Virus record (IMG/VR): IMGVR_UViG_3300009788_001732 | Span: 9,963-73,962 of that record | Strand: one strand, 5' to 3' | Source of the DNA: a virus | Lineage: Duplodnaviria > Heunggongvirae > Uroviricota > Caudoviricetes | DNA length: 64,000 bases | Position numbers and translations under genes: made by a program | Part shown: positions 1 through 64,000 of the stretch, piece by piece | Layout: each line of letters starts with the position of its first letter | Position numbering within the stretch: the stretch's first letter is position 1 | The notes under the pieces: model-generated | Seen by the model: the letters and a program-made list of their open reading frames with translations, nothing else | Told to the model about the DNA's origin: nothing | The model's database searches: none

Positions 1-767
1 GAGGCTAGCGCCATGATTGCAGACGTCTTACCGTTGCCGGGCGAGCCGTAAAACAAATAGCCGCGTCTATACGGTAGACTACGCTTCATGTACCATTCTT
101 CGCTGTCAAGGAAAGTTTGGATATCACTGACTAACTCGTTCAACAAATTATCAGGTAGAATTACAGACTCTAGCGATCGCTTAAGAGCCCAAGTATTACT
201 GAGCCAATCACCATAATTTCTAGAGCGATGAATGGCTATTTTATCAACAGTGTGAGAGTGTGAGAAATCATATGCTTCTTGTATCAATTCTAGCGCAAGG
301 TTACGATTGCGACCTATGAGTCGTATTGTAAAATACTCGCGAAAAGGGTCATGGCCCATACCTGCCACAGCAGGCCCGTCATCACCACCCATCTGCTGGC
401 GGTTACGGTTCAATATCATAAGTCTGCGCCTGTACCACAACCAGTGATTACCAGGTGCGGGAGAAAAAATGATCTTTGGCTTGTCAAATTCACGATTAGT
501 ATGTTCAGTTTTAACAGTCAGTAACCGCGCCCGGTGTTTTGAATAGTTATGATTAGCAAGCCACAAATTTACCCAGTGGAACGCTTGATCCTTATCAGGT
601 ATATCAATAACAATCATCGATTGTCGTTTAATAAATTCCCAAATTCGCCCAGGCCACGCTCGAACTAGTGCAAGGAGAGCACCACCCACCATGAGCAACA
701 AACCCCCTTGAAACAATTCATTGTTTGCTACCTGGTCCTGGATAAACTGTACCAGTTGTTCTAACAT
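1..767 (-). CDS. BCS1-like AAA+ ATPase, N-terminal ~255 aa; C-terminus lies beyond the window start
   Basis: My own translation of the open minus-strand frame from ATG at 767 to position 3 has no stop codon. It shows an N-terminal hydrophobic helix and a Bcs1_N-like region (SPAPGNHWLWYRRRLMILNRNR; LESVILPDNLLNELVSD). These run into the Walker A motif PYRRGYLFYGSPGNGKTSAIMALA at nt 60-3, which closely parallels yeast/human BCS1 ([25 protein letters not shown]). The ORF is not in the supplied track because it runs off the edge. Confidence 0.8.
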   Translation of the reverse strand, partial: MLEQLVQFIQDQVANNELFQGGLLLMVGGALLALVRAWPGRIWEFIKRQSMIVIDIPDKDQAFHWVNLWLANHNYSKHRARLLTVKTEHTNREFDKPKIIFSPAPGNHWLWYRRRLMILNRNRQQMGGDDGPAVAGMGHDPFREYFTIRLIGRNRNLALELIQEAYDFSHSHTVDKIAIHRSRNYGDWLSNTWALKRSLESVILPDNLLNELVSDIQTFLDSEEWYMKRSLPYRRGYLFYGSPGNGKTSAIMALA

Positions 768-970
768 GATTTTCCCCATTTACACCATGAGAATACTCCC
801 ACGTCTACGACGAGTAGTTTAATTGCGAGTAGATCATATTGAGTCGTTGTGAATCCGCGCCAACACCACAGCAAACTCCCAACGATACCTAACATAAATC
901 CAAATCGCTTTTTATAAGCAATCGCAAGCATACCAGATATGATAAAAGCGTTGCCGATCCAACCAATCAT
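761..970 (-). CDS. small hydrophobic protein (two predicted TM segments)
   Basis: 69-aa ORF with two hydrophobic stretches (GNAFIISGMLAIAY; MLGIVGSLLWCW). Its stop overlaps the start of the BCS1-like gene (ATG 767, stop 761-763). Confidence 0.35.
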   Translation of the reverse strand: MIGWIGNAFIISGMLAIAYKKRFGFMLGIVGSLLWCWRGFTTTQYDLLAIKLLVVDVGVFSWCKWGKSC

Positions 971-1188
971 TCTGCGTGTCTCAATACAAGTATGAGTTGG
1001 GGTATCAAAGTATTTTCATCAGCAGAATCTCCTGGCTGCTGATAATCGATCGTAAAGACATTAGACATACCACCACATAGATTGGATTCTGTAGCCATCT
1101 TTTCAAACAACTGTGCGAGCCGTGGCCCGTCAATCGTCGCAGTTTGAATCCGTTTCAATGCTTCCATCTGGATCATCTTCATTATCAT
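967..1188 (-). CDS. hypothetical protein
   Basis: 73-aa ORF with no recognisable motif. It overlaps the next ORF by ~59 nt, so one of the two starts is probably wrong. Confidence 0.3.
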   Translation of the reverse strand: MIMKMIQMEALKRIQTATIDGPRLAQLFEKMATESNLCGGMSNVFTIDYQQPGDSADENTLIPQLILVLRHAE

Positions 1189-1468
1189 TATCTTCGATGT
1201 TAGGTTCTCTTACAATTTCAACTGCCGCGGGTAGACGATGCTTTTTATGAATGCCAAGGTCACACTTAATCAACGCACGAGCAGTTGAACGATTATCGGC
1301 ATAAACTACATCGCTCAACGAACCATATGTCCACATGTATTTGTAGAGCGGCGGTCGATTAGTAAAATCTTGCGCGATGCCGCGCTTTGTGGTGGCCTTT
1401 TTCTTCCGACCAAAATCACAATGTGCGCGTTTTCCGATTTGCTGAGTGTACCTATATTTGCGTGACAT
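1130..1468 (-). CDS. hypothetical protein with strongly acidic C-terminus
   Basis: 112-aa ORF ending in a DNDNEDDPDGSIETDSNCDD tail. Confidence 0.35.
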   Translation of the reverse strand: MSRKYRYTQQIGKRAHCDFGRKKKATTKRGIAQDFTNRPPLYKYMWTYGSLSDVVYADNRSTARALIKCDLGIHKKHRLPAAVEIVREPNIEDNDNEDDPDGSIETDSNCDD

Positions 1469-1469
1469 T

Positions 1470-1787
1470 CTACTCTGACTTTGGGAGGATTTTCAACGGG
1501 TCCTGAGCATTTAGGATAGTGATTGGGTTCACTTTTCCGCCCATTAACATTGATCCACTGGCTGTTGCCATGCGTCCCAATGCCTCGGTCAATTTGTCTC
1601 GATCAACAATTTTGTCATCATCGACAGACACAATTTCCCACGAAACATACACACCTATTGCTGCGGCCATATCTTGAATAGCCCGCAATGTTTCTTCTAC
1701 ACAAGTGCGCGCACCAAAGCTTTTACGAAGTCGAGCAGCGAGGTCCATGTCTGGTCGCATCTGCAACGGTTGTTGTTCTTCACTCAT
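1470..1787 (-). CDS. hypothetical protein
   Basis: 105-aa ORF, tightly packed with its neighbours in the same orientation. Confidence 0.4.
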   Translation of the reverse strand: MSEEQQPLQMRPDMDLAARLRKSFGARTCVEETLRAIQDMAAAIGVYVSWEIVSVDDDKIVDRDKLTEALGRMATASGSMLMGGKVNPITILNAQDPLKILPKSE

Positions 1788-2284
1788 ACTTTCACCTCGA
1801 ATACAAAGAGATATTGATCAAACTGTTGACCGTAGAGATGTACCTTGGTTGGAAGAATCATAGCCGCTTTGAAACCTAATTTATTGAGCCATCTGCTAAC
1901 ATCATCCTCAGAGCTTGGTTGGCACTGATATTCTGGCACAGAGATTGTCATGTAAGGACAGCCCTTCTTTCGGGCTTCTTCATGTCCATGTGCAAGCAAT
2001 TTTTGTCCGACATATTGATTTCGATGAAGTGGACGCACACACAACTTGTGAATATGCAGCGTTGTTAATTTTGCTTTGAACTCTGGTAATCTAAATGCTT
2101 GTCGTTCATAGATAAGCATCCCTATTGGTACTTGACTCTTGAGAGCGACGATACACCCAGCCTGAGGATTTTCTGCGATTTGTCCCCACCACTCTGAGTC
2201 GGCTGGCGATTGTTCGTGACATTTCAAGTCAATATCATACAAGTGTACCAAGTCATTGTTAGTAGCTGGACGAAAATGAATCAT
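1784..2284 (-). CDS. GNAT family N-acetyltransferase
   Basis: Acetyl-CoA binding motif A pattern HRNQYVGQKLLAHGHEEARKKGC (Q/RxxGxG/A). I set the start at the internal Met (MIHF...), which avoids overlap with the upstream gene; the track start is 2317. Confidence 0.6.
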   Translation of the reverse strand: MIHFRPATNNDLVHLYDIDLKCHEQSPADSEWWGQIAENPQAGCIVALKSQVPIGMLIYERQAFRLPEFKAKLTTLHIHKLCVRPLHRNQYVGQKLLAHGHEEARKKGCPYMTISVPEYQCQPSSEDDVSRWLNKLGFKAAMILPTKVHLYGQQFDQYLFVFEVKV

Positions 2285-3306
2285 CGGTACGCTGGTCTTC
2301 CCAATTGACTGAACCAATCTTCTTCTTCAGAGCCATTACTTGCCATCCCAGTAGCACGTTTCTGAAGCATTTCAAACGCTGCATTGCTGTCGATGCGCGA
2401 CATGTCTTGAAATATGTATCCGTTTGAGATAGCGTCCCACAGCTTTTTGATGCGATCAAATAATTCTGTTTGGAACTTACCACTTACACGAGCCTTATGA
2501 TTGGCAACACGTATGAGTGGGCGCTCACACTCTCCCATAAATTTGCTGACAATTTCATCGATACAGACTACAACATTCTCATCGCCAACATTTTCACCCA
2601 TTAGCCATCCGTATATAGACAACTGAGTCGCCCAATCTTCGTCGCAAGTTTCAAGAAAGCCTTGGTTTATTGTGAGGCCGTTAAAATTCATTGCGAGATA
2701 TTTAGTGTGTTCCTTGTTATGACTTCGGCTTGGCTTACCTTCAGATTGCCGCTTGGCTATATTTCGTCCAACCCAATCAAAACCATCCCGACACAAGGCG
2801 TAACCTTTCATAGGGCTAGCACCATACTTGGAACAGTAGCCGCGAACCTTCCAATCAAGAATGATGTGAATGCCATTTACATTGATGAAACGACAGTCGG
2901 GCTTACCGAAGAGAGGGACGCCGTCCACAACATTATTAGCATCGAACTCGAATTGCGGGTCTTCTTTGGCATCCTTCATCAAGACCAGTAGTTCATCGTA
3001 TGAGCCAGTCTCAACATAGTTGTCGAAACAATGCAGACCCATTTGACGAGCCTCATCACGATTATGTTCTTCAACTTGTTGTTCAAACAACGTATTGAAT
3101 TCAAATTTCGGATTATGTGTTGGACCGAAAAGAGCCGAGTATAGATTCGATTTGACCCATGCATCAAAAGCAGACCCGACTGAAGCTGGTAAGGCTTGGG
3201 GCGTCCGAGGAGGTTTGTTATCTACCAAATATCGTAAGGCATACTCGGTAGGGTCTTTTTCCCAAAGCATGAATGCTGAGGGAGATAAAGCACGTGGTGT
3301 TCTCAT
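2281..3306 (-). CDS. PD-(D/E)xK nuclease-like protein (putative exonuclease/recombination nuclease)
   Basis: GKPDCRF followed ~15 aa later by IILDWKVRGY gives a PD...DxK arrangement. It lies immediately beside the DNA ligase gene. Motif-level call only. Confidence 0.4.
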   Translation of the reverse strand: MRTPRALSPSAFMLWEKDPTEYALRYLVDNKPPRTPQALPASVGSAFDAWVKSNLYSALFGPTHNPKFEFNTLFEQQVEEHNRDEARQMGLHCFDNYVETGSYDELLVLMKDAKEDPQFEFDANNVVDGVPLFGKPDCRFINVNGIHIILDWKVRGYCSKYGASPMKGYALCRDGFDWVGRNIAKRQSEGKPSRSHNKEHTKYLAMNFNGLTINQGFLETCDEDWATQLSIYGWLMGENVGDENVVVCIDEIVSKFMGECERPLIRVANHKARVSGKFQTELFDRIKKLWDAISNGYIFQDMSRIDSNAAFEMLQKRATGMASNGSEEEDWFSQLGRPAYR

Positions 3307-3315
3307 AGTATTACT

Positions 3316-4443
3316 CTATGTTCCGCGGAAGTACCGTGCTTCCTTGGGTATTCCAGAGTCTGACAATTCTCGGTACTTGAATTGCACTGTGTCGCCGACT
3401 TTGAAATGCTTACCACTGAAGGCAGCAGGCATATCTGCGCCGGGCTTCGCCATTGCATATCTTGATTCCTCCCGCGTGGCAAACTCTCGTTCAGTATGTG
3501 TCAGACCAGCGATTTCTAAACATTTGCCGTTATAAACTGTAACCAAGGCGCCGATCTTACCAAGTAAGGTCCCTTCCTTACCCTTACGCCCTGACGTAAA
3601 CCCGGTCACTACAGCTTCAGCGTCGTGATGTGGTTTGTATTTTAGGATATGTTTCATACGCTTTGGAAACCAAGTAGCTTCGGCGGATCGAATAATTAAC
3701 CCCTCGCCACCTACGTCAAGGACCCTTTCAAGTAGTCGCTCAACTTCACACTCGGCCTTTAGATTATTGTTAGGCAACTTGGTCTGAGGATGCAAGTAAG
3801 CAAAATTAGTCGGTGTACTTAAAGCGTCATTTAGTAAGTGAAGTTCTTGATCGAAAGAGGAGCCACTCATTACTTGCTTAAAATCGTCTTCAAAGGGTAA
3901 TTCACCAATATGAAGTGCCAACCAAACCCTAATGCTATCCCACTGAATTGCACAATGGAAATTGGCGTTCTTAATTTCTCCATCACCAAAGATTGCCTGG
4001 AATGGCGGACTACTGTAAACGGCAAATTGAATGTCCTTCCACTCTGAGTCAATTGGATTGTCTTTACGAATGATTGACATTGTGGTCTGGAATTGACCTC
4101 GCCCAGCAAAGAGTTCACCATCCAGTGGGACGCACGGCAGCCCATTCAAGAACCAGTCCGGCGCCATTATTGGATTGCCATACCGTGACCACAGACCGGT
4201 AGCGACTGGGCGAATCTTCTTTTTTAGCTCGCCTGTCTTTGGATCAATAACGCTGGCCCAAGGCACATCCTTAGTATTCAAACCACGTGAAATGCCACCG
4301 TCCCAGAAGCAACGCCCTCCGTCAAGTTTCTCACTGACATACCAACCTGCAAGATTGTAGCCGCCACTAGGTGTCTTGGCTGGATCGTACTTGTTTGCAA
4401 GTTGAAGGAATTCGCGCCGCTTTAATTTACTTGCTGTCGTCAT
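3316..4443 (-). CDS. ATP-dependent DNA ligase
   Basis: Nucleotidyltransferase motif I EKLDGGR (KxDGxR), motif IV EGLIIR and motif V LKYKP are all present, at ~375 aa. Confidence 0.85.
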   Translation of the reverse strand: MTTASKLKRREFLQLANKYDPAKTPSGGYNLAGWYVSEKLDGGRCFWDGGISRGLNTKDVPWASVIDPKTGELKKKIRPVATGLWSRYGNPIMAPDWFLNGLPCVPLDGELFAGRGQFQTTMSIIRKDNPIDSEWKDIQFAVYSSPPFQAIFGDGEIKNANFHCAIQWDSIRVWLALHIGELPFEDDFKQVMSGSSFDQELHLLNDALSTPTNFAYLHPQTKLPNNNLKAECEVERLLERVLDVGGEGLIIRSAEATWFPKRMKHILKYKPHHDAEAVVTGFTSGRKGKEGTLLGKIGALVTVYNGKCLEIAGLTHTEREFATREESRYAMAKPGADMPAAFSGKHFKVGDTVQFKYRELSDSGIPKEARYFRGT

Positions 4444-4500
4444 TTGTTTCCTTGATCAAGTGTCTAATGACAAATTGATTGGGCACCTAACCTTGTCACA

Positions 4501-4971
4501 TTACGGGTCAGCCGGCGTAGGACTCCTGTCTTTCATATCAGGCTCAGGTACATTGATATTGTTGGCTTCCAGCACTTCAATCAACTGCACAAGGTATAAA
4601 CCCTGCCCTGTGATAATTATGTTTTGCATCTGAAGGTGTAAAGCCATGTCATTATAACCCTGACTTAACTGTGCATATCCCTTAATTAAACTTTCCATCT
4701 CCTCTTCAAGCTCATACACATGTTGCCGCTCCTCGTCAAGCCACTCTTCAAGCTCATGTACATATTGCTCAATGAAACTTTGCATTGTTTCTTCAAGCTC
4801 ATGCATATGTTGTGCTTCATGCTCTGTTAGCGCACCGATCCGCGCCGTACTGATTCGAGACTCATTTACCAGCCCCACAAAGGTACCTTCGGCCGACCAC
4901 ATGAGGAGAAGGCTCAAGCATGCTACTGTAAGACATACACTTATGCACAGTACAAAGATTTTCTTAGACAT
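4501..4971 (-). CDS. putative secreted/lipoprotein with HELEE repeats
   Basis: N-terminal signal-like hydrophobic segment ending in LTVAC (lipobox-like), followed by three ~12-aa repeats (HMHELEET / YVHELEEW / HVYELEEE). The repeats are visible as DNA repeats at 4680-4860. Confidence 0.4.
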   Translation of the reverse strand: MSKKIFVLCISVCLTVACLSLLLMWSAEGTFVGLVNESRISTARIGALTEHEAQHMHELEETMQSFIEQYVHELEEWLDEERQHVYELEEEMESLIKGYAQLSQGYNDMALHLQMQNIIITGQGLYLVQLIEVLEANNINVPEPDMKDRSPTPADP

Positions 4972-5584
4972 TCTGACACCTCCAAGCTAGTTCGTCAAAG
5001 CGATCACAGATTGCTATGTCCGTATCGTCGTTGTACAACGGGTTCCACGGGCGCGGTACAAGTAGAGATTCACCGCCTTCCGCGACAAAATTCTCACAGT
5101 TTTCTAGATGGTCGTCGACTAACATAACTCCCGGCTTCCCAAGAAGCCATTTACGAGGCGTGATGAAATATTGTCGGTGAATCCAATCAGGTAGGTTATC
5201 CCAAATCCAATGTAGTTTATCAGCATGAGACTGCGGGTCTTTTGTCGGTGTGGTCGCAAGGTACACCTCTTTAGGACCAACGAGTTCAGCCGCGCGTTCC
5301 AATAGCCAATTACATTGAGAGGTTTTAGGAGCTGTCCGCCATAGGTTTGCGTCTGTCACACCTTGCCAAAATGCAGGAATATTTGGGACATACCCACGCG
5401 TATTATCTTTGGTATACGGAACTTTGCCACCTAACATCTCGCACGCAGCTATAATGTTATAGCCTGCGTCTGTTGGAAACTTATCATAATCGAACGGCCC
5501 GACATCACATCCGTAGTGTTGTAAAACATGCAGTGTGAGACTGCTGAGCACATCATCGACATCTAGTATGATTCGTTTGATCAT
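4964..5584 (-). CDS. HAD-superfamily 5'(3')-deoxyribonucleotidase-like protein
   Basis: N-terminal ILDVDDVL (DxDxV/T HAD motif I) and a later VMLVDDH motif, as in phage and bacterial 5' nucleotidases. Confidence 0.65.
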   Translation of the reverse strand: MIKRIILDVDDVLSSLTLHVLQHYGCDVGPFDYDKFPTDAGYNIIAACEMLGGKVPYTKDNTRGYVPNIPAFWQGVTDANLWRTAPKTSQCNWLLERAAELVGPKEVYLATTPTKDPQSHADKLHWIWDNLPDWIHRQYFITPRKWLLGKPGVMLVDDHLENCENFVAEGGESLLVPRPWNPLYNDDTDIAICDRFDELAWRCQNV

Positions 5585-6198
5585 GTGTCTAATCTTTGTT
5601 TGAGTTCATTGTACCGTTGCAACAATTCATGACGCATAAAATTGATAGCTCGTCGCGGGATGTCAAGCCTATCTGCAATCTCTTGATCTGTGCTGCCATT
5701 TTCACGCATATCTATTATAATACGATCTTCTGGACTTTGGCAAGCAGCGTAAATCAAATCCTTAGAATCGACTAATTCTGTAGGATTTGCAACATCCAAG
5801 CCCGGCGGGACGTAGTTTTCAGGAATTTGCTGCTTCTTGTTATTCTCGACGAGTTTACATATGGCCCACACAATTCGATTCCCAATGAACCCAGTACAAT
5901 TGCCGCCGGATTCCGGCGTATCCATGTCAGCTAATTTATGGACTGCTGCTGTTAATGCTACCAGCCCCTCGCTAACAAGATCATCGAATAAGAATCCAAC
6001 ACCGCTATGTAGTTTAATATAAGTATCGACTTTAGCCATTACAAGAGGAACATTTGCTTCAATCATCGCGTCGATTACCGCCCCCCGGTCTGAAGCTGGC
6101 ACCCTCCGAATCTTTTCCATATTCTCTTGATTGCTGGCCGCTGTTGCGCCTCGCTGACCAGGTTTGATTAATGGGTGCTGTCTCATGCTATTCTCCAC
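5581..6198 (-). CDS. sigma-70 family (ECF-like) sigma factor
   Basis: C-terminal region-4-like HTH STDQEIADRLDIPRRAINFMRHEL and a region-2-like segment, at 205 aa. Confidence 0.7.
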   Translation of the reverse strand: MENSMRQHPLIKPGQRGATAASNQENMEKIRRVPASDRGAVIDAMIEANVPLVMAKVDTYIKLHSGVGFLFDDLVSEGLVALTAAVHKLADMDTPESGGNCTGFIGNRIVWAICKLVENNKKQQIPENYVPPGLDVANPTELVDSKDLIYAACQSPEDRIIIDMRENGSTDQEIADRLDIPRRAINFMRHELLQRYNELKQRLDT

Positions 6199-6674
6199 AG
6201 CATGACAAGAAAGCGATCTCGATACTCAGCGTCGGAAAGTTCGAGAAGCGGGAATATGTCTTCCGTGGCGGGGTCGTATATTATAGCGAAATCTCCTCGT
6301 CCTTCGTAAGCCATCGCATGCCCAAGACCAGCGGCAGTTCGGCATTCAATTACACCCTTGCTCCTGAACAAATTTTCACTAAACCAACGCCAATTCCCTG
6401 TGTCAAACACCTTGGGATTTGTAATAGAAGCCTTGCTAACAGCTTGCGGATATAATTCGACCGGAGTAACAGACATTTCATCTTGAAGGCACATTTTAAT
6501 CATCTCTTGTGGATGGAAGCCACGCCGACACAATGGCTCAGGCAACCCAGCGTGAGTGATTTCGCTTCCGTCGTGGCCCACGACGCCGAGTACAGCTTCG
6601 AGACTCACTTCGAGTGCAATTGCGAAGGCCGTAGGTAAACACGACCATGCGTTTGGGTTCTTTAGAGGTTTCAC
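6183..6674 (-). CDS. papain-like cysteine peptidase (C39-like)
   Basis: NAWSCLPTAFAIAL resembles the C39 catalytic-Cys motif (NDCGPAALAMIL). A downstream GLGHAMAY resembles the catalytic His motif. Confidence 0.4.
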   Translation of the reverse strand: MKPLKNPNAWSCLPTAFAIALEVSLEAVLGVVGHDGSEITHAGLPEPLCRRGFHPQEMIKMCLQDEMSVTPVELYPQAVSKASITNPKVFDTGNWRWFSENLFRSKGVIECRTAAGLGHAMAYEGRGDFAIIYDPATEDIFPLLELSDAEYRDRFLVMLWRIA

Positions 6675-6677
6675 GAG

Positions 6678-7232
6678 CTACATCACTCCCAGGTCAGTAA
6701 AGAAATTGCCAGACCCATCAGTGATAGGTGGGTTGGCAGGGTTCCAAAGTTCTCCGTTGACAAGTACATCAGGCGCACCTTCGACCACTCCTCCATGATA
6801 ACTCAATTGAACACCGGCTTCAACTAACATTTCCAAAGCTTCGTTTACTGAAGACTGCCAACGCTCTGGCGTCATTTGCATCCTCTCGCGGTGCATAACG
6901 ACAACCAAGACACCAGAGTTAATAATTGCTCTTGCACAATCACAGCAGGCTGCCCATGGTACATACATTGTAGATGCATAAACTTTACTGCCAGCCCGGG
7001 CCGCTTGATAAATAGCAGCACGTTCAGCATGTTCAAAGTAGCGATATTTATCAGGTCTAACTGTTGATCTTTCTTCAGTGAATTCCACGCCAGTCGGAAA
7101 GTTGTTGTTTCCCGTGGCGATAATTTCATTATTTGAAGACACCAAAACAGAGCCATTTTGGTTTGACTTATCTCTGCTCTGTGCCGCTATACAATACGCA
7201 TTCCGCAGGTATTCTTCTGTTTGTTCACTCAT
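6678..7232 (-). CDS. dCMP deaminase (cytidine/deoxycytidylate deaminase family)
   Basis: Zinc-binding HAERAAIY ... PCCDCARAI (H-x-E ... PCxxC). I placed the start at the internal Met (MSEQ...) to avoid overlap with the upstream gene; the track ORF runs to 7319. Confidence 0.85.
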   Translation of the reverse strand: MSEQTEEYLRNAYCIAAQSRDKSNQNGSVLVSSNNEIIATGNNNFPTGVEFTEERSTVRPDKYRYFEHAERAAIYQAARAGSKVYASTMYVPWAACCDCARAIINSGVLVVVMHRERMQMTPERWQSSVNEALEMLVEAGVQLSYHGGVVEGAPDVLVNGELWNPANPPITDGSGNFFTDLGVM

Positions 7233-7236
7233 TTGG

Positions 7237-7638
7237 TCAATACCTATCAATGGAGTCAAGTAATTCATCCAGGCTTGGTTGATTAAATGGGTCCCCATAC
7301 TTAGGCTTCCAATAATCAAACCAGTTTGGTTGTCGAAACAATCGTTTAACTTGCTCGTGTGTTCCCGCAGTCATAATCCAGATACCAATATTGTGTCGAT
7401 GCCACCTGGGCCACTTATCACGTTGTGCAGCCGTGTATTCATACTTGCCTTCGACTTTAACATCAACCCAACGTTGGCCATACTGTGAATGCCCCAAGTA
7501 CAAATCAGGGAACCCTTTCATGTACTTGTTGCCGTGCGTAACCTCAACTAACCAACCTAGGCCCTCAAGAAGAGGTCGAATCTCCCTGTCTCGAATTCTA
7601 GTTTCTTCTGAATTGCGGCTATATCTCTTGGCCATCAT
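7237..7638 (-). CDS. VRR-NUC domain nuclease
   Basis: GFPDLYL ... VDVK arrangement (PD-(D/E)xK, VRR-NUC-like). I set the start at MMAKRY, which gives an ATGA overlap with the polymerase stop; the track ORF start of 7719 lies inside the polymerase gene. Confidence 0.55.
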   Translation of the reverse strand: MMAKRYSRNSEETRIRDREIRPLLEGLGWLVEVTHGNKYMKGFPDLYLGHSQYGQRWVDVKVEGKYEYTAAQRDKWPRWHRHNIGIWIMTAGTHEQVKRLFRQPNWFDYWKPKYGDPFNQPSLDELLDSIDRY

Positions 7639-10388
7639 CCGGCCATCTCTGGCGGTTGAATCTTCAGAGTTCGGCTGCCACTCTTCTTCTCGGCCCAATT
7701 CTCTTGTTCGAGATTCCACGTCATACCGATGAGTGGTACTTGATCTCTGTAACTGACAACCTCGTTCTCAACAGCCTTACTAATACGCTCGGTCATCTCT
7801 GGTGTATTTACTACCATGATTTCATCATGGATATTAAATGGGGCCACCAATAATTTGTTGACGCCCGAGGGCTGCAAGTCCCAAATTTTACGCTGAACTG
7901 CCTTTGTAATTTGGCCGCCGGGTGATTGAATTTCGTGGTTTGCTGCTGCGCGAACATTGGCGCCCTGTAATCCAAATGCTGCTCCAAACAAAGCGGATGA
8001 GACAGCACCGCCCGCTGTCTGCACACCCTTGTGCATCGACCGCATGACTTTGACTTTCAGATTATTTCCTTGCCAGGCTTTAGGTACGTTGTGTGCCAAG
8101 TCATACAAAGCCTTACACACCATGTTTTCAAGTGCAAAGGATCGTTTAAACCCTAAAAAAGATGTCACTTCGTCTTCTGGATCATTCCAGATGATTTGTT
8201 TTCCATTGATTTGCCGCATGGATTGAAACATGTCAATGATTCTTTTGCGCGCCTTGGGTATGCCGGGAAACATATCGAAGAAGTTTTGCTCGGCAGCCTT
8301 AGCTGTTTCTTCATCGAGACCTTGTTTTCGTCTCAGAGTGGTCCAGTCGCCACCGTATATCAGTGCAAATACACCAGTCTTACCGGAGGTGTACATGTCG
8401 TGGCTTGTACCGTCTGACTCAATCACTTGATCGTAAGTGGCTGGCGGAAACATAGCCATGCCAAACAGCGCGTGAATCTTCTTTCTAAACCAGCCTTTGC
8501 CACCGCAGAGGCGACATTCTCGGAGGCCGTTTGGATTGCCATCCGCGCTAGTCTGACAATACATGCAGTTGAATTTGCCGACCCCACCAGTGCCGCCGCA
8601 TTTTTCGCATTCTTTACCGTGTAAACAATCCTTGCAATCTACTTTGTTGGTGAGCGCATTAAATAGGTCTTTGTCTTTGTATACAGCAGCAGCTAGCACA
8701 ACCTCGAATGAGTCAAAGTCGCCCCCGCTCAAGACCATTCCGTCCCATTTCAAAGGGAACATCGCTCGGACAGATTTATCGTGCTTAATCCCCTGTGCAT
8801 TAAGTCCCGATCCGCCAGACATTCGTGTCGAGAGTGTTCCTATAACATTGAAATCAGGATGAAACTTCTTGGCATAGAGAAGTTTTTGGTAGAGTTCGAC
8901 CTCTTTGGCGGCTGTTTTGATATCTAAGATTTGTCGTGCTCGTTGAGCGGCGGGGTGATTTCCGACTTTGATACCACCAGACTCATCGAATTCAGTCTTT
9001 CCAGAAGCGTCAATGCGGCCTTTTCCGTCACAGCGGAGGCACTTTGTATCGTGCGCATTGCCTGTTCCACTGCACCGAGTACATTCCGTATTGTGTTCTT
9101 CTTCCGTAAAACAATCTTTTGAGATATCCTGCAATACAGCCTTCTTGGTGGATTGTTCCAATACCAATGCTTCCATTTCGTCCATGCACTCAGTTATATA
9201 CGCACGAACTTCAGAAGGTCTGTTGATGTTGATTGGAGACGCCTGTAATTTGTGCCATGCATCAGCATACAATTTTTGTATACCAGTTTCATTGATCTCA
9301 AAACCATGCCAGCGCACTGCACCAACCATGCAAGCTAGTTCGCTGTCATCATCGCCGGGTTCCGGATTGTCAAAGTAACGACACAGCGCACGAGTGTACA
9401 CAATATCATCGTAAGCGTACTCTTGCGCATTTTCATTTGTATACCAATGGTCGATGTGATGTTCCAACCAATATGGCCACGCATTGCCGCGGGCCTTTTT
9501 CTTCTTATCGTAGATTGTCCAAGAATCATCAGCTCCGCTAGGTGCCATACCAAGGGCCGTAGGAATAAAACCTAGCCGCTTGTCGGGTGGGGATTTTCTC
9601 CGATCTACTTCAACATCTTTAAAATGATACTTTGGCTGCCAACCCAATGCATATTCGGCTAAGTATTTCAAACCGCCGGCTGGATTGAATCGCAAACAAA
9701 CATCCTTGAAATAAGCGTCCATATTGCCATCGTTATCTATTCGATCAAATACTTTCCACCGTGGACCATACGGGTCTTTCGACTTCGCAAAACAAATGCC
9801 GGGGAATTCAATACGCTGCTCCAATTCACGGGCTAGCGCATATGCCAAAACAGTGGGCACACGACGAATACGGATGTCACTTCGGGACATGGCGGTCTGA
9901 AATTTGCCCTTGCGCGACCACAGCATGAGATCACACGCCCGCTTCGGTTTAATGCATGGTCCATCTTGGCCAGCGTATTCATATTTAACTGCAATCTCTT
10001 CGATATGCTCCTCGGGAATCCAATCCGATGGAAGCAACTTCCAGATTGTGTAAATCTTCGCCACATGAAAATGATCAAAGGAAAGATTGAACCCGATGTA
10101 ATCGAGTTCCATCAACATTTCAAAGAGTTCGAGCGTCTTCCAGACAGGCTCTTTCCAGATGTGGTACAAGTAAATTGGGCCATCATCAATAGCAAATTGC
10201 CATAGCACCATGATGCTGTGTAAACCACAGGTCTCAGAGTCGATGAAAACTGCTTTACCAGCATCCACTTGTCGACGAATCTCATACAGATTCAAACCGA
10301 CCTTAATCTGGTCGATCACTTTCGCGCGATTGAAGGACTCGCGCGTAAAGACGGGAGCCTCTGATTGTATTTGATCAGTATCAAACAT
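7635..10388 (-). CDS. family A DNA polymerase with 3'-5' exonuclease domain and Cys-rich insertions
   Basis: Exo I FIDSETCGL; motif A GGDFDSFEVV (D.S..E); O-helix/motif B KTGVFALIYGG; motif C NIHDEIMVV. Two insertions carry CxxCxGxG repeats (see findings). Confidence 0.9.
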   Translation of the reverse strand: MFDTDQIQSEAPVFTRESFNRAKVIDQIKVGLNLYEIRRQVDAGKAVFIDSETCGLHSIMVLWQFAIDDGPIYLYHIWKEPVWKTLELFEMLMELDYIGFNLSFDHFHVAKIYTIWKLLPSDWIPEEHIEEIAVKYEYAGQDGPCIKPKRACDLMLWSRKGKFQTAMSRSDIRIRRVPTVLAYALARELEQRIEFPGICFAKSKDPYGPRWKVFDRIDNDGNMDAYFKDVCLRFNPAGGLKYLAEYALGWQPKYHFKDVEVDRRKSPPDKRLGFIPTALGMAPSGADDSWTIYDKKKKARGNAWPYWLEHHIDHWYTNENAQEYAYDDIVYTRALCRYFDNPEPGDDDSELACMVGAVRWHGFEINETGIQKLYADAWHKLQASPININRPSEVRAYITECMDEMEALVLEQSTKKAVLQDISKDCFTEEEHNTECTRCSGTGNAHDTKCLRCDGKGRIDASGKTEFDESGGIKVGNHPAAQRARQILDIKTAAKEVELYQKLLYAKKFHPDFNVIGTLSTRMSGGSGLNAQGIKHDKSVRAMFPLKWDGMVLSGGDFDSFEVVLAAAVYKDKDLFNALTNKVDCKDCLHGKECEKCGGTGGVGKFNCMYCQTSADGNPNGLRECRLCGGKGWFRKKIHALFGMAMFPPATYDQVIESDGTSHDMYTSGKTGVFALIYGGDWTTLRRKQGLDEETAKAAEQNFFDMFPGIPKARKRIIDMFQSMRQINGKQIIWNDPEDEVTSFLGFKRSFALENMVCKALYDLAHNVPKAWQGNNLKVKVMRSMHKGVQTAGGAVSSALFGAAFGLQGANVRAAANHEIQSPGGQITKAVQRKIWDLQPSGVNKLLVAPFNIHDEIMVVNTPEMTERISKAVENEVVSYRDQVPLIGMTWNLEQENWAEKKSGSRTLKIQPPEMAG

Positions 10389-10426
10389 TCTTTTATTTTA
10401 GCAGAATCAGACTTTCTTGTCAAGCA

Positions 10427-10451
10427 TAAAAAACTCCGCACAAAGGCGGAG
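10427..10451 (-). terminator. rho-independent terminator
   Basis: On the minus strand, the stem cuccgc/gcggag with a 6-nt loop is followed by a U-run (plus-strand aaaaaactccgcacaaaggcggag). It sits between the ParB-like gene end and the polymerase gene start. Confidence 0.6.
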
Positions 10452-10478
10452 TATTCAATAAAACTACAGTATGGCGGA

Positions 10479-11456
10479 TCAGAATTTTATCTCGCTTCCG
10501 TCGCTGTCTTTGAAGCCGATGATTTTGTCCAATTTATCAACTAAGACACACCTGCTCGGATAGCCTAGTCTATTTTCCAAGAATTCAGGAGATTCGATTT
10601 CTTTCATGACCCAGGCAAGTGTGGAAGTGATAATTTTCCTATCTTCAACACTTAAACACGCCCATTCATATGACTTGTAGATGATTCCGATCGTCTTCTT
10701 GATCTCATCTTTACCACGAGGTCTATTACCCCAACGGTACCCGCGAACGCCGCAGGGCTTTTGACTGGTTCCCTTGGTGGCAATAATCACCTGGAAAACA
10801 GATTCAATCTGATTTGGAGGAAGCCCTGCCAATCTCTCTACATCATACTGGCTCAAGCCACCTTTATTCTGTGCTACAGATTTCTGGATGTACCCGGGAA
10901 GAGCAAGTAAATCGAAGCGGGATTTCACCCATCGCTTAGGCTTACCAATCATCCGTGCGATGTCTTTAATATCCTCTACTGGCCACGTGCGCTCAAGAGC
11001 TAGCGCTTCTTCAACCATATTTAAGTCTTTGCGTTGTAGATTCTCCGTGAAGTTTAACGCGCGAGATTGTTGCGGCGACAGTCCTTTCTCAACAATACAC
11101 TTGGCACGGTCCTCTGCTGTCCAATTATCAATTGCTGTGTACCGACGATTGCCAGCAATCAAACGGAAGGACCAAGCACATGGGTCAGGACGCTCATCAT
11201 TCGGCACATCTTCGATAGGCTGAATGAGGAGCGGCATTCTCTGCCCTTCGGCCGTTATACTCTGCCCAAGTTCATATACCTCCTGAGGTGCAAACTGACC
11301 CCGACAATTGAATTCAGGATCAACATAAATGTCTAATAACGGCACCCAAATGATTTCACCAGCAACTTCATACATAGCGTTATCCTTGGTGGCATCATAT
11401 ATTAGCGGGCCTGTCAGTAGGTCAGTATAGGGAGGATGCCGCAACTTCCCCAACAA
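10479..11456 (-). CDS. ParB-like nuclease-domain protein
   Basis: FRLIAGNRRYTAI matches the ParB/Srx GxRR box. Confidence 0.55.
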   Translation of the reverse strand: MLGKLRHPPYTDLLTGPLIYDATKDNAMYEVAGEIIWVPLLDIYVDPEFNCRGQFAPQEVYELGQSITAEGQRMPLLIQPIEDVPNDERPDPCAWSFRLIAGNRRYTAIDNWTAEDRAKCIVEKGLSPQQSRALNFTENLQRKDLNMVEEALALERTWPVEDIKDIARMIGKPKRWVKSRFDLLALPGYIQKSVAQNKGGLSQYDVERLAGLPPNQIESVFQVIIATKGTSQKPCGVRGYRWGNRPRGKDEIKKTIGIIYKSYEWACLSVEDRKIITSTLAWVMKEIESPEFLENRLGYPSRCVLVDKLDKIIGFKDSDGSEIKF

Positions 11457-11496
11457 CCACCGGCGGCTTCGCGGTTACCCGGCCCGCTCTAACTTG

Positions 11497-12039
11497 TCAC
11501 GTGAAGATGCTGTATCCATATTTATGTATATCTGGATAAAGCACTTCAAGTTGTTTTGCTTGCGCTACTGTCAACAGCGTGCGCCAGTCTGGCTTATTCT
11601 CAGTAACACCCACCTTATCAAGTGCGACGAACGGTATGTTGTTTATCAAGAATCTATGATTCAAATTTTGTTCTAAGTTCTCGAATGCCAAGTTGAAATT
11701 GGTCCGTTCATGGTATCGCCAAAATAATGTTTCTCTTTTCTTGTGCTTCAAACCCTTATTGAAGACCCATGTTTTGAATGTTGTGTGCTTAGAATTTCGT
11801 AGCCAACAGGTTACAAGCCAATCATAAGGGTTGCGGACGACGCGGAATTTCCAATATGTATCGAACTGTTTGGCGGTGACACATCCGCCGTCGAGCATTT
11901 GGGTCACACTAATATGATGATCGCCATTAAAGTTTTGACTCCCTTCATGTTGACTCATGAGAGCCGCTTCAATTGCTCGACCGCCAGTGTGAGGCTCATG
12001 ACAAAATATATAATGATGTTTGTGATTAACTACACTCAT
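11497..12039 (-). CDS. sulfotransferase-fold protein, paralog 1
   Basis: HEPHTGGRAI (5'-PSB-like loop) and FRVVRNPYDWLVTCW (RNPxD..VS motif of sulfotransferases). Confidence 0.5.
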   Translation of the reverse strand: MSVVNHKHHYIFCHEPHTGGRAIEAALMSQHEGSQNFNGDHHISVTQMLDGGCVTAKQFDTYWKFRVVRNPYDWLVTCWLRNSKHTTFKTWVFNKGLKHKKRETLFWRYHERTNFNLAFENLEQNLNHRFLINNIPFVALDKVGVTENKPDWRTLLTVAQAKQLEVLYPDIHKYGYSIFT

Positions 12040-12575
12040 TAGAATTCGTACCCGTGTTTCACCAATTCATCGTTGAACTTTTCCTGAATCAATTGAATAA
12101 GCCCGGGCCTATAGTAAGTTTGGTATGGGCGGGGTTTCTTTGGTCCTACTTGCTCAAGTTGAGGTTTCGGAAATCCATTGTTCACCAGTGCGTCGGTGAA
12201 ATCTTGTTCGATGCGCTCGTACCGAAGGATAACGGTGGACAATGGGGCGTACTTCCAAAACAGTTCGTAACGAGTACGATCAGGGTTTCGGCGAATCCAT
12301 TCCGATTTACGACAGAGCTTCGGTACGTAGCGATCGAACGTTTCAGGACAGTGATTAAGATACCAGAAGGAAACAAACCAATCAAAGGGATTTCTCACCG
12401 ATGACATAATTAGGTCGCCCTCCTGGACTACTGTCCTGAAGGTTGAAATATCATGGTGGCTAACGTGAATTACTGCGCCAAGCCGCTGCATTGCATTCTG
12501 GCAAGCTTTGGATGCTGTCCGAGGCATCGCAAGAAAATGCGCGCGGCGTTCGCCGAAGTAAAGTGTGTACATCAC
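12039..12575 (-). CDS. sulfotransferase-fold protein, paralog 2
   Basis: AMPRTASKA and SSVRNPFDWFVSFW. It is co-linear with paralog 1 (HHISVT/HHDIST; LFWRYHE/LFWKYAP; C-terminal KYGY/KHGYEF), and the start/stop overlap at 12039. Confidence 0.5.
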   Translation of the reverse strand: MMYTLYFGERRAHFLAMPRTASKACQNAMQRLGAVIHVSHHDISTFRTVVQEGDLIMSSVRNPFDWFVSFWYLNHCPETFDRYVPKLCRKSEWIRRNPDRTRYELFWKYAPLSTVILRYERIEQDFTDALVNNGFPKPQLEQVGPKKPRPYQTYYRPGLIQLIQEKFNDELVKHGYEF

Positions 12576-12578
12576 TCA

Positions 12579-13862
12579 TCATAACTCCACGTGATATCGT
12601 TTTGGGCCGTTCCGCTCTTCCTCATGTTTCAAATCAATTGGCAATCGCCATGTGACGCCGTTTCGATCATGTACGCCATGTATCAGTTGACAGGGAGCAC
12701 GATAACCAGAGAATGAATTGTAACTGAATGGATCATTACCAAGCCAAGCACCGTTGAGCAGCAGCTCACCATCCAAGTCAGACATGCTTCCTTGCACATG
12801 ATGGTGCCCCATACAAAAGTAACGAATCCGTGTGCCGCCAGTAATGTTATTCAGCGCCATCAAGTTCTTTTGCTTACGAATCAGACCATAGAACGGGATA
12901 CCGAGGCTACCACGAACATCGTCGCCATGACACATATGAAAACCGTGCCCACGGATATTCACATTGATTGAAAATGCATTTGGGATTGTAAACTTAACAT
13001 TATCAACGTCGCGAAGCCACAGCTCTGTGGTTTTCGCAACCATGTAATCCCAATTCTCATGGGCACCATAATGATCTTTCTTAACCGTACGTCGTCCGTG
13101 ATTTCCAGGGACATACACACAATACACATTCTCAAAATACGGAGCCAAGTCTCGAATCATCAAAGCATGAAGTTGGCCGATAGCCAAAGTATTCTTCATC
13201 TGATTTCTAAAGTAACTCCGTTTCTCGTGGCCATGAATTTCGCCACTGGTGTGGTCACCGTTGGCAAGAATCCATAGATTCTCGAATTTATAGTTAGTCA
13301 GATGTTCCTGTGAATGTTCAATTACTGTGTCAATCAATTTCTCTGCACGAGCACAAGAGATGCGAAAGTCATATTGTTCAAGTTCGCCAGTCTCTTCTAA
13401 TGTGACAATCTGATCGTGATGGCCGTCACTCAGGTGCAATACGAGGTCTTCGTTGATCGTTTGTTTTTTGCCAGGTTTTCGTGCGGGGGGCAGTTTCTTG
13501 AATGGTTGTATTTTCTCATCAATGACTTCACATGCAGCTTTCCAAAGACCGCCTTTTTTAACGGCAGCTTTGGCCACTCGTTTATAGTGATTTTTTTCAT
13601 CAACAAGATGAGCGACCTCAGCTTCCAGCTCCAAGATGTGTTTGTTTGTTGCGTCATGCTTGACTCTCTTCCTCGTTCCGCCCTCCATATTTATCCGGTG
13701 GTAACCTTTAGGCCAGGGTACATCAGTTCTTGTTCTACCATTTGCAATATCAGAAACATATCCACGACTCACGCCAAATTCTATCGCGAGTTGAGAAAGT
13801 GATTTGTCACCTTTCACGATGCGTTTCTTAAGAGTCGCAACACGCTTGTCACTTAATATCAT
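12579..13862 (-). CDS. HTH domain fused to a calcineurin-like metallophosphoesterase
   Basis: N-terminal HTH LSQLAIEFGVSRGYVSDIANG. Phosphoesterase motifs LHLSDGHHD (DxH), ILANGDH (GDxxD/H), VPGNHG (GNH), GHHH. Confidence 0.75.
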   Translation of the reverse strand: MILSDKRVATLKKRIVKGDKSLSQLAIEFGVSRGYVSDIANGRTRTDVPWPKGYHRINMEGGTRKRVKHDATNKHILELEAEVAHLVDEKNHYKRVAKAAVKKGGLWKAACEVIDEKIQPFKKLPPARKPGKKQTINEDLVLHLSDGHHDQIVTLEETGELEQYDFRISCARAEKLIDTVIEHSQEHLTNYKFENLWILANGDHTSGEIHGHEKRSYFRNQMKNTLAIGQLHALMIRDLAPYFENVYCVYVPGNHGRRTVKKDHYGAHENWDYMVAKTTELWLRDVDNVKFTIPNAFSINVNIRGHGFHMCHGDDVRGSLGIPFYGLIRKQKNLMALNNITGGTRIRYFCMGHHHVQGSMSDLDGELLLNGAWLGNDPFSYNSFSGYRAPCQLIHGVHDRNGVTWRLPIDLKHEEERNGPKRYHVEL

Positions 13863-13871
13863 ATGCGCCCT

Positions 13872-16800
13872 TTAGTCATTTAGTCCGGATAACACGCCCA
13901 GCGTCAGTAGTTCAAGTTTCCGATTTTGTCGAAGCACTTTATGAACGTTCTCGTCGCTTGGGAGATGATAAATATCGACGATTTTACAACCTTTGTTCTC
14001 GTCCATTCCCTTACGATGAATTCTGTCTTCAGCCTGTGATCTCGACTCTGGATTGAAGTCATTACTCCAAAACACTGCCATGCGTGCTTCAGTCAGATTA
14101 AGACTCAATCCGCCTGATTGTGGATGAGCCACAAACGCCACCTGTTGATGATGCTCTAAATCTGCCCAATAGTGTAGAGGTTTGTCAGTCCTAATTGATT
14201 TTCCAGTATTATCAAATACTTGCCAACCACGGCCGTCGCACTGAACCACGGCCCAACCTTCCTTTTTACAGATTTGTCGAATACGATCATTGCTTCCTTG
14301 GAAGCCAGAGAAAATTACAATCCTGCCTGTTTCTTCACACTGTGCCAACCGTGCCTTTAGTTTGGCCTCCTTCGGGCACGGGGCTTCACGTGCGATCCGC
14401 TTGTACTTGGTGGTTTGACGAGTCCCTTTACATCTCGGACACGCTATGTATTTCTCTTCCAGAATATCAACGTACTCTTGGTCAAGCATGTCAATGGCTT
14501 GAATTGGGTCACTGGGCGCAGCAGGATCAAACCATGCTTTAACTTCTCCCGGCCGCTCTGAACCTGCGCAGGTTGGACAATTTCTAAGGCCATCATGTAT
14601 ATCTTTGTATATGAATCCGTCACTAAGCTCACGGAGCCATGTGATGCCTGTCATTACATTCGGAGCGCCCTTAGCAATTGTTTTTGCAACCCTAAGCATC
14701 GAAGGTGAGGGTTCACATATGTCAATCTCGTATACTTTGTCAGGCAAATCAAGAACATCCCGCTTGTGGATAACTGTAACTAAACCCGCGAGACGTTCGT
14801 ACATGTAGGACACTTCATCACTAGACCTTTCAAAGTCATGCACGGCTTTGTCAGGGTCGTCGATGTCCCACGCATGTGCGCCTTCATCTTTCAACTTAGC
14901 ACATTTCATGCACTTGTCCGGATTGTCTTTCCAGCCAATGCGTACATTGATAACGTTGTCGGGAAGTTCTTGCCGAACCATAAAACCTAAACGGGTTTCT
15001 AATTGATCCTTTGAACCCTCTTTCAGATAGCCCGGCCATGCAATTTCACACTGTTTCCACCAATCCAAGGGAGATTTTGGACTTGGGGTACCGGACATCA
15101 GAATCACGTAGCCATTATCAGTACCATACGTAATCCGAATCAAGTCTGCCAAATCTTGCGCGGCTTTGGATCGCTTTGCAGTCGGAGACTTCAGCTTTGA
15201 CGATTCATCAAAGATCACACCGGCTGGTACAGGATCAGAATCCAATCGCATCTCCATGAATTTGACCAGGCGTTCATACGTGGTTAAATAAATATTGTGT
15301 TCATTTGCATGGACAGTCTCGACGAGCGTATTCCCATCTTTGGGCTTGATCCATGAGAGCGGAAGTTTCCACTTTTCCCACTCTCGTTCAATATTTTCAA
15401 GCGATTTCAGCGGGCCAACCCAGAACCATTGGTCACAACCAGAACGTTCCATGACGGCTTGTGCTGCCATAGTATTATGCGTGACAATAAACTCATCTGT
15501 CACATAACAATGAGAATCAGAATTTACTCTTATACAAATACATTCCTCAAAGCCAATAGATTCAACTGATACAATGGCTCGGGTCGGTTGATACTTTGTT
15601 GGTGTCGTGTAAAGATTAGCTTTTCGAGACAAGAGGAAGGGTTTTGTACGGCTCCAAAATGATCCATTTATTCTATGGCTTGGTTGACCTATTCTTGACT
15701 CACCTTTATAAGTATAAATTGGTTTCTCTTTAAGACCCCGCGAACATGTACCACCAAATGATTGGATGAGAAACACCATTGCTGAGGCGAGTTTGTCTGA
15801 TGCTGAAGAAAATTCAATCCCACAAGTATTTAATGGCGTACCATCTGAATCTAATAACCCCTGCATCAAACATAAACGATTATCAACTGTATTGAAGAGA
15901 AATTCATTAGGGACAAATTTAGTAGCGGCTCTACATTCTTTTAGACCGTATGAATCAATAGCAGCACGAGTCCGAGGGCATCGAATTATATAAGCAATGT
16001 TTTCACCTTTCTTTGTTTGAGATGTAGGAACCAGGGGTGTGTCCATAAAGAAATTCAAACGGTCTATTGTCTCCTGATCAGGTACAGCCACACTATATGC
16101 GGGCAAATGCCCATTGCCCAGAATATACCCCATAACATATGGATGACATTCTAAGGCTTGCTTATCAAAATCAACCGGTTCCACCATTGGTATGAACCAT
16201 TTATTGTTGCCATTCCTATGCTGAAGACCCTTTGCTACAAGCTCTTGTAACTTGAAGACTTTATAACCTTGTCCCCGCCATTTACGCAGTGGTGTAATTA
16301 CTCGCCAAAGATGTTCTCCATCACATTCTGTAGATGACCTATCCGTAAAAGTAACTTTGAATATTTCTCTGCGCCCCTGTGGATGCAAACTCAAAACTTT
16401 GCACTCACCACCTTCTGGATCAACAAGACGTGATCCAACTTTCAAAGCACCCATAGTTGTCCAACCAGAGGGCGTAAGAACCGGCGTGGTTAATTGTGCG
16501 GCTTTCCCAACGCCCATTTCGGCACCCCAGATTTGATAATGATAAGTCAAACCTGTGTCAGCCATTAACTTTTGATGGTCCATCAGTGGCAAATGATCAG
16601 AATATTCACGTTGAATCAATTCCCGATCGAACCATTCGTAGGGGTCGGCGCCCATCAGATATTTCAACTGAAACCAGTTGCGCTGGCAGTTATCAACCGT
16701 CCAGACCTTTCGTGGCTGCTCACGATCGTAGCCATGCCACTTGGCGCCCGTCATCGCTTTGATTTCATTTTTGAGATGAAAGGGTGATTTCTTGAATTCA

Positions 16801-16913
16801 ATCTCTGTCGGGCTTACAACTAACGTGACCGGGTTTCTAATCCGCAGTCCGCCCTTTGTCTCTGTGTAGAGAACAGTTTCAAGAATCTTCTTTTGGGTCA
16901 TACCCATAATCAA
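13872..16913 (-). CDS. SNF2-family helicase (precursor containing an intein)
   Basis: Walker A GAEMGVGK|...|TMAAQA is split by a 343-aa insertion. Downstream are DESS (motif II), zinc-ribbon-like CxxC pairs and the helicase C-domain motifs QSGGLSLNLT and SQAEDRIHRKG. Confidence 0.85.
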   Translation of the reverse strand: MIMGMTQKKILETVLYTETKGGLRIRNPVTLVVSPTEIEFKKSPFHLKNEIKAMTGAKWHGYDREQPRKVWTVDNCQRNWFQLKYLMGADPYEWFDRELIQREYSDHLPLMDHQKLMADTGLTYHYQIWGAEMGVGKAAQLTTPVLTPSGWTTMGALKVGSRLVDPEGGECKVLSLHPQGRREIFKVTFTDRSSTECDGEHLWRVITPLRKWRGQGYKVFKLQELVAKGLQHRNGNNKWFIPMVEPVDFDKQALECHPYVMGYILGNGHLPAYSVAVPDQETIDRLNFFMDTPLVPTSQTKKGENIAYIIRCPRTRAAIDSYGLKECRAATKFVPNEFLFNTVDNRLCLMQGLLDSDGTPLNTCGIEFSSASDKLASAMVFLIQSFGGTCSRGLKEKPIYTYKGESRIGQPSHRINGSFWSRTKPFLLSRKANLYTTPTKYQPTRAIVSVESIGFEECICIRVNSDSHCYVTDEFIVTHNTMAAQAVMERSGCDQWFWVGPLKSLENIEREWEKWKLPLSWIKPKDGNTLVETVHANEHNIYLTTYERLVKFMEMRLDSDPVPAGVIFDESSKLKSPTAKRSKAAQDLADLIRITYGTDNGYVILMSGTPSPKSPLDWWKQCEIAWPGYLKEGSKDQLETRLGFMVRQELPDNVINVRIGWKDNPDKCMKCAKLKDEGAHAWDIDDPDKAVHDFERSSDEVSYMYERLAGLVTVIHKRDVLDLPDKVYEIDICEPSPSMLRVAKTIAKGAPNVMTGITWLRELSDGFIYKDIHDGLRNCPTCAGSERPGEVKAWFDPAAPSDPIQAIDMLDQEYVDILEEKYIACPRCKGTRQTTKYKRIAREAPCPKEAKLKARLAQCEETGRIVIFSGFQGSNDRIRQICKKEGWAVVQCDGRGWQVFDNTGKSIRTDKPLHYWADLEHHQQVAFVAHPQSGGLSLNLTEARMAVFWSNDFNPESRSQAEDRIHRKGMDENKGCKIVDIYHLPSDENVHKVLRQNRKLELLTLGVLSGLND
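15474..16502 (-). mobile_element. intein with LAGLIDADG homing endonuclease domain inserted in the helicase P-loop
   Basis: The intein begins AAQLTTPVLTPSG (block A-like, Ala1) right after GVGK. It carries the LAGLIDADG-like motifs VMGYILGNGH and LMQGLLDSDGT and ends IVTHN, followed by Thr+1; removing it restores GxGKT. I verified the nucleotide codons at both junctions. Confidence 0.8.
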
Positions 16914-17262
16914 TCGTTAATTCTCTATTCTTAGGAATGGAACGTAATGCAGTCACAATCAAAATTGAGTTGCCCTTGGCCTCTTCTGGTTCTACAACCT
17001 CACAATTCGGGTCGTTACTGTGATTCAAGTAACACCATGGGGCGAAAGGAACAAATCCGCTATCGTTGTCCCACTCGAATCCATATGTCCAGGCTTGCTC
17101 AAAGTCTTTCAGTGCCTGCGTAGCGCTTTCTTTGGCGCGTCCCCAGACAGGCTTGTATTTATAAATCCAGCCATAAATACACTGCCATTCATCTTTCTTG
17201 ATACATGAATATGCAAATACACCCTTACCATGTATCGGTGAATTATCGATGTAGATGTTCAA
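16879..17262 (-). CDS. minimal SET-domain protein (putative protein lysine methyltransferase)
   Basis: IHGKGVFA (GxG), YLNHSNDPNC (NHSxxPN), ELTIDYGYD (ELxxDY); only 127 aa. Confidence 0.8.
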   Translation of the reverse strand: MNIYIDNSPIHGKGVFAYSCIKKDEWQCIYGWIYKYKPVWGRAKESATQALKDFEQAWTYGFEWDNDSGFVPFAPWCYLNHSNDPNCEVVEPEEAKGNSILIVTALRSIPKNRELTIDYGYDPKEDS

Positions 17263-17780
17263 TGGTGTTTGTACTCCAGCAGCAAATAGGTACCGTCAGC
17301 CTGTGATTTCTGCTCATAGTCATTCCAGACAGCAGACAGTCCTTCTTGGACAAACAAGTCGTGCATCTGATTGAAACCGGCTCGTATAGTTAGCTGGCTA
17401 TGATTTGTTCCTGTAACAATAGCGTCGCGCCATTGCTGGATCGTCCCCGAAAGAATTACTAACAATACCTGTCGTATCTTTGTCTCCGCGCGCGTAAAAG
17501 ACATCCCGGAACACGATTCCAGAATGTCCAATATATCAATTTCATCCACGACAGTCAATACCGAGAATGAAACGTGCGCAAGTAATGCGGGTGGCAAACT
17601 AGCTGGAGCTTCTACATCCTGTGTCGCAGCTAGAATTGATAGAAAACGTTCAGCATTACTGAGGTTCTTTGCCGTATTATCGACGCCGTGAGTAACTTTG
17701 TGATCCAACACTTCATCACAAGCTTGTAACAATACATCGAAGTCCACGGCAGGTCGGGCGATAAAAGTTGAGCGCATCAT
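17259..17780 (-). CDS. hypothetical protein
   Basis: 173-aa ORF with no recognisable motif. Confidence 0.4.
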   Translation of the reverse strand: MMRSTFIARPAVDFDVLLQACDEVLDHKVTHGVDNTAKNLSNAERFLSILAATQDVEAPASLPPALLAHVSFSVLTVVDEIDILDILESCSGMSFTRAETKIRQVLLVILSGTIQQWRDAIVTGTNHSQLTIRAGFNQMHDLFVQEGLSAVWNDYEQKSQADGTYLLLEYKHH

Positions 17781-17856
17781 AACCCTTTTATCCTACCCTA
17801 GTGTGTTAACTGAGTCAACCATAAAAATTGCCGCGGAACGTATAAGCAACACGCGG

Positions 17857-18531
17857 CTATTTACTACTCCGAAACGAATGTCGATCGAAACCTTTCGCTA
17901 TGATTAAATCACGGTCTGAAACCTCTGAACTTATCAATTCGCCTTTGTATTTGGTCTTGTGATCGCCGTGACTTCCCAAGACGCCGCCCATGTACATGGC
18001 AATTTCTTGAAATGTACGATATGTGTCCATTTGTGTAAAGAACTCTACGCTCTTTAAGGACGCATTAACTACTAGCTTCTTGGGACTTGTGACAAACACA
18101 GGGGTGCGATGCAGGCGGAACAAATGCTCGTAGTTGTTTCGCCGCTGGTTGCATACAACAAAGAATTCTTCAAAGAAGGCGCGGCGGCAAGTATAGTTGA
18201 AGCCACGCGTCCATCTGGTTGTATTGTAGGCCCGTAGCTGAGACTTATTCAAATTGTCTTTCATGGACTGATCAACATCTTCAATTGACCAGCAGCGGCG
18301 CGGCTTAACATTACTGTCAGAATACAATTCCAGCATCGGTATGATTGTTCCGCAAAACCCAATGATGCGAGATTTTGTCAAAGGGTGTTTCCAACTTCCA
18401 TGATCGCCTTGGCAGACGGGGAATGGATGGCCGTCAACTGTCGCTTGCTTTCGCAAGTACACTAAGGTTTGATCCTGGCCCAAACGTTGGATACAATCAT
18501 AGTAGTCATGGAAATCGGAAATAATTCTCAT
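17857..18531 (-). CDS. hypothetical protein
   Basis: 224-aa ORF with no recognisable motif. Confidence 0.4.
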   Translation of the reverse strand: MRIISDFHDYYDCIQRLGQDQTLVYLRKQATVDGHPFPVCQGDHGSWKHPLTKSRIIGFCGTIIPMLELYSDSNVKPRRCWSIEDVDQSMKDNLNKSQLRAYNTTRWTRGFNYTCRRAFFEEFFVVCNQRRNNYEHLFRLHRTPVFVTSPKKLVVNASLKSVEFFTQMDTYRTFQEIAMYMGGVLGSHGDHKTKYKGELISSEVSDRDLIIAKGFDRHSFRSSK

Positions 18532-18808
18532 TGCTTACCATCTGTCTGGATACCATGATTCTTTGAGTAAAGCATATTTAGCACTCTTGACCGCTTTACA
18601 AACACCTTATCTTACTCATGCTGTTTGACGAAATCTTGAATTTCCTTAGCCTCGGTGTCTTGATGCTTGTGGAAAAGGTTTACATACGTGATGATTTTCG
18701 GCTCGGACATATTGTGACTTTTTCTTTGGTCCCGTACGGCAGTCTTGAGATGCTATCCTGAGGACTGTGTCTGGACGTTTTGACTTCCAGAAACGCACGC
18801 ACATGGCG

Positions 18809-19552
18809 CTAAACGGCAAAACCTTGCTTACGCATGAGTCTAAGATGCTCGTTACGAATAGCCTCTCCGCCAACACTGAATTTACCAGTCTCAATGCCAA
18901 TTTCAGTTGCCAACATCTTCAAGACCAACTCATCTGGATTCAAATACAAATCACCAGGCTTGGCATCTGCATACTCAGTGTCCAAAGGCAACGTGCCAAT
19001 TGGGTGTGCGAAATTGATCAAGCCAATAAGTTTCGCCACGGCGGCTGCTGGACGGTTTGGCCGACCGAAATTTGGCACAGTTACGAGGCCAGCAGAGCCA
19101 CCACCTGTTAGATTGGAGCCGTCGATTATAGTCAGCGCGAGTCTCTGACTTCCTACACTGCCCATAAAAGTAAAAAGCATCTCGCCAGCGCTCAAGGCGG
19201 CACCGCCTACAGATATGTCATTGTCCACCCAGCCAGTAACCACACCATTGGCCGCTGAGTTGATACCTGTTTTAACAGTAGCGGGCGTTGCATTAAATGC
19301 AATCCCTGTTACAGAAAAAGTTTCGCCGATGAACGTTTCAAATGTCAAATCATAGGTACCGGCCGAAACAGTCGGGATATGCTGTGCTATAGCATTCACT
19401 TCGTTATTTGCAGCCACCTCATTGATGTATGCAGGGTCACCAACCCTTGCTTCAAGGTTTTCGATGTATCTTTTCAAAACTCGCTTTGTTGCAACTGCGT
19501 CGAGAGTAGGATCAACTGAACTCAAGTTCTTTAAGTCTGAAATCATTCCCAT
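18809..19552 (-). CDS. paralog family A, member 1 (unknown function)
   Basis: Conserved N-terminus MGMIxDLKNLxSVxPTLxAxATKRVLKRYIExLE and conserved C-terminus NFGRPNRPAAAVAKLIGLI...LVLKMLATEIGIET...RNEHLxLMRKQGFA, with a divergent middle. An AAGGAA SD precedes the start; the second Met may be the true start. Confidence 0.5.
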   Translation of the reverse strand: MGMISDLKNLSSVDPTLDAVATKRVLKRYIENLEARVGDPAYINEVAANNEVNAIAQHIPTVSAGTYDLTFETFIGETFSVTGIAFNATPATVKTGINSAANGVVTGWVDNDISVGGAALSAGEMLFTFMGSVGSQRLALTIIDGSNLTGGGSAGLVTVPNFGRPNRPAAAVAKLIGLINFAHPIGTLPLDTEYADAKPGDLYLNPDELVLKMLATEIGIETGKFSVGGEAIRNEHLRLMRKQGFAV

Positions 19553-19564
19553 GTGGTTGTTTCC

Positions 19565-19604
19565 TTGTATAAGCCTGTGCAGGAAGGATTTGAACCTTCA
19601 TCGT
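19565..19604 (-). pseudogene. tRNA-Asn 3'-half fragment (partial duplicate)
   Basis: A 40-nt segment identical to the 3' part of the tRNA-Asn at 20393..20464 (acceptor 3' strand, T-arm gaagg-ttcaaat-ccttc, variable loop, part of the anticodon stem). No 5' half is present. Confidence 0.45.
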
Positions 19605-19623
19605 AGCGGTTAACGGCCAATCG

Positions 19624-20373
19624 CTAGATAGCGAAGCCTTGCTTACGCATAAGTTCCAGATGCTCGTTACGGACACCAGCGCCATTGTCGCTTACGCCAA
19701 GTTCATCAGTCTCAATGCCAATTTCAGTTGCCAACATCTTCAAGACCAACTCATTTGGATTCAAACGCAAATCGCCTGGTTCACCTATGTAATCATTAGA
19801 GATTGGCAATAAGTCAATCGGTTGTGCGGCGCCGATTAAGCCGATCAGTTTCGCCACAGCGACTGCTGGTCGGTTTGGCTGTCCATAGTTGATGACACTT
19901 ATTGGGCCGAACGGCTCACTTAGGCCCGTGTCATCAACTCTAATCAGTGGCTGTCTTTTATTTGCGAAGGGGCCAGTTGCAAAAGAAAAGTCCGTGTCTT
20001 CGACATTCAAAGTGCTTCCAGACACTATAATGTCATCGTTTGTCCAGCCAGTAATTTCAACAGCGGTGGCGACGGCGTTAATACTTGTTTGAAATAGACT
20101 AGCTGATGTCGAAGTAAATAATGTCGGAATAGAAATAGTTTCACCATTAGCTAAATCTATTATCAAAGTAAATTCACCACTAGGTAGACCCTCTGTAAAT
20201 TGTGGTAGGCGGTGTACTTCGATTCTTTCAGATACATCCTCATCAATATATTCAGGGTCACCATGCACTGATTCAAGATGCTCGATGTATCTCTTCAAAA
20301 CGCGCTTTGTTGCATTTGCATTGAGAGTCGGATTAACTGAATCCAAGTTCTTCAAGTCTGCTATCATTCCCAT
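19624..20373 (-). CDS. paralog family A, member 2
   Basis: Shares the family N- and C-termini. Its 5' and 3' flanks are about 85-90% identical at DNA level to member 1 over ~150 nt. Confidence 0.5.
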   Translation of the reverse strand: MGMIADLKNLDSVNPTLNANATKRVLKRYIEHLESVHGDPEYIDEDVSERIEVHRLPQFTEGLPSGEFTLIIDLANGETISIPTLFTSTSASLFQTSINAVATAVEITGWTNDDIIVSGSTLNVEDTDFSFATGPFANKRQPLIRVDDTGLSEPFGPISVINYGQPNRPAVAVAKLIGLIGAAQPIDLLPISNDYIGEPGDLRLNPNELVLKMLATEIGIETDELGVSDNGAGVRNEHLELMRKQGFAI

Positions 20374-20392
20374 GTTGTTGCCCTATGCAAAG

Positions 20393-20464
20393 CTGTGCAG
20401 GAAGGATTTGAACCTTCATCGTAGCGGTTAACAGCCGCCCGTCTTACCATTAGACCGCCGCACA
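20393..20464 (-). tRNA. tRNA-Asn (anticodon GTT)
   Basis: Manual cloverleaf: acceptor tgtgcgg/ctgcaca (one G-U), D-arm gtct-aatggta-agac, anticodon arm ggcgg-ctGTTaa-ccgct, T-arm gaagg-ttcaaat-ccttc, 72 nt, no encoded CCA. Confidence 0.65.
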
Positions 20465-20948
20465 TCAAATAGGCTCTTGTTTTCTGTACTCATACCAATT
20501 ACTGCGTTTACGATTCAAGTTACATAATGCCTCGTCACGCTGTCTCTCAGTATTGTAGCGCCGATACACGCACCAATCAACGCAAACCCACGTTTGTCGA
20601 CCACAGTAACGGAACTCAATGGCAAATAGCTTTTTCTTAGATTTCTTCCTCCGCGGACGTTCTCGTTCCTCAATCTGAGGTCCTTTATCGCGGAGAGCTT
20701 CCCAATCATTCCGACTCATGTTTCTGGCACGCCCTTTCGGCTGGACCACGCTTACTATGCCGACTGATGATTGACTCGCCGCCAGCTATATTAACTGCAT
20801 AGTATCTAGTCCCCATCCCTGGGAGTTTTCCAACACTTTCGACTATCTTATAAAGACCACAGCGTGACCTCCAAGTGCGTCGTTTTGCACAAGGTGTTTC
20901 ATCTTTCTGTGCCCTCATCCAATCGAGCTTCTGCTTTGTCTTGGACAT
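20465..20948 (-). CDS. two overlapping small ORFs; possible degenerate homing-endonuclease-like gene
   Basis: ORFs 20706..20948 and 20465..20749 overlap in different frames. The first has CGLYKIVESVGKLPGMGTRYYAVNIAGGE, which is loosely GIY-YIG-like. The pair lies between tRNA genes. Confidence 0.25.
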
Positions 20949-21018
20949 CTTGAAGTACCCTACAGCAGTTTCGATCCGCTTTCTCCGGGATGAAAGCCCG
21001 ACGACATAGCCATTAGTC
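20947..21018 (-). tRNA. tRNA-Glu (anticodon TTC), candidate
   Basis: Manual fold: acceptor gccctac/gtagggt (G-U closing), anticodon arm tcggg-ctTTCat-cccgg, T-stem agcgg/ctgct (one G-U) with an atypical T-loop atcgaaa, D-stem only 3 bp. Confidence 0.45.
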
Positions 21019-21046
21019 CAGTAGGGCTGAAGCTAGCGGAGGGACT

Positions 21047-21119
21047 TGAACCCACAACCTGCTGATTACAAATCAGCCGCTCTGCCAATTGAGCTACGCT
21101 AGCTTATATGGCGATTGGT
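21047..21119 (-). tRNA. tRNA-Thr (anticodon TGT)
   Basis: Manual fold: acceptor gctagcg/cgctagc, D-arm gctc-aattggca-gagc, anticodon arm gctga-ttTGTaa-tcagc, T-arm with one T-T mismatch, 73 nt. Confidence 0.65.
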
Positions 21120-21255
21120 GTGTTGACTACACGACCCAGCAGAGTCCCTTTTCTATAATCCCAACCATGCGCCGTCCTGCCGGAGACCGGCGCCAACCTC
21201 GTCAACACTTAACCGTTATCCGATGCACCAGATAACGGCCAATCGCTAGTAATTG

Positions 21256-22014
21256 CTAGACAGTGAAGCCTTGATCACGCATAAATTTCAGATGCTTATT
21301 ACGGACAGCCGCGCCGCTACCGCTTATGCCAAAGTCATCAGTCTCAATACCCATTTCAGTTGCCAACATCCTCAAGACCAACTTATTTGGGTTCAAATGC
21401 AAATCGCCAGGTCTAACAGCGGCGTAATCATTAGATATTGGCAATAAGTCAAGTGGTTGCGCAGCACTAATTAAGTTAATCAGTTTCGCCACTGCGGATG
21501 CTGATCGGTTTGGTTGTCCGAACGTAGTTATGCTTACAGCGCCGGCTAAACCACCGCCTGTCAGGCTTGTACCGTCGATTTGAAGTAGGGGCTGCCTTTT
21601 ATTTGCGACAGGACCAGTTGCAAAAATAAACTGCAAGTCGTCGGTGTTCAAATCGGCGCCGACTACTGAAATATCGTCATCTGTCCAGCCAATAATGCTG
21701 GCAGTAGTGGCGGCAGAGTTGATAGCTGTTTTGATCGTGGCAGCGACTGCATTATAGGCAAGAGCTGCTACAGTAAAAGTTTCACCACTAAACAAATCAA
21801 ATATCAAATCGTAGGTGCCGCCTGAAACAGTCGGGACATGCTGTGCTACAAGATGTGTTTCGACTCGTGCAGATACATCTGCGTCCGCATATTCAGGATC
21901 ACCGGCAATTTCTTCAAGGTATTCGATGTATCTTTTCAAAACTCTCTTTGATGCACTTGCATTGAGCGTAGGATTAACTGCACTCAAGTTCTTTAGGTCT
22001 GCTAGCATTCCCAT
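21256..22014 (-). CDS. paralog family A, member 3
   Basis: Same conserved termini, with the start at MGMLADLK preceded by AAGGAA. The 33-aa N-terminal extension in the track ORF (to 22113) is probably not translated. Confidence 0.5.
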   Translation of the reverse strand: MGMLADLKNLSAVNPTLNASASKRVLKRYIEYLEEIAGDPEYADADVSARVETHLVAQHVPTVSGGTYDLIFDLFSGETFTVAALAYNAVAATIKTAINSAATTASIIGWTDDDISVVGADLNTDDLQFIFATGPVANKRQPLLQIDGTSLTGGGLAGAVSITTFGQPNRSASAVAKLINLISAAQPLDLLPISNDYAAVRPGDLHLNPNKLVLRMLATEMGIETDDFGISGSGAAVRNKHLKFMRDQGFTV

Positions 22015-22073
22015 GTTGTTTCCTTGACAAGTAAATTCAGTCAAACCGTCTTGTAACAGGTTACACGCTTTGA

Positions 22074-22337
22074 TTATCTGTTGATGTTGATTGGCAGTCC
22101 ACGGCTTTGACACTCTTCAATCAGCCCCTTGACCCTTCCAGTAAATGTCATCTTCGTACTGTGAGCATGACATATTGAAATATCATATTCATCGCTATTG
22201 GCAAGTTGCCTCAAACATTCGTCAAGGAAGCGTCTGTGTGCATCAACCATGCGTTGAGTGTCATCGAGTAACTTCTCATTTGTTAGTGTTGTCAAATTGA
22301 CCGCTTTCCCGTTCCCATCTGGCCACTTATAACTCAT
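22074..22337 (-). CDS. hypothetical protein
   Basis: 87-aa ORF; its stop overlaps the next gene's start. Confidence 0.35.
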   Translation of the reverse strand: MSYKWPDGNGKAVNLTTLTNEKLLDDTQRMVDAHRRFLDECLRQLANSDEYDISICHAHSTKMTFTGRVKGLIEECQSRGLPININR

Positions 22338-22599
22338 CTGCTTCTTTCTGTGTCAGTGGTTCAATTGAAACATCGGGTTCAAGTTCATCGGCAATTTGTT
22401 GCTCTATTGCGAAATCAAGGGAGCAGCCTAAAGCAGTGACAACTCTTATAACTGAGCTGAGGCGGCAGTTTGTCGGATTATTGAATACTCGACGCAGTGT
22501 ATTGTAACCCAACTGCGTACGCTGTTGAATATCCTTATAAGATAGGCCGAGGTTCTTTTGACGCTCAACCAGTGCCGCCCTGAATTCAATGTCTTTCAT
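22327..22599 (-). CDS. XRE/Cro-CI family HTH transcriptional regulator
   Basis: LSYKDIQQRTQLGYNTLRRVFNN is a typical HTH_XRE; 90 aa. Confidence 0.6.
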   Translation of the reverse strand: MKDIEFRAALVERQKNLGLSYKDIQQRTQLGYNTLRRVFNNPTNCRLSSVIRVVTALGCSLDFAIEQQIADELEPDVSIEPLTQKEADEL

Positions 22600-22614
22600 T
22601 ACTGAACCCCTAGA

Positions 22615-22653
22615 ATAAAAAAGCCCGGGAGGGCTCTCTGTCCCCTGCCGGGC
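22615..22653 (-). terminator. putative rho-independent terminator
   Basis: On the minus strand a GC-rich hairpin (gcccgg ... ccgggc with internal pairing) is followed by uuuuuuauu. It ends a structured 3' region downstream of gene 22827..23561. Confidence 0.45.
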
Positions 22654-22826
22654 TTGATCGTCGGCTGGTTGATCCGAGCAAAAGAGTCCCGGACGGGCGG
22701 ACGGCTGATAACTGCTGCCCGTCAGGCGAGGCGACCTTTTACGGCGAGGCGGAAGGTAGTTGCTGCTGGTGCAGCAGGGCGTCTTATAAACTCCTGAGTC
22801 CTGGCCAGGATTAGGCTATTAAAGGG

Positions 22827-23561
22827 TTAACGGGGTCGTGTCTTTTTACCACTGGGTTCAACTTCGGGCTTATTTCCGTCGTCAGGATTCAAGAACTTCG
22901 CGATCTCTGCCTTCAGCACGTCAGCGGACGGTATTTGGTTTTTGGTAAACTTGTTACTGCATGGTTTTGTAACCATGACAAACCACGACCAACCCTTCTT
23001 CTTGTTTTCAACTCGCTTAGACTTCATAGTCAACGACAGAGGACCATGCGACTCCTGACCGGTTAAGTCGCGACGCTTGATATCAACATCGCTGAGCGGT
23101 AAGAAGTCAGACACAGCACCCACTTCGCGACGGTTCGATGCCGACCCAAGAAATAGTTCATACAGTTGCCCGGTGCTTCGCTCCACTACCAAGAAACTAG
23201 CTCCAAACTGACATCGACTATTAGACTGCCATGACCTCTTCTCGATGTCCTTAAACAGGTCGCTATTGCGGTCGTAAGTAACCACTATCTGCTCATCGTC
23301 ATTCATGTCAATTGCCTTTGGCCGCCTAGCCAATGGCAAAATATCAATGGAATCGCCGAGGTCATCAGCCTCTTCTTTGGACTTGATAATACAGTAGTGA
23401 CCGGGCTTAACCTTGCCGGTGTCAATGAGAGCGCCCTTAGATTTCAACTCGATACGACGCAGAAACGTCGAAGACGCTCCAAGATTGTCGAAATCTTCAT
23501 CCGTCGCAACTTGAGTAGAAATGTCACCAAAAACATCAGCAGGGATGAGTGATTCACTCAT
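22827..23561 (-). CDS. hypothetical protein
   Basis: 244-aa ORF with no confident motif. Confidence 0.4.
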   Translation of the reverse strand: MSESLIPADVFGDISTQVATDEDFDNLGASSTFLRRIELKSKGALIDTGKVKPGHYCIIKSKEEADDLGDSIDILPLARRPKAIDMNDDEQIVVTYDRNSDLFKDIEKRSWQSNSRCQFGASFLVVERSTGQLYELFLGSASNRREVGAVSDFLPLSDVDIKRRDLTGQESHGPLSLTMKSKRVENKKKGWSWFVMVTKPCSNKFTKNQIPSADVLKAEIAKFLNPDDGNKPEVEPSGKKTRPR

Positions 23562-23632
23562 AGGTCAATTCTCCAAAGCTCGATTCTCAAAACGGGGCCT
23601 TAACTTTTGTCTAGTGTATCTCATGATGAGAC

Positions 23633-24550
23633 TCACGTCAATGATTCTTCTGATTTTCGCTTTTGGTCACGATCACGCTGACGCCGCTCAGCATCGTTAA
23701 TACGCTGGCGTTCATAGTTTAACATCTTTTTCTTACGCTCAGCAATACTTATATCATCAACGCGAAAGGCCCACCTAAGTGCAAAGTTTGCTGCTTCAAT
23801 TGGATTCTCTATTTCAGCCGCTGCAATTATTACAGGTAAATTTGTTGGTGTGTCCAATTCAGCCTCTATAACACGCAAGTCCCGCATCATTGGCCGAAAA
23901 TCATCAATACCAAGCCGATCTAATTTACCCTGTTTCACGGCTTCACGATAGTCATTAACCGCGCGTTTCATATGTCTCACAAACTGAGACACTGGCATAA
24001 CCATAGCATCAGCAATATACTTTCCTTGCTCATTCCGAGGTAAGCGCGCCAGCCAATGTGCGCTGCCGATTGGCAATTCATTACGCTGGACGGCCGTTCT
24101 GACTTGCTCGGAAAGGTGGTTCAAACTGAGGACTTTCCTAATCCATGAAGTTGCTTTATTACAGAGGGTAGCCATCTCGGCAAGTGTCATTTCCTCATTA
24201 TGCAATGTACGCAACCGCTCAAGGTGTTGAGCAAAATCGATCCAATTGGTTTCTTTATGCTGCGAGTTGCACGCAATTTGGGCGGCCAGATATTCTGAGT
24301 CATTCAGTTCCACGATTCGCAGCGGCATCTTGTCAAGCCCTGCCTTGAGCGTAGCCTTATACCTCCTGTAGCCGTCATTCAATTGGAATCGTCCGCCTGG
24401 GCGAGGGCGCGCTGGTGGTGCTTGTAGACACCCATTATGCTGCTTGATCTGGTCTACAAGCTCAAGGAACGAAACGTCGGATTCGCTGAACTGCCGCAGA
24501 ATCGGATCAGGTGGGTCAATTTGTAAAACAGGTACAAATGTCACTGTCAT
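23633..24550 (-). CDS. ParB N-terminal domain protein
   Basis: QLNDGYRRYKATLKAG matches the ParB GxRR box. The track start at 24619 is a TTG with no SD; the first ATG is at 24550 (MTVTF...). Confidence 0.5.
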   Translation of the reverse strand: MTVTFVPVLQIDPPDPILRQFSESDVSFLELVDQIKQHNGCLQAPPARPRPGGRFQLNDGYRRYKATLKAGLDKMPLRIVELNDSEYLAAQIACNSQHKETNWIDFAQHLERLRTLHNEEMTLAEMATLCNKATSWIRKVLSLNHLSEQVRTAVQRNELPIGSAHWLARLPRNEQGKYIADAMVMPVSQFVRHMKRAVNDYREAVKQGKLDRLGIDDFRPMMRDLRVIEAELDTPTNLPVIIAAAEIENPIEAANFALRWAFRVDDISIAERKKKMLNYERQRINDAERRQRDRDQKRKSEESLT

Positions 24551-24894
24551 AATATAGTATAACCAGAATAACCCGCTTTTGGCGAAAATTTGCGCGGGGA
24601 AGGAGGGTTGGAGGGTCAATTAAGGACAGAAGGAGCGCGCCCTAAAGAAAATGTGTACCTAGGTTTATGAATAAAAGGGTCGATCAATGGTCTGTTAGTA
24701 TATAATGATTGATCCTAAAGAAAAGTCGTATTCAAATTTAAGTAGTACAGTAAAGTAAGCTTGTCGGATTTTGGAAAGATTTGACATAACTTTTACCGCA
24801 TGCAGAACTTAAGGGAGGGTCGATACAAAATATCCGACCCTTGTTTGACCCTTGGCTTGCCAACCATGGTAAGTTATACTATGATCAGGAGCCG

Positions 24895-27688
24895 TGGAGA
24901 TCATATGAGTAAGACCGTACGAACTGTCATTGCCGATTTCTTATCGGCCGCCTCAGAGGGTCGATTACCCTGCGACCCACTTAAGCCAGATGGTCAGAAG
25001 GTACCGGCCGTCAATAATCCAGACACTCTGGACTTGTACAATCCTAACATGGAGGTTCAGGTCTATGTATCATCGACCGGCGCAGAGCCAATTGAAGGTC
25101 GTCGCAACACGTGGACCAAAAATGGTCAAACATTCTGGCACATTCGTGTTCCAAAGAATGCAATGAGTGATCCACAGTGGCAAGATTATCCATTGAAGTT
25201 CTCGCTCACGCATCACGCTGAAGCAATAGGTATGACGGGGTGGGACTGGGCAAACAAATGCTCACGCTGGGTTGCATTCGATTTTGATGCTATCACCGGC
25301 CACGCACCGGGCGTCGGCATCACAGACGAAAAGCTTCAGCAAGTGCGCGACGCCGCTATGAGCATCCCGTGGGTTCAGACCCGCAAGTCTACGCGGGGCG
25401 GCGGCATACATTTGTATGTGTTTTTCAATCCAGATGAATCTATTACAACTGAGAACCACATAGTACATCAGGGTCTCGCTCGTTGCGTTTTGAGTAAGAT
25501 GAGCCAAGAGGCAGGCTTCAATTTCGCCGCCGCTATAGATTCTTGCGGCGGTAATATCTGGGTGTGGCATCGAGACGCAACAGCCGCCAACGAGGGCTTC
25601 AGTTTGTTACGTGAGGCTACAGCAACTCTCGGACTGAGTGACTTCCCATCAAATTGGCGCGATCACATCGAAGTGGTGACCCGCAAACGAACCAAGATTA
25701 AGGTCCGTGGGATTCCTGATTCCGAGGACGAAGACTTTAATGTCATGGCCAGCGCTCGAAACATTATTCCGCTGGACGAGACACATAAAGATATTATCGA
25801 TTTACTAGGTGAAGAGGGATGCACCACAGTATGGGTGGCTGAGTACAATCTATTACAAACTCACACAACTGGGTTTGCTAAACTTAAAGAAGAACGCCCT
25901 GACAAGTATGTGGGCTTCTTTGAGACCAATTCTGATGGCACTCAACCTGCTGAACCAAATTGCTTTGCATTTCCGATGCCAGATGGTGGTTTCAAAGTGT
26001 TTCGCTTCGGTAAGGGTCACCGCGAACATTCATCGTGGTCTCAGGATGGGCAAGGCTACACGTCGTGCTACTTTAATTGTCGACCCAACCTCGAATCTGC
26101 TGCGCTGTCTATGGGTGCCGCTGAGGTTGCCACAGGCTATCAATTTGAAACATTACGCCACGCCGCAAAGGCCGCCAAGGCACTTGGTGCCGATCTGTCA
26201 CAGGTTGACGCCTGGATGGATGAAGGTCGTGAGACTGAGTTGCAATGTGTAAAACAAACGGGTCGTCTCAAGATCAGAATCGAAAAGCGCCCTAATGATC
26301 GCAAACCTGGACTCGGCTGGTCAGAGACTCGGAAATATTGGGAGAAGATTTTCAAGGTCGAGTGCGAACCGCGTGAGATGAAAAACGCCGAATATCCGGA
26401 ATTTGATAACATGTTTCGGGCAATGGTAACACCGGGCGGCGAACAGGCTGGTTGGGCTATGTGGGATGTGTCTCAGAAAGATTGGGACACCGGCCCAGCA
26501 AATCACGTCAAGTTGATTTTACAAGCGGATGGTTATACCAAAAGTGAAGCTGAGCAAGTGATGGGCGCCGTGCTAAAGAAGCGGTGGCGACTTGTTAATA
26601 TGCCCTTCATGCCTGAGTTCCCAGGTAATCGTCAGTGGAATTATAAGTCTCCGCAGTATCGATACACGCCTGCAAGTTTGACAGACGATGAGTGTCCAAA
26701 GCATCCATACTGGGATATGATTTTGGATCATGTATTTGCTGATCTCGACGAGGCACTGGCTGAGAATATATGGGCTATTCGGTTTGGTATCAAGACCGGC
26801 CGTCAGTATGGCCAATTGTGGATTGCCTCGATGCTCCGTGAGCCGTTTGAACCTCTGCCCTACCTATTCCTTCATGGACCACAAAACAGCGGTAAGTCGA
26901 TCCTACACGAAGCAATTGCCAAACTCATCACAGGGGGCATTTGTCGAGCCGACAAGGCCCTTACATCGACAGGGGAGCATAATGGTGAATTGGCCAATGC
27001 TGTCTTGGCTGTGGTTGAAGAAACCAACTTGAATGGACGCGGCGGAGAACGAGCCCTGAATCGTATGAAGGATTGGGTGACTGCTGAGTTTATTCAAATT
27101 CGACGAATGCGGACAGATTCATACTTGCAGCAAAACACACTCAAGTTCATCCAATGTTCAAATGAACGAAATCACTGTTTGATTATGCGCGGCGACACCA
27201 GGATCACGATGCTGTATGTGGCTGAAATTGATTTGGATGATGAGATTCCAAAGACCATGTTGAAAAAGGCTCTCGAAGGTGAGTCATCCCACTTTATGCG
27301 AACTCTTTTAGACCTTGAGATTCCGCCGCCACGGGGTCGGTTGCGCATTCCTGTGATTGCTACACGGGACAAAGAAAACCTAGAAGTTGAAAATATGAAT
27401 TGGCTACTTCGCTTTATCAGTGAACGTACTTTTGAAATAAAGGGCGCAAAGATTCCTTATAAGGAATTCTATATTCGTTTCCAGGATATCTTGCCTGAGG
27501 AAGATAAGAGTTATTGGACCCACAAACAAGTCAAGATTTTCTTACCACGACAACATCCCTCGGGCCGTGCCGGCGGCGCTGGAGAAACGTTTATTGCAAA
27601 CATGGCTTGGGACCCAAATACAAAAAGCGACGGAGTTGAACTCATATTAAGAGAAGGGCGGCTCAAACCTAAGCCTGATGTTGATTAG
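24895..27688 (+). CDS. DNA primase-polymerase (AEP) fused to SF3/D5-like helicase
   Basis: AFDFDAITGH and STRGGGIHLYVF (AEP catalytic motifs); C-terminal Walker A FLHGPQNSGKS. GGAG SD lies upstream of ATG 24895; the track ORF start at 24800 is probably spurious. Confidence 0.85.
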
Positions 27689-27717
27689 TTGACATTCTTG
27701 CTGATTCAAATTACAAT
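27689..27717 (+). promoter_or_regulatory. near-consensus sigma70-type promoter
   Basis: TTGACA (27689-27694), 17-nt spacer, TACAAT (27712-27717), immediately after the primase stop and upstream of the gene starting at 27742. Confidence 0.5.
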
Positions 27718-27741
27718 TGAATGTTGAGAGGAGCGACCTTA

Positions 27742-28266
27742 ATGAAAAAGAGCGACCACACTATGCACGACGATCCGAGGACGGCCGAGCGTATACTCTG
27801 TAATGTCACTAGCACAAAGAACGCTAATACTGACCGCGATGATGTTATGCACGGCGATTTAGCTAGCACAGCGAAGGGGAGTGGCGCCCGCCGAAGTATT
27901 GGCAAGCTTTCTTTATCACTTGTACCTTTTCATCTCTTGGCTGGATGTTGCCGAGTTTTCATGGGCGGTAAGATTAAATATGCCGAGTGGAACTGGGCTA
28001 AAGGGATGAAATGGTCATATTGTTTCGACTGTACGCTGCGCCACCTATTTAAATGGTGGTTCTGTGGCGAAGATATTGATCCAGAGTCTGGCGAGCATCA
28101 CCTGGATCATGTACTTTGCAATCTGTTTATGCTTCGCCACTATGTGACCAATTACAAGGAGGGAGATGACCGTCCGCCAACCTACGCCGGGTTTTCAAAC
28201 TCTATGGATGATTTCTCGAAGTTATTTGACGAAGAAGATTACAAACGACGCAATGGTTACACATAA
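27742..28266 (+). CDS. hypothetical protein
   Basis: GAGGAG SD 7 nt upstream of ATG 27742; the Cys/His/Trp-rich core has no motif I can name confidently. Confidence 0.4.
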   Translation: MKKSDHTMHDDPRTAERILCNVTSTKNANTDRDDVMHGDLASTAKGSGARRSIGKLSLSLVPFHLLAGCCRVFMGGKIKYAEWNWAKGMKWSYCFDCTLRHLFKWWFCGEDIDPESGEHHLDHVLCNLFMLRHYVTNYKEGDDRPPTYAGFSNSMDDFSKLFDEEDYKRRNGYT

Positions 28267-28877
28267 TGGCACGTCCAGGTTTTATACATCTTAACGGCCA
28301 TATCCTTGCCGGTGTCGATGTTGAAACAACTGGCAGTGTTCCTGGCTGGCATGAAATTATTCAAATAGGCGTCCAGCCATTGAATTCCCATTGTGATCCG
28401 ATGCCCAACGTGAGTCCATTCTACTTTACAATCAAACCAGAGCATCCGGAGAGGGCCGAACCAAAGGCCACGGCTGTTCATAATCTAGACCTTAATGATA
28501 TCTGCCTTCATAGCCCTGATAAATGGCAAGTGTCTGATTATCTAGAAGAGTGGTGGACCAATTTAGAGTTGCCTCTACGGAAAACCATCATTCCGGTTGC
28601 ACAGAACTGGCAGTTTGAGGCGGGCTTTTTGAAACACTGGTTAGGAATTGAGTCATTTAATCAATTTTTCTATTGGGCTGTTCGGGACACAATGGCGATC
28701 GCTATTTATCGAAACGACCTTGCCTATTCGCGCGGCCTCGCCGTACCATTTCCGAATGTCGGACTCACATCATTGTGTAGCAAGTTTGGAATCATCAATG
28801 AGAATCCTCACGACGCCCTAGCCGATGCGCGCGCCGAAGCGGCCGTGTATAAACAACTGATAGAGATGGGCAAATGA
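28266..28877 (+). CDS. DEDDh 3'-5' exonuclease (DnaQ-like)
   Basis: Exo I GVDVETTG and Exo III HDALADARAEAAVY. Confidence 0.8.
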   Translation: MARPGFIHLNGHILAGVDVETTGSVPGWHEIIQIGVQPLNSHCDPMPNVSPFYFTIKPEHPERAEPKATAVHNLDLNDICLHSPDKWQVSDYLEEWWTNLELPLRKTIIPVAQNWQFEAGFLKHWLGIESFNQFFYWAVRDTMAIAIYRNDLAYSRGLAVPFPNVGLTSLCSKFGIINENPHDALADARAEAAVYKQLIEMGK

Positions 28878-29575
28878 CAGACAACAAAGATGTCACACGT
28901 ATGTCAATTAACAAACATACGGGTGAATTTGTTTCTAGTGGTACAAAACAACCCCCGCCTGAATGGATTCCTTCGGGATGGGTTCAAATTGCTGTCAATC
29001 GGTGGGGGCCGCGGTGGCCGGCGTGTATTTATCGCCGCCTTAATGTAATTCCGTGGCAAGGAAAGCCGCCAGAGGTCCAGGCTCTATGTATCAAGTACAA
29101 CAACTATGGGGAAGAGATTGTGCATCAAACTTGCATGGGCTGTACTGTGTACAAAGCGCCGCAAGGTTTGACTCTTAGTCTACCGTCCGATGTGAGTATT
29201 GATGATCTATTCAAACGCACTTGGCGAAAACCACTTCATGGAGGGGGTGAAGCGATATACAAATACTCTCATCCATTAGATGCCTTTGAGGAAGATGAGC
29301 TGGACGCTTTAGAGGAGCGGACACTACAATTGGAGATGTTGACAGCACCTAAACCAACATATGATCCTAAGCACAGCAGCAGAGTGCAAAATAAATGGAA
29401 GATTCCGTGCATCCATCGTATATCGGTACCAAAGACAGATGTCGAAATACAGGACTGCGGGGGCTGTACAAGTTTGTATAATATTGTTTGTAGTCAGCCT
29501 GAAGCAAAACACTTCGGTAAGAAATTACGTCGTAAACTGTGTGCTGAATGCCCCCTCGCAGAGGAAGCCAAATGA
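28874..29575 (+). CDS. Cys-rich hypothetical protein
   Basis: Several CxxC pairs (CMGC, CGGC, CAEC); 233 aa. Confidence 0.4.
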   Translation: MTDNKDVTRMSINKHTGEFVSSGTKQPPPEWIPSGWVQIAVNRWGPRWPACIYRRLNVIPWQGKPPEVQALCIKYNNYGEEIVHQTCMGCTVYKAPQGLTLSLPSDVSIDDLFKRTWRKPLHGGGEAIYKYSHPLDAFEEDELDALEERTLQLEMLTAPKPTYDPKHSSRVQNKWKIPCIHRISVPKTDVEIQDCGGCTSLYNIVCSQPEAKHFGKKLRRKLCAECPLAEEAK

Positions 29576-30081
29576 TCGCTTATTTGATTCAAGGCCCGCC
29601 GTCCACTGGTAAAACAACTTACGGGCGTAAGATGGCCGATCTGGGCGGCGTGTGTATCTCATTTGACGACTACTTTTATACGGTTGCAAACCCGACTGAA
29701 CCAGAAGTATACAATTTTGATGCCAAGAAGAAACGCAGCTCGTCAAGATGGTTCTGGTTGAAATTGAAAGAAGCAGCCGATGCAGGCACAACACCAATCT
29801 ACGTCGACCAAAACAACGCCTTTCAGGCACACACATGGCGTACTGCTGCTTTTCTTATGGAGCGGTATGGGTATGATATTGAATTAGCACATCCTGTCAG
29901 TCCACAATGGAGTATCATACGCCTACTTCTTGAAAATAAAGAGGAGAATGCGCAAAAACTCGCGGAGTGGTCTTACAAATTGTCAAAAGACACTGACAAA
30001 CAAATCACGCCGGAAAAAATGCTTGACCGTTTTCTAAACTGGGAAGACTATACGGTTGATGATCTTATCGATCAATTTTAG
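29572..30081 (+). CDS. P-loop kinase (polynucleotide-kinase-like)
   Basis: Walker A GPPSTGKTT at the N-terminus in a T4 Pnk-like arrangement. The start MIAYL overlaps the upstream stop (ATGA). Confidence 0.5.
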   Translation: MIAYLIQGPPSTGKTTYGRKMADLGGVCISFDDYFYTVANPTEPEVYNFDAKKKRSSSRWFWLKLKEAADAGTTPIYVDQNNAFQAHTWRTAAFLMERYGYDIELAHPVSPQWSIIRLLLENKEENAQKLAEWSYKLSKDTDKQITPEKMLDRFLNWEDYTVDDLIDQF

Positions 30082-30139
30082 GGCACTGATATGCCAAGCT
30101 ACTACACTGTGCTTGTTGCGAGAATTAGGAGTCGACGCC

Positions 30140-30343
30140 ATGAGCTTTCCAACGAAGCCAATGCCAGAGGAAACTTGCGGAAACCATTGTCCGTTATGCG
30201 GAAAGTTTGGGCATGATGCAGGGGCTGCATCATATAAGGACCACTGTTGTCCAGAGTGTGGCATACTATGGAATAATAATGACTTGGTAGTCGACTTCAC
30301 TGACACCCCACTGAGCTGCAAGAGTGATAAGAACCACGACTGA
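30140..30343 (+). CDS. small zinc-ribbon protein
   Basis: CGNHCPLCGKFGH ... CCPECG; AGGAG SD 8 nt upstream of ATG 30140. Confidence 0.35.
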   Translation: MSFPTKPMPEETCGNHCPLCGKFGHDAGAASYKDHCCPECGILWNNNDLVVDFTDTPLSCKSDKNHD

Positions 30344-30380
30344 CGGCCGGGTGAGCCAGATATATCAGTAACAATTTTAG

Positions 30381-31703
30381 TCAACCTTCGCTGCCGCCCT
30401 CGCCACCCTCGTCATCTTCGTCACAAGGCCCGCCATCTTCAGGATTAAAATCGTCAAATGTCCGTGGCGGGAAAAGCTTTATTCTCACTTCATAAGTTAT
30501 TGGACCTGGAAAAGGATGTGGTCCACAAGTGGTAGTGTCATCGGGATCACAGTCCCCGGGGTCGCACGCACCTCCATCTTTTGTACAGCAGCATCTAAAT
30601 ATAGCCGCGCATTCGCATCCAGTGCCGCGATGTTCCTGAGCCACTATTCGATCATCGTAAGTATAGAACCCCTTGTAACGTGTCGAGAAGTCTTGTTGAT
30701 TTGGATTCCCTGTAAACAAGCGTTGTCTTTGTAGCTCCCAACTAGTGTCACAACTACCGAAGCAGTTGTCACACTCAAAGTTTTGGTCTTTCATTTCCTC
30801 ACATGAGCAATTGGAAGGGCCGCCAGCGGGGTTTGAATCGGGCAGAAGATCAATCAAACAGGCTCCACAAACAGTGTCATCACAACAGCTAGACCAACAA
30901 TTGCGGAGATCATCTGATAAACCGGTCCACGAACTTTCATGTGAATCACGCTGCCCTTCTAACACTTCCTTATCGGACTCCCTTTCTTGCTTCTCTTCTT
31001 CTTTCTCTTCTTTTTCATCTTCTTTCTCTTCCTTCTCGTCTTCCTTCTCGTCTATCTGAGCTTGAATCGAGGCGCGGCATGCGTCTCCAGACGCACCTGG
31101 ACCGCACTCCGATAACGCAGCTTCAAGCTGATCTATGTCCTCCTCAAGCTGATCTATTTCATCTTGTAGATCATCAATCTCTTCTTGAAGTTCTTCAATC
31201 TGAGCTTCAAGTCTACAAACCCTAAACAAATCGCTTCTCCATTTAAGATAATCAATGAGAGGTTTGTCCAGTGGCGAGCATTCATTACTTTGGCACCCCG
31301 CACAAAAGTCGTTTGGGCAAGGTGTATCACATCCTACACAGCACTCTTCGGAACCTATAAAGTGGTCAAATTCATCTGCGGCATTTGAGCATTGCTTACA
31401 GCAAGTGTCTCCGCAGTCACACCACGCTTCACCGAGTTGATCTTCAATGTCCTCAATGATGGACAGCTTCCATAATTCAGGGATCGACTCAAACTCAAAG
31501 CAATCCCCCGGCATCTCATTCAACCGGTCATGAATTTCTTCGATATCCTCCTTGCTCCATATATGATCTGCTGGCGGCGGTTCAATCGGGGGCAATGCAT
31601 CACAGCCGGGTTCCGGATTTTCCAGCTCCTCATTCACTTGGTCAAGAAGCTCTTGCCAAGAGTTGGCCCCCTCACGTCGATATGGTGCTGCTGTATTAGC
31701 CAT
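30381..31703 (-). CDS. highly acidic Cys-rich protein with central coiled coil (function unknown)
   Basis: About 50 Cys in three blocks (CDCGDTCCKQC..., CWSSCCDDTVCGAC..., GCECAAIFRCCCTKDGGACDPGDCD), a leucine-zipper-like heptad EELQEEIDDLQDEIDQLEEDIDQLE, and a KE-rich low-complexity run. Confidence 0.5.
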   Translation of the reverse strand: MANTAAPYRREGANSWQELLDQVNEELENPEPGCDALPPIEPPPADHIWSKEDIEEIHDRLNEMPGDCFEFESIPELWKLSIIEDIEDQLGEAWCDCGDTCCKQCSNAADEFDHFIGSEECCVGCDTPCPNDFCAGCQSNECSPLDKPLIDYLKWRSDLFRVCRLEAQIEELQEEIDDLQDEIDQLEEDIDQLEAALSECGPGASGDACRASIQAQIDEKEDEKEEKEDEKEEKEEEKQERESDKEVLEGQRDSHESSWTGLSDDLRNCWSSCCDDTVCGACLIDLLPDSNPAGGPSNCSCEEMKDQNFECDNCFGSCDTSWELQRQRLFTGNPNQQDFSTRYKGFYTYDDRIVAQEHRGTGCECAAIFRCCCTKDGGACDPGDCDPDDTTTCGPHPFPGPITYEVRIKLFPPRTFDDFNPEDGGPCDEDDEGGEGGSEG

Positions 31704-31711
31704 GTAATCTC

Positions 31712-32284
31712 CTAGTCTTCATCAGCAATACGACTTGTATCCGCGCCGAGAACTTTGTAAACACGGCATGTACTGAAATCCGTCAATCCTGCTCGGTCTA
31801 CATAAACGCCAAACTGACGGAGTTGCTTTCGACAATTAGCAGTTAATTTCTTAGTAAACTCCCCCTCTACGCCGAGTGAAATTGATTCCAACAAACCGTC
31901 GAGTTTTTGTTGCATTACTTCTTCGAGTATCGCGGCCATAGTGATGTCACTAACGGTAGAGTCTACGTCCCAATTCTTTTCGCCAATGGCTTGAATCACA
32001 TCATTGATATGGTACACAACAAAACCGCCCGCGACGACTTGTTTTTGATCCTTTGTCATTAACACTTGTGTTGCGAAATTAACAGTTTGCCGAGCAATAA
32101 CAATTGTCTCAATGTCGGTTAGTAAGGGCCAGTACCATGTACGGCGACCTCTGTTAATCTCAACTAACTTCCCGCCCACTTTCCATTTCACAGCTTGGTG
32201 TGTATTACGAACAATAACAATGCGCGGAATAAATTGTAGTAGGCCCTCAAAGATTTGACCCAACCATCCGAATGCAGTTTCCAT
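31712..32284 (-). CDS. SPFH/band-7 domain protein
   Basis: The pattern ...QAVKWKVGGKLVEI...TIVIARQTVNF.TQVLMTKDQKQVVAGGFVVYHINDV...LDGLL... follows the stomatin/HflK-C SPFH fold. Confidence 0.5.
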   Translation of the reverse strand: METAFGWLGQIFEGLLQFIPRIVIVRNTHQAVKWKVGGKLVEINRGRRTWYWPLLTDIETIVIARQTVNFATQVLMTKDQKQVVAGGFVVYHINDVIQAIGEKNWDVDSTVSDITMAAILEEVMQQKLDGLLESISLGVEGEFTKKLTANCRKQLRQFGVYVDRAGLTDFSTCRVYKVLGADTSRIADED

Positions 32285-32287
32285 TGT

Positions 32288-34993
32288 TTATTCACCCTTT
32301 AAGAACGCGGTACCGGCTCCAAACTTGTCCCCACTCCCGTCAAACTTAAAGTCAAACTCACCTTCTTCACCTTCACCAGACTTCCAAAAGGCATCTGTTC
32401 TGCCTTTCAATTTACCGGACGTAATCTCACTAAAGAATGAATCCAAAGTTGTTACCTGACCAGGATTCTGTGAGTCTCCAATTTCAGTCGCACGAATGTC
32501 AATCCAGAACGTGCCCCCCGGGTCAGTAATCTGTCCTTCATTGATACCGGGCGTTGGAGGCGGCGGTATTCCTTGGTTCGCGTTGCCAGACGCATTTGAA
32601 TCTGGCGTACCTGGGCTAGTATCATTTCTGTCAGACGGTGTTTTACCGCCCGCGTCTCGTTTCAAGTTTCCACCAGCACTATGAACATTTGGATCGGCGA
32701 CATTATTAAATGTTACAGTGGCACCTTGCTTACGTCCTACTCGATTGATGTTTCCACTCGCACTATTCCCAGGACCATCGCCGCCCTCAAAGCCCGCCGC
32801 CTGAGCAATCTGGTCCGGCCACTGTATGAACGTGTCAATATTCTGTGGATATGCTGCTTCATACTGTTCCATATCACCAGAACGAACGCCGGTCCACACG
32901 ACGATGTCCAGTGTATTTTCATTCGGGTTGTAAGTTGCTTCTTCAACATACGCCAGTACGGGGTCGTTTGAGGCGTAGTCACCATCAAAGTCTAGCGTCA
33001 CACCATCAAATGTTTCGACATTTAGCGCATCTAGCGCAGCTTGGAATGATAATTTCTTCCACGTATGACCACGCCGATTGATCCAAAAAGATAACGTCTT
33101 GACTACAGCAGCCAGGTAGTTGTAAGCATAGAAGTCGATGGTCTGTTCATGAGTTCCATACTTCTTCACATTGTATCGAATAACAACTTTATTGTCTTCA
33201 TCTTGAGCACCGTGGGCTCGCCAAGTAGCGGCGTATTTTGTCACAAGGTCTTCCGTGCTAGTGAAGCCTAATTCAATGCTCTGTGTTAAAACATTATTTT
33301 CACTAAACGTAAATGTCGAGGGCTGTGCTGCCGGTAGATATCGGCAAAAGAATTTTCCACTCTTAATATATACTGCCGTGCGTGACATGAAGGCTAGTTC
33401 CTTCAATACAGTCACGATATTCTTCTTCTGTGTCAAACAAAAGTGCATTGGGTATGCAGCAAGTGCAGAGCGACACGTATTAAATGATGCTGTATCGGCT
33501 GGGATATCTGCGTACTTACCAATCAAGTACAACATAATATCAATTGGGTTCGGCCCAACGGCCGATTTATAAGTTACATAGATTGTGTCTTCAAACGGCG
33601 GCACACGCTTAGACAGTGCATCAGTTACTCGAACGACTTTGACATTAACGCCCCCATAACTCTGTGTGAATACTGTGTACAAGTTGCGCGGTACATCAAC
33701 TAATACACGCTCACCGCTCTCAAAGGTAGCGAACGCTGTCACTTTCAGCACTGTGCCGGGTGTGATACTTATAAAGTATCGGATGGGTTCGTTTGAGAAT
33801 ATTGTTACTGATGAACCCCCCTGAGCGAAGAATGCGCCTGCTTGATCACCCGGAATGTTTCCAGTTGGGATAAAGAATGTATCCCCGCCGACTTGAGTTG
33901 CGCTGAAACCTTCGGCAAAGGGGAAAGTTTTACATGTGCCGACTGCACAGCCAGGGTTACCACACGGGGTAGAGTTGAGATGAAAGTTCTTTCTCTCTGG
34001 GTGGTCTGAACAAGACACGTGAAATATATTTGACCCCGCCCGACCTTGTGTTCCACTGAATGATCCAGTGAATACGCCCCCATTGATAAGCAGTTTGAGG
34101 GTACCACGAGGAAAATGTTCACCGCCAATGACTCGGAATGAATTACGTTCCGTACTTTTCTGTGCAGCCAGCAATTCAGTCAAGCTTAAAATCTCTTGCT
34201 CTTTTTGGGCCGCTTGAGCAAAGAATGCATTGGCTTTGTTTTCTAATTGTTGTTTGGCCTGACCCAGGCCCAAAATGCCAGCAAAGCCTGCGGCAGTGGC
34301 GTAAAGAATACCTAGGCTAGTGAGAAATGTTTTAATGGTCTCATGTGCGGCTAAGGTAGATGGAATTGTGAAATCATGTAAACCCACCGGGTCGGCTAAC
34401 GAACCATTATGTTTGAAGTCTACTTGAATTGCTTTTTGATGAACACTGGTACCGAAGCACTCCGGCCATAACTTGCCTACCATATCATTTGGTAGGTCGG
34501 GGAAGTTACCTTCTTCTGGTGAGAAACCAACATCTTTATCTTCGAGTTGAGATACCGCATTAAATTTCACTGTGCGGTCAGTCTCACTCCATGTAATTGG
34601 CGAGTTGATCTTACCTTGAAAGACTAGGAATCGATCTTCCCATTCAAGGCCCTCAAACCATTGATAAATTTTCACATCCCTCAACATGATATCGTTAACA
34701 TCAATAATGTCTTTGATACTATTGTCAGTATCATCTAGCACCAAAGAAACTTCTTCTGAAGTTTCATTCAGAGAGATTGCGACCACAGAATCGACAGTGC
34801 CAATCTCCATGATTTTACCCGGCACATTGATCTGCGATATGCCCCCTTGTGAGGGCGCTGAGATGTCTTTGGTTGCATACTGAATAAATGTTTGGCTGCC
34901 TACCACCCACGCAATCTCTACGATGACGACTGGCTCTGTCGCATGCGTCTGTGCTAGTTTAGCCAATGAGGCTTGTGAAATTTGTCGTGCCAT
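32288..34993 (-). CDS. large tail/baseplate structural protein
   Basis: 901 aa in the distal tail gene block; no specific motif. Confidence 0.45.
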   Translation of the reverse strand: MARQISQASLAKLAQTHATEPVVIVEIAWVVGSQTFIQYATKDISAPSQGGISQINVPGKIMEIGTVDSVVAISLNETSEEVSLVLDDTDNSIKDIIDVNDIMLRDVKIYQWFEGLEWEDRFLVFQGKINSPITWSETDRTVKFNAVSQLEDKDVGFSPEEGNFPDLPNDMVGKLWPECFGTSVHQKAIQVDFKHNGSLADPVGLHDFTIPSTLAAHETIKTFLTSLGILYATAAGFAGILGLGQAKQQLENKANAFFAQAAQKEQEILSLTELLAAQKSTERNSFRVIGGEHFPRGTLKLLINGGVFTGSFSGTQGRAGSNIFHVSCSDHPERKNFHLNSTPCGNPGCAVGTCKTFPFAEGFSATQVGGDTFFIPTGNIPGDQAGAFFAQGGSSVTIFSNEPIRYFISITPGTVLKVTAFATFESGERVLVDVPRNLYTVFTQSYGGVNVKVVRVTDALSKRVPPFEDTIYVTYKSAVGPNPIDIMLYLIGKYADIPADTASFNTCRSALAAYPMHFCLTQKKNIVTVLKELAFMSRTAVYIKSGKFFCRYLPAAQPSTFTFSENNVLTQSIELGFTSTEDLVTKYAATWRAHGAQDEDNKVVIRYNVKKYGTHEQTIDFYAYNYLAAVVKTLSFWINRRGHTWKKLSFQAALDALNVETFDGVTLDFDGDYASNDPVLAYVEEATYNPNENTLDIVVWTGVRSGDMEQYEAAYPQNIDTFIQWPDQIAQAAGFEGGDGPGNSASGNINRVGRKQGATVTFNNVADPNVHSAGGNLKRDAGGKTPSDRNDTSPGTPDSNASGNANQGIPPPPTPGINEGQITDPGGTFWIDIRATEIGDSQNPGQVTTLDSFFSEITSGKLKGRTDAFWKSGEGEEGEFDFKFDGSGDKFGAGTAFLKGE

Positions 34994-35008
34994 TATGTGT
35001 TCTCTTAA

Positions 35009-36430
35009 TTAAAAGGCCACTATTCCAAGTGGTATCCCCCACCGTAAAGATAGATAATTTTCAACCAGCGCAACTTCAAAACTATCGAGATTCCGATTGT
35101 ACGTTAAAATCTGTCCCCACTCACCCTCAATCTTTGCATTGAACTGAGGAATCCATGCTTGGTCATTTATAAAGAACTTGCCAAAACGACCGGGATTATT
35201 CAGGATTGGTGCACCGCTCCGCTCAATGCCATTGGTTCGTAATCGAATTTGTGTATCTGAGTCACGCATTGCCATGAAGATATTTGGATCAAGTGCACAT
35301 ACAGGCCCATTGTTCGATGTTGCTAAACGAATGTCATTGTTTATATCGACCGGGTTAAACCGTAGATTGACCGGCGTGAATTGGCTTCCTGATCCGGCAA
35401 AATGAAGCTGTTCAACCACAGCACCCCCTGACGTATCTTGCAGTGCCCATACACCACGCTCAGTAGCACTTGAGTCGTCGCAAATTGGCGCCGTTTCAAG
35501 AGCGATTTGTAGTTGTTGTTCGGCAAGTTCAGGTGAAAATAATTGTGGGAACCGTGTTGCGAGATCGTAGAATGCATAGGCTTCGCCACCGACAGTTGTC
35601 ATCACCCAGAAAATAGTTCCACGCCTCGCTGGAAACAACGACATATTACTAGTGGTTACCATTGAGGCTGTGTCGGAACCAAATTGGTTATCCACAGTCC
35701 CAAAGGAAACTACAGGGCGGTTGTTGAAGATTACACTTGCTTCATTAAAGATGGGAGACCGGTCCAGAGTAGGATTGAATACTCCGCCGATGCGACCAAT
35801 TAGATTATTACCAGCCGGACCACTGTCAGCCCATGGGGTAAGAAGACTTCCACTTGTCACACCTGTAATTTGTGTAGCATCCCAATTATTCTGCAAGGCG
35901 CCAAATGTTGGCAATGGTGTTTCAATGGACAAATTTTGCCGTAACAGAGACAATTCTGACTGTGCATCGGAGGCATAAGTAGTTGAAAATTGCTTAGTGT
36001 CGCCGTCCAGTGTTGCTTGACTCCGGACCCCTTCAAATTCGATGGTCACTGCGCAAGTTTCACCCACCGGCCAATCTTGTTGAGTGGGCAGCCCACGGCG
36101 TGTCACCTCAATCTCGAATGGATTATTGATGATATTTCCAACCCAGGCGCGTTCTTCATGGTCTTCTATAAAGACGGTTTGCGCATGATAAGACCGATAG
36201 AACTCTAAGAGTTCCAATGCTTTGTTGCGTGTCAGGACAAAATCCCATTGCAATCGTCGGCGGCCACCACGACTCTTGACATATGTTCTACGATTACCTT
36301 GTATAGTGCGTAGGATATTCAGAGACCCTGTAGCCCCCTCTGAGTTTCCAAACTGTGGGTTTGGAAGTACAGTTGTCGTTTGAATCAATGGGTATGGACC
36401 CACAAATGTGAATGCCATTATACACCCCAC
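35009..36430 (-). CDS. tail structural protein
   Basis: 473 aa; call by position only. Confidence 0.4.
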   Translation of the reverse strand: MGCIMAFTFVGPYPLIQTTTVLPNPQFGNSEGATGSLNILRTIQGNRRTYVKSRGGRRRLQWDFVLTRNKALELLEFYRSYHAQTVFIEDHEERAWVGNIINNPFEIEVTRRGLPTQQDWPVGETCAVTIEFEGVRSQATLDGDTKQFSTTYASDAQSELSLLRQNLSIETPLPTFGALQNNWDATQITGVTSGSLLTPWADSGPAGNNLIGRIGGVFNPTLDRSPIFNEASVIFNNRPVVSFGTVDNQFGSDTASMVTTSNMSLFPARRGTIFWVMTTVGGEAYAFYDLATRFPQLFSPELAEQQLQIALETAPICDDSSATERGVWALQDTSGGAVVEQLHFAGSGSQFTPVNLRFNPVDINNDIRLATSNNGPVCALDPNIFMAMRDSDTQIRLRTNGIERSGAPILNNPGRFGKFFINDQAWIPQFNAKIEGEWGQILTYNRNLDSFEVALVENYLSLRWGIPLGIVAF

Positions 36431-39400
36431 TTCGCTTCAATAAGTCCTTCAACCGTGAGTACGTCTTCATCACTTAGAATATCGTCGTAGAAAAGCACCT
36501 GTGCCATGTCAAGATCAACACTATTGCCAGCGCCACTAAAGCCACCGAAGTACAGATCTTCATTCCCGGGAGTCGGATTGGTACTAAAGGTCGTTCCGTT
36601 TTCATCTACTTTGTTGCGTCGAAAAAACAGATCATTGCCATTACGCCTCAACACCAAGAGTTGAGTTGAGCCACTAGCAAGAACACTCTGCGGTGTCTCC
36701 AATGCTACGGCGCCCTCACTTGATAGTAGCGCGACAGGTCGTTCTGCGGCTGTTGAGCCGCCCAAGAATATCTTGTCAATGTTGTTACCAAGAACAACTT
36801 CATTACCACCTCCTAGTACCTCTCGAACAATCATAATGATGAAGATTGTACCAGTCTTGTTTGCCAAATTCCATAGAGGTACTTCTGCGGATGTCAACAT
36901 TCGTTGTACAGCCACGCTGTGTCGAAATTCAATTACACGTCGGTTATTCAACACGCCGTCTCGCGCGGTCGGCTCTTGTGCAACAGTCGCATTCAAAGTA
37001 ACGGGGGCGCTACCCAGGTCTCCCCAGGTTGGGACTGGGCCGCCGTCCGATACGCCTGAAGTATTTTCTGCATCCCAGTTGTGAATCAGGTTACCGAAGT
37101 CATTGAAATCCAATTCTCTAACCATGTCACTAACTGGGATAATTGATGAAGCTGCCTCAGAGAAGAATGAGTTACGAACCGCAAATGCAGACAGCACAAT
37201 ATCGTTAGAACCGAGACTAACCGGAACTTTAGTATAATCGCTAGCGTCTACAAGTGCAATAGGAGAATTTCCAGGCGCAACTGGTTCTAAGACAAAGTCC
37301 CCGTCATCTGCTATAGAAATTGCCGACAATGCTAGGGCCTCGTCTTGGCCCGCCACGTCGGCCACACCGAGGTTAGTCCGAGCAACACGATTCAACTGAT
37401 GAACCCTCGTAGCTTCGATATCCAGGTTTGCTGAAAAGCTTTCATGGCCATCATGAGTCACAGCCTCTTCTGGATTTGTAATCACGCCCTTCCAGATGCG
37501 CCCTTCATGATCATAGATGCCAATTTCTTGACCCAGCCACCGTTCCAAGAAGTTCAGTAATTGGCGGGCCTGCGTCTTTTTCAATGCAGCAAAAGTCATC
37601 TGAAGGTTTTGTACTTCTGGCCAAATTGGGTCGGCGAAAATTACAAGGGTCCCTCCCTGAGATTCTCGGTTGATCCGTGTGGCATCAATCTGTTCTCGAT
37701 TGCCAAATTGCGGCGCACGCATATCAATGAAGTCTACTGTTGTCCCAGTATCAAACGGCGGGTACGCCAGTCGGAACCGCACGCCCGGCAATTCAGGTAC
37801 ACGGGCCTCAGGCAAGATAGGTCGAGGTGGTATTGTCCCGGCATCGGATTCACTAACAAACGGAGTATAATCGCAAACTGTGGTATCACGAATCAATGAA
37901 AATCCGACTGCATGTTTCAGTGTCAGTAGGCTTTCAGTCGGTAAGTTGGCACGATCTAGCGTGAATAATGCTCGATCACCCACCGTGATTATAGTGGGCG
38001 CATCTTCTGCATTGAGTATAGCAATTGCTGATACTTGCAATGAATCAATAATTGTCTCAGCGGCTGCATCGATGCTCTCATTTGCAAATTGTATCAGTCC
38101 AATTACAGATTCAGCTGTAAGATCAATTCCATCAACTAAGAGATGAACGCCTTGCGCTTGGTCAGCAATAATGATGAGCGTAGCAGGATTACGCAGTGGA
38201 TCAGTGTTAACTGTAACTTCATCTGACATACCAAACGGAATGCCAGGAATGATTGGACCAAATGGCGGTAAAAAGATATCGTCAGTTACGCCGCTAAGCT
38301 TGTTTTCACTTGCAACAAGGTACGGCCGAAGAACATTGATATCTTGATTGATTGGGATGGCACTATTGGCATCCAGGTGCTGAATACTGGATGTAATAGT
38401 TTGCACAAGAGTGATGATATTTTCACTAAAGCGCTCATATGCACCCGGGCGAGCGATGTGCTCTAACTCAATGATCGAAGTGGCTTGTAATGATACGAAG
38501 CCTTCAGACGCCGCTGTTGTTATAGTTAGTGTGTTGACGGCTGAATAAACTTTAAAGACTGTCGCAGTGTGTGTCAACGAGATCGGAGACACCACGTTGC
38601 GTGTCTTAACATTGTTATCAGCAAAATCCAGCAAAGTTAACGAGTTTTCAGCACTAACACTTCGCTTACCAGTTGGCTGCGGTAAATCTTGTGTTACCGT
38701 AATGGTACTACTGGTCGATGCTTCAAATGTATCGGCAAGTCGAGCCGCGTTAATCCAATTATCTGTGAACGTTGGCAAATCGTCCGCATCATCAGATTGT
38801 GGATCAGGCGTGATAGCCTGTAAGTTTCTAATATTGGTGTCAACGATTTGAGACCAAGTGTCGTCGATATCTATTTCGGTCTCGACTACTCGACCAAACG
38901 TGCTAAAATCAACAACAGCCGTATCGCTAACAGCAATTGTATTATTGGGAGTAAGTTCAATCGGCCCAGCAATCGTTTCATCCTGAGCCAACGTAATAGT
39001 GCTTGTAGCGCTGGCTTCAAGAATATTATTTGCTACCACCCCCGCTATAGTTATGTTAGTTTCGGCATCAACTGACAGGATGGTAGTTTTTTTATCAGCA
39101 CTTTGAGACAAACTGATTGGGCTAGATGCAAAACCTTCGCTTATCCCTGAGTCAGAGTCGGCACCAACAAGTACGAGTGTATTGCTGGCGAACACCGTGA
39201 ACAGACCCGGCTGTACAGTTACCTGTAGGGTAACTGATGTGGTAGCACTGATCATGCGATGGTTATGATCACCGGTAACGCCCATAGCAGGAGTGCTAGT
39301 AGCAGACAATAATCTAATGCTAGACGTAACAGTTTGCGTCCAGTTTCCATCAATATCAATATCTGTTATAGCAGGCGCACTGATAGACTTCGCCACTATA

Positions 39401-39948
39401 TCTGCGATGTCAGTGACTGCAATCGTGTTGTCGGCGCCGGTCATAAGCATACCAGGGCCAGTAGCTTGTGAGCCAGCAGCTAGCATAAATGAGAGACCAA
39501 GGATAGAGTCCTTGGTGGCGAGTTCCCCAGTATCCTGTGGAACATCAGCATTTGCCGGATGCCCGATCTGCATAGTGAGACCGGGCAGAGAATTCTGAGA
39601 ACCAACCTTGCCCGTGGTTTCAGGTATTGTGAGAGAGGGACCTTGAGCGCCAGCTCCTGGCTGCAACGTGTCTGTTGCAAGACCAGATTGTTTTGTGCCT
39701 AGCACACCAGTAAGACCGCGGTGATCATTGGCGCGCAGAACTTCTACATAATGCGCCGTCATGCGCAATAGGCCAGCTGTGTTCGCACCGGAGCCAGCGA
39801 CTTCGATGTGCTGCGCTTCGACTCGAATCTTTGTCCCGAGATCGACGACGCCTGCAATTTCGACGTGTTGAGCTTCAACACGAATGCCTTTTGCAGCTAC
39901 GCCGGCTACCGCGACTTCAATGTATTGGGCAGTTAAACGGAGCGCCAT
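36418..39948 (-). CDS. large tail fibre/spike-like protein with N-terminal tandem repeats
   Basis: 1176 aa. The N-terminus has four ~19-aa repeats (IRVEAQHVEIAG-like), mirrored as DNA repeats at 39727-39948. Confidence 0.45.
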   Translation of the reverse strand: MALRLTAQYIEVAVAGVAAKGIRVEAQHVEIAGVVDLGTKIRVEAQHIEVAGSGANTAGLLRMTAHYVEVLRANDHRGLTGVLGTKQSGLATDTLQPGAGAQGPSLTIPETTGKVGSQNSLPGLTMQIGHPANADVPQDTGELATKDSILGLSFMLAAGSQATGPGMLMTGADNTIAVTDIADIVAKSISAPAITDIDIDGNWTQTVTSSIRLLSATSTPAMGVTGDHNHRMISATTSVTLQVTVQPGLFTVFASNTLVLVGADSDSGISEGFASSPISLSQSADKKTTILSVDAETNITIAGVVANNILEASATSTITLAQDETIAGPIELTPNNTIAVSDTAVVDFSTFGRVVETEIDIDDTWSQIVDTNIRNLQAITPDPQSDDADDLPTFTDNWINAARLADTFEASTSSTITVTQDLPQPTGKRSVSAENSLTLLDFADNNVKTRNVVSPISLTHTATVFKVYSAVNTLTITTAASEGFVSLQATSIIELEHIARPGAYERFSENIITLVQTITSSIQHLDANSAIPINQDINVLRPYLVASENKLSGVTDDIFLPPFGPIIPGIPFGMSDEVTVNTDPLRNPATLIIIADQAQGVHLLVDGIDLTAESVIGLIQFANESIDAAAETIIDSLQVSAIAILNAEDAPTIITVGDRALFTLDRANLPTESLLTLKHAVGFSLIRDTTVCDYTPFVSESDAGTIPPRPILPEARVPELPGVRFRLAYPPFDTGTTVDFIDMRAPQFGNREQIDATRINRESQGGTLVIFADPIWPEVQNLQMTFAALKKTQARQLLNFLERWLGQEIGIYDHEGRIWKGVITNPEEAVTHDGHESFSANLDIEATRVHQLNRVARTNLGVADVAGQDEALALSAISIADDGDFVLEPVAPGNSPIALVDASDYTKVPVSLGSNDIVLSAFAVRNSFFSEAASSIIPVSDMVRELDFNDFGNLIHNWDAENTSGVSDGGPVPTWGDLGSAPVTLNATVAQEPTARDGVLNNRRVIEFRHSVAVQRMLTSAEVPLWNLANKTGTIFIIMIVREVLGGGNEVVLGNNIDKIFLGGSTAAERPVALLSSEGAVALETPQSVLASGSTQLLVLRRNGNDLFFRRNKVDENGTTFSTNPTPGNEDLYFGGFSGAGNSVDLDMAQVLFYDDILSDEDVLTVEGLIEAKWGV

Positions 39949-39961
39949 TGTCTCGCTTTCG

Positions 39962-41074
39962 TTATGCTACATGACGAACGCCAAACTGGGCGTTATTTAT
40001 ATCTTTCACAGTCCACTGCTGTCCGTTGCGTGGTTCAGTTTCAAAAATTGATGCCTCTCCAAAATAAACATCTTCAATTCTTGATTTGTTAGAAAGTGAA
40101 CTAGCGTTAAGTGGAAATAGCCCCACCGATTCTTTATTCTTAGATCGAACAATGTTGTTCAATCCCCTTGGTTCGCCTGCGTTGGTAATCTTTACAATGG
40201 GATGTACTAGGACGCCAAAGATTGGTGTGCTTAATTCTGAAGGCAACTCTGCATATTTGAATAATTCTGTGTTATCAATTATACCAGTTTCTACATAATC
40301 GGTATCTTCAGGCACCGCTGTGAATGGAACATCATCGATGTGAGCTACATGATCTGCGCCTGTGTTCTTTGACCATTGTGTGAAATCTCCATCAGCCACG
40401 GGTAAAATAGTTTCAATAGCTACATCACCCAAGAAATCATTGTTTATTGTGCCGCCAGTATCACAAATATAAAGATCATCAGTCAGCGCGTTTAGAGACA
40501 TCCGAGTGAAATCGAGTCTAAGAGTATCCCATCCCTCTCCGGATATGTCTGCTGAATCAAGAGTTGTTGCTGACTCCCATACAATTTGTCCATTAAGACG
40601 CATGATAATGAAACCAGTGGTATCGTTAGTTCTGATCTTAACTTCCATGTAATACCAAGTATTCAAATTGATTAAGTCAGCCGGGCTTGTAGCCAGCAGC
40701 GTGCCATTCGCTCGTAAGAATCGGAACGTATTGTCACTGGTTTCATAGCGCACAACACTTTGTGAGTCTACTCCCAGCATCACAGAAATCCAATTGGCAT
40801 TATCAACGAAGGCAGTTCCAATCTTCACTGCAAAACCTATGATAAGATCATTGTCATTATTGCGATCTCGAAGAGAAGTAAATTGTTGAAACTGTCCGTT
40901 GGCGCCCCATTGCAAAGCATTTCCACGACCTCCTCGGCCAGTTACAACTTGTGCATCGGTGCCGAGCAAAACGTCAATTTCTCGACGCGCTTTTGATACC
41001 ATTGTATCTTCAAAGACTTGCCCAGTTAAAGACTGATCAAGCCATTCATAACCGTCTAACCATAGCAGAGACAT
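39962..41074 (-). CDS. tail-fibre-like paralog family B, member 3
   Basis: Shares N-terminus MSLLWLDGYEWLD and C-terminal ...AQFGV... with the next two genes. Confidence 0.45.
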   Translation of the reverse strand: MSLLWLDGYEWLDQSLTGQVFEDTMVSKARREIDVLLGTDAQVVTGRGGRGNALQWGANGQFQQFTSLRDRNNDNDLIIGFAVKIGTAFVDNANWISVMLGVDSQSVVRYETSDNTFRFLRANGTLLATSPADLINLNTWYYMEVKIRTNDTTGFIIMRLNGQIVWESATTLDSADISGEGWDTLRLDFTRMSLNALTDDLYICDTGGTINNDFLGDVAIETILPVADGDFTQWSKNTGADHVAHIDDVPFTAVPEDTDYVETGIIDNTELFKYAELPSELSTPIFGVLVHPIVKITNAGEPRGLNNIVRSKNKESVGLFPLNASSLSNKSRIEDVYFGEASIFETEPRNGQQWTVKDINNAQFGVRHVA

Positions 41075-42219
41075 TAGGGCATCTCCACGCCGAACTCGGC
41101 GCTATCGATTTCGGCTGGCGTCCATGCGGCAGCCGTATCAGGATTCTGTTCAAAGACAGTTTGATTAGTAAACATATCATTAGTTTGATCATGACGCACA
41201 GTGTGATCAACACGGCTTTCGGTGATATTTTCTCTTGCTACGATTCCTAACGCAAGAGGCTGCTCGGCAGTGATACGTCTCCATGTAGAAACTTGAACAC
41301 CGTGGATCAATGAGGCAGTAGCAAGAGTTGATAGATTTTCGTATGTAAACAAAGACTTCTCGCCCGTCGCGTCTCCTTCCAAATAGTCTGCTTCATCTAT
41401 CGGCGTAGTCATTGATTGGGCTTCGTCCACTAAAGCAGAATGATTAGTGCCGGAGCTAGGTGTAAATGTGGACGTTGTACCATCGGCGTCTGGGTTAAGA
41501 AATTCAACTACGGTGTCTCCTAGATAATCATTATTGACGGTCCCCGAGCCATCGAGGATATACACGTCGTCTAAGAGCGTATTAGTTGCTAAGGCAGAAA
41601 GTTCTATTTGAACACCATCCCAGTAAAAATCGCCCGCAAACACCTTGGTGTCATACGTACCGGCAGTCCAAACGGTTGTGCCATCGATCTTAAATTCCCA
41701 CGTGCCTAATGAATCATGAATGCGCCATTTTATCTCAAGATACATCCAACCTTGGTTTACAAAGAACAGCACGGGACTTTCTTCAAGAAATGTCACGTCA
41801 TCACGGTATGCCGATACTGTTCCGGTCTGGTTGATACGAAATGTTAGGTTGTCTCTACCGCCGGTGTAAACACCAAAGAAAGTATCATTGTTGCCGATAA
41901 CAGTATCATTGTGCAGCTTAATACGCATGCCACAAACACCGATCTGGTCGACAGTTTGATCGCGAAGTGAGCCTGTACGAATAAGCTGTGCAATATTTCC
42001 AAATTGAAGTGCATTTCCGCCGTGTGCTCCCGTGACTGAGATACCATCTTCAAATGTCAGTAGGTCTACAAGAGCCCATTTACGTCGCAATAAATCGGCG
42101 TAATTTATAGATGTGATTGTTGGAAATACATCTGCGTAATCGAATGAGTCCAAGAATAATAGTGACATTATCCTACCTCCACTCCGGCTTGGAGTGCATT
42201 CAAATTTGCGATTGTCCAA
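41074..42219 (-). CDS. tail-fibre-like paralog family B, member 2
   Basis: MSLLFLDSFDYAD...EIDSAEFGVEMP. Confidence 0.45.
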   Translation of the reverse strand: MDNRKFECTPSRSGGRIMSLLFLDSFDYADVFPTITSINYADLLRRKWALVDLLTFEDGISVTGAHGGNALQFGNIAQLIRTGSLRDQTVDQIGVCGMRIKLHNDTVIGNNDTFFGVYTGGRDNLTFRINQTGTVSAYRDDVTFLEESPVLFFVNQGWMYLEIKWRIHDSLGTWEFKIDGTTVWTAGTYDTKVFAGDFYWDGVQIELSALATNTLLDDVYILDGSGTVNNDYLGDTVVEFLNPDADGTTSTFTPSSGTNHSALVDEAQSMTTPIDEADYLEGDATGEKSLFTYENLSTLATASLIHGVQVSTWRRITAEQPLALGIVARENITESRVDHTVRHDQTNDMFTNQTVFEQNPDTAAAWTPAEIDSAEFGVEMP

Positions 42220-43265
42220 GCGACTGCTGTATCTGGGTCAGTATCTCGGACATTGAATAGACTCTCAAATGTTTGGCCTGCAATTGCTTGAGCCGCTTCT
42301 GGGTAATTTATGCCGCCTGACTTGAGTGCGTTTATGAGAGTAAAGTCACTCGCGTCTGTTTCTCGTACCACTGAGTTGATTTGAATACCATGAACAGCCG
42401 TGTAGTTTGTTGATAGGTCATCGTAAGTGAACAAGGTCCTGTTTGTTGATACAGTATCTTGTATGTAATCACTATCATCATCATGCGGGGCTGTTTCATT
42501 TACTAGAGCGAAACTGTCAATGCCGCTGCTAGTCGTCCAAGCTTCGTCATCGCCGTCTGCATCTGGATGCAATGATTTGAATGTCGTTTGTCCAGGGTAA
42601 TTTGTGAGATCGCCGCCGTCGTTATCCCACGCAATGCAGCCTGCATATTGTGTACGATTAGCTCCGCCTAGGAGGCCATGAATTTGAATTGCGGAAAAGT
42701 CCCCGTTACCAGCGTTGCGGGTGTCGACACCCGCCACTGTCCAGATAGTGGAGCCGTCGACTCGAAATTCGTATGAACCTGTTGAATCATTGATGACTGT
42801 TTTATATTCCACCCAGTACCATTGGTTGGTCTCAAAGATAAAATCGGTAATGGTTTCAATAAAAGTGGTCCCTAGATACACAGAAATAGTGCCGGAAGAA
42901 TCCATTCTTGCATTGATATGAAACCGGTCGCCTAAGGAATCAACAAGTCCGAACCACGAAACAGGGGTTCCCCAGCCTATTGTGCTAAGTCCACGGAACC
43001 AAAAACCCATTCCAACTTCAGCAGTTGAGGTAGTAGTCTTGGGTAGTGGTAAACGTATGACATGTGATGTCTCAGCAAAGGATAGAGCAGCACCATTGCC
43101 GCCGACACCCGCAACAGTTGTTGCATCATCTGCGGCTGTGAAATTGAAATTATCTCCGCGCCCTTTTCTATTCCCTAAATGAGTATCCAATTGAGGACCG
43201 CTTAACCCGATATCCAACCAATCAAAAGATTCAACAAGTAATAGTGCCATTATTCCCCGCTCCAA
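42168..43265 (-). CDS. tail-fibre-like paralog family B, member 1
   Basis: MALLLVESFDWLD...LNALQAGVEVG. Confidence 0.45.
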   Translation of the reverse strand: MERGIMALLLVESFDWLDIGLSGPQLDTHLGNRKGRGDNFNFTAADDATTVAGVGGNGAALSFAETSHVIRLPLPKTTTSTAEVGMGFWFRGLSTIGWGTPVSWFGLVDSLGDRFHINARMDSSGTISVYLGTTFIETITDFIFETNQWYWVEYKTVINDSTGSYEFRVDGSTIWTVAGVDTRNAGNGDFSAIQIHGLLGGANRTQYAGCIAWDNDGGDLTNYPGQTTFKSLHPDADGDDEAWTTSSGIDSFALVNETAPHDDDSDYIQDTVSTNRTLFTYDDLSTNYTAVHGIQINSVVRETDASDFTLINALKSGGINYPEAAQAIAGQTFESLFNVRDTDPDTAVAWTIANLNALQAGVEVG

Positions 43266-44164
43266 GAAAATAGTTTGGCAAAGAAATTAGGCGGATTAGC
43301 TGCACCTGTTTTTCCATCCACAATCCAACAAATTTCATCTGGTCCACCGGCCATAAAAGTTATTCGACCGAAAGTTGCATACTCGATGAAATCAATCCCG
43401 TTCTTCGAGAGTCTGAACTTTAGGTCTGTGTTATTATCCTCAATTTCAAACCAAATGATACCGCTTCGTGCCTGTTGCCACTCTACAGCAGTGCCAAACG
43501 TGCCGTTTAACACAGTAGGGCTGTCGAAGTTGAAACCGTTGATATTAGAAGTCTCGTCGACACGGTTGCAAATAAAACTCAATTCACCAGTCGAATTTTC
43601 TCGGAAACCAAGCCCTACGAAAGGTCCATTGACTGCATTAGTGATAGTGCTTTGGATCATTGCCGCGCGGATCGTATATGGCGGTGTTGGTGCAGCTCGT
43701 AAAAGTACGCGGATATCGTTTGCTACTGTTTGAGGGTGTTCACAAACAATATTGCCATTTGCGTCAGTGCTATATGTAGCTGTGCCTAGGTTCACTTCTG
43801 TGAAGTTGGTATTATCAATGGTTGCTTGAGTAGAGTTAACAAGGCGATACGGCGATCTTATCCCAGCCAACGGATCGCTAAAATCTTTTACACGTTGAAG
43901 CAACGCATCTGTTGTAAGAATTGCCTTAACGGCCGCCCCCGATACATGGGCTACACCAGTGGTACTTTCGATGCCGCGAACTACAGTAAACACAGAGCCA
44001 GAGACAGCCGTTACTAGCAGCAACTCTTGTTCAATTAAGAGTCGAAAATCACCCTCAGTTGGAAACAGGGAAGTATCAAAAACAGTCAAAGAAGTTGCGA
44101 CATCTGTGATTGCACCGTTCAAGGATGTAACGGCGCTGTTTACAAATCGTTCTTGGCGTGCCAT
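43250..44164 (-). CDS. paralog family C, member 4 (tail-associated)
   Basis: Conserved N-terminus R(E/Q)RxxNxA...FPxEGxFRxxIxxEIMLVTAxSGNxLTVxRG and C-terminal VW(F/L)xxEDDxTD(L/I)xFR(L/V)SxDGxNF. Confidence 0.45.
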   Translation of the reverse strand: MARQERFVNSAVTSLNGAITDVATSLTVFDTSLFPTEGDFRLLIEQELLLVTAVSGSVFTVVRGIESTTGVAHVSGAAVKAILTTDALLQRVKDFSDPLAGIRSPYRLVNSTQATIDNTNFTEVNLGTATYSTDANGNIVCEHPQTVANDIRVLLRAAPTPPYTIRAAMIQSTITNAVNGPFVGLGFRENSTGELSFICNRVDETSNINGFNFDSPTVLNGTFGTAVEWQQARSGIIWFEIEDNNTDLKFRLSKNGIDFIEYATFGRITFMAGGPDEICWIVDGKTGAANPPNFFAKLFSWSGE

Positions 44165-45084
44165 TATGATTCATCCCATGCTACGAGTGTTGTTTGGAGA
44201 GGGACGGGATTACCAAAGTTATTGACTGAGATACCAATCTGGTCTGGAGTCAAAAATGTTAGGCGTGCTTCACGACCAATCTCGATGAAGTTTATCCCAT
44301 CTGCTGACAATCGAAAGATCAAATCGGTGTTATCGTCTTCTACTTGAAACCACGTGACGTTTCGGCTACTACCGCTCCAAAAGTCGCCTGGAATGAAGGC
44401 TGTTGCTGTCGCTGTCGGGCTGTTGAATTTGAAAACATTCGCCTTAATCGCGTCTAAACCTGATTGCCCAAAGTGATAGAATTCTCCGGTCATATCATCA
44501 CGAACACAGGCCCCGCAGGTCGGAAGATCAGACGCAGAGTCTGGTACAAATAAGTTTGGGATGAATCCAACTGTCCAGACCCATGGTGCAGCCGGAGCTG
44601 CAATAACCATGAGTCCAAAGTTATTTGCCGCACCCTGAGCCTGCTTTTCGACTAAAATCGAACCTTGTGACTGATCTGTCTTGGATGTAGTTCCATCGCC
44701 AGCAAAATTAATATCGGCGAAACTTGTGCTTGTTAAAACACCTCCAGCAGCATTGATCAACTGATGAGGGATAGCATTTGAGTCATCAAAGAACGGATTA
44801 TTCCAATCTCGCTGCATTCGTTGAATGCCCTCGCGGGTGATAATCTGGGCGACGTTAGCGCCGTCAGTGTGTGCAGCAGCAAGGCTTGACTCGGCACCCC
44901 GCGTGACAGTCAAGCTGTTACCGGCGATTGCAGTCACCAACATTATTTCCGAATCAATGATGATTCGGAACTGTGGGAGCGGCGAGAACACACTGGCATC
45001 GGCAACTGCGACCGTTGTAGTCGAGTTATCAATGGTACCGTTAAGTAAGGTCACCGATCCATTTTCAATACGTTCTCGCGCCAT
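44164..45084 (-). CDS. paralog family C, member 3
   Basis: Same conserved blocks; start/stop overlap with its neighbours. Confidence 0.45.
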   Translation of the reverse strand: MARERIENGSVTLLNGTIDNSTTTVAVADASVFSPLPQFRIIIDSEIMLVTAIAGNSLTVTRGAESSLAAAHTDGANVAQIITREGIQRMQRDWNNPFFDDSNAIPHQLINAAGGVLTSTSFADINFAGDGTTSKTDQSQGSILVEKQAQGAANNFGLMVIAAPAAPWVWTVGFIPNLFVPDSASDLPTCGACVRDDMTGEFYHFGQSGLDAIKANVFKFNSPTATATAFIPGDFWSGSSRNVTWFQVEDDNTDLIFRLSADGINFIEIGREARLTFLTPDQIGISVNNFGNPVPLQTTLVAWDES

Positions 45085-45087
45085 TGT

Positions 45088-45981
45088 TTACTCCTGCCAT
45101 GCCAATAATTGTACGTAGCCTTCATTGGTGCTCAAATTATTGATTGATATCCCCACTTGATCAGGCGCTCCACCTAATTCCACCGTGCGCCCTTGTGAAA
45201 AAATGTCAATGAAATAGATACCGTCGAAGGATACTCGCATTTGTAAGTCCACTCCATCATCTTCTAATTTGAACCAAACGATTCCAGCGGGACTGGGCTC
45301 AAATCGTCTAAATGCATTCACTCCATTCTGAAAGACATCTCCAAGGTTGTGCTCAACTCGCCATCGTTCACTAAGCTGGTCAAATGGACGATGCCGCCAA
45401 TTAAGAGTTGAGTTATTTGATGAGCGTCTAAAATGAGGCCCATAGATTCCACCTTCGGCACCCGTGACAGATACTGCGTTGAGTCGATATGCTCCTGTAA
45501 TCACATATGGAGTCGCAAGGGTGGGTCGTACAATCTGTGAGATTGTTGTTATTGCACTGTTAGGTTGTCGCATAATGATGGCCCCGCCAGGGTCATCGGT
45601 CAGTGTCAATGTCGATCCATTAACAACTGTAAAGTCTGAGGATGTTATAATGTTCCCATTTGTATCGGCGATTCGGAATGAGGGGCGTTGCGGCGACATT
45701 GGGAAGCATTGCTCAGCCAAAAATCGATCAATGCTTCCTTGGGCTATAACTGCCCGTACCTGAGAACCATTTACATGATTAACACTATCAGCACGAATCA
45801 CTGTGAAGGTGTTTCCACTTACTTGTGTAACAACCATAATTTCATTGTCAACAATGACATGGAATACACCCTCAGTTGGAAAATCAGAGGCGTTCAATAC
45901 AGAGATGCTAGTATCACTGGGGGCCGATGGTGCTGACAATACAGTTTCCGCACTGTTAGGAATTCGTTGTTGTGCTACCAT
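45088..45981 (-). CDS. paralog family C, member 2
   Basis: Same conserved blocks. Confidence 0.45.
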   Translation of the reverse strand: MVAQQRIPNSAETVLSAPSAPSDTSISVLNASDFPTEGVFHVIVDNEIMVVTQVSGNTFTVIRADSVNHVNGSQVRAVIAQGSIDRFLAEQCFPMSPQRPSFRIADTNGNIITSSDFTVVNGSTLTLTDDPGGAIIMRQPNSAITTISQIVRPTLATPYVITGAYRLNAVSVTGAEGGIYGPHFRRSSNNSTLNWRHRPFDQLSERWRVEHNLGDVFQNGVNAFRRFEPSPAGIVWFKLEDDGVDLQMRVSFDGIYFIDIFSQGRTVELGGAPDQVGISINNLSTNEGYVQLLAWQE

Positions 45982-46901
45982 TACTCACCGTCCCAAGCCA
46001 CCAGATTAACATATACATCGTGAGCTGTCACATCAGGGTTAATTACGAACCACCCTACTCGATCAGGTCCAGCACCTGTAAAACTTGCACCACGAAGTTC
46101 ATTGTGAAACTCTAGAAAATTCACTCCGTCTGTTGATAGTCGGAAGTAGATGCTCGTACCATCGTCTTCAATTTGCAGCCATACAGTTGCAGACGGCGAT
46201 GGTTCAGATCGTAAGGTTGTAATAATCGCCGAGTCAAAAACTTCAGCTATATATTTATTTATCCCCAGCCGACTTCCCAGCGCGTCAAACGGTCGATGAT
46301 GAATTACTAGTGTTTCATCGTTTACAGTTTCTCTGAAATAAATTCCAAGTGCCGGACCATCTTGAGCCGTATCTGAGACGCCAGTCATTCGTACAGCGGC
46401 AGTAATGATGTAGGGTGTTGATGGTGCATTACGTTCCAAACGTACAAGACGAACTGTCGGAGAGGGCGCAAGGAATTGAATGGTAATACTTCCATCGGCA
46501 TTATCTGAGATGGTTGCATTTGTTGTTGTAATCTCTGTGAAATCAGCCTTTGTCAAAAGATTTCCATTTGTATCTTGAATACGATACGGCGGTCGAGAAA
46601 ATGCAAACGGGTCTACACTCTCTCGAATAAGGATTTCCAATGCAGATTTGGTTAACGAATTGATTACTGTGGCGTCCATCGAATGGTTAGTGGCAACTGT
46701 ATTTTCTACACCGCGTACTACAGTTAGTGTGTTGCCTGAACGAGCTGTAACAAGCATAATTTCGTTATCTATAACGACACGGAAGTCACCTTCGGCAGGG
46801 AAATTACTGCCATTGATAAGAACTACAGCAGTCGCAGAAGTATTGATACTTGCGGCTAATGTAGATTCGGCATCGTTTGCAATTCGTTCTCTGCGAACCA
46901 T
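45981..46901 (-). CDS. paralog family C, member 1
   Basis: Same conserved blocks. Confidence 0.45.
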   Translation of the reverse strand: MVRRERIANDAESTLAASINTSATAVVLINGSNFPAEGDFRVVIDNEIMLVTARSGNTLTVVRGVENTVATNHSMDATVINSLTKSALEILIRESVDPFAFSRPPYRIQDTNGNLLTKADFTEITTTNATISDNADGSITIQFLAPSPTVRLVRLERNAPSTPYIITAAVRMTGVSDTAQDGPALGIYFRETVNDETLVIHHRPFDALGSRLGINKYIAEVFDSAIITTLRSEPSPSATVWLQIEDDGTSIYFRLSTDGVNFLEFHNELRGASFTGAGPDRVGWFVINPDVTAHDVYVNLVAWDGE

Positions 46902-46989
46902 GATGGCCTCGTGTAGTTATAAGGTGGGCGGGGCTAACCAGCCGTGACCAGCCCCGCCCCGGCGAGGGAGATTACGCACTCACCGTGTA

Positions 46990-47583
46990 TTGGTATACGA
47001 TTTGCTTCACTGTTTCATCATGAGAGGTAAAGAATCACGAAATGAATTGTACCGCTTGGCTGAAAACCAGCCAGACACAAACAATAAACGCCCGCGTATA
47101 CACAAATTGTCTGAAAAGCAATTGTGCAACTTTTGGAAGCGTGTTTACAAAAGTCAACAGACGTGTTGCTGGAATTGGACAGGTGGCCGCAATGGATCAG
47201 GGCGTGCAATCATCAAATTGTATGGTATCCAGATGCTCGCGCCACGTGTGTCTTATGCTTTACATAATGAAGTTGATCCTGGCCAGTGGGATGCGCTCCA
47301 TACTTGTGATAACCCCGGCTGCATCAACCCTGATCACATCTTTCTTGGTACACCACAAGACAACATGAAGGACTGCATTGAGAAAGACAGATTTGTTGCA
47401 TCTTGTGGTAATACCAAGATTAAACCGGGCTCTAAGGAAGAATCTATACTACTTGATGCATCGATACCGCCAACTGTTGCTGCGAAAATGTTAGATATAC
47501 ATCGTAAAACAGTGTGGCAACGACGCCGTGAAGCAGGAAAGGTTCCACAACCCCAGGACGGAAGCCTGGGGTGTGGAACTTAG
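46990..47583 (+). CDS. HNH homing endonuclease (HNH_3-type)
   Basis: CCWNWTGG...GYG...HTCDNPGCINPDHIFLGTPQDN; antisense to the surrounding structural genes. Confidence 0.8.
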   Translation: MVYDLLHCFIMRGKESRNELYRLAENQPDTNNKRPRIHKLSEKQLCNFWKRVYKSQQTCCWNWTGGRNGSGRAIIKLYGIQMLAPRVSYALHNEVDPGQWDALHTCDNPGCINPDHIFLGTPQDNMKDCIEKDRFVASCGNTKIKPGSKEESILLDASIPPTVAAKMLDIHRKTVWQRRREAGKVPQPQDGSLGCGT

Positions 47584-47591
47584 ATTCTTAA

Positions 47592-48227
47592 TTAGGCTGA
47601 CACAGTGTAAGTGACCTTCAATTGATCGCCATTCTGGACAGTTACGTCACCAGACGTGAACAGAGCAGTGGCCCAAAGGGTCGAACCAGCGGCGTGGTCA
47701 CCCTTAGTCTGAGGTGCAGCACCGCCGCCTACAGTAAAGACACCCTTCACGGTACCGGAGCCAGTGATGTTATACACAGCCACAGTTGAGTTGGTGATCG
47801 ATTGGGCGGATGCCGGGTCCGGTCCCCACGCTGGCCGGGTCGTGGTATTATCAGCGTTATTTCCATCCGTGTAATTCTTAAATTCATCCCAGCCATTACC
47901 AGCTTGATCGATGTCATCATATGTGTCATCGGCGGCCAGGGCTGTAAAACCGCTATTATCAACCAGTCCTAAGAACCACGATGAAATCTGGGTTGCCCCA
48001 TCAAACATTACATCCAACAACTTATCTTTGCCTTCATTGACAATACCGTTATTGAAGTGGTACTCGTTAAAACGCCGTCCATTACGCCAGTGTTGGACGA
48101 TGAATCGACCTTGCAACTTCACAAGGGAAGGTGCTTCAGGCTGAAAGTCAGTCGCCGGGACCATTGCGCCGGCACGAACCAACTGAGCCTTTGCGCTACT
48201 TCGCGCGGTCAGTCTTGATGCACTCAT
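47592..48227 (-). CDS. tail structural protein (hypothetical)
   Basis: 211-aa Gly/Thr-rich ORF directly downstream of the tape measure gene. Confidence 0.4.
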   Translation of the reverse strand: MSASRLTARSSAKAQLVRAGAMVPATDFQPEAPSLVKLQGRFIVQHWRNGRRFNEYHFNNGIVNEGKDKLLDVMFDGATQISSWFLGLVDNSGFTALAADDTYDDIDQAGNGWDEFKNYTDGNNADNTTTRPAWGPDPASAQSITNSTVAVYNITGSGTVKGVFTVGGGAAPQTKGDHAAGSTLWATALFTSGDVTVQNGDQLKVTYTVSA

Positions 48228-48243
48228 GGTGTTCTTTCTCCAT

Positions 48244-51200
48244 TTAGAGTGACGAGGTTCCTCGTCGCAGTTCTCGGCGAATGCTACGAGCTATTTGACG
48301 ACCTGTACTTGAGGATTCTTGTCCCCCAGATACAGTAACATTGATGTCACCGACATTAGTGACGGGGCCGCCATCTTGGCGGTACACAGGCTGACGGCCT
48401 GCATTGATTGCTTGAAGTTGTGAAAAGAATCTTTTTGAACTTCGAGCATTAACAACAAATTCTCCTGGCGACAACATCGCTGGAATAGTATCTGTTCCAC
48501 GAGAAGCGAAGCCTCCGCCTGCGAGGAAGCGAGGAAAGAATCTACCCATACGAGCCGTTGCGGCTGCTCCACCACTGGCCGCTGCCGCTGCTACTCCTTC
48601 AGCACCAGCTCTTGCTACCTGCCAGTTGCTTGCAATTTGCGCTGACGGACCCACTTGCGAAATCGTTGATGTGGCCGCACTTTGAATATTTGTCGCGGCA
48701 GCACCTGTGTTTTGGGCTTGCTTTCCAGTTTCGCTAGTAATTTGTTTTGCTGCCTCAGCTCTCTTAAGAACAGCATCAAAGAGTTGTTGGTTTCGTTGTA
48801 ATGCCTCCCCAGTGCCCTGTTGTTGTTGCAACTGGTTTAAGTTCGTTTGCTCATCTACTGACCTTGTTAGAGATGCCAGTAGTTCAGCGATAAAATTGGC
48901 AGCCGTACCCAGTCCTGTCGGGGCGGCATCGACGCCGCCGAGCGCTGTGAACACTTTAGTTAATGTTGCGACCTTAGCAGCTTGTTCATCAGTTAACTTA
49001 CCTGTTTTTCTAAATGAGTCAGCAATTGGGATCAATTCTGTACCAACAGCACGAAGACTTTGAGAAAATTCAGCGAGTCGTGGCTCAACACTTTTAGGTA
49101 AAAAACCTTCAAGCACACTGCGGGTTATTCTACCCGCGGCAGAAGTTACAGACTCTGTTCTTTTTGGAAGGCTATCCAATAGTTCTCCCACAACGTTGCC
49201 TTCCCCCGTTATCCTCGTGAGTGTGTCGCTGATCGCGTCCGCAAGCTGGAGTTCTTTTGGGTCAATCACAAGCTGCTGCGAGAATGCTGTTGCCAAGTCC
49301 TTTGGAGTCCGAATCGTAACGCCTTCTTGCAATTCAAATGCAGTGATCTCAGGCGTAAATTGGAGACGAAAATCCTTAAAGAATCCAGTGATATCATTCT
49401 CTAGATTAGCGAGTGCTCCTTTAGATATACTTAAGTTTCGGACGTCAATGCCGGTAAATTGTTTATCAAAACTACGAGCTAATGACCCAGCTTCAATAAT
49501 TTGACTTAAGTCTAGTGTTTTAGCACCTGCAAGTGTTTTCAGGAGGCTATCGACTGCTATGCGTTGTTCTTTAAGTGCTGCTTTCCGTTTTTCACCTGTG
49601 AGTGCCTCACCCTCAGCATCAAACAAACCTGGGGCAGCAAAGACTACCTGAGCGGCTTTTTTGACAGCGGCCAATTCTTTCTGTTGGCGTGCAAGGCGAT
49701 CCTTTTCAGTTGCTTCACGCCGCTCAGATGACCGTGTAATTGCATTTTCAGCATTCAATTTCTGTCGAATAATAGTTAGCAGAGTCTTTTCTATCTGAGC
49801 GACTGCGGTCCTGTTGCCTGTTTGTTCGGCGATCGATTTTGCTTCTTGAGCAGTTGCTTGTGCTCGCTCAATTGCAGCACGTGCCCGTTCTATATCTTGC
49901 TCAGTAGCCCCAGCACTTGTTGCCTTTCGCACAAGTTCAACGGCTGTTCGACGCTGAGCATTTGCGCGGGCTTGAAGATTACTAAATTGCTGCAATTGTT
50001 TGAAATTCTTATTCCGCGTCTTAAATTCAAAATCAGACAATTCTTGTGCAACATCCTCAGCATTACTCTGCGCCGTTTCCTGAATCTTTTGCTCTGTAGA
50101 TATCCTTTTCTGTGTCTGATTGACAATCCGTTCACCGGCGGCAACAATTGCCTTAACTACCCGTTCTTGATCTTTGATGATCGCATCATTAGTCTTTTTA
50201 GCAATTGCAAGACGTTTTTGGAAACCTTTATTAAATGCGGCAAGTTCTTCTTGACCTACTTTTATGGCTTCACGAAGATTCGCGTCGCGTAATTGGTTGG
50301 CTGCGGCATTTCTTTTTTGCTCAAATGTTAATATTTGTCGATTTAATTCTTTGACCGCTTCAATTTCTTTATCGAAATTGGCGATTTCAATATCTTCAAG
50401 AATGCTGACTGCCGCTAAAGCAACTAATGGTGCAAGGGCAATCGCAGCGGCGGCACCTAAGGCAACTAATGAGATGCCAAAAACCCCCGCGAGTGAGGTA
50501 GCCGCTGCTGCTATAATGTTGAATGAAACTATACCGGCTGTGAGCGCACCAATAGCTCCTACTGTAACAACAGCAATTGGAACAAGTGTTTTTAGTGACG
50601 TGCCTATATTGTCGAGGCCACCAATAAACTCAGTTGCTCGGGCCAATACTTTTAGTAAAGCTTGACCTAAATCTACAGTAAACAAGTTTTTCAGTTTGTT
50701 AACTTGTCGAGAAACTGTTTCAGCATCCGATGTAATAACCAGTTCAAATTTCTCTTTAAGAATGTCATCTGCCGATGCTCGAATGCGCTTTAAGTTTTCT
50801 TCAAATCGCTCAGCGCCCGAACCAGATAAGATCAAAGCGGCATTCAAACCACGCACACGCGGGATGAATTTAGACAATGCAGTGATAGAACCGCCAGCCG
50901 CTTCTCGCATCGCAACGAATGCACCTTGCATACCACGAGCTTGAATCAAAGCTTCACCGGAAGTAAATCCCAGTTCGGCGAGCAAATCTTTTGTAGCCGT
51001 AGTTGGCTTCAACAGCGCATTAAAAGCACCCCGCAATTGAGTTGTGGCTTCACTGGTTTTAATACCTGCGATAGTGACAGTTGCGAAACCAGCCAGAACT
51101 TCATCAAGGCTGACACCAAGTTCAGATGCAACGGGTAGCACACGACCAAGGCTGTTCGCCAATTCAGCAGCACGAGTACGACCGAGTTCGATCGTTGTGA

Positions 51201-51996
51201 ACAATTTACCGGCGATGTTTTCTGTGTCTGCTGCTGTTTTTCCGAAAGCATTTAGAGTACCAGATAACAAAAGAACTGACGTATCAATGTCAGTTACAGC
51301 GGCTTTTGAGAATTTAGCGGCGGTTTCAAGGAAACTAAGTGAAGTGGCAGCATCACCAATCTGATTCGAGACTGTCTGGTACAAACCTTCAGTCACGGCC
51401 GCAATAGGTAAATTGAAGGTATCAGACAATCTGCGCACAGATGCTGTGAGCGCATCAGCATTGCGCTGACCTTCAGGGAGAATTGTCGACACCTCACGAA
51501 TACTTCTTTGAAGTTGTGAGGATGTTGCAATAGTAGAAGTGATTGCCCGTTGTAGAGCACCAAACCCTTGGATTAAGATACGTGTTCCAAAGATACGTCC
51601 CAGTTGGGATAATGATCCGAACAAACCTCTAAATGCCGCACTGCCGAGAGCGCCAATACGTGAGAGGGGGGTTTGTGCCTGTGTAGCGGCACGCCCAGTT
51701 TGTTGCAACGCTGTCGCTGTTTTCTGGAAACCAGCAGCAACGGGGGCTTGTGTACTTTTTAGCTTGTTGCTACTGGTAGACAGCGTATCAAACGCTCGTC
51801 TCGCTTTATTAGCAGCGTCTGATGCTTTGCCACTGTCGATGTTGAATGCGGTCTTAGCATCACTATTGAAGCTCTTCAACTTTTGACCAAGACCATCGAT
51901 GGTATTGCCAAAGTTCTTCATCCGCTGATCAAGCGAATCAAGAGACGAAACAGCACCTGTAACATCTATGCTAAAGCGTTGTGTAACGTCGGCCAT
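48244..51996 (-). CDS. tape measure protein
   Basis: 1250 aa, Ala/Gln/Lys-rich and predicted helical, downstream of the chaperone-like genes and the major tail protein. Confidence 0.8.
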   Translation of the reverse strand: MADVTQRFSIDVTGAVSSLDSLDQRMKNFGNTIDGLGQKLKSFNSDAKTAFNIDSGKASDAANKARRAFDTLSTSSNKLKSTQAPVAAGFQKTATALQQTGRAATQAQTPLSRIGALGSAAFRGLFGSLSQLGRIFGTRILIQGFGALQRAITSTIATSSQLQRSIREVSTILPEGQRNADALTASVRRLSDTFNLPIAAVTEGLYQTVSNQIGDAATSLSFLETAAKFSKAAVTDIDTSVLLLSGTLNAFGKTAADTENIAGKLFTTIELGRTRAAELANSLGRVLPVASELGVSLDEVLAGFATVTIAGIKTSEATTQLRGAFNALLKPTTATKDLLAELGFTSGEALIQARGMQGAFVAMREAAGGSITALSKFIPRVRGLNAALILSGSGAERFEENLKRIRASADDILKEKFELVITSDAETVSRQVNKLKNLFTVDLGQALLKVLARATEFIGGLDNIGTSLKTLVPIAVVTVGAIGALTAGIVSFNIIAAAATSLAGVFGISLVALGAAAAIALAPLVALAAVSILEDIEIANFDKEIEAVKELNRQILTFEQKRNAAANQLRDANLREAIKVGQEELAAFNKGFQKRLAIAKKTNDAIIKDQERVVKAIVAAGERIVNQTQKRISTEQKIQETAQSNAEDVAQELSDFEFKTRNKNFKQLQQFSNLQARANAQRRTAVELVRKATSAGATEQDIERARAAIERAQATAQEAKSIAEQTGNRTAVAQIEKTLLTIIRQKLNAENAITRSSERREATEKDRLARQQKELAAVKKAAQVVFAAPGLFDAEGEALTGEKRKAALKEQRIAVDSLLKTLAGAKTLDLSQIIEAGSLARSFDKQFTGIDVRNLSISKGALANLENDITGFFKDFRLQFTPEITAFELQEGVTIRTPKDLATAFSQQLVIDPKELQLADAISDTLTRITGEGNVVGELLDSLPKRTESVTSAAGRITRSVLEGFLPKSVEPRLAEFSQSLRAVGTELIPIADSFRKTGKLTDEQAAKVATLTKVFTALGGVDAAPTGLGTAANFIAELLASLTRSVDEQTNLNQLQQQQGTGEALQRNQQLFDAVLKRAEAAKQITSETGKQAQNTGAAATNIQSAATSTISQVGPSAQIASNWQVARAGAEGVAAAAASGGAAATARMGRFFPRFLAGGGFASRGTDTIPAMLSPGEFVVNARSSKRFFSQLQAINAGRQPVYRQDGGPVTNVGDINVTVSGGQESSSTGRQIARSIRRELRRGTSSL

Positions 51997-52511
51997 TACC
52001 TAATCTCCCGCTTCTTAATTTTGAGCGGAACTTTGTCGGGCAAAGAGCCACGACTGGCTGCTCGTTCAAATGCCGAGTTACCCTTTTCAAGGAAACCGTA
52101 TGGTCCGGGATTCTTCAGACGTGCGAAAATCTTCGGATCACCACCAGCATTTGCATTATTAAATTCATTGAAAATTAAATGCTCAAGCGATGTACTATAT
52201 TCGGCTTTGAATATACCTCGCCGCTTGTCTATGTCGATCGTACCTGTGCTTTTAGCACGGCCCACTCCTGAACCGAGCCCTAACTTTGAACCAAGTGCGG
52301 TTGGTTGTATACGAAGTGCAAAATTGACTCTTGAAGCAAGTTCAGAGAATGTACCGAGAGAGGCACCACTCCAAACTGGAACAGGCGCAGTCGCAGCATT
52401 CAGCCATGCTACGAGCGCCCGTTCAAGTGTCAATTCCATCTCAACTGACATCAGACGTAGCCACGTCCGCATATCAATGCGAGGTTTATCTAAGGTGGCT
52501 ATGAATCTCAC
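51996..52511 (-). CDS. hypothetical protein (possible tail assembly protein)
   Basis: GTG start at 52511, directly upstream of the tape measure gene. Confidence 0.35.
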   Translation of the reverse strand: MRFIATLDKPRIDMRTWLRLMSVEMELTLERALVAWLNAATAPVPVWSGASLGTFSELASRVNFALRIQPTALGSKLGLGSGVGRAKSTGTIDIDKRRGIFKAEYSTSLEHLIFNEFNNANAGGDPKIFARLKNPGPYGFLEKGNSAFERAASRGSLPDKVPLKIKKREIR

Positions 52512-52686
52512 GGGTCAGGCCCACCTTTTGGTCATTTACCGGGGTTGGCTCGCCCGCCAACAAGATTGATATCATGCTCTACTTCATCATGTCCGACGAT
52601 CTGATCAAATCCGAGAATATCGGCTTGTTGAAAGGAATTCAGATCATCCCAGTTAGGGCGGTAACCACCAGTTATTCCGGGCGGAT

Positions 52687-53214
52687 TTATTCCGACCCTG
52701 ATGCAGGCGCGCCAGATCGCGAACTTTTCCGTTCGGAAGTCTGGGAATCGGATTCGTCTGCTACTCGCACCTGACCACGTATAAAAGACTCGCGCGCATC
52801 TTTCAGCTTTTGTTCATCAAGAGCATTAACTGACAAGACAAGTCCAAGAATCAAATTTCTTTCGACGCTTGAGAAGCCAGCTTCCGTCATGTCCTCTTCC
52901 CACTTGGTCCATGTTTTGGGATTGTTGATATCAACAGAATCCCATTCAACATCGACAAGTGAATTGATAACCATCCAACCTACACGTTGAAGACTGTGAC
53001 GCTCTGACTTTTGTTTGTAAGTCTCATCTTCAATGTCAGGTACAAAACCGTCCTTAGTAAGTTTGCCAGGCGCTTCCGGCATCGGGCACAACTTCTCGAA
53101 TTCTTCATAGTCCACAATAGCTTGTGCTTTGATAGCAATCGCAGCATCGCCGCGAGGAAGGACCAATACATCAGTATTGAGTTCCTTCGGGACTACTTGA
53201 CCAGCAATCTTCAT
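52687..53214 (-). CDS. putative tail assembly chaperone
   Basis: Acidic 175-aa protein between the major tail protein and the tape measure gene (gpG-like position). Confidence 0.4.
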   Translation of the reverse strand: MKIAGQVVPKELNTDVLVLPRGDAAIAIKAQAIVDYEEFEKLCPMPEAPGKLTKDGFVPDIEDETYKQKSERHSLQRVGWMVINSLVDVEWDSVDINNPKTWTKWEEDMTEAGFSSVERNLILGLVLSVNALDEQKLKDARESFIRGQVRVADESDSQTSERKSSRSGAPASGSE

Positions 53215-53230
53215 ATGTAATCTCCCTCAT

Positions 53231-53263
53231 AAAAAGGGCGGGCCGGGACGAACCCGGCCCGCC
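53231..53263 (-). terminator. rho-independent terminator after the major tail protein gene
   Basis: Perfect 11-12 bp GC stem gggcgggccggg/cccggcccgcc with loop acgaa, then a U-run on the minus strand. Confidence 0.75.
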
Positions 53264-53275
53264 AGTTAGTGAATA

Positions 53276-54385
53276 TTAGGCAGCCCGCGTGATTACAGGC
53301 TGCTCAGCGTTGCAGCGACCCGTAGTAGAGATGGTCGCTTCGTCTAGATCGAATTCCAATGAATCATGTCGGAAGTCTGGGAAGACAGTAATTTCCTTCT
53401 CAACAGCACCAGCGCAAGCACTGGGACTGTGCTCGACTTCTAAATCAATCGAGTACGGTTCACATGGATCAGCCGAGGAACTGGTAAACTCGGCAGCACC
53501 TCGAATACCCTTGAGAGCATCAACAGGTGTGATAGCCTCTCCGGTACCGGTACTAACGAATTCGTAAACGAAGTCGATCGTTACGTCCATTGGTTGGTCG
53601 TCACCCTTCTTAACAGTATCAAGAAGACCTCGGTCCAACTCATATTCGTATTCAATGTTTTCGGTGTAGGTTAGATTCCCGTCTCCGATCTTTACTTCAA
53701 CTTCGATTGGCTGGAAAGTAATGGTGTCATCATCAGCAGGCGTCGGGGTTCCCCAAGCCGGGCTGAAAGTGATATTAGTCACTTGGTCAACAAACTCACC
53801 TTCAGTGGTAGTGGTTGCAGTTTCTGTACCGTCGTATCCGCCAGAACCAATCACGCTGACACTGTGATTTGCTTTGGAAACAGATGCGCCATCATAAGTC
53901 AGAGTTACAGCAGCAGTGTTGAGAGCACCGCCAGCCGCAATGATATCACCATTGACATAGGTAGCCAATGCAGCACTAACGGCTGAATCAATTGCGGTTT
54001 GTACAGCAGCAGAAGCAGCATCAAACGCAACAGAGATTGGACCGACAACCAATGGAGTGGCTGAAGGTAGGGCCGGATCGGGTGCGATAGTCAATGTGAT
54101 ATCAATGTTTCCAGTTGTGGCGCCGGTTCCGGCGACTTCCTGGATTTCATCAACACCTACACTGAGCACACGGCCCGTCACTGTGTACTCAGTAACATTC
54201 CCGGCTGTAGAAACAGTAAATTTCGCACCTACGGGTACTTTCAAAACATTTGGACGATTGACGCTAATAGCGTCAATATCCACATCGGTGTCGGTCGCAC
54301 CGGGAGTAACCTCATTTATGAGGCTAGTTCCCGAAAGACCATCCTTAATGCGGATTGTCGCGTCACGTAATTCAATACGTGCCAT
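53276..54385 (-). CDS. major tail protein (candidate)
   Basis: 369 aa, Thr/Val/Gly-rich and beta-type, followed by a strong terminator and then the chaperone-like gene. Confidence 0.55.
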   Translation of the reverse strand: MARIELRDATIRIKDGLSGTSLINEVTPGATDTDVDIDAISVNRPNVLKVPVGAKFTVSTAGNVTEYTVTGRVLSVGVDEIQEVAGTGATTGNIDITLTIAPDPALPSATPLVVGPISVAFDAASAAVQTAIDSAVSAALATYVNGDIIAAGGALNTAAVTLTYDGASVSKANHSVSVIGSGGYDGTETATTTTEGEFVDQVTNITFSPAWGTPTPADDDTITFQPIEVEVKIGDGNLTYTENIEYEYELDRGLLDTVKKGDDQPMDVTIDFVYEFVSTGTGEAITPVDALKGIRGAAEFTSSSADPCEPYSIDLEVEHSPSACAGAVEKEITVFPDFRHDSLEFDLDEATISTTGRCNAEQPVITRAA

Positions 54386-54409
54386 ATCAGGTTTCTCCCA
54401 AATAGGGTG

Positions 54410-54916
54410 TTATTCAAAAAGGTACATGGAGTATCGCGCATCCACTTGTGACTGCTTTATGCGATCGGTCTTGTGAACCTGTCCAAAATGGAGGCTACGA
54501 ACACTGTCATTTCTTCCCGACCTTGGCGACAGATAACCAAGTAGAGTATCGTTGTTTTCAGCGGCTTGAGCAGGGTCACCGTAACGAAAGATAGGTATGC
54601 AGGTGTCTGCAAATTCGTGAAACTTTCCCAAGTTAATCTCAAGTGTGTAACGGTTCTTGGTAGCACCGTCTAGATTTGATGTGACGAGAATATTTACATC
54701 AAACCAAATACGCCAATACACCTTACTCAATTCTTGAGTAAAGGGACCGTTGTACCGCAACTCTGCACGGTCGGGTGCTTGCTCAAAAATGTCATCCCGA
54801 TCGTCCAACCCTTCGACGAGAAATGGAAGGCTGAGTGGAGTTGCGACATTGGTTTTGAAATGATCAGCGACCGACGAAATAATCCAACGTGTCCAATGTG
54901 GATTCGGTGCAGACAT
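54410..54916 (-). CDS. head-tail/tail completion protein (hypothetical)
   Basis: Call by position only. Confidence 0.35.
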   Translation of the reverse strand: MSAPNPHWTRWIISSVADHFKTNVATPLSLPFLVEGLDDRDDIFEQAPDRAELRYNGPFTQELSKVYWRIWFDVNILVTSNLDGATKNRYTLEINLGKFHEFADTCIPIFRYGDPAQAAENNDTLLGYLSPRSGRNDSVRSLHFGQVHKTDRIKQSQVDARYSMYLFE

Positions 54917-55017
54917 AATTAGACCTCTGTGCCCCAGGCGCTGTTCTCGGTCTCCGCCGATCGCAAGAATCTTTACTGATAAATTGATGAGAATTATACT
55001 TTATCCATGCCGATATT

Positions 55018-56298
55018 TTATGTTGTCATTGGGGTCCAGTTTGGCTCACCTACTCCCCCGCCCCATTTAGGGACAAGATAGTTCAGGCAAAGCGAATCGA
55101 TCTCCCCGAATGATAGCCGCCGCGTATAGCGAATGATGTCAGACAGCTCGCAGTCGTAGTTGCTTGACCCATTGCTACTTGCCCCCATATACATGGCGCC
55201 TGTCTCGGTCGATTGCTTCGTGTGAGTCGCTGTTTTGACCGAGGCGCCACCGCCTTCCCAAACAGTTAATTCACTATCGGTGGCGGCTCGCTTGCGACGA
55301 AAAACCAAGATGTGGTAGTCCGTCCCAGTCCACGCCCAGACCGTAATAGCACCTGAGTTGTCGATTGAATCCCCCCGACGGAAATTGCCGGTCCCACTGC
55401 GATAGAATGCAAATTCAAAGGTGTCCCCGCCAACCTTGGCCAGGAGATACTCGACTGTGGCATTAGCTGGAAACTTTCCGACGAGAATAAGAGTTTCTTC
55501 TTCGTTACTGAAATCCAACGCCGATGTGGTGAGCAGTTTATCATCAATGCCATCAAATCGCACAACTTGTCGATTATTTAGATCGGCGGGCGTCGGCGCC
55601 TTTTCTCTGTGTGGTTTGAGAGCATCAACCCCGAGCTGGCTGGCGACAATACCGCCGATTTTGTCCGTCCACGAATTGACGTCTGGTCCGGTCCCCATTA
55701 TGAAAGTAGAGGCGTCGTCGGCATCCCACCAGTTTTCCAAATTTGTGAAGCTGGGTGGAGTAATGCCATTTGGCATGTCCTCTGCGCTCTGATCTACGCT
55801 CTGATTTACACGGATCAAATTATCAGCATTAGGCAAGAATATCTGTTCGGGCACATCTCCTAGTACCGCACGCCCCGTAAAGACCCAAGCACTGTCGAAC
55901 TCAAATTCTGTAAAGTGTGTTATTTCATACTTGCGTCCTTTATAGACGATCCAATCATCAGGTGTTGGCTGAAAGTCTTTCAACTCCAAGTTAGGAACAT
56001 CCCGACGATCGACGATAAACATACGGGTGCTACTATCGTACGTTCCCCCTATTACAAATGCTTTGTTCGCGGAAATAATTGAAAGTGTTTGAACTGACTC
56101 CCGAATAACTTTGGCTGGCAGAATGATCCCTCGTTTAATAGGAATATTTGTCTTGTCTACTGTCACAACACCTGTCTTATGATTTGTTGCACCGTCTGGG
56201 CCGCGACGATACAAGTCAAAATCCCCACCATACCGCCGCTTGAGCATGTACAGGGTGTTTAGAACTTGGCGATTGAGGTTTCGATCCGTGATCGGCAT
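55018..56298 (-). CDS. structural protein with possible lectin-like C-terminal domain
   Basis: 426 aa in the head-tail joining region. The lectin-like C-terminal half is a weak impression only. Confidence 0.35.
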   Translation of the reverse strand: MPITDRNLNRQVLNTLYMLKRRYGGDFDLYRRGPDGATNHKTGVVTVDKTNIPIKRGIILPAKVIRESVQTLSIISANKAFVIGGTYDSSTRMFIVDRRDVPNLELKDFQPTPDDWIVYKGRKYEITHFTEFEFDSAWVFTGRAVLGDVPEQIFLPNADNLIRVNQSVDQSAEDMPNGITPPSFTNLENWWDADDASTFIMGTGPDVNSWTDKIGGIVASQLGVDALKPHREKAPTPADLNNRQVVRFDGIDDKLLTTSALDFSNEEETLILVGKFPANATVEYLLAKVGGDTFEFAFYRSGTGNFRRGDSIDNSGAITVWAWTGTDYHILVFRRKRAATDSELTVWEGGGASVKTATHTKQSTETGAMYMGASSNGSSNYDCELSDIIRYTRRLSFGEIDSLCLNYLVPKWGGGVGEPNWTPMTT

Positions 56299-56308
56299 GT
56301 GTCAACCT

Positions 56309-56605
56309 TTAGAAATAGTAGACGACATTAAGTTCAGCCGACGCCGTTGCCTCAATAAATCTAATCTTAGCAAAATCACCCGTATAGGGTCTTTCTACAC
56401 CAACAACCAACTGCATACCAATGGCTGCTGTCGGGTCTGTACCGGCATCTCGCCAGCGAATGTTTTGACCGACAGCTTGGAGGATAGCAAGGCGTGCTCC
56501 TTTCGGAACCTTTTTCAAGGACTGTGCTGTCGTCAGTGTCGTAATTTGTTCATCACCCGCTGGGTCGAGTTTGGCATCAACTACATATTGGCGTTGTTCA
56601 CCCAT
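56309..56605 (-). CDS. small head-tail connector-like protein
   Basis: 98 aa; call by position only. Confidence 0.35.
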   Translation of the reverse strand: MGEQRQYVVDAKLDPAGDEQITTLTTAQSLKKVPKGARLAILQAVGQNIRWRDAGTDPTAAIGMQLVVGVERPYTGDFAKIRFIEATASAELNVVYYF

Positions 56606-56646
56606 AATGCTCTCCGGTTAACGACCGATGGAGTCGTAAATATTTC

Positions 56647-56913
56647 TTACTGACCTGAAGATGCTTTTGCAAGGGCTCCAATGAGGTCAATACCGATTGT
56701 CTTAACTAAAACAGCAACGGATACTGATGCAAATACCCAGAACAATTTTGTCTTGAACATGTCTTTTCGTTCCAAACGATCAGTTCGGATTACAAGACCA
56801 GTCTTTCCATTTCCCAAGAGACATTCTTCGATCTTCTCACAAGACATTGTGATTTGGCTAATTTGTTCACCATGCACCGCTTGTGTTTTAGCAATACGTT
56901 CAAAGTCTGCCAT
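56647..56913 (-). CDS. small protein with C-terminal TM helix
   Basis: LFWVFASVSVAVLVKTIGIDLIGAL hydrophobic segment; 88 aa. Confidence 0.3.
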   Translation of the reverse strand: MADFERIAKTQAVHGEQISQITMSCEKIEECLLGNGKTGLVIRTDRLERKDMFKTKLFWVFASVSVAVLVKTIGIDLIGALAKASSGQ

Positions 56914-56929
56914 GCGATGCTCCTACAAA

Positions 56930-56980
56930 TTAAAAGAAGCCGCGCCTTCCACCGGCGAACCGGTGGAAGGAAACGGCTTG
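56930..56980 (-). terminator. rho-independent terminator after the major capsid gene
   Basis: Long hairpin ccttccaccgg-cgaa-ccggtggaagg (11 bp) nested in aagccg/cggctt, then a U-rich run on the minus strand. Confidence 0.7.
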
Positions 56981-56986
56981 TGAACA

Positions 56987-58402
56987 TTAGCCAAGCATTA
57001 CAACGCCCAGATCAGTATACAACACAGCGACACCAGCGAGCAGATCAAGGGTCACATCGGTGCCCTGCTCTCGCAAGTTGTACTGCATGGTTACACGCAT
57101 CGAGATGTCATTGTGAACGCCGACTTGAGCACGAACGCCCATGTCACCTGCTGGCAGCGCCAAAGGTCGGTTAACTAAGGCGATTGCTTCACGATGGAAG
57201 CCGAAGTTGTAAGAACCAGCCGGGCCTGGAAAAACTGCATCATCATCTGCTACAGCCAGTTCAAGAGGTCGGTCAAGCAGAATGCTTTGCTCAGTAGCAG
57301 AAACAACTTCACTTTCGATGATGGTGTACACACGTCGTGACGCACCAGTACCAATCGCAACCAGTTGGCCAACCTGCGGCGGCAAGGAAGTGTTGAAGCC
57401 GTCAACCTGGATTGGCAGATTCGAGCCAGCAGCATAGCCACCAACATTATCAACAGCAACTGGTCTGTAGTAATTAACTACGGCACCAGAGCTGGTGGCC
57501 ACAGTCAAACCACTGTCGATTGTGAGATCGTCGATATCACCAGCAGCATTAGTGAAGGCGGTGACAAAATGAGGCTGATCCTCACCAGCGATAGTCACCC
57601 ATTCGCCGCCAACCGCATTTTCACCAACAAGAGTAATGTCGATCAGGGTGGTACCGGCGGCATCTGCACCAGCGGTTACACCAGCGGTCACATCACTATC
57701 AACTACGCGAGTGTTTGGGGTATTCTGGTCAAGCCAGAAATCGAACCCAAGCAAACGACCAAGACTCGCCTCTTCCAAGGCGGTACCGTCATCACCACGC
57801 TCGTTGGCGCGAAGGAACAGATCAGTTTTTAACAGTGCCGTCTCACTCGAAGGTGACACGATCATGTTACGGCTCTGCACGAACGCCTTATTCTCGTTCA
57901 ACTTTTGTCGAGCATCGAGAATAGTATCGCGGGAATTCGCGCCGGTCAAAGCGTCCAACCCACCGACAGTATTCGCCAGGTAAGCATGAACTCGGCCAAG
58001 AATCGCACGATCAATCGCGCGAGCCACGTTCTGCATACCCGGAAGAAGATGTAAGTCAACCAAGTCCTGGAAGGACTTCGATGCTTCACCATCTTTAATG
58101 GTGAAGTGGGTATAGACATGTTGGTCAAGCGGCACGCGGATATTGACGGTATTAGCGTCTTGCCCGAGAACCGGATCATTGTCACCTTTTCGGCGAATCT
58201 TGAACTGACCAGGGCGACGAGTGTTAACCACGTCACCGAAGTTTGCAACCTCGTTTGAGAAATCACGGTGGACCAAAGCAGCCGCGACCATGTTCTCTTC
58301 CAAGATTGCCAGACCCATGTTTGCCCAAATCTCGGGAACCATGGCATCGTTGTCGTTCACGTAAAGTGAAACGGCAGCATTAGCAAGATAGAGAGGATTC
58401 AT
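56987..58402 (-). CDS. major capsid protein (candidate)
   Basis: 471 aa immediately downstream of the scaffold gene and followed by a strong terminator. No sequence-level proof of the HK97 fold. Confidence 0.6.
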   Translation of the reverse strand: MNPLYLANAAVSLYVNDNDAMVPEIWANMGLAILEENMVAAALVHRDFSNEVANFGDVVNTRRPGQFKIRRKGDNDPVLGQDANTVNIRVPLDQHVYTHFTIKDGEASKSFQDLVDLHLLPGMQNVARAIDRAILGRVHAYLANTVGGLDALTGANSRDTILDARQKLNENKAFVQSRNMIVSPSSETALLKTDLFLRANERGDDGTALEEASLGRLLGFDFWLDQNTPNTRVVDSDVTAGVTAGADAAGTTLIDITLVGENAVGGEWVTIAGEDQPHFVTAFTNAAGDIDDLTIDSGLTVATSSGAVVNYYRPVAVDNVGGYAAGSNLPIQVDGFNTSLPPQVGQLVAIGTGASRRVYTIIESEVVSATEQSILLDRPLELAVADDDAVFPGPAGSYNFGFHREAIALVNRPLALPAGDMGVRAQVGVHNDISMRVTMQYNLREQGTDVTLDLLAGVAVLYTDLGVVMLG

Positions 58403-58476
58403 TAGTAGTCTCTCAGAAGGAAGTTAGATGTCAATCACCCACACAACATATGTAGGTAAAACTTTGGAACCCGGTT

Positions 58477-59364
58477 TTAATGCTTCCTGTCGCGAAGACC
58501 TAATTTGGTCCGGTCTTCCTTATAAATCTTCATCCATTGCTCAGTGGTAAGATCACCCTGATCAATGCGACCATCAGCACCCGGTTGGATACCACCGGTG
58601 GTAGAGTTGCCGCCAAGGCCAGAAACAACATTAGATTTGAACAGGTTGGGTTGCAACTTTTCCTTCAACCGTTCTACTGCTTCCAATGGCGTCCGTTGTG
58701 TGATGATTGGCTTGCCCGTGTCTGCATCAACATCGGGTAGGTCAACCACCGGCATCAATTGTCCAGTTGGCTTACCGCTCTCGTCAACGGCATCGACCAA
58801 TTTAGTCCATTTCCGAACAATATCGTAAATTTGATCAGGCATGAAAGCATCATGCGCGATAGCAGCATCAGTCAATGACTTTTGGATCATGTATTCTTTG
58901 TGCTGCGTTTCCCATTTGGCAGCGTCATCTTTGTACTGCTGCAATTCACCTTCATACTTTTCTTGGAGTTTCAGCTTATCGTGTTTCGCCTGTTCATCTT
59001 TTGTACGATGCTGCTTCTGAAGGTCTTCATATTGAACTTGAATTCGTTCACGCTCTTCTTCAGACAGTGAATGGTTGCCCAACAAATCTTCGTAGTTTGT
59101 CTTCAGGGCATTGTACTTTTCTTCATGCTTTTTACGGTCTTTTGCCAAACGATCCTGAACAATTTTATTCACAGCGTCCTGGTCAAATCGTGCGGACGAG
59201 TTGACATCAACAGGCACGTTTGGATCATCACTGTTCAAACCAGTGCCGGCGGGCGGGGTGGGCGGTGCAGCAGGCGGTGCAGCAGGCGGTGCAGGTGGTG
59301 CATTGCCGTCATACAAAGAAATAACAGGGCGGGCGAGATACAATCTCTTCATTTGGGACTCCAA
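58477..59364 (-). CDS. scaffolding protein
   Basis: Coiled-coil KE/Q-rich core with an N-terminal PAAPP repeat; it sits between portal and capsid. Confidence 0.6.
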   Translation of the reverse strand: MESQMKRLYLARPVISLYDGNAPPAPPAAPPAAPPTPPAGTGLNSDDPNVPVDVNSSARFDQDAVNKIVQDRLAKDRKKHEEKYNALKTNYEDLLGNHSLSEEERERIQVQYEDLQKQHRTKDEQAKHDKLKLQEKYEGELQQYKDDAAKWETQHKEYMIQKSLTDAAIAHDAFMPDQIYDIVRKWTKLVDAVDESGKPTGQLMPVVDLPDVDADTGKPIITQRTPLEAVERLKEKLQPNLFKSNVVSGLGGNSTTGGIQPGADGRIDQGDLTTEQWMKIYKEDRTKLGLRDRKH

Positions 59365-59442
59365 TAATTCCCCACAGGTTATCTGCTGAAGTCGTCGTGG
59401 GTCTGCTACTCCAGCCCTCTTGCCACAGAGTGTTTCATGGCT

Positions 59443-59471
59443 TTGACAAACTTGACTGCTTATGTTATTAT
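59443..59471 (+). promoter_or_regulatory. near-consensus sigma70-type promoter for the HNH-AP2 gene
   Basis: TTGACA (59443-59448), 17-nt spacer, TATTAT (59466-59471). Confidence 0.45.
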
Positions 59472-59949
59472 GAGGAATATGAAGAAAATACCTCTAACAC
59501 AAGGCAAGTTTGCCCTTATTGATGACATAGATTATGCATTTCTAAGCCAGTGGAACTGGCGTGTTGATCCACACGGATATGCTATTCGTCATTCATTAAA
59601 AAGTGAACATGGTGATGGTCCGAGAACAACAGTCAAAATGCACCGAAGTGTTTTACAACGGGTTGAAACATTGATTAAGAATGTTGACCATATCAATCGA
59701 GACAAACTCGATAACAGACGATCTAATTTACGTCAAGCAACGGCTTCACAAAACGGTCAAAATACTAATCCTCGTCGGCGATTCAAGGGTGTCTACTTTT
59801 CCAAAGACCATCAAAAGTTTCGTGCAAGAATCTTTGCTAGTAGGTGGATTGATCTGGGTTATTTTGATGATATTGTTGATGCGGCAAAGGCTTACAATAA
59901 AGCAGCCTTAGAACATTTCAGAGAGTTCGCCAGACTCAATGATGTTTAA
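59470..59949 (+). CDS. HNH homing endonuclease with AP2 DNA-binding domain
   Basis: VDHINRDKLDNRRSNLR (HNH_3) plus FKGVYFSKDHQKFRARIF...YFDDIVDAAKAYNKAALEHF (AP2-like). The start could be 59470 or 59479. Confidence 0.8.
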   Translation: MRNMKKIPLTQGKFALIDDIDYAFLSQWNWRVDPHGYAIRHSLKSEHGDGPRTTVKMHRSVLQRVETLIKNVDHINRDKLDNRRSNLRQATASQNGQNTNPRRRFKGVYFSKDHQKFRARIFASRWIDLGYFDDIVDAAKAYNKAALEHFREFARLNDV

Positions 59950-60509
59950 TTGTTACGAGTTAGGATTATTGCATCCTCATCTCGCAAGAAAGGTTTCAAC
60001 CATCGCCATGCCAAAGCATTTGGCACATAATTGATCAAATGCTCGATTGGCACATGGGCGCGGTCATACGTGGTTCGCACTGATGCGTACCCCTGGCTGA
60101 TAACACCGAGGTTTTCGAGTTCGAGTTCTGGGTCTTTACCATCTAGTAGTGAGTGTGCAATTTCAAAACATGCACAAATGATAGCATCGGGAACTACAGT
60201 ATCGGAACCACGAGGAAACTCAAGAGCCTGCGCTAGCGAGGCGTCTTGAACTTGTTGCTGTGTAACACACCCATCTTCAATGGCTTGCCAAATTTCGCAA
60301 ATGCCGTCAAAACAATTTGCGTTTTTGATTAGTGTTTCTATTGTGGCTTTATTACCTTTGAAATTTAGTGTGTCGATAAGTCGTGTTGAAAAGATCAATG
60401 CTTTCTGTCGATCGACAGGCTTGGCATTAGTCCAAGCAAATTCATGTAATCTATTTGCAAAGTAATCGGTAGCGTCAGCGACAGTGCCGTAATGGTCTGT
60501 GAAATTCAT
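59946..60509 (-). CDS. hypothetical head-module protein
   Basis: 187 aa between portal and scaffold; no protease motif seen. Confidence 0.4.
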   Translation of the reverse strand: MNFTDHYGTVADATDYFANRLHEFAWTNAKPVDRQKALIFSTRLIDTLNFKGNKATIETLIKNANCFDGICEIWQAIEDGCVTQQQVQDASLAQALEFPRGSDTVVPDAIICACFEIAHSLLDGKDPELELENLGVISQGYASVRTTYDRAHVPIEHLINYVPNALAWRWLKPFLRDEDAIILTRNN

Positions 60510-62344
60510 TACTTATCCCCTTCGCCACGAACGCGACTCTTTCGATCGGCTTGCAGGTCTGGGTTTTGTGATTCTACTTTCTCTTGTTTAGCCTGGCTTG
60601 GGTCTGGATCAAGATCAGGGTTGCCACGAGCAGCTTGGTCCCCTGGCTCTGGAGCCTCGGGCGACATTTGTGCCTTTTGCTGCCGAGCAATCCTGGCAGA
60701 CATGTCTTTGCGCGCTTTATCAACCTCTCCCTGAGCAAAGCCAAGTGCTAATGATGCTGTTTCTTCACCTGATAATCCTGCCTCAACCGCTCGGATAATA
60801 ATGTCTGGATCACTCGTGGTGAAGCCGGCTTTCTCAATTTCATCATTGATCTGGTCGATCTTTTCGACACTGACACGACTACTAAGAAGAACTGCAATAA
60901 GACTCTTCCACATTTCTTTTCGGGCGGTATTTGACGGTGTAGTCTGAATCAGTTTAGACAACTCTTGAGCTTCTTTAATTCGTTGATCATCATCCTTAAG
61001 GCTGTACCGTTCTGGGTACTTAACAATCGCGACCTTACGCTTACGCGAATCGAATTGTTCATATGCAGCCCACATATCAGCGATACGTCGTTCTGCGCTC
61101 TCTAACACAAGCCCGATAAATGACAGTCCAGCTTCTAATCCTTGATTATCCAGAGACTTGCTTTCAGCCGATGCGCGGGTCGCAAGACTCTGCACAGCAA
61201 GATTGATCAACTTTCGGATGTCTTGCTCCAACTTTTCTTGGAGTTTCATCGAAGCGATCAATGGCTCCGGTGACGGGTGTATGAATCCAGGGCGATCAGT
61301 TTTGATGTCATACATCCGGCCTTGAGTCGGACCTATGTTAACTTGACGTAGGTGAGTTGGTTGTCCGCCCGCCTCGGCAGTCCCGTCTGGGGCGACATTA
61401 TGTTTCAAATGGTCGCCTACACCACGAGTATCGCGTTGTTCTGTGTAAAATGGAAAGTTAGCTTTGAGAGCATAACTCACGTCACTAGACACAAGATTCA
61501 ACAAAGCAACTTGATGTTGGCATACGTCAGTGAGCACACTACCATTAACGTCTGGCATTACAAATGGAATTCGATCAAGATTGAGTTCAATCGGCCCAGT
61601 TGATAGGTCCCCGTCGCGGTCGATATTGTTTCCCTCTGCATCTATAAACTGCATATTAACCAAGCCAGTTTGGTTGCTGATCCATAACAAACGGAAACGT
61701 TCAAAGTGATTTAACGGTAGCAAAGTGTCTGTATCAAAATCTAAACATGCATCACGAAGAAGTAGCGACTGAAACTCACTAGGCGAGTCAGGCTTTGCAC
61801 ACCTCCACGACAAAATGTCCTCCACTTGATATAGATACAAATAAGGTCGTACGCCTTGAACGTCAGCTAGGGAAGGTTGCGATCCATCAGCTCGGTGAAT
61901 AATCGGATTGTCGATGTAAATTCCTACTCGACCCATAACTAAAAGTTCAGTTAGCACATCCATACCCATGAAAGCATTCATGGTTGAGCCGCGCAGATTT
62001 ACACCAAGGTCGAGGCCCTGAATAGCTCGTTTATAACTATCGCTGCCTTCTCGACGGACAACATCTCGCAAACGTTGGAAAATGCTATTACGGATATCAT
62101 TAACTGCTGCCGCCGCAAAGGACGGAATAGGAGTCATATCCTTACGGCTTTGGAAATCTTTGTTATCTTCTTTCTTGGTGAATTTCTTCAAATATCGTTG
62201 CACATACTGACGACCGCCCTGATACGTGTCTCGCCACTTCTTCCAGTCTATCGAATCAGAGTGAAAGTTAGGATGCCGCGAATCTATGATCCGGTGGCTG
62301 CGGCTCCGAATGTTCGCTGTATGTGGTCTATCTTTATGTGCCAT
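60509..62344 (-). CDS. portal protein (candidate)
   Basis: 611 aa immediately downstream of large terminase with an ATGA-type overlap. Confidence 0.6.
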   Translation of the reverse strand: MAHKDRPHTANIRSRSHRIIDSRHPNFHSDSIDWKKWRDTYQGGRQYVQRYLKKFTKKEDNKDFQSRKDMTPIPSFAAAAVNDIRNSIFQRLRDVVRREGSDSYKRAIQGLDLGVNLRGSTMNAFMGMDVLTELLVMGRVGIYIDNPIIHRADGSQPSLADVQGVRPYLYLYQVEDILSWRCAKPDSPSEFQSLLLRDACLDFDTDTLLPLNHFERFRLLWISNQTGLVNMQFIDAEGNNIDRDGDLSTGPIELNLDRIPFVMPDVNGSVLTDVCQHQVALLNLVSSDVSYALKANFPFYTEQRDTRGVGDHLKHNVAPDGTAEAGGQPTHLRQVNIGPTQGRMYDIKTDRPGFIHPSPEPLIASMKLQEKLEQDIRKLINLAVQSLATRASAESKSLDNQGLEAGLSFIGLVLESAERRIADMWAAYEQFDSRKRKVAIVKYPERYSLKDDDQRIKEAQELSKLIQTTPSNTARKEMWKSLIAVLLSSRVSVEKIDQINDEIEKAGFTTSDPDIIIRAVEAGLSGEETASLALGFAQGEVDKARKDMSARIARQQKAQMSPEAPEPGDQAARGNPDLDPDPSQAKQEKVESQNPDLQADRKSRVRGEGDK

Positions 62345-62356
62345 CGCCTACTCCGC

Positions 62357-64000
62357 TTACAGGAACGACTGAATGTCTTGACCTCGCACATACGATGCTG
62401 CCAAAGGCAGTGCTATTTCAGAATAGCAACGTGCATGTGCGTAGTGATCTGCACCCATCTTGACATAAGTGGCAGTAAGATTACCATTCTTATCTTTCTC
62501 GTATGTTCGGACAAGATTCTTAAGATGTTCACGCACCTCCAAATTGACGTTCCTAGGTAGAGTAATTTTCCCTTCGACATGGAAACGGCCGAGCGCACAA
62601 TCGATCCAATTTGTTCGATCAACCGTGGCCATCATTACTTGGTTGAGGTCTTCTGCTAATTGAACTTCTTTTTGAGGGACCCCACGCCGATAACGACACA
62701 GCGTAACGTAACCTGGGAAACGTTGAGCGAAGCGACGTGCTTCCAATGTATTGGGATCAGCATCTACAACGCAGTGGAGTATCTGCCACTCCCTCATAAA
62801 TTTATCAAGAGATTCCCAGCCACCTTCAACTTTTGCGTTGAACTTGCTATGCCAAACGTTTTTGGCTTTCGCCACCGCATTGATATCTCGACTGAACTCG
62901 TCAAAAAACCATTCATCAATCCAGACATGGCACCAATCTCCTTGGTCAACACCCATTGTGATGAAGCGGTCTGCGCCTGTTTTTGGTCGTGGGTCCGATG
63001 TGGCATAAGCTGCTACACAGCGGTCAATCTTTTCATCAGTTATCTGACCACCGTCTGGAATATAAGGACGCCCGATCTTTGATTTATGAAACTCACACAG
63101 TGCTCCTTCATCACCCATCCCCCGCAGATACGCCACAGCAATTTTATGTGGAGAGACAGTAAAGGAGTACAACTGATTGATATTGAATCCCCGCATATCA
63201 GGATCAAACTCAGTTACAGTTGGTTCCCAGAATCCTTTAGTTAGGTATTCTGACTTTGCTTTATGTTCAAGTTTGTGATCACATTCGTAACACTTGATAT
63301 ACGATTTTGCACAATTAGGGTCTGTAACTGTTTCACCACACACCTCAAATGACTCAGGCCATATCAATTCAATTGACTTGCTACAATGTGGACACTTGAA
63401 AAAGAAATGTTCCTGCGATGTGGTCTGGAATAGTTTGTGAATCCCTCTGTTTGGTAGTGTCGGAGTCGAAATTGCCCAGATATTCTGGGTCACCTGACCA
63501 CTTAATCGTTCAAACGCCAACCAAATCTGATCCTGATCCATCTCATCCACTTCGTCTAAGATCAACTCAGATACAGGAATGGATTTCAGGTTACTGTCAC
63601 CGCGTGAACCACGGATATACAGTGTATTTGTTCCGGCTTGTTTTAAGTTCACCGTATTAGTGTCGGTGAACATTCGGTTAATATAAGGTGAGAATTTGAG
63701 AGCCGTTGCAAAACGCGACCTTGAAAAATCGCTTGCATTCAGTGCCGTTGGTAGTACGTAAAGTACGTCTCGCCGCAATAAGTCGAGAATGTAAAATGCT
63801 CGATTGATTCCAATCTCAGTAAAGCCCATTTGGGCTGCCTTCATGGAAACATTGAAACTCGCAAGCGAGTCATGCGGCTCTTTGGCCCAAGGGTGGTACT
63901 TGAACCCGAATGGGCCGTCAAAATCGCCGCCCATTATACGCCGCTCTTCCGCCCACCTAGAACAAGACGTGATGGTTTTCGTGCGAAAACCCGACACCAT
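62357..64000 (-). CDS. terminase large subunit (N-terminus may extend beyond the window)
   Basis: Walker A-like MKAAQMGFTE, Walker B LILDEVDEM, a C-terminal nuclease-like region and a CPHC...CYEC zinc pair. The ATG sits at the last 3 nt of the window. Confidence 0.75.
   Translation of the reverse strand: MVSGFRTKTITSCSRWAEERRIMGGDFDGPFGFKYHPWAKEPHDSLASFNVSMKAAQMGFTEIGINRAFYILDLLRRDVLYVLPTALNASDFSRSRFATALKFSPYINRMFTDTNTVNLKQAGTNTLYIRGSRGDSNLKSIPVSELILDEVDEMDQDQIWLAFERLSGQVTQNIWAISTPTLPNRGIHKLFQTTSQEHFFFKCPHCSKSIELIWPESFEVCGETVTDPNCAKSYIKCYECDHKLEHKAKSEYLTKGFWEPTVTEFDPDMRGFNINQLYSFTVSPHKIAVAYLRGMGDEGALCEFHKSKIGRPYIPDGGQITDEKIDRCVAAYATSDPRPKTGADRFITMGVDQGDWCHVWIDEWFFDEFSRDINAVAKAKNVWHSKFNAKVEGGWESLDKFMREWQILHCVVDADPNTLEARRFAQRFPGYVTLCRYRRGVPQKEVQLAEDLNQVMMATVDRTNWIDCALGRFHVEGKITLPRNVNLEVREHLKNLVRTYEKDKNGNLTATYVKMGADHYAHARCYSEIALPLAASYVRGQDIQSFL

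What the first reader, a model, noticed from the sequence alone, without database searches (positions are those of the whole stretch)
8493..9083. DnaJ-type CxxCxGxG zinc-finger repeats inserted into the family A DNA polymerase
The polymerase has two Cys-rich insertions. One is at aa 436-457 (CTRCSGTG...CLRCDGKG), between the exo and pol domains. The other is at aa 585-632 (CKDC...CEKCGGTG...CMYC...CRLCGGKG), between motif A and motif B in the fingers region. The CxxCxGxG spacing is that of the DnaJ cysteine-rich zinc centre, which I do not expect in a PolA. The insertions could mediate protein-protein contacts (with the primase-helicase or the host) or stabilise the fingers.
Basis: seen in the sequence. 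Interest (0 to 1): 0.55.

Follow-up and report, generated by a model that had tools for sequence, protein, structure and literature searches.

The report
Zinc-knuckle modules grafted into phage polymerase
A phage DNA polymerase carries two small cysteine-rich, probably zinc-binding, add-ons on its moving "thumb" and "fingers"; the thumb add-on resembles one already noted in some marine phages, while the fingers add-on seems undescribed and comes and goes between close relatives.

Summary
The 917-aa family A polymerase (window 7635-10388, minus strand) has six CxxC motifs, at aa 436/450 and 585/594/608/625. Four of them are full CxxCxGxG. Shuffling gives 0.5 by chance.

Both clusters are true insertions. 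Insertion 1 is not an exo-pol linker. It sits at the thumb tip, between helix H2 and helix I. Insertion 2 falls between E. coli Pol I E729 and G730, just after motif A and a few residues before the dNTP-binding His.

The polymerase belongs to a large clade known only from metagenomes. Its relatives lie mostly in Planctomycetota MAGs and chromosomes.

- **Insertion 1:** present in 116 of 118 close homologues.
- **Insertion 2:** occurs in forms with about 8, 4 or 0 Cys. One pair of polymerases 86% identical differs by a clean 54-aa indel, with the same neighbouring genes. The module is therefore accessory.

Similarity to the DnaJ cysteine-rich domain is real at motif level only. Pfam gives 16 bits against a cutoff of 32.7, and the fold matches are non-significant.

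There is a published precedent. HMO-2011-type marine phages have a "partial DnaJ domain" with two CXXCXGXG motifs in their polymerase, but in a different thumb loop of an unrelated PolA.

Verdict: a new variant of a known kind. Function is inferred, not shown.

The parts
7635..10388 (-). Family A DNA polymerase gene (917 aa) with an N-terminal 3'-5' exonuclease domain
   Evidence: ORF. Pfam DNA_pol_A scores 54 bits against a cutoff of 34.3. It matches PHROG 17 'DNA polymerase' at 1.8e-23. The AF2 model has pLDDT 90 and pTM 0.88. Foldseek matches it to Klenow, Bst, G20c and T7 polymerases over about 900 alignment columns.
8958..9122 (-). Insertion 1 (aa 423-477): thumb-tip Cys4 module, C436-x2-C439-SGTG ... 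C450-x2-C453-DGKG, followed by a beta-hairpin extension. It is predicted to hold one metal site.
   Evidence: Present with two CxxC in most of the 118 close homologues and absent in P0102 and P0105, where the loop is about 10 aa. The model has pLDDT of about 95 here. It lies after STKKAVLQDI (aa 413-422, equivalent to E. coli 608-617) and before HPAAQRAR (aa 478, equivalent to E. coli YPLPKVIL 621-628).
9018..9083 (-).
8481..8645 (-). Insertion 2 (aa 582-636): fingers Cys8 module with four CxxC (C585, C594, C608, C625). It is predicted to hold two metal sites. Strands 582-584 and 633-635 are the first and last of the module and could form its stem.
   Evidence: hhalign against E. coli Pol I leaves the whole segment unaligned between ...LLTAFAE729 and G730-KDIH734. 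It varies among homologues between about 8, 4 and 0 Cys. The model has pLDDT 90-95 here, with DSSP strands as listed. The first ligand C585 alternates with His in several close relatives.
8493..8636 (-).
8703..8732 (-). Motif A (aa 553-562, LSGGDFDSFE; D557 corresponds to E. coli D705)
   Evidence: hhalign. G556, D557 and E562 are invariant.
8472..8480 (-). K637-I638-H639, equivalent to E. coli K731-D732-I733-H734. The conserved His follows immediately after insertion 2.
   Evidence: K637 and H639 are invariant. Alignment. The role of H734 in dNTP binding is from my own knowledge of Klenow fragment mutagenesis.
8349..8393 (-). Motif B (aa 666-680, YTSGKTGVFALIYGG). K670, F674 and Y678 are canonical, but Y666 replaces the usual Arg (E. 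coli R754).
7821..7832 (-). Motif C (aa 853-856, I-H-D-E; D855 and E856 invariant)
10221..10247 (-). Exo I motif (aa 48-56, FIDSETCGL). Further exo motifs are NLSFDHF at aa 101 and YAYDD at aa 324.
   Evidence: D50 and E52 are at least 90% conserved; D105, Y324 and D328 are invariant.
8871..8957 (-). Thumb helix I (aa 478-506), the long helix that descends from the thumb tip immediately after insertion 1
   Evidence: DSSP helix H479-506. Motif correspondence with E. coli 621-646.

Best explanation
Both Cys clusters are small, autonomously folded, metal-stapled (most likely Zn-Cys4) beta-hairpin modules of the zinc-ribbon / DnaJ-CR knuckle type. They have been grafted into surface loops of the two mobile subdomains of a replicative phage PolA.

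Insertion 1 has one predicted metal site. It extends the thumb tip between helices H2 and I. Insertion 2 has two predicted metal sites. It protrudes from the fingers at the loop just after motif A, a few residues before the dNTP-contacting His639.

Neither module is part of the catalytic machinery. They are accessory protrusions that are gained, doubled, halved and deleted within the family.

The most likely role, which is inferred and not shown, is to give the polymerase rigid extra surfaces. The thumb module would grip the nascent duplex or dock a replisome partner, as a built-in functional analogue of the T7 thioredoxin-binding loop. The fingers module would contact the template strand or the helicase-primase, or would brace the fingers.
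For: Shown:
- The Cys pattern is far beyond chance and conserved. There is a Cys-to-His swap at one ligand position, as expected for a metal ligand.
- Both segments are clean insertions relative to E. coli Pol I and to family members that lack them.
- AF2 models both as ordered, beta-rich modules with pLDDT 90-96.
- Insertion 2 occurs in forms with about 8 Cys (79 of 118), 4 Cys (9 of 118) or none (30 of 118). An NJ tree needs at least 18 state changes.
- Among 139 representatives of 50%-identity clusters, 62 lack Cys modules at both sites, while others have up to 4 CxxC in the thumb or 6 in the fingers.
- P0102 and P0105 are 86% identical and differ by one clean 54-aa indel of insertion 2. 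Their large neighbouring replication genes are the same in the same order; only a few small ORFs differ.
- The catalytic motifs are intact.
- The only fold or profile neighbours of the modules are DnaJ-CR-type zinc domains: DNAJA3 zinc finger, BSD2 and Anti-TRAP.

Inferred by analogy:
- Thumb-tip loops are a recurrent site of accessory insertions in replicative PolAs. Examples are the T7 TBD, the phiKMV-like ~100-aa insertion, the POP hairpin (PMC10201439) and the HMO-2011 CXXCXGXG module.
Against: - No metal, DNA or partner binding was tested.
I could not measure Cys geometry, the zinc pairing, or where the modules point relative to DNA.
- Charge gives no DNA-binding signature. Insertion 1 is neutral to acidic (mean -0.5 in close homologues and -3.3 in the wider family). 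Insertion 2 is only mildly basic (+1.4).
- Frequent loss of insertion 2 without any visible compensating gene change is equally compatible with a marginal or purely stabilising role.
- The excess of substitutions in the fingers (aa 645-711) that tracks gain and loss of insertion 2 is confounded by the greater divergence of the discordant pairs.
Confidence: 0.55

Rival explanations
1. The modules are purely structural staples. The zinc sites only rigidify otherwise floppy loops on the mobile subdomains, in the way the Zn-Cys4 lid works in Gram-positive adenylate kinases or the C+/C- forms of ribosomal proteins. They make no specific contact with DNA or partners and are nearly neutral, which explains their easy loss.
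For: - Repeated gain and loss: at least 18 changes, and 62 of 139 representatives lack both modules.
- An 86%-identical pair differs only by the module, with the same large neighbouring genes in the same order.
- There is no consistent charge signature.
Against: - Insertion 1 is kept in 116 of 118 close homologues together with a conserved acidic lead-in and a conserved hairpin extension (IDAS...GGIKVGNHPAA). That is more conservation than a neutral staple needs.
- The insertion sites coincide with places where other PolAs carry functional accessory elements.
Confidence: 0.25
2. The Cys clusters bind iron, either as a rubredoxin-like Fe(Cys)4 site or as an Fe-S cluster, or they form reversible disulfides. 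They would then make polymerase activity sensitive to redox state, as proposed for the CysB Fe-S cluster of eukaryotic B-family polymerases.
For: - Cys4 knuckle pairs cannot be assigned to a particular metal from sequence.
- Some family members have CPxCG-type knuckles typical of rubredoxins.
- The DnaJ CR domain has reported thiol-oxidoreductase activity (PMC8262869, listed).
Against: - The CxxCxGxG spacing, the only profile and fold neighbours (DnaJ CR, Anti-TRAP, BSD2), and a Cys/His swap at one ligand all point to structural zinc.
- There is no CX2CX2CX3C-type 4Fe-4S signature.
Confidence: 0.1
3. The modules are functional DnaJ fragments. They would recruit the host DnaK chaperone system, or act as a chaperone on replication proteins, as papers on HMO-2011-type phages hint by citing the DnaJ dependence of lambda replication.
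For: - The HMO-2011 literature names the element a 'partial DnaJ central domain'.
- PF00684 is the best Pfam hit to insertion 1.
Against: - There is no J domain, G/F region or DnaJ C-terminal domain. DnaK stimulation needs the J domain (established knowledge).
- The window protein scores 16.3 bits against a cutoff of 32.7, and the excised insertion 2 gives no PF00684 hit.
- Even the HMO-2011 module is below the cutoff, at 29.0 bits.
- The similarity is confined to an 8-residue metal-knuckle motif.
Confidence: 0.05

Closest known systems
HMO-2011-type phage DNA polymerase (SAR116 phage HMO-2011; roseophages CRP-1, -2, -3) with a 'partial DnaJ central domain'
   Same: Both are phage family A polymerases with an exo domain. 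Both carry two CXXCXGXG motifs in an insertion that lies in sequence between the exo motifs and the polymerase catalytic motifs (PMC6918029, PMC9038755). The HMO-2011 module is likewise sub-threshold for PF00684, at 29.0 bits. BLASTP between the two polymerases aligns essentially only the Cys modules. No function has been tested in either.
   Different: - The polymerase bodies are not detectably related by BLAST.
- The HMO-2011 module lies between NLNSPEQL (helix H1) and STSKTNLELL (H2). The window's module lies after H2 and before helix I, which is a different thumb loop.
- HMO-2011 has no insertion 2; its loop reads VSTGFDVH.
- HMO-2011 is a 55-kb podovirus. The window encodes a 1250-aa tape measure protein, and the contig carrying this polymerase reaches 104 kb.
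DnaJ/Hsp40 cysteine-rich (CR) zinc domain (Pfam PF00684) and its stand-alone relatives Anti-TRAP and BSD2
   Same: - CxxCxGxG knuckles are present: four of the six CxxC in the window.
- Insertion 2 has four CxxC in about 45 residues, and its first and last strands lie at the two ends of the module.
- The only fold and profile neighbours belong to this family.
- One homologue, P0072, passes the Pfam cutoff at 34.0 bits.
   Different: - The window scores 16.3 bits against a cutoff of 32.7, and only through insertion 1.
- Two of the four repeats of insertion 2 lack GxG.
- The repeat spacings (9, 14 and 17 residues) differ from those of E. coli DnaJ.
- There is no J-protein context.
- The nested zinc topology is not established.
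Thioredoxin-binding domain (TBD) of T7 gp5 and other thumb-tip insertions (phiKMV-like PolA, plant organellar POPs)
   Same: All are accessory insertions at the thumb tip of a replicative PolA, and they are lineage-specific (PMC10201439). This is the basis for the processivity or docking inference.
   Different: - The T7 TBD lies between helix H and H1, before NPSSRDHIQ. It has no Cys knuckles and needs host thioredoxin.
- The window module is self-contained, metal-stapled, and lies two loops further on.
Lineage-variable structural zinc ribbons (Zn lid of Gram-positive adenylate kinase; C+/C- ribosomal proteins)
   Same: These are Cys4 knuckle modules that are present or absent among close orthologues without loss of the core function. 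This comparison is from my own knowledge.
   Different: They occur in different proteins. Here two separate hot-spot loops in one enzyme each vary between zero and several knuckle pairs.

Membership tests
Family A DNA polymerase (Pol I-like, with 3'-5' exo) | Pfam PF00476 above the gathering score | tested here: met
   54 bits against a cutoff of 34.3.
Family A DNA polymerase (Pol I-like, with 3'-5' exo) | Catalytic motifs A (D), B (RxxxKxxxFxxxYG) and C (HDE) | tested here: met
   D557, K670/F674/Y678-G and H854-D855-E856 align to E. coli D705, K758/F762/Y766 and H881-D882-E883. One exception: the motif B Arg (R754) is an invariant Tyr (Y666).
Family A DNA polymerase (Pol I-like, with 3'-5' exo) | Klenow-like fold, including the exonuclease domain | tested here: met
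   The AF2 model (pLDDT 90) matches Klenow, Bst, G20c and T7 structures with Foldseek E of 1e-11 to 1e-13 over about 900 columns. Exo motif residues D50/E52, D105 and Y324/D328 are conserved.
DnaJ cysteine-rich domain (PF00684) | Profile match above the Pfam gathering score | tested here: not met
   The window protein scores 16.3 bits against 32.7. Excised insertion 1 scores 21.9 bits, and excised insertion 2 gives no hit. Homologues score 17-34 bits, and only P0072 passes.
DnaJ cysteine-rich domain (PF00684) | Four CxxCxGxG repeats | tested here: inconclusive
   Insertion 2 has four CxxC, but only repeats 2 and 4 keep GxG. Insertion 1 has two full repeats only.
DnaJ cysteine-rich domain (PF00684) | Two zinc centres in nested topology (repeats 1+4 and 2+3) | not testable with these tools
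   Model coordinates are not exposed. The 4-Cys variants keep repeats 1 and 4 in three lineages, but this fits tandem as well as nested pairing. BLASTP to HMO-2011 aligns repeats 2 and 4.
DnaJ cysteine-rich domain (PF00684) | Fold similarity to solved CR domains | tested here: inconclusive
DnaJ cysteine-rich domain (PF00684) | Occurs within a J-protein (J domain, G/F region, C-terminal domains) | tested here: not met
   No such Pfam hits in the 917-aa protein.
HMO-2011-type DNA polymerase | Two CXXCXGXG motifs in an insertion between the exo motifs and the polymerase catalytic motifs | tested here: met
   Insertion 1: C436-TRC-SGTG and C450-LRC-DGKG. The criterion is as used in PMC9038755.
HMO-2011-type DNA polymerase | Sequence homology to HMO-2011 DNAP (the paper's criterion: at least 25% identity over at least 80% of the length) | tested here: not met
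   No HMO-2011 record is among the 15 best of 44 tblastn hits at E up to 1, and none of the organism names in the summary is a marine HMO-2011-type phage. BLASTP aligns essentially only the Cys modules. hhalign gives 90% probability over 242 columns, driven by the Cys motifs.
HMO-2011-type DNA polymerase | Same insertion site | tested here: not met
   HMO-2011 aa 294-326 lie between H1 (aa 240) and H2 (aa 354). Window aa 436-457 lie after H2 (aa 413-422) and before helix I (aa 478).
T7-type thioredoxin-binding domain | Insertion between thumb helices H and H1 | tested here: not met
   The T7 insert precedes NPSSRDHIQ. The window's equivalent motif, NINRPSEV (aa 387), lies about 35 residues before insertion 1.

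The most novel reading that the evidence does not exclude
This uncultured PolA clade, apparently of Planctomycetota phages and prophages, may have evolved a modular, self-contained 'zinc clamp' system. Knuckle hairpins are repeatedly inserted, duplicated and deleted at two hot-spot loops on the thumb and fingers. They would tune processivity or coupling to the helicase-primase without any host factor. This would be convergent with the HMO-2011 thumb module and functionally parallel to the T7 thioredoxin solution. The fingers module next to the dNTP-binding His, together with the family-wide Arg-to-Tyr change in motif B, could mean a remodelled nucleotide-entry site.
Probability: 0.2. Interest if true: 0.65.

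Novelty: new variant of a known kind. Interest (0 to 1): 0.45.

Why it matters
Thumb and fingers insertions are how replicative family A polymerases acquire processivity and replisome contacts. Examples are the T7 thioredoxin-binding domain and the accessory-interacting determinant of Pol gamma.

A compact module of 30-55 aa that is metal-stapled and naturally removable at defined loops would be useful in three ways:
- as a new natural solution to that problem;
- as a ready-made graft site and module for engineering polymerases;
- as a lineage marker for a large, uncultured group of phages linked to Planctomycetota, a phylum for which phage biology is almost unknown.

It also corrects how the published 'partial DnaJ domain between exo and pol domains' of HMO-2011-type phages should be read. 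That element is a thumb-tip insertion, not an interdomain linker. If the modules turn out to be neutral staples, the finding is a modest evolutionary curiosity.

Tried and rejected
- **tblastn against 50,697 phage records.** No match at 1e-5. At E up to 1 there are only short, weak hits around motif B (Erwinia, Klebsiella and crAss-like phages). There is therefore no cultured close relative to borrow annotation from.
- **phmmer and profile search against PDB sequences**. Only the C-terminal motifs align, and the thumb is not covered. I mapped insertion 1 by pairwise alignment of homologues lacking insertion 1 to E. coli Pol I. A global hhalign of the thumb region failed.
- **hhalign against T7 gp5.** Only 4.5% probability, so it was not used for mapping. 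The T7 landmarks were read from the sequence.
- **Model coordinates.** They are not exposed, so the zinc pairing is unresolved.
- **Nested DnaJ topology from the 4-Cys variants.** I first read these variants as proof of nested topology. I withdrew that reading, because deletion of the two middle repeats fits tandem pairing equally well, and BLASTP to HMO-2011 pairs repeats 2 and 4.
- **Charge analysis for a DNA-binding signature.** None was found.
- **Search for sites co-varying with the presence of insertion 2.** Hits cluster in the fingers (aa 645-711), but the control pairs were less diverged, so the result is not conclusive.
- **Search for a partner gene that co-occurs with insertion 2.** I used one sister pair. 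The large genes and their order are the same and only small ORFs differ, so no candidate emerged.
- **Intein or homing-element remnant.** Rejected, because the modules are 30-55 aa and have no intein motifs.
- **Literature.** The 2023 PolA reclassification (PMC10201439) never mentions zinc or cysteine. No paper in the library describes a Cys module in PolA fingers.
Full report
**1. Observation.**

The finding lies inside one ORF, window 7635-10388 on the minus strand, which encodes 917 aa. The protein has 22 Cys. Twelve of them form six CxxC motifs, at aa 436, 450, 585, 594, 608 and 625.

Four of the six are full CxxCxGxG: C436, C450, C594 and C625. No other ORF in the window has that motif.

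In 20,000 shuffles of the protein the mean was 0.5 CxxC, and none reached six. The identical protein is found in JGI, Logan and ENA assemblies.

**2. What the protein is.**

Pfam DNA_pol_A scores 54 bits against a cutoff of 34.3. PHROG 17 'DNA polymerase' matches at 1.8e-23.

An AlphaFold2 model built on 95 homologues has mean pLDDT 90 and pTM 0.88. Foldseek matches it to Klenow, Bst, phage G20c and T7 polymerases over about 900 columns.

The exonuclease motif residues are conserved: D50/E52, D105 and Y324/D328. So are polymerase motifs A (D557), B (K670, F674, Y678) and C (D855, E856). One oddity is that the motif B Arg (E. coli R754) is an invariant Tyr (Y666) in the whole family.

**3. Where the insertions are.**

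*Insertion 2.* hhalign of the family profile against E. coli Pol I (probability 98%) leaves aa 582-636 entirely unaligned. The gap falls between ...LLTAFAE729 and G730-KDIH734. Insertion 2 is therefore a clean insertion in the loop that follows motif A. It ends directly before the conserved K637-I-H639. The equivalent His in Klenow (H734) and T7 (H506) contacts the incoming dNTP; that point is from my own knowledge.

*Insertion 1.* Profile methods did not cover the thumb. I therefore aligned family members that naturally lack insertion 1 to E. coli Pol I and read the conserved landmarks.

| Landmark | Window | E. coli Pol I |
|---|---|---|
| Helix H1 | NINRPSEV (aa 387) | NLSSTKQL (579) |
| Helix H2 | STKKAVLQDI (aa 413-422) | STSEEVLEEL (608-617) |
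| Start of helix I | HPAAQRAR..IL (aa 478) | YPLPKVIL (621) |

The model's DSSP agrees: H367-382, H391-399, H416-422, then a beta-rich stretch, then a 28-residue helix at 479-506.

Insertion 1 (aa 423-477) is therefore inside the thumb, at its tip, between H2 and helix I. It is not a linker between the exo and pol domains.

**4. Distribution in relatives.**

The polymerase has 1,135 homologues at E up to 0.001 in the 90%-identity-clustered protein collection. All are metagenomic or from MAGs. The 50%-identity library holds 462 clusters at E up to 1e-30. There is no cultured phage relative: tblastn finds nothing at 1e-5 and only weak motif B hits at E up to 1.

In a scan of GTDB species genomes, 24 loci encode a relative. 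Most are in Planctomycetota MAGs (Thermoguttaceae, Pirellulales, Planctomycetaceae). They include three copies in one 4.2-Mb chromosome and one in a 6.9-Mb chromosome, which I take to be prophages.

The window itself is phage-like. It encodes a 1250-aa tape measure protein, ParB-like and exonuclease proteins, helicase/primase-like proteins, a dCMP deaminase and three tRNAs.

Among 118 full-length homologues with at least 51% identity:
- Insertion 1 is present in 116. P0102 and P0105 have a short loop of about 10 residues instead.
- Insertion 2 has about 8 Cys in 79, 4 Cys in 9, and is absent in 30. Where it is absent, the loop reads ...LRKALLAGKKIH....
- A neighbour-joining tree needs at least 18 state changes for insertion 2.

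In the window's own subclade, seven Cys of insertion 2 are invariant. The first ligand alternates between Cys and His.

Among 139 more distant cluster representatives, 62 lack Cys modules at both sites. Others have up to four CxxC in the thumb or six in the fingers. Two flavours of insertion 2 occur: Gly-rich CxxCxGxG hairpins, and plain zinc ribbons of the form TCExC...CPxCG.

Some prophage copies have a doubled thumb module and no insertion 2.

Across 255 sequences, insertion 2 rarely occurs without insertion 1 (12 sequences, against 114 with both). This count is not controlled for phylogeny.

The sharpest case is P0102 against P0105. They are 86% identical over 781 residues, and the only large difference is a clean 54-aa indel of insertion 2. 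Their large neighbouring genes within ±10 kb are the same in the same order: DUF5906 primase-helicase, ParB, SNF2 helicase, exonuclease, ligases and others. Only a few small ORFs differ.

Insertion 2 is therefore dispensable for the enzyme, and it is not tied to an extra neighbouring gene.

**5. Is it 'DnaJ-type'?**

At motif level, yes. At family level the case is not established.

- PF00684 scores 16.3 bits against a cutoff of 32.7 on the whole protein, through insertion 1 only.
- Excised insertion 1 scores 21.9 bits. Excised insertion 2 gives no PF00684 hit.
- Homologues score 17-34 bits, and one (P0072) passes.
- Foldseek gives four hits: DNAJA3 zinc finger, BSD2 and two Anti-TRAP structures. 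The best E is 0.54.
- Every one of these neighbours is a DnaJ-CR-type zinc protein, but none is significant.
- There is no J domain.

The 4-Cys variants keep repeats 1 and 4, which fits either nested or tandem pairing. BLASTP to HMO-2011 aligns repeats 2 and 4.

**6. Precedent.**

Two papers describe an 'atypical' polymerase in HMO-2011-type marine phages (SAR116 phage HMO-2011; roseophages CRP-1, -2, -3). [quoted passage not shown] No function was tested.

I fetched that gene (L029:8284-10326, 680 aa). Four points follow:
- Its module scores 29.0 bits on PF00684, also below the cutoff.
- By BLASTP to E. coli Pol I (E 1e-28), its module (aa 294-326) lies between H1 (NLNSPEQL, aa 240) and H2 (STSKTNLELL, aa 354). 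It too is a thumb-tip insertion, but one loop earlier than in the window protein.
- The T7 thioredoxin-binding domain is one loop earlier still, before NPSSRDHIQ.
- HMO-2011 has no insertion 2. The two polymerase bodies share essentially no BLAST-detectable similarity outside the Cys modules.

The 2023 reclassification of PolAs lists thumb-tip insertions in T7-like, phiKMV-like and POP polymerases. It never mentions zinc or cysteine. I found no description of a Cys module in PolA fingers.

**7. How it most likely works.**

*Shown.* The two segments are conserved, ordered, Cys-knuckle insertions on the thumb tip and on the fingers next to the dNTP-binding His. The catalytic motifs are intact. 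The fingers module is accessory and evolutionarily labile.

*Inferred.* The Cys bind structural zinc: one site in insertion 1 and two in insertion 2. The modules act as rigid protrusions. By analogy with other thumb-tip insertions, the thumb module probably supports processivity or docks a replisome partner. The fingers module probably contacts the template or the helicase-primase, or braces the fingers.

*Against a simple DNA-clamp reading.* Insertion 1 is neutral to acidic, and insertion 2 is only mildly basic.

*Rivals.* The alternatives are neutral or purely stabilising staples, an iron or redox site, and true DnaJ-like chaperone recruitment. The last is unlikely without a J domain.

**8. 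Verdict.**

The finding is a new variant of a known kind. A CXXCXGXG module in a phage PolA is already known from HMO-2011-type phages. Three things appear to be undescribed:
- its occurrence in an unrelated, uncultured clade linked to Planctomycetota, at a different thumb loop;
- a second module with eight Cys in the fingers;
- the family-wide pattern of modular gain, doubling and loss at two hot-spot loops.

Interest is moderate (0.45). The feature is structurally intriguing and useful as an engineering lead and a lineage marker, but there is no functional evidence yet.

Noticed in passing
window 8382-8393 (aa 666-669 of the polymerase): In motif B, the Arg that contacts the dNTP gamma-phosphate in E. 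coli Pol I (R754) and T7 (R518) is replaced by a Tyr. The Tyr is invariant in all 95 aligned family members, so the motif reads YxxxKxxxFxxxYG. This is unusual for a PolA.
   Followed up: partly
window 20392-21104 (-): Three tRNA genes lie in a cluster: Asn-GTT, Glu-TTC and Thr-TGT.
   Followed up: no
L013, L018, L019 (Thermoguttaceae and Planctomycetaceae MAG contigs); P0130, P0140: Some family members carry a doubled Cys module (four CxxC) at the thumb-tip site. L013, L018, L019 and P0140 have no fingers module; P0130 has a two-CxxC one.
   Followed up: partly
L012, L016, L023 (all on OY762224.2, a 4.2-Mb Thermoguttaceae chromosome): A single bacterial chromosome carries three separate copies of this polymerase family, presumably three prophages. 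Only one of the copies has insertion 2.
   Followed up: no
P0082: A 56%-identical homologue is labelled 'POLAc domain-containing protein [Durusdinium trenchii]', a dinoflagellate. It is probably phage or bacterial DNA in a eukaryote assembly.
   Followed up: no
P0058, P0063, P0081, P0089: The precomputed Pfam family PF27659 is attached to four homologues. All four are 4-Cys variants of insertion 2. That family is not in the local Pfam copy, so I could not see what it describes.
   Followed up: no
window 9084-9101 (aa 430-435) and the equivalent positions in homologues: An acidic run (TEEEHN in the window; VEEDEE or similar elsewhere) precedes the first CxxC of the thumb module in most family members. 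It could be a docking element for a basic partner.
   Followed up: no
window 13872-16913 (-) and 24800-27688 (+): There are two large replication proteins. One is 1013 aa and combines helicase, primase and P-loop matches. The other is 962 aa with primase matches. They are candidate partners of the polymerase. The genes from 24.8 to 30.1 kb are on the opposite strand, and the GC skew flips there.
   Followed up: no
L029:8284-10326 (HMO-2011 DNA polymerase): The published 'partial DnaJ domain between exo and pol domains' of HMO-2011 maps to the thumb-tip loop between helices H1 and H2. It is about 85 aa longer than the equivalent E. coli loop (595-607). It is therefore a thumb insertion rather than an interdomain element.
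   Followed up: yes

Follow-up and report, generated by a model that had tools for sequence, protein, structure and literature searches.

Two compact predicted sulfotransferases encoded side by side in the replication gene string of a Caudoviricetes virus

Genes resembling sulfotransferases are already annotated in other marine phages (cyanophages, roseophages and OM43 phages among them) and in giant viruses. What they do in phages is described as unclear (PMC10580990), and a literature search returned no characterised phage sulfotransferase, in agreement with the preliminary description of the locus studied here, which had called these enzymes essentially uncharacterised. Gp5.1 of Roseobacter phage SIO1 (188 aa), E3SP23 of Prochlorococcus phage P-SSM7 (196 aa) and a protein of Synechococcus phage ACG-2014f (207 aa) share the mini-fold and length class of the two proteins analysed in this article, named A and B (Foldseek against BFVD, E 1.6e-5, 6.7e-4 and 1.3e-3, respectively). 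SIO1 gp5.1 also matches a combined A+B profile (hhalign 92.9%, E 3.7e-7), contains the motifs VPKTAT and IRNPHDW, and is counted in the family. Identity to A or B is only 12–22% among these phage and giant-virus “sulfotransferase family proteins” (SIO1, P-SSM7, ACG-2014f, PHROG 3347). SIO1 and loci L006–L009, L047 and L048 hold a single copy in the stretch examined, whereas here an R-type protein (B) and an H-type protein (A) form a conserved pair; and unlike A and B, the other phage homologues inspected are not set between an exonuclease gene and a ParB gene.

In Pfam family PF03567, the members that have been characterised sulfate carbohydrates; heparan sulfate 2-O-sulfotransferase and the CHST8-14/HNK-1 enzymes are examples. 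Compared with the 252 positions of that profile, A and B have only ~180 residues, and those that are missing fall in loops between core elements (hhalign). Both proteins are soluble, phage-encoded and devoid of a membrane anchor, and the lysine of the 5′-phosphosulfate-binding (PSB) loop is replaced by arginine in B and by histidine in A. The cytosolic sulfotransferases (PF00685; SULT1B1, SULT4A1, SULT7A1, SULT2A8), which are ~290 aa in length, carry a PKSGTTW loop and have extended substrate-gating loops, are 10–16% identical to A and B. Sequence matches to Schistosoma SmSULT-OR (PDB 4mua; Sulfotransfer_4) and to tyrosylprotein sulfotransferases (TPSTs) are not significant (E 0.7–0.9); these enzymes are larger (250–370 aa) and have dedicated substrate-binding elements.

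The pair lies on the minus strand, a point not stated before, of a 64,000-nucleotide stretch (hereafter the window) of the IMG/VR Caudoviricetes record IMGVR_UViG_3300009788_001732 (Table 1). Neither protein carries a name in public collections. The preliminary description had reported two adjacent, translationally coupled paralogs of ~180 aa, each with a PSB-like loop and an RNPxDW...(S/C)xW motif, in an operon with an HTH-metallophosphoesterase and an SNF2 helicase. This layout was recovered: the two ORFs are present, the motifs were located in both B and A, and the two neighbours are tightly packed on the pair's strand. For B, the ORF has 178 aa when read from a GTG at 12575 (12039..12575) and 177 aa from the ATG at 12572; the ATG is more likely to be the start, because homologues begin with MYTL and the public gene call is 177 aa long. 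This ATG stands 6 nt past the stop codon of the upstream 427-aa gene. The junction between B and A reads ...GAATTCTAATGAGT... on the minus strand, and the gene calls of loci L004, L011, L050 and L052 show an identical 1-nt overlap. Such a stop/start overlap fits translational coupling, and B and A are probably coupled.

Table 1. Features of the gene pair and its surroundings (window coordinates).
Feature	Position	Strand	Basis and remarks
SET-domain protein, 127 aa, head of conserved gene string	16879..17262	minus	Pfam PF00856, E 3.2e-13
SNF2-type helicase, 1013 aa, with intein-like insert of ~344 aa	13872..16913	minus	PHROG 62, E 1.7e-45
“Exonuclease”, 427 aa, N-terminal HTH and calcineurin-type metallophosphoesterase; upstream neighbour	12579..13862	minus	PHROG 284, E 2.5e-35
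Gene B, predicted R-type mini-sulfotransferase, 177 aa	12039..12572	minus	core member of the pair
B PSB loop, P18-R-T-A-S-K-A24	12504..12524	minus	alignment; Arg in place of canonical Lys
B H40-H41, candidate catalytic base	12453..12458	minus	invariant in 29/29 B-family sequences
B 3′PB (3′-phosphate-binding) motif, R61-N-P-F-D-W-F-V-S69-F-W71	12363..12395	minus	alignment
TAATG overlap, B stop TAA and A start ATG, one base in common	12037..12041	minus	read from sequence
Gene A, predicted H-type mini-sulfotransferase, 180 aa	11497..12039	minus	ORF; accessory member of the pair
A PSB loop, P16-H-T-G-G-R-A22	11974..11994	minus	alignment; His (Tyr in one homologue) for canonical Lys
A H41-H42, candidate catalytic base	11914..11919	minus	H42 invariant in 17/17, H41 in 14/17
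A 3′PB motif, R69-N-P-Y-D-W-L-V-T77-C-W79	11803..11835	minus	alignment
ParB-like protein, downstream neighbour, start uncertain	10479..11456	minus	HTH_ParB E 2e-5, ParB_N E 0.003, PHROG 3264 E 1e-15
Terminator-like hairpin just past ParB, possible end of B/A transcription unit	10433..10452	minus	consensus scan only
Promoter-like site upstream of DNA polymerase gene, 11/12 consensus matches, TG extension	10395..10423	minus	consensus scan only

AlphaFold (AF2) models of the two proteins are confident (pLDDT 93 for B and 86.1 for A). They consist of a single α/β domain with a central parallel sheet, nearer to solved sulfotransferases than to P-loop kinases, and Foldseek with the A model returns SULT2A1, SULT4A1 and HS 6-OST at probability 0.94–0.99. 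In profile comparison, hhalign of A+B against 11 PF03567-carrying proteins gives 99.75% and E 3.4e-27 over 169 columns, from the PSB loop to a C-terminal GY.F. Against PF03567 itself, A scores 18.6 bits (E 0.0022; residues 3–110 on profile positions 4–130) and B 13.2 bits (E 0.1), both under the gathering threshold of 22 bits. There are 18 homologous clusters for A; its homologue P0045 and distant matches bear precomputed PF03567 annotation. Within the wider family, 48 of 149 members match PF03567 at E 0.01 or better (best 3.3e-21) and 33 of 149 match PF00685. PDB sequence searches with the narrow profiles (A, B, A+B) gave no significant match, and only the 149-sequence profile reached solved sulfotransferases (SULT4A1, SULT7A1 and SULT2A8, E 2e-7 to 9e-7). 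PHROG 3347, “galactose-3-O-sulfotransferase,” is matched by B at E 2.6e-6 and by A at E 1.3e-3. A and B are almost certainly homologues within the sulfotransferase superfamily, and the fold proposed from the first reading is supported by both structure comparison and profile alignment.

It had also been remarked that the proteins are short for the family. This is accurate with respect to the PF03567 profile, of which they fall ~70 residues below, yet their size is not unusual: the A+B profile matches ~14,000 cluster representatives (50% identity), and the best 150 of these are mostly 165–210 aa. Shortness is a trait of their large subfamily. The possibility of truncated or degenerate genes was considered and rejected, given a length typical of the family and a dN/dS below 0.35.

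PAPS-binding geometry was assessed by motif conservation. In the B loop, P18, R19, T20 and S22 are invariant across 29 sequences, and position 23 is K or R. The loop is paired by hhalign with hIPKTGGTS of the PF03567 carriers, and by HMMER, in a match that is not significant, with PRTGTKS of the solved PAP-binding Schistosoma sulfotransferase (4mua), in which Arg likewise takes the place of Lys. The A loop was compared in 14 full-length sequences: P16, G20 and R21 are found in all of them and H17 in 13, with a tyrosine once; we know of no precedent for histidine in a PSB loop. The 3′PB motif is equally constrained, with R61, N62, W66, S69 and W71 invariant in the 29 B-family sequences and R69, P71, Y72, W74, L75, V76, T77 and W79 in 17 A-family sequences. 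The Arg/Ser(Thr) spacing of the superfamily is thereby kept in both (R61...S69 in B, R69...T77 in A; invariant in 29 and 17 sequences). In the 149-sequence alignment R61 is the sole fully invariant column, P18, H41, N62, D65 and E120 are at least 90% conserved, and the wider-family profile aligns the B motif (VRNPwDwlvSw) to SULT4A1 ARNPKDLVVSYY (3′PB: ARNPKDLVVS). The conserved HH of B is a candidate catalytic base, a role suggested by its position between the PSB and 3′PB motifs. In the A family K149, W152 and T157 are also invariant (17/17). A conserved C-terminal basic/aromatic patch (KKPRPYQTYY in B, NKPDWxxLLT in A) was tentatively assigned from the cytosolic sulfotransferase consensus, and in our own mapping the SULT motif RKGxxGDWK may correspond to KKPRPYQ in B and NKPDW in A. 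B is probably catalytically active with PAPS, and for A the chances seem about even.

How are the two genes related to each other? BLASTP aligns A and B at 27% identity over 149 residues (E 1e-13, 52 bits), and each family's HMM finds the other gene (E 1.3e-13 and 8e-10), which indicates homology well beyond chance. The preliminary description had called them tandem duplicates, a claim that does not hold. With phmmer, A recovers 24 other cluster representatives at 42–189 bits before the first B-family member (39 bits), and B recovers 25 other proteins at 63–125 bits, A-family members being absent among those 25. Each gene is nearer to dozens of other proteins than to its neighbour, and a recent tandem duplication is rejected. 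Furthermore, B is found in all seven distinct related phage loci and A is missing from two of them (L010, L012). Sequence comparison points to distant paralogs from two old, separate subfamilies, not fresh duplicates, with B as the apparent core enzyme of the lineage and A as an optional second activity. Purifying selection acts on both genes, with a dN/dS of 0.17 in B and 0.33 in A; identity to the nearest relative is 89% and 73%, respectively.

Each related phage was viewed over ~20 kb. The seven distinct loci share the order exonuclease, B, (A), ParB, and in every related locus the ParB-like gene comes after B or A; one or two additional genes lie between A and ParB in L003, L011 and L053. 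At the head of the string, the position of the SET gene is kept in L001, L010, L011, L050 and L053. The 427-aa exonuclease has weak Pfam matches to HTH_3 and Metallophos_2 and is 71–81% identical within the lineage. In the SNF2 helicase, residues ~137–480 are unmatched in the 679-aa L001 homologue, an insert placed past GVGK and before T-MAAQ. The ParB-like protein has 325 aa from a TTG here and 298 aa in the public call for the same phage (L004); the L050 homologue has 252 aa. Relatives differ in the accessory genes that fill the exonuclease-ParB gap, a hot spot that holds a Dam-type methylase, HNH endonucleases, a T7 gp5.9-like ORF and ORFs starting with twin-arginine signal-like sequences. 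B, A, ParB and SET evolve about twice as fast as the replication enzymes. In a search for cultured relatives, 50,697 phage records gave no match to the region in megablast, nor to A, B or the 917-aa DNA polymerase in tblastn; the wider-family consensus gave only one partial match, in an unannotated uncultured phage, and IMG/VR yielded only one true family member. Neither the pair nor the exonuclease and ParB proteins matched a PADLOC-DB model (E cut-off 0.01), leaving a link to defence unsupported.

The best explanation of these data, with a probability of roughly 0.4, is a compact sulfotransferase pair of the PF03567 branch that carries out PAPS-dependent O-sulfation of a glycan. B and A would be transcribed with the early/replication genes, in the order SET, SNF2, exonuclease, B, A, ParB. 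Each protein would bind host-made PAPS through its PSB loop (PRTASK in B, PHTGGR in A), the RNPxDWxV(S/T) motif and the C-terminal basic/aromatic patch; the conserved histidine would deprotonate an acceptor hydroxyl, to which the sulfuryl group would then move. The ~70 residues missing relative to the PF03567 profile, with the cofactor core kept, would correspond to acceptor-binding loops, and their loss suggests an exposed, probably polymeric acceptor. This could be a sugar hydroxyl on a cell-envelope glycan or on a cytoplasmic precursor, and the two enzymes may add sulfate at two positions or onto two acceptors.

A carbohydrate acceptor is put forward tentatively, because PF03567 is the closest family and because family members stand amid sugar-metabolism genes in three other viral contigs. 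In L048 these are CTP_transf_like/MannoseP_isomer, with a faint PS_pyruv_trans match; L006 and L009 have an NTP-transferase-HAD fusion near the family member, and L009 also has Polysacc_synt_2, DegT and a 2OG oxygenase. Among bacteria, the homologues mostly occur as single genes with differing surroundings, and the wider family therefore points to no one acceptor; no conserved bacterial partner gene was found, the neighbours in L014, L039 and L045 being mutually unrelated.

Several observations are counted against the best explanation. The PSB lysine, a catalytic aid in classical enzymes, has given way to Arg in B and to His or Tyr in A, and both proteins score under the PF03567 gathering threshold. 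The pair is embedded among replication genes and not in a glycan module, and Pfam and PHROG scans of ~30 window ORFs found no glycosyltransferase, sugar-nucleotide, base-modifying or PAPS-synthesis gene near it. The varied contexts of the bacterial homologues also weigh against it.

An unlikely alternative, with some points in its favour, is that B and/or A act on a host or phage protein during host takeover, sulfating a tyrosine or hydroxylated residue alongside modification by the SET methyltransferase and a GNAT acetyltransferase; candidate targets include a nucleoid or DNA-binding protein and the ParB-like protein that the phage encodes. The arginine in the PSB loop of B resembles that of the TPSTs, whose loop is PRSGTT. 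The SET domain lies in the same operon and the GNAT gene in the window, and the faster evolution of B, A, ParB and SET would agree with such a role. Moreover, one of the three closest bacterial homologues (L014) is two genes away from a 1014-aa fusion of Asp/Asn beta-hydroxylase, Sulfotransfer_3 and DUF4915, of the kind discussed as predicted hydroxylate-then-sulfate protein-modification systems (PMC2938197). However, the closest profile family is PF03567, with its carbohydrate-acting known members, and not the TPST family, and no candidate substrate gene is consistently adjacent, given the one or two genes between A and ParB in three relatives.

Is A an enzyme at all? With a similarly low probability, at least A could be a pseudo-enzyme or a PAP(S)-binding subunit, acting as partner or regulator of B in a heterodimer or as a nucleotide binder. 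The His/Tyr at the place of the catalytic lysine, the loss of A from two related loci, a dN/dS twice that of B and the lower identity to its nearest relative would all suit this role, and the 1-nt overlap suggests the stoichiometric co-production of a partner. Yet H42, R69, T77, K149, W152 and T157 are invariant in 17/17 sequences, which is unexpected for a dead site. In addition, ~12 of 145 wider-family representatives have “PH(T)” at this place, and with bacterial homologues mostly solitary, H-type proteins presumably act alone.

The preliminary description had listed nucleic acid modification among the possible substrates, a link that rests on the position of the pair in the replication operon, between the exonuclease and ParB/PolA. 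It is improbable that this R-type and H-type pair sulfates a target in DNA metabolism, whether a nucleotide, a modified DNA base or a DNA-linked sugar (the pair then being part of a phage DNA-modification pathway), or a DNA-binding protein such as the ParB-like one. The window does encode a dCMP deaminase, an NT5C-type nucleotidase and a dATP/dGTP-diphosphohydrolase-type domain, and such nucleotide-metabolism genes often accompany non-canonical nucleotides. But no hydroxymethylase, thymidylate-synthase homologue or other base-modifying enzyme, nor any glycosyltransferase, was found among the ORFs scanned around the pair; the exonuclease-ParB gap is variable in relatives, so position alone tells little; and the three other viral contigs place family members beside sugar-metabolism genes. 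The literature search found no sulfated DNA, and we know of none. Were the target nevertheless in DNA metabolism, phage DNA biology would gain its first sulfate modification.

Finally, a P-loop kinase or other nucleotide-binding fold, named beforehand as the outcome that would overturn the assignment, can be set aside, since Walker A GxxxxGK[ST] is absent from both proteins (with PRTASK in B and PHTGGR in A at the equivalent place), kinases align over ~105 residues versus ~150 for sulfotransferases and all rank beneath 17 of the latter, and profile homology to the PF03567 carriers reaches E 3e-27.

What emerges is above all a solid annotation, together with a correction to the duplication claim, and not a new type of system. 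Phage sulfotransferases are annotated, and none has a known substrate. The present lineage is well suited to a clean test, since its two small, soluble proteins are confidently modelled and should express easily, one is encoded by a core gene and the other by an optional one, and natural variants lack A. Identification of the acceptor would assign a function to a family of ~14,000 representatives at 50% identity, and would also tell whether an enzyme with a histidine in its PSB loop can use PAPS.

Two overlapping minus-strand genes make up the pair, an upstream gene B with the motifs PRTASK and RNPFDWFVSFW and a downstream gene A with PHTGGR and RNPYDWLVTCW, as the preliminary description had noted. 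An alternative ATG start for B lies one codon past the GTG, at 12572, giving 177 aa; since all B homologues start MYTL and the public gene call for a sequence identical to B is 177 aa, this ATG is likely the true start. It lies six bases past the stop codon of the preceding 427-aa gene; the B/A junction (GAA TTC TAA TG on the minus strand) has one base common to the B stop and the A start. A and B are 27% identical over 149 residues (BLASTP, E 1e-13), the HMM of each family retrieves the other gene (1.3e-13 and 8e-10), and the two are homologous.

Coordinates of the genes and other features discussed (window positions, unless a related phage or bacterial locus, L, is named)
Feature	Position	Strand	Remarks
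Interval with the gene pair	11497-12575	-	two ORFs, B and A
B, upstream gene	12039..12575	-	178 aa counted from GTG
A, downstream gene	11497..12039	-	180 aa
Family-A DNA polymerase (PolA)	7635-10388	-	917 aa; several CxxC clusters (zinc-ribbon-like inserts)
dCMP deaminase	6678-7319	-	
NT5C-type 5'-nucleotidase, weak	4964-5584	-	E 3e-4, below threshold
dATP/dGTP diphosphohydrolase N-terminal domain	27721-28266	+	PF18909, E 1e-26
ParB-like genes	10479-11456; 23633-24619	-	ParB_N + HTH_ParB
SNF2 gene	13872-16913		
Insert in SNF2 gene	15474-16505	-	~344 aa
tRNA cluster	20392-21104	-	Asn-GTT, Glu-TTC, Thr-TGT; ARAGORN, Rfam-confirmed
Successive structural-region ORFs	43250-46901	-	304, 306, 297, 306 aa
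T7 Gp5.9-like ORF	L010 7534-7704		56 aa
ORFs with twin-arginine signal-like N termini	L001 9447-10001; L003 7914-8705, 9234-10001		
NUMOD4/HNH genes	L001 10515-11027; L002 6047-6601; L011 5418-5975; L012 5819-6472, 9141-9497; L053 1645-2166		
Ro60/TROVE + vWA protein	L003 16181-17755; L012 4038-5654; L053 12203-end		
Hydroxylase-sulfotransferase fusion	L014 10040-13084	-	1014 aa
Bacterial gene cluster	L043 1-8834		five family members in 9 kb

All Pfam matches fall under the cut-off of 22 bits: A scores 18.6 bits against PF03567, and B 14.8 bits against PF00685 and 13.2 bits against PF03567. PHROG 3347 ("galactose-3-O-sulfotransferase") is matched at 2.6e-6 by B and 1.3e-3 by A. Beyond these sub-threshold scores, the sulfotransferase fold proposed in the preliminary description is confirmed for both genes, because structure, a large family, solved-structure matches and profile-profile alignment all agree. 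AlphaFold2 models built on alignments of 29 (B) and 17 (A) homologues reach pLDDT values of 92.8 and 86.1, and Foldseek pairs the A model with SULT2A1, SULT4A1 and HS 6-OST (probability 0.94-0.99). A profile of the wider family (149 mini-sulfotransferases) matches solved cytosolic sulfotransferases at E 2e-7, its VRNPwDwlvSw being paired with ARNPKDLVVSYY and its lRYEnLqeDl with LKYEDMHRDL. Against 11 PF03567 carriers, hhalign aligns the joint A+B profile over 169 columns (99.75%, E 3.4e-27), from the 5'-phosphosulfate-binding (PSB) loop (LAMPRTASKA with hIPKTGGTS) to the C-terminal GY.F. Another P-loop fold such as a kinase, raised earlier as the alternative, was not found by structure and profile comparison: sulfotransferases were matched instead, and the Walker A motif is absent from both A and B.

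Among 1.8 billion cluster representatives, the A+B profile retrieves 13,935 proteins at E <=1e-3 and 2,632 at the stricter E of 1e-10. The best 150 of the 13,935 are mostly 165-210 aa long; the shortness of A and B, noted at the outset, is thus a family trait. Of the wider family's 149 members, 48 have a PF03567 match, with 3.3e-21 as the best E, and 33 a PF00685 match.

Motif residues are constant within each family: P18, R19, T20, S22, K/R23, H40, H41, R61, N62, W66, S69, W71, R118, E120, K147 and Y155 in B, and P16, H17 (Tyr in 1/14), G20, R21, H42, R69, P71, Y72, W74-T77, W79, E120, K149, W152 and T157 in A. Across the 149 sequences the sole fully invariant column is R61, with P18, H41, N62, D65, E120 and Y176 at least 90% conserved. 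Unlike the textbook enzyme, in which the PSB loop carries Lys, B has Arg and A has His; a motif scan of 145 wider-family representatives gives R in ~72, K in ~32 and H in ~16. Tyrosylprotein sulfotransferases likewise carry Arg at this position; His is not known to us from any active enzyme. HMMER pairs the B loop with PRTGTKS of a solved PAP-binding Schistosoma sulfotransferase, at a score that is not significant. The C-terminal KKPRPYQTYY of B and NKPDWRTLLTVAQ of A presumably resemble the RKGxxGDWKxxFTVAQ region of cytosolic enzymes.

The idea of a recent tandem duplication has to be abandoned, since each gene scores higher with many other relatives than with its partner's family. In phmmer, A retrieves 24 other cluster representatives at 42-189 bits (loop mostly hEPHTGGR/PHTASR-type) before the first B-family member at 39 bits; B retrieves 25 others at 63-125 bits (mostly PRTAS-type), with no A-family member listed among them. 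By this ranking, A and B belong to two old subfamilies, here named H-type (A) and R-type (B). Homologous clusters number 32 for B and 18 for A. Seven distinct related phage loci were compared: B is followed by A in L001/L002, L003/L005, L011, L050-L052 and L053, and stands without A in L010 and L012. The window (public copy L004) likewise has B and then A. B is core in the lineage and A optional. NUMOD4/HNH homing endonucleases are dispersed across the relatives' replication modules, and one lies exactly between B and A in L001 and L002. Bacterial homologues are almost always single genes; the Latescibacterota MAG contig L043 holds five, the other bacterial loci one.

The conserved coding-strand order is SET, SNF2 helicase, HTH-metallophosphoesterase "exonuclease" (PHROG 284), B, (A), ParB-like, DNA polymerase A and dCMP deaminase, in agreement with the metallophosphoesterase and helicase neighbours first reported. 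A consensus scan, by pattern match only, places a terminator-like hairpin immediately downstream of ParB and, ahead of PolA, a strong promoter-like site, so the transcription unit with B and A may end with ParB. The exonuclease-ParB interval is variable in relatives, with a Dam-type methylase, HNH endonucleases, a T7 gp5.9-like ORF and twin-arginine signal-like ORFs. Lying between exonuclease and B in L010 and matching Pfam T7 Gp5.9 (RecBCD inhibitor), the gp5.9-like ORF suggests an accessory or anti-defence hot spot. The twin-arginine signal-like starts (for example MHTRRDALKLMTVGLGAFALP and MTISRRGMLRALGLGGAGLALGA) belong to ORFs just upstream of B and are unusual for a replication module.

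Measured against L050, the nearest relative, dN/dS comes to 0.17 for B, 0.33 for A, 0.09 for the exonuclease, 0.07 for PolA, 0.12 for ParB and 0.18 for SET. Lineage-wide identity is 67-81% for SNF2, exonuclease and PolA, and 37-55% for B, A, SET and the fast-evolving ParB-like gene adjoining the sulfotransferases. To judge from these sequence comparisons, A and B are both functional and evolve like accessory, host-facing genes.

The window encodes portal, major head and scaffold proteins, and its source is evidently a tailed phage. Since PolA has no tblastn match at 1e-10 in 50,697 phage records, the lineage is very distant from cultured phages. The SNF2 insert directly follows the Walker A GVGK, ends in THN with Thr as next residue, and has no counterpart in the homologues of 668-679 aa that L001, L050 and further relatives encode. 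The insert resembles an intein, possibly with Ala at position 1, and we attribute its further matches to terminase, primase and helicase-loader PHROGs to inteins carried by proteins of these groups. Two separate ParB-like genes occur in this one lytic-looking genome, and the four ~300-aa structural-region ORFs may be tandem paralogs. Besides the three nucleotide-pool genes tabulated (diphosphohydrolase domain, dCMP deaminase and the weak nucleotidase match), no PurZ-like or hydroxymethylase gene was found among the window ORFs scanned. The Ro60/TROVE protein is encoded near the polymerase in relatives; neither its gene nor a Y-RNA-like Rfam match was seen in the window, where Rfam gave three tRNAs only.

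As for the acceptor, a sugar hydroxyl is the most likely class, because PF03567, whose characterised members use carbohydrate acceptors, is the closest family to A and B, and because family members in three other viral contigs lie amid sugar-metabolism genes. In L048 the neighbours include one CTP_transf_like/MannoseP_isomer gene as well as a pyruvyl-transferase match that is faint; there is an NTP-transferase-HAD fusion in L006 and L009, and additionally Polysacc_synt_2, DegT aminotransferase and 2OG oxygenase in L009. Sugar, base-modification and PAPS-synthesis genes were sought in the ~30 window ORFs scanned, and none was found. A protein acceptor stays a real rival: two genes from the bacterial homologue in L014 lies a fusion of Asp/Asn beta-hydroxylase, Sulfotransfer_3 and DUF4915, a candidate hydroxylate-then-sulfate protein-modification enzyme reminiscent of systems already predicted (PMC2938197); the remaining bacterial contexts are uninformative on the acceptor. 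A DNA-linked acceptor is unlikely; the pair's place in the "replication operon" is weak evidence for a DNA-related role, given an interval so variable in relatives.

Similar mini-sulfotransferases are found by Foldseek against BFVD in Roseobacter phage SIO1 (gp5.1, E 1.6e-5, with confirmation from hhalign, 92.9%), among the "sulfotransferase family proteins" of Prochlorococcus phage P-SSM7 and Synechococcus phage ACG-2014f, and in several giant-virus proteins. Searches of full-text literature yielded no characterised phage sulfotransferase, and their function in phage genomes is considered unclear (PMC10580990), much as the preliminary description had supposed. The pair is new and lineage-specific, of a kind of phage gene already known but uncharacterised; to judge from homology and the contexts of relatives, A and B would use PAPS for O-sulfation, with a glycan as the most likely target.

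Follow-up and report, generated by a model that had tools for sequence, protein, structure and literature searches.

A probable class 3 intein with a nested LAGLIDADG endonuclease domain in the P-loop of a phage SNF2-like helicase

Results

A helicase gene interrupted within its Walker A motif

We analysed a 64,000-nucleotide stretch of DNA from an uncultured tailed phage (IMG/VR record IMGVR_UViG_3300009788_001732, positions 9,963 to 73,962), hereafter the window. Its minus strand carries a 1013-codon open reading frame encoding an SNF2-like, HepA-type helicase, and an in-frame insert of 1029 nt splits the Walker A motif of this helicase between the Lys and Thr codons (EMGVGK/TMAAQ, with the slash marking the insertion point; Table 1). 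The insert corresponds to residues 138-480 of the precursor (AAQLTTPV...FIVTHN), lying between EMGVGK and TMAAQA, and the start codon of the precursor may be situated a few codons inside the open reading frame. Excision of the 343 codons in silico re-forms GVGKT, a GxGKT motif, and gives EMGVGKTMAAQAV, which at that place is identical to P0011, an intein-free orthologue of 668 aa with 93% identity to the window helicase. The empty allele is found on a syntenic contig, L001, where the DNA reads GGGAAA/ACTATGGCA; the sequence at the insertion point is ...GGAGTCGGGAAA/ACTATGGCAGCA..., and the empty site reads ACTTATCATTATCAAATCTGGGGTGCTGAGATGGGAGTCGGGAAA/ACTATGGCAGCACAAGCTGTCATGGAACG on either side of it. 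As this syntenic empty allele fixes the junction, the boundary of the intein is unique (Lys/Ala). A first-pass annotation of the window had read GVGK/TMAAQA as a Walker A motif split by an insertion, and not as an odd native sequence, from the restoration of GxGKT; the empty site in the syntenic orthologue and the match to P0011 bear out both points.

Table 1. Features of the intein-containing helicase gene (positions in the window)
Feature	Position	Strand	Details and basis
Precursor gene, SNF2-like (HepA-type) helicase with intein	13872-16913	-	ORF list; 1013 codons
N-extein, last residues Walker A ...EMGVGK	16503-16913	-	Lys-1 codon AAA 16503-16505
Probable class 3 intein, Ala1 to Asn343, 343 codons	15474-16502	-	Sequence, homologues, empty allele, model
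Splicing block A (AAQLTTPVLTPSG)	16464-16502	-	Ala1 GCC 16500-16502; aligns from residue 3 with Msm and Mch DnaB1 inteins
Splicing block B, DxxH motif, containing GEHLW	16299-16340	-	Conservation among 178 relatives; codons checked
Block B residues	Asp61 16320-16322; His64 (B:10) 16311-16313; Trp66 (B:12) 16305-16307; Cys60 16323-16325	-	
Nested LAGLIDADG homing-endonuclease domain (predicted), residues ~106-299	15606-16187	-	AlphaFold, Foldseek; ends approximate
LAGLIDADG motif 1, YVMGYILGNG, residues 122-131	16110-16139	-	Catalytic position Asn130, AAT 16113-16115
LAGLIDADG motif 2, LMQGLLDSDG, residues 212-221	15840-15869	-	Catalytic Asp220, GAT 15843-15845
Splicing block F (ECICIRVNSDSHCYVT)	15498-15545	-	Predicted nucleophile Cys323 (F:4), TGT 15534-15536
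Splicing block G, EFIVTHN/T	15471-15494	-	Codons checked; conservation among 178 relatives
Block G residues	Thr341 (G:5) ACG 15480-15482; His342; Asn343 AAT 15474-15476; Thr+1 ACT 15471-15473	-	
C-extein TMAAQAV..., beginning with P-loop Thr+1, stop codon included	13872-15473	-	

In a Pfam search the precursor gave weak matches to SNF2-rel_dom (17.9 bits, cut-off 24.9) and Helicase_C (20.1 bits, cut-off 23.5), both below threshold. More than 1500 orthologues of the helicase were found, many with PF00176 or PF00271, some bearing the JGI name 'SNF2 family DNA or RNA helicase' and one named as Planctomycetota. The gene lies in a replication module together with an exonuclease, a ParB-like protein and PolA. 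Megablast with the host gene against GenBank phages returned no match, and the only tblastn matches of the spliced helicase were 23%-identical Pseudomonas M6-like helicases. The intein has a GC content of 40.8%, versus 46.3% for the window; compared with other segments of its size it ranks among the lowest 0.25%, which is consistent with a mobile origin.

The splicing blocks carry the class 3 signature

Class 3 inteins combine a non-nucleophilic residue 1 with Trp at B:12, Cys at F:4, Thr at G:5 and Thr or Ser at +1 (Tori et al. 2010, PMC2807308), and the window intein possesses every one of these sequence features. Among 178 aligned relatives the Trp-Cys-Thr (WCT) signature is kept in 177, with Trp in the Trp66 column and Cys in the Cys323 column (the second Cys of ECICIRV) in 177 each and His in the His64 column in all 178. 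In block G, Thr is present in 177, His in 176 and the terminal Asn in 178 relatives, followed at +1 by Thr or Ser in 175/178 (T154, S21, C3). Residue 1 is non-nucleophilic in 165 relatives, as in the window intein (A116 P15 G12 S7 C6 L5 E5 Q4 F4 D2 Y1 M1). Cys323 aligns with the Cys of VRCVEV and ICIEV in the inteins of structures 6bs8 and 6riz. The Cys-His-Thr triad of class 3 inteins has been described (PMC7664689), as have their DxxH motif and the part that the +1 residue plays in the P-loop (PMC6195587), and Lys/Thr is the 'classic' P-loop insertion site (PMC5050341). The WCT signature is necessary and not sufficient, since a class 1 intein given WCT alone by grafting failed to splice (PMC7664689).

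Most of this signature had been noticed in the first-pass annotation. Ala1, encoded by GCC, and the Thr-His-Asn terminus were verified codon by codon; the lack of a Cys1/Ser1 nucleophile follows from the Lys/Ala boundary of the empty allele; the Trp placed two residues past the block-B His in GEHLW is Trp66, next but one to His64; and the proposed class 3 resemblance is upheld by the complete signature. Thr at +1 was likewise correct, but its codon is ACT, the ACG given for it being that of Thr341. The block-F Cys had been placed in SHCYV, whereas this residue, Cys332, occupies a column that is Leu in 162/178 relatives, so that the mutagenesis proposed with it would target the wrong residue; neither Cys332 nor Cys321 is conserved among the relatives.

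The intein belongs to a very large family

An exhaustive HMMER search with the intein returned ~16,000 cluster representatives, with roughly 3,800 strong homologues, correcting the apparent rarity suggested by a word-indexed protein search that had given 9 proteins, among them neither the protein of the window itself nor the alleles nearest to it. E-values range from 5.9e-170 to 3.8e-70 for related inteins and reach 3e-8 for Msm DnaB1, a class 3 intein of known crystal structure (6bs8), which puts the resemblance well outside chance. The solved structures nearest by sequence are the class 3 DnaB inteins 6bs8, 6rix and 6riy, in support of the proposal made in the first-pass annotation. The insertion lies at GxGK/ in 132/178 aligned relatives, and 796 phage records in GenBank contain similar inteins, among them those in the SNF2 helicase of PhiPA3 and the helicase of mycobacteriophage Alice. 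A six-frame family-HMM scan with filters off detected this intein family nowhere else in the window, and Pfam found no intein domains in its other large open reading frames.

Among the 120 closest helicase orthologues 111 are intein-free, the xMGxGKT motif being intact in P0011 and 95 other top orthologues. The same intein occupies the same site in 5 of the 120, with A, L, L, E or G as residue 1 but invariant W, C, T, H and N. These alleles form a natural mutagenesis series, and they fit the class 3 mechanism, which assigns no catalytic part to residue 1. Three sites in this helicase family are occupied by three different inteins, and two of these sites lie in the P-loop at a distance of only two residues, illustrating the known preference of inteins for ATPase active sites. 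The intein-free contig L001 and the intein-containing contig L008 derive from one common sample, ERZ23486238.

SNF2 P-loop hosts were already listed in the 2010 paper defining the class (PMC2807308), and the window intein adds one more ordinary member to a class that is very large and has been described before. With such inteins listed from the outset and the family being this large, the first-pass annotation had overrated the novelty of the element.

Predicted structure and the endonuclease domain

The AlphaFold model of the intein has a mean pLDDT of 94.2 and a pTM of 0.91. Foldseek matched it to PI-SceI (TM 0.77, E 3.5e-18) as well as to PI-PfuI, I-DmoI, I-Tsp061I, class 3 DnaB inteins and the Hedgehog autoprocessing domain, and its HINT part superimposes on class 3 DnaB inteins with an rmsd of 1.3 Å at 38% identity. 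The model predicts a PI-SceI-type architecture of HINT and LAGLIDADG domains, with the splicing blocks meeting around the nested domain, in keeping with the two LAGLIDADG motifs picked out in the first-pass annotation. In the model the two LAGLIDADG helices lie in an alpha-beta-beta-alpha-beta-beta-alpha pseudo-dimer fold. The acidic residue expected at the end of each motif is present in motif 2 (Asp220) and replaced by Asn130 in motif 1.

Asn occupies the catalytic position of motif 1 in 41/178 relatives (23%), which form a coherent GY[IL][IL][GA]NG subfamily, and Tyr126, Pro141, Thr145 and Arg148 co-vary with this type of motif. In the PhoVMA intein loss of a catalytic Asp goes along with endonuclease inactivity (PMC8966425). 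By comparison with that case, the replacement of the first catalytic Asp by Asn130 makes homing activity of the window intein uncertain; judged by the model, the domain belongs to the LAGLIDADG fold family, with uncertain competence for double-strand cleavage.

Between alleles dN is 0.17-0.26 across the HINT and endonuclease parts (0.21-0.26 for the endonuclease), and dS has reached saturation in almost every pair, which limits the statement to the bound dN << dS in place of a numerical dN/dS. This bound indicates that both parts have evolved under purifying selection. Together with the patchy distribution of the intein among close orthologues, such selection on the endonuclease domain would lend indirect support to site-specific cleavage of the intein-less allele.

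Discussion

The insert is very probably a class 3 intein bearing a LAGLIDADG homing-endonuclease domain, and its precursor would be matured by protein splicing. Three other readings were weighed. That the intein is decaying or splicing-dead, leaving the helicase effectively a pseudogene or the precursor with another role, is improbable. Asn130 in LAGLIDADG motif 1 could mark the start of such decay, and the class-3-like pseudogene Arth_1007 of Arthrobacter FB24 offers a precedent for a pseudo-intein (PMC3196547), but Arth_1007 differs from the window intein in having WDT and 66 extein residues only. The window gene, on the other hand, has an intact 1013-codon reading frame, keeps H64, W66, C323, T341, H342, N343 and T+1, retains two full-length exteins 93% identical to the intein-free orthologue, and shows dN << dS in intein and exteins alike.

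A class 2, KlbA-like route, with direct attack of the +1 residue on the N-terminal junction and no thioester in block F, has a very small likelihood. Ala1 is common to KlbA inteins, but class 2 is defined by absence of WCT and uses Cys+1 (PMC2807308), whereas WCT is present in the window intein and nearly invariant in its family; the +1 residue of the window intein is Thr, which attacks amides poorly, and the class 3 inteins tested need the F:4 Cys even with Cys at +1 (PMC5222942). That this is a standard class 1 intein with its true boundary elsewhere, at a Cys, Ser or Thr, has next to no chance of being right: the AAQ echo after both junctions (K/AAQ..., ...N/TMAAQ) could suggest a slipped boundary, but the empty allele GGGAAA/ACT pins the junction to the nucleotide with Ala and not Cys/Ser at position 1, the 7 residues upstream contain neither Cys nor Ser, orthologous alleles start with LGR, EAR or GGL and lack the echo, and the class 3 DnaB alignment, running in register from residue 3, extrapolates residue 1 to Ala1. 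The echo-based boundary is ruled out by the empty allele and the orthologous alleles, and with the former also a boundary giving Cys or Ser at position 1, which the first-pass annotation had named as the finding that would count against it and which we looked for.

For the class 3 reading, the splicing steps can be modelled on the pathway of the MP-Be DnaB, Dra Snf2 and Msm/Mle DnaB inteins. Cys323, activated by His64 and Thr341 and packed by Trp66, would attack the Lys-1/Ala1 peptide bond, resulting in a thioester-branched intermediate on Cys323. Transesterification would then move the N-extein onto the P-loop Thr (Thr+1) by way of its hydroxyl group, cyclisation of Asn343 with assistance from His342 would release the intein, and an O-to-N acyl shift would rebuild GVGKT and hence an active ATPase. 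Dependence on Cys F:4 and a block-F thioester-branched intermediate, followed by a block-G one, are established for other class 3 members (PMC2807308, PMC5222942); for the window intein we infer splicing, the Cys323 branched intermediate and endonuclease activity. The endonuclease domain would be expected to recognise the empty allele and to drive homing, which would explain why, of helicase genes that are otherwise nearly identical, some carry the intein and others lack it.

The main value of the analysis lies in annotation. Pfam-A gave no family at E<=1 for the 343-aa intein, NCBIfam gave nothing more than sub-threshold matches to intein-containing GyrA, Tes and RNR models, and the database record of the protein is without a domain, so that the gene would be called a 1013-aa hypothetical protein; we read its product as a 670-aa SNF2-like helicase plus a mobile intein. 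Current understanding is unchanged, and only two leads could change it, if true: the endonuclease subfamily with the Asn variant, and a redox switch that may exist. The Asn130-type endonuclease might represent a LAGLIDADG lineage of distinct function, for instance a homing enzyme that is strand-asymmetric or nicks its target. In addition or instead, Cys60 (B:6; Cys in 137/178 relatives, 77%) and Cys321 might enter a disulfide with Cys323, rendering helicase maturation redox-conditional in parallel to Msm DnaBi1. We regard this pair of ideas as unlikely.

Comparison with known systems

PI-SceI, the yeast VMA1 intein, is the best overall structural match, sharing HINT and a two-motif LAGLIDADG domain, but it is a class 1 intein (Cys1/Cys+1), is ~14% identical, and has an extra DNA-recognition region and both catalytic Asp residues. 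The DnaB-1 inteins of M. smegmatis and M. chimaera (6bs8, 6rix, 6riy) share with the window intein block A TP.PTPSGWTTMG, the DxxH...W block B, the block-F Cys, THN and a P-loop insertion in which +1 is the Mg-binding P-loop hydroxyl residue. They differ in being mini-inteins that have lost the endonuclease, in residing in DnaB (SF4) instead of an SNF2-like protein (SF2) and in having Ser at +1; their redox trap depends on Cys48, for which the window intein offers no established counterpart.

The Snf2 intein of Deinococcus radiodurans, which begins with Ser1 and not with a non-nucleophile, has an Snf2-family protein as its host. Brace et al. reportedly assigned it in 2010 to class 3, the probable class of the window intein, and detected its block-F branched intermediate. 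Pseudomonas phage PhiPA3 gp233, a 'putative SNF2 domain helicase', provides what is probably the same type of host protein and the same P-loop site. Its intein (GTGK/AQPLTS...CQCIQV...VTHN/T, with HLW) is 32% identical to that of the window over all 343 residues; the jumbo-phage helicase is non-orthologous to the window's, and its record annotates the helicase CDS and no intein.

Among class 3 inteins that carry a LAGLIDADG endonuclease and sit in the P-loops of phage helicases, the prototype is the DnaB intein of mycobacteriophage Bethlehem (MP-Be); the inteins of the mycobacteriophage cluster C1 'HEL, related to HepA' proteins, including Alice gp175, are of this kind too. Like the window intein, these have a non-nucleophilic residue 1, WCT, THN, Ser or Thr at +1, the Walker A GK/ site and a nested LAGLIDADG domain (PMC2807308, PMC5050341), and the Alice gp175 intein (GSGK/AEPVSEPVLTP...LTHN/S) is 34% identical to it over the full length. 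The window intein stands apart from this group in its host, a different helicase family from an uncultured tailed phage, and in Asn130 of LAGLIDADG motif 1.

A precise empty site defines the intein

The spliced helicase retrieved >1500 homologues in a protein search; among the best 120, 111 are intein-free (640-745 aa) and 96 have an intact xMGxGKT motif. In the window's own precursor, P0010, the intein is flanked by ...WGAEMGVGK upstream and TMAAQAVMERSG... downstream (ORF translation), and P0011, a 668-aa protein with 93% identity that is the nearest orthologue lacking the intein, reads EMGVGKTMAAQAV. The P0011 gene lies on contig L001, which is syntenic with the window at the helicase region (SET-domain protein, helicase, exonuclease, two small ORFs, ParB-like protein, PolA). 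The empty-allele DNA of L001 reads ...GGAGTCGGGAAA/ACTATGGCAGCA... (slashes mark junctions), whereas in the window exactly 1029 nt separate AAA and ACT, the junction flanks being identical in 44-48 of 50 nt per 50-nt block over 150 nt on each side. This precise empty site confirms that the element, placed in the helicase P-loop by the first-pass annotation, is an insertion whose boundary can lie at one position only. A different boundary with a canonical nucleophile at position 1, which that annotation had named as refuting evidence, was looked for, but no shift reproduces the empty allele and Ala1 therefore stands. Codon checks also bore out GCC for Ala1 and Thr at +1; the +1 codon, however, is ACT and not ACG, which encodes Thr341.

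Positions of the intein, its key residues and neighbouring features
Feature	Position	Strand	Basis or remark
Helicase precursor ORF, 1013 aa	13872-16913	-	ORF list
Intein, ORF residues 138-480, AAQLTTPVLTPSGWTTMG...ECICIRVNSDSHCYVTDEFIVTHN	15474-16502	-	translation
Ala1, GCC	16500-16502	-	direct codon check
Cys60 (block B position 6)	16323-16325	-	
His64, CAT	16311-16313	-	direct codon check
Trp66, TGG	16305-16307	-	direct codon check
LAGLIDADG motif 1	16110-16139	-	Asn130 codon 16113-16115
Cys321 (F:2)	15540-15542	-	
Cys323, TGT	15534-15536	-	direct codon check
Thr341, ACG	15480-15482	-	direct codon check
His342, CAT	between Thr341 and Asn343 codons	-	direct codon check
Asn343, AAT	15474-15476	-	direct codon check
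Thr+1, ACT	15471-15473	-	direct codon check
HNH intein site, mapped (Val135 codon)	16509-16511	-	orthologue comparison
Second class 1 intein site, mapped (Cys622 codon)	15048-15050	-	orthologue comparison
SET-domain protein, 127 aa	16879-17262	-	Pfam PF00856, E 3e-13
Tandem ORF, 247 aa	18809-19552	-	paralogue
Tandem ORF, 249 aa	19624-20373	-	paralogue

The window averages 46.3% GC (sd 1.9) and the intein 40.8%, a value that only 0.25% of 1029-nt windows reach or undercut; this is consistent with a horizontal origin. Pfam-A and NCBIfam contained no family recognising the intein, the database entry of P0010 has no precomputed domains, and a word-indexed homology search missed this protein. Automated annotation would overlook the intein in P0010 and also fail to identify the protein as a helicase.

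Assignment to class 3 and predicted splicing

Class 3 inteins have a non-nucleophilic residue 1, a Trp(B:12)-Cys(F:4)-Thr(G:5) triplet (WCT) and Thr or Ser at +1 (Tori et al. 2010, PMC2807308). An HMM was built from the first homologues, and 178 near-full-length relatives from searches were aligned. The WCT triplet is present in 177 of them, His B:10 and the terminal Asn in all 178, and the penultimate His in 176. Residue +1 is Thr (154), Ser (21) or Cys (3), residue -1 is Lys in 147, and 132 are inserted at GxGK/, while residue 1 varies (A116 P15 G12 S7 C6 L5 E5 Q4 F4 D2 Y1 M1). The window intein has all these signature residues, including the previously described Trp two residues after the block-B His (His64/Trp66) and the T-H-N terminus (Thr341-His342-Asn343), both verified by codon. 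It also has the DxxH block-B variant (Asp61...His64) known from DnaBi1 (PMC6195587). The block-F Cys had been misassigned to SHCYV: this residue, Cys332, falls in a column occupied by Leu in 162 of 178 relatives, and the conserved nucleophile is Cys323. The proposed class 3 resemblance thus held for every testable feature, supporting membership in this class, with the splicing chemistry being predicted.

In the predicted reaction Cys323 would attack the Lys-1/Ala1 amide, aided by His64, Thr341 and the Trp66 core (Cys-His-Thr triad, PMC7664689). The acyl group would then be transferred to Thr+1, followed by Asn343 cyclisation and an O-N shift restoring GVGKT. Just as the P-loop Ser serves as the +1 nucleophile of DnaBi1, this role falls here to the P-loop Thr itself, which is why the precursor should lack ATPase activity before splicing. 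Cys60 is conserved as Cys in 137 of 178 relatives (77%) and Cys321 in 62; either could form a disulfide with Cys323, which we liken to the redox trap of Msm DnaBi1.

Fold and endonuclease

Among solved structures, the sequence comes closest to the class 3 DnaB-1 inteins from M. smegmatis and M. chimaera (6bs8, E 3e-8; 6rix, 6riy). The alignment begins at residue 3 in query and chain alike, so that residue 1 extrapolates onto Ala1, and the DnaB-1 block-F Cys (VRCVEV) aligns with the second Cys of CICIRV. An AlphaFold model based on a 23-sequence alignment (mean pLDDT 94.2, pTM 0.91) was searched with Foldseek. The whole model matched PI-SceI best (TM 0.77, E 3.5e-18) as well as other intein endonucleases, the HINT half matched class 3 DnaB inteins (rmsd 1.3 Å, 38% identity over 69 columns) and the Hedgehog autoprocessing domain, and the middle domain matched I-DmoI. 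On these matches the modelled architecture is a two-motif LAGLIDADG endonuclease nested within a HINT splicing domain, the latter made up of residues 1-105 and 300-343, in agreement with the homing endonuclease initially read from the sequence.

Asn130 occupies the catalytic-Asp position of LAGLIDADG motif 1. Asn at this position is common to 41 of 178 relatives; these form a coherent subfamily (GY[IL][IL][GA]NG) in which Tyr126, Pro141, Thr145 and Arg148 co-vary and whose insertion sites are mostly SNF2 P-loops. In the PhoVMA intein loss of a catalytic Asp accompanies endonuclease inactivity (PMC8966425), but here the domain is intact and under purifying selection. Its activity may be strand-asymmetric or nicking, or this variant may do no more than bind DNA.

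Orthologous alleles and possible homing

Among the best 120 of the >1500 homologues, this intein recurs at an identical position in four other proteins, where it starts with LGRLTT (P0013, P0018), EARYST (P0021) or GGLPST (P0080). HLW...CI..V...THN/T is invariant in all despite the different residue 1, the pattern that a non-catalytic residue 1 would predict. In comparisons of alleles dS has reached saturation, with dN at 0.17-0.20 (HINT) and 0.21-0.26 (endonuclease), which indicates purifying selection on both halves; extein dN in the same pairs is 0.12-0.19. Of the 120 close orthologues only 5 contain the intein and the closest (P0011) is empty, a distribution in keeping with gain and loss in a homing cycle. 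Metagenome ERZ23486238 holds both the intein-free L001 allele (93% identical to the window exteins) and, on L008, one from a more distant relative with the intein in place (Gly1, exteins 55% identical), so material for homing is co-present.

Genomic surroundings

The window is a tailed-phage genome encoding tape measure, major head and portal proteins, a gpA-type large terminase, family A DNA polymerase, primase, exonuclease and a ParB-like protein. A six-frame family HMM scan found no second intein of this family elsewhere in the window. Helicase orthologues P0108, P0114, P0049 and P0088 bear two other, unrelated class 1 inteins, one with an HNH endonuclease (EMG/C...N/CGKT) two residues upstream of the window-intein site and a LAGLIDADG one at WWSQ/C...HN/CEIAWPG, so that this one family of phage helicases has three intein sites in all. 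Directly upstream of the helicase, overlapping its start, lies a SET-domain (methyltransferase-fold) gene, an unusual neighbour for a phage SNF2-like helicase; the pairing is kept in L001 and the related contigs L002 and L005-L007. The tandem ORFs have nearly identical N-termini (MGMI.DLKNL...KRVLKRYIE.LE) and C-termini (...NPNELVLKMLATEIGIET...RNEHL.LMRKQGFA) with divergent middles; they are clear paralogues and represent a tandem duplication.

Comparison with known inteins

An exhaustive HMMER search returned 16,083 cluster representatives (E<=1e-3), 3,809 of them reaching E<=1e-30. Many database proteins (P0131-P0145 and others) harbour this class 3 type in two to four copies, at sites such as GxGK/, YMRGR/ and GFLPG/P, and in P0186 two inteins directly adjoin (...YIVTHN/CTTEDTPV...). 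By tblastn the type occurs in 796 GenBank phage records, including phages of Mycobacterium (299), Salmonella (155) and Vibrio (64) and Stx2a-converting phages (49). Like the window intein, those of PhiPA3 gp233, a 'putative SNF2 domain helicase' (GTGK/AQPLTS...CQCIQV...VTHN/T), and mycobacteriophage Alice gp175 (GSGK/AEPVSE...LTHN/S) sit in the P-loop. Lys/Thr is the 'classic' P-loop insertion, HepA-related helicase inteins are listed for cluster C1 phages (Kelley et al. 2016, PMC5050341), and 15 HepA/SNF2 inteins are listed for bacteria (Novikova et al. 2016, PMC4760082). Given this abundance and these earlier SNF2/HepA inteins, the window intein is a further example of a well-known type, and its novelty is low.
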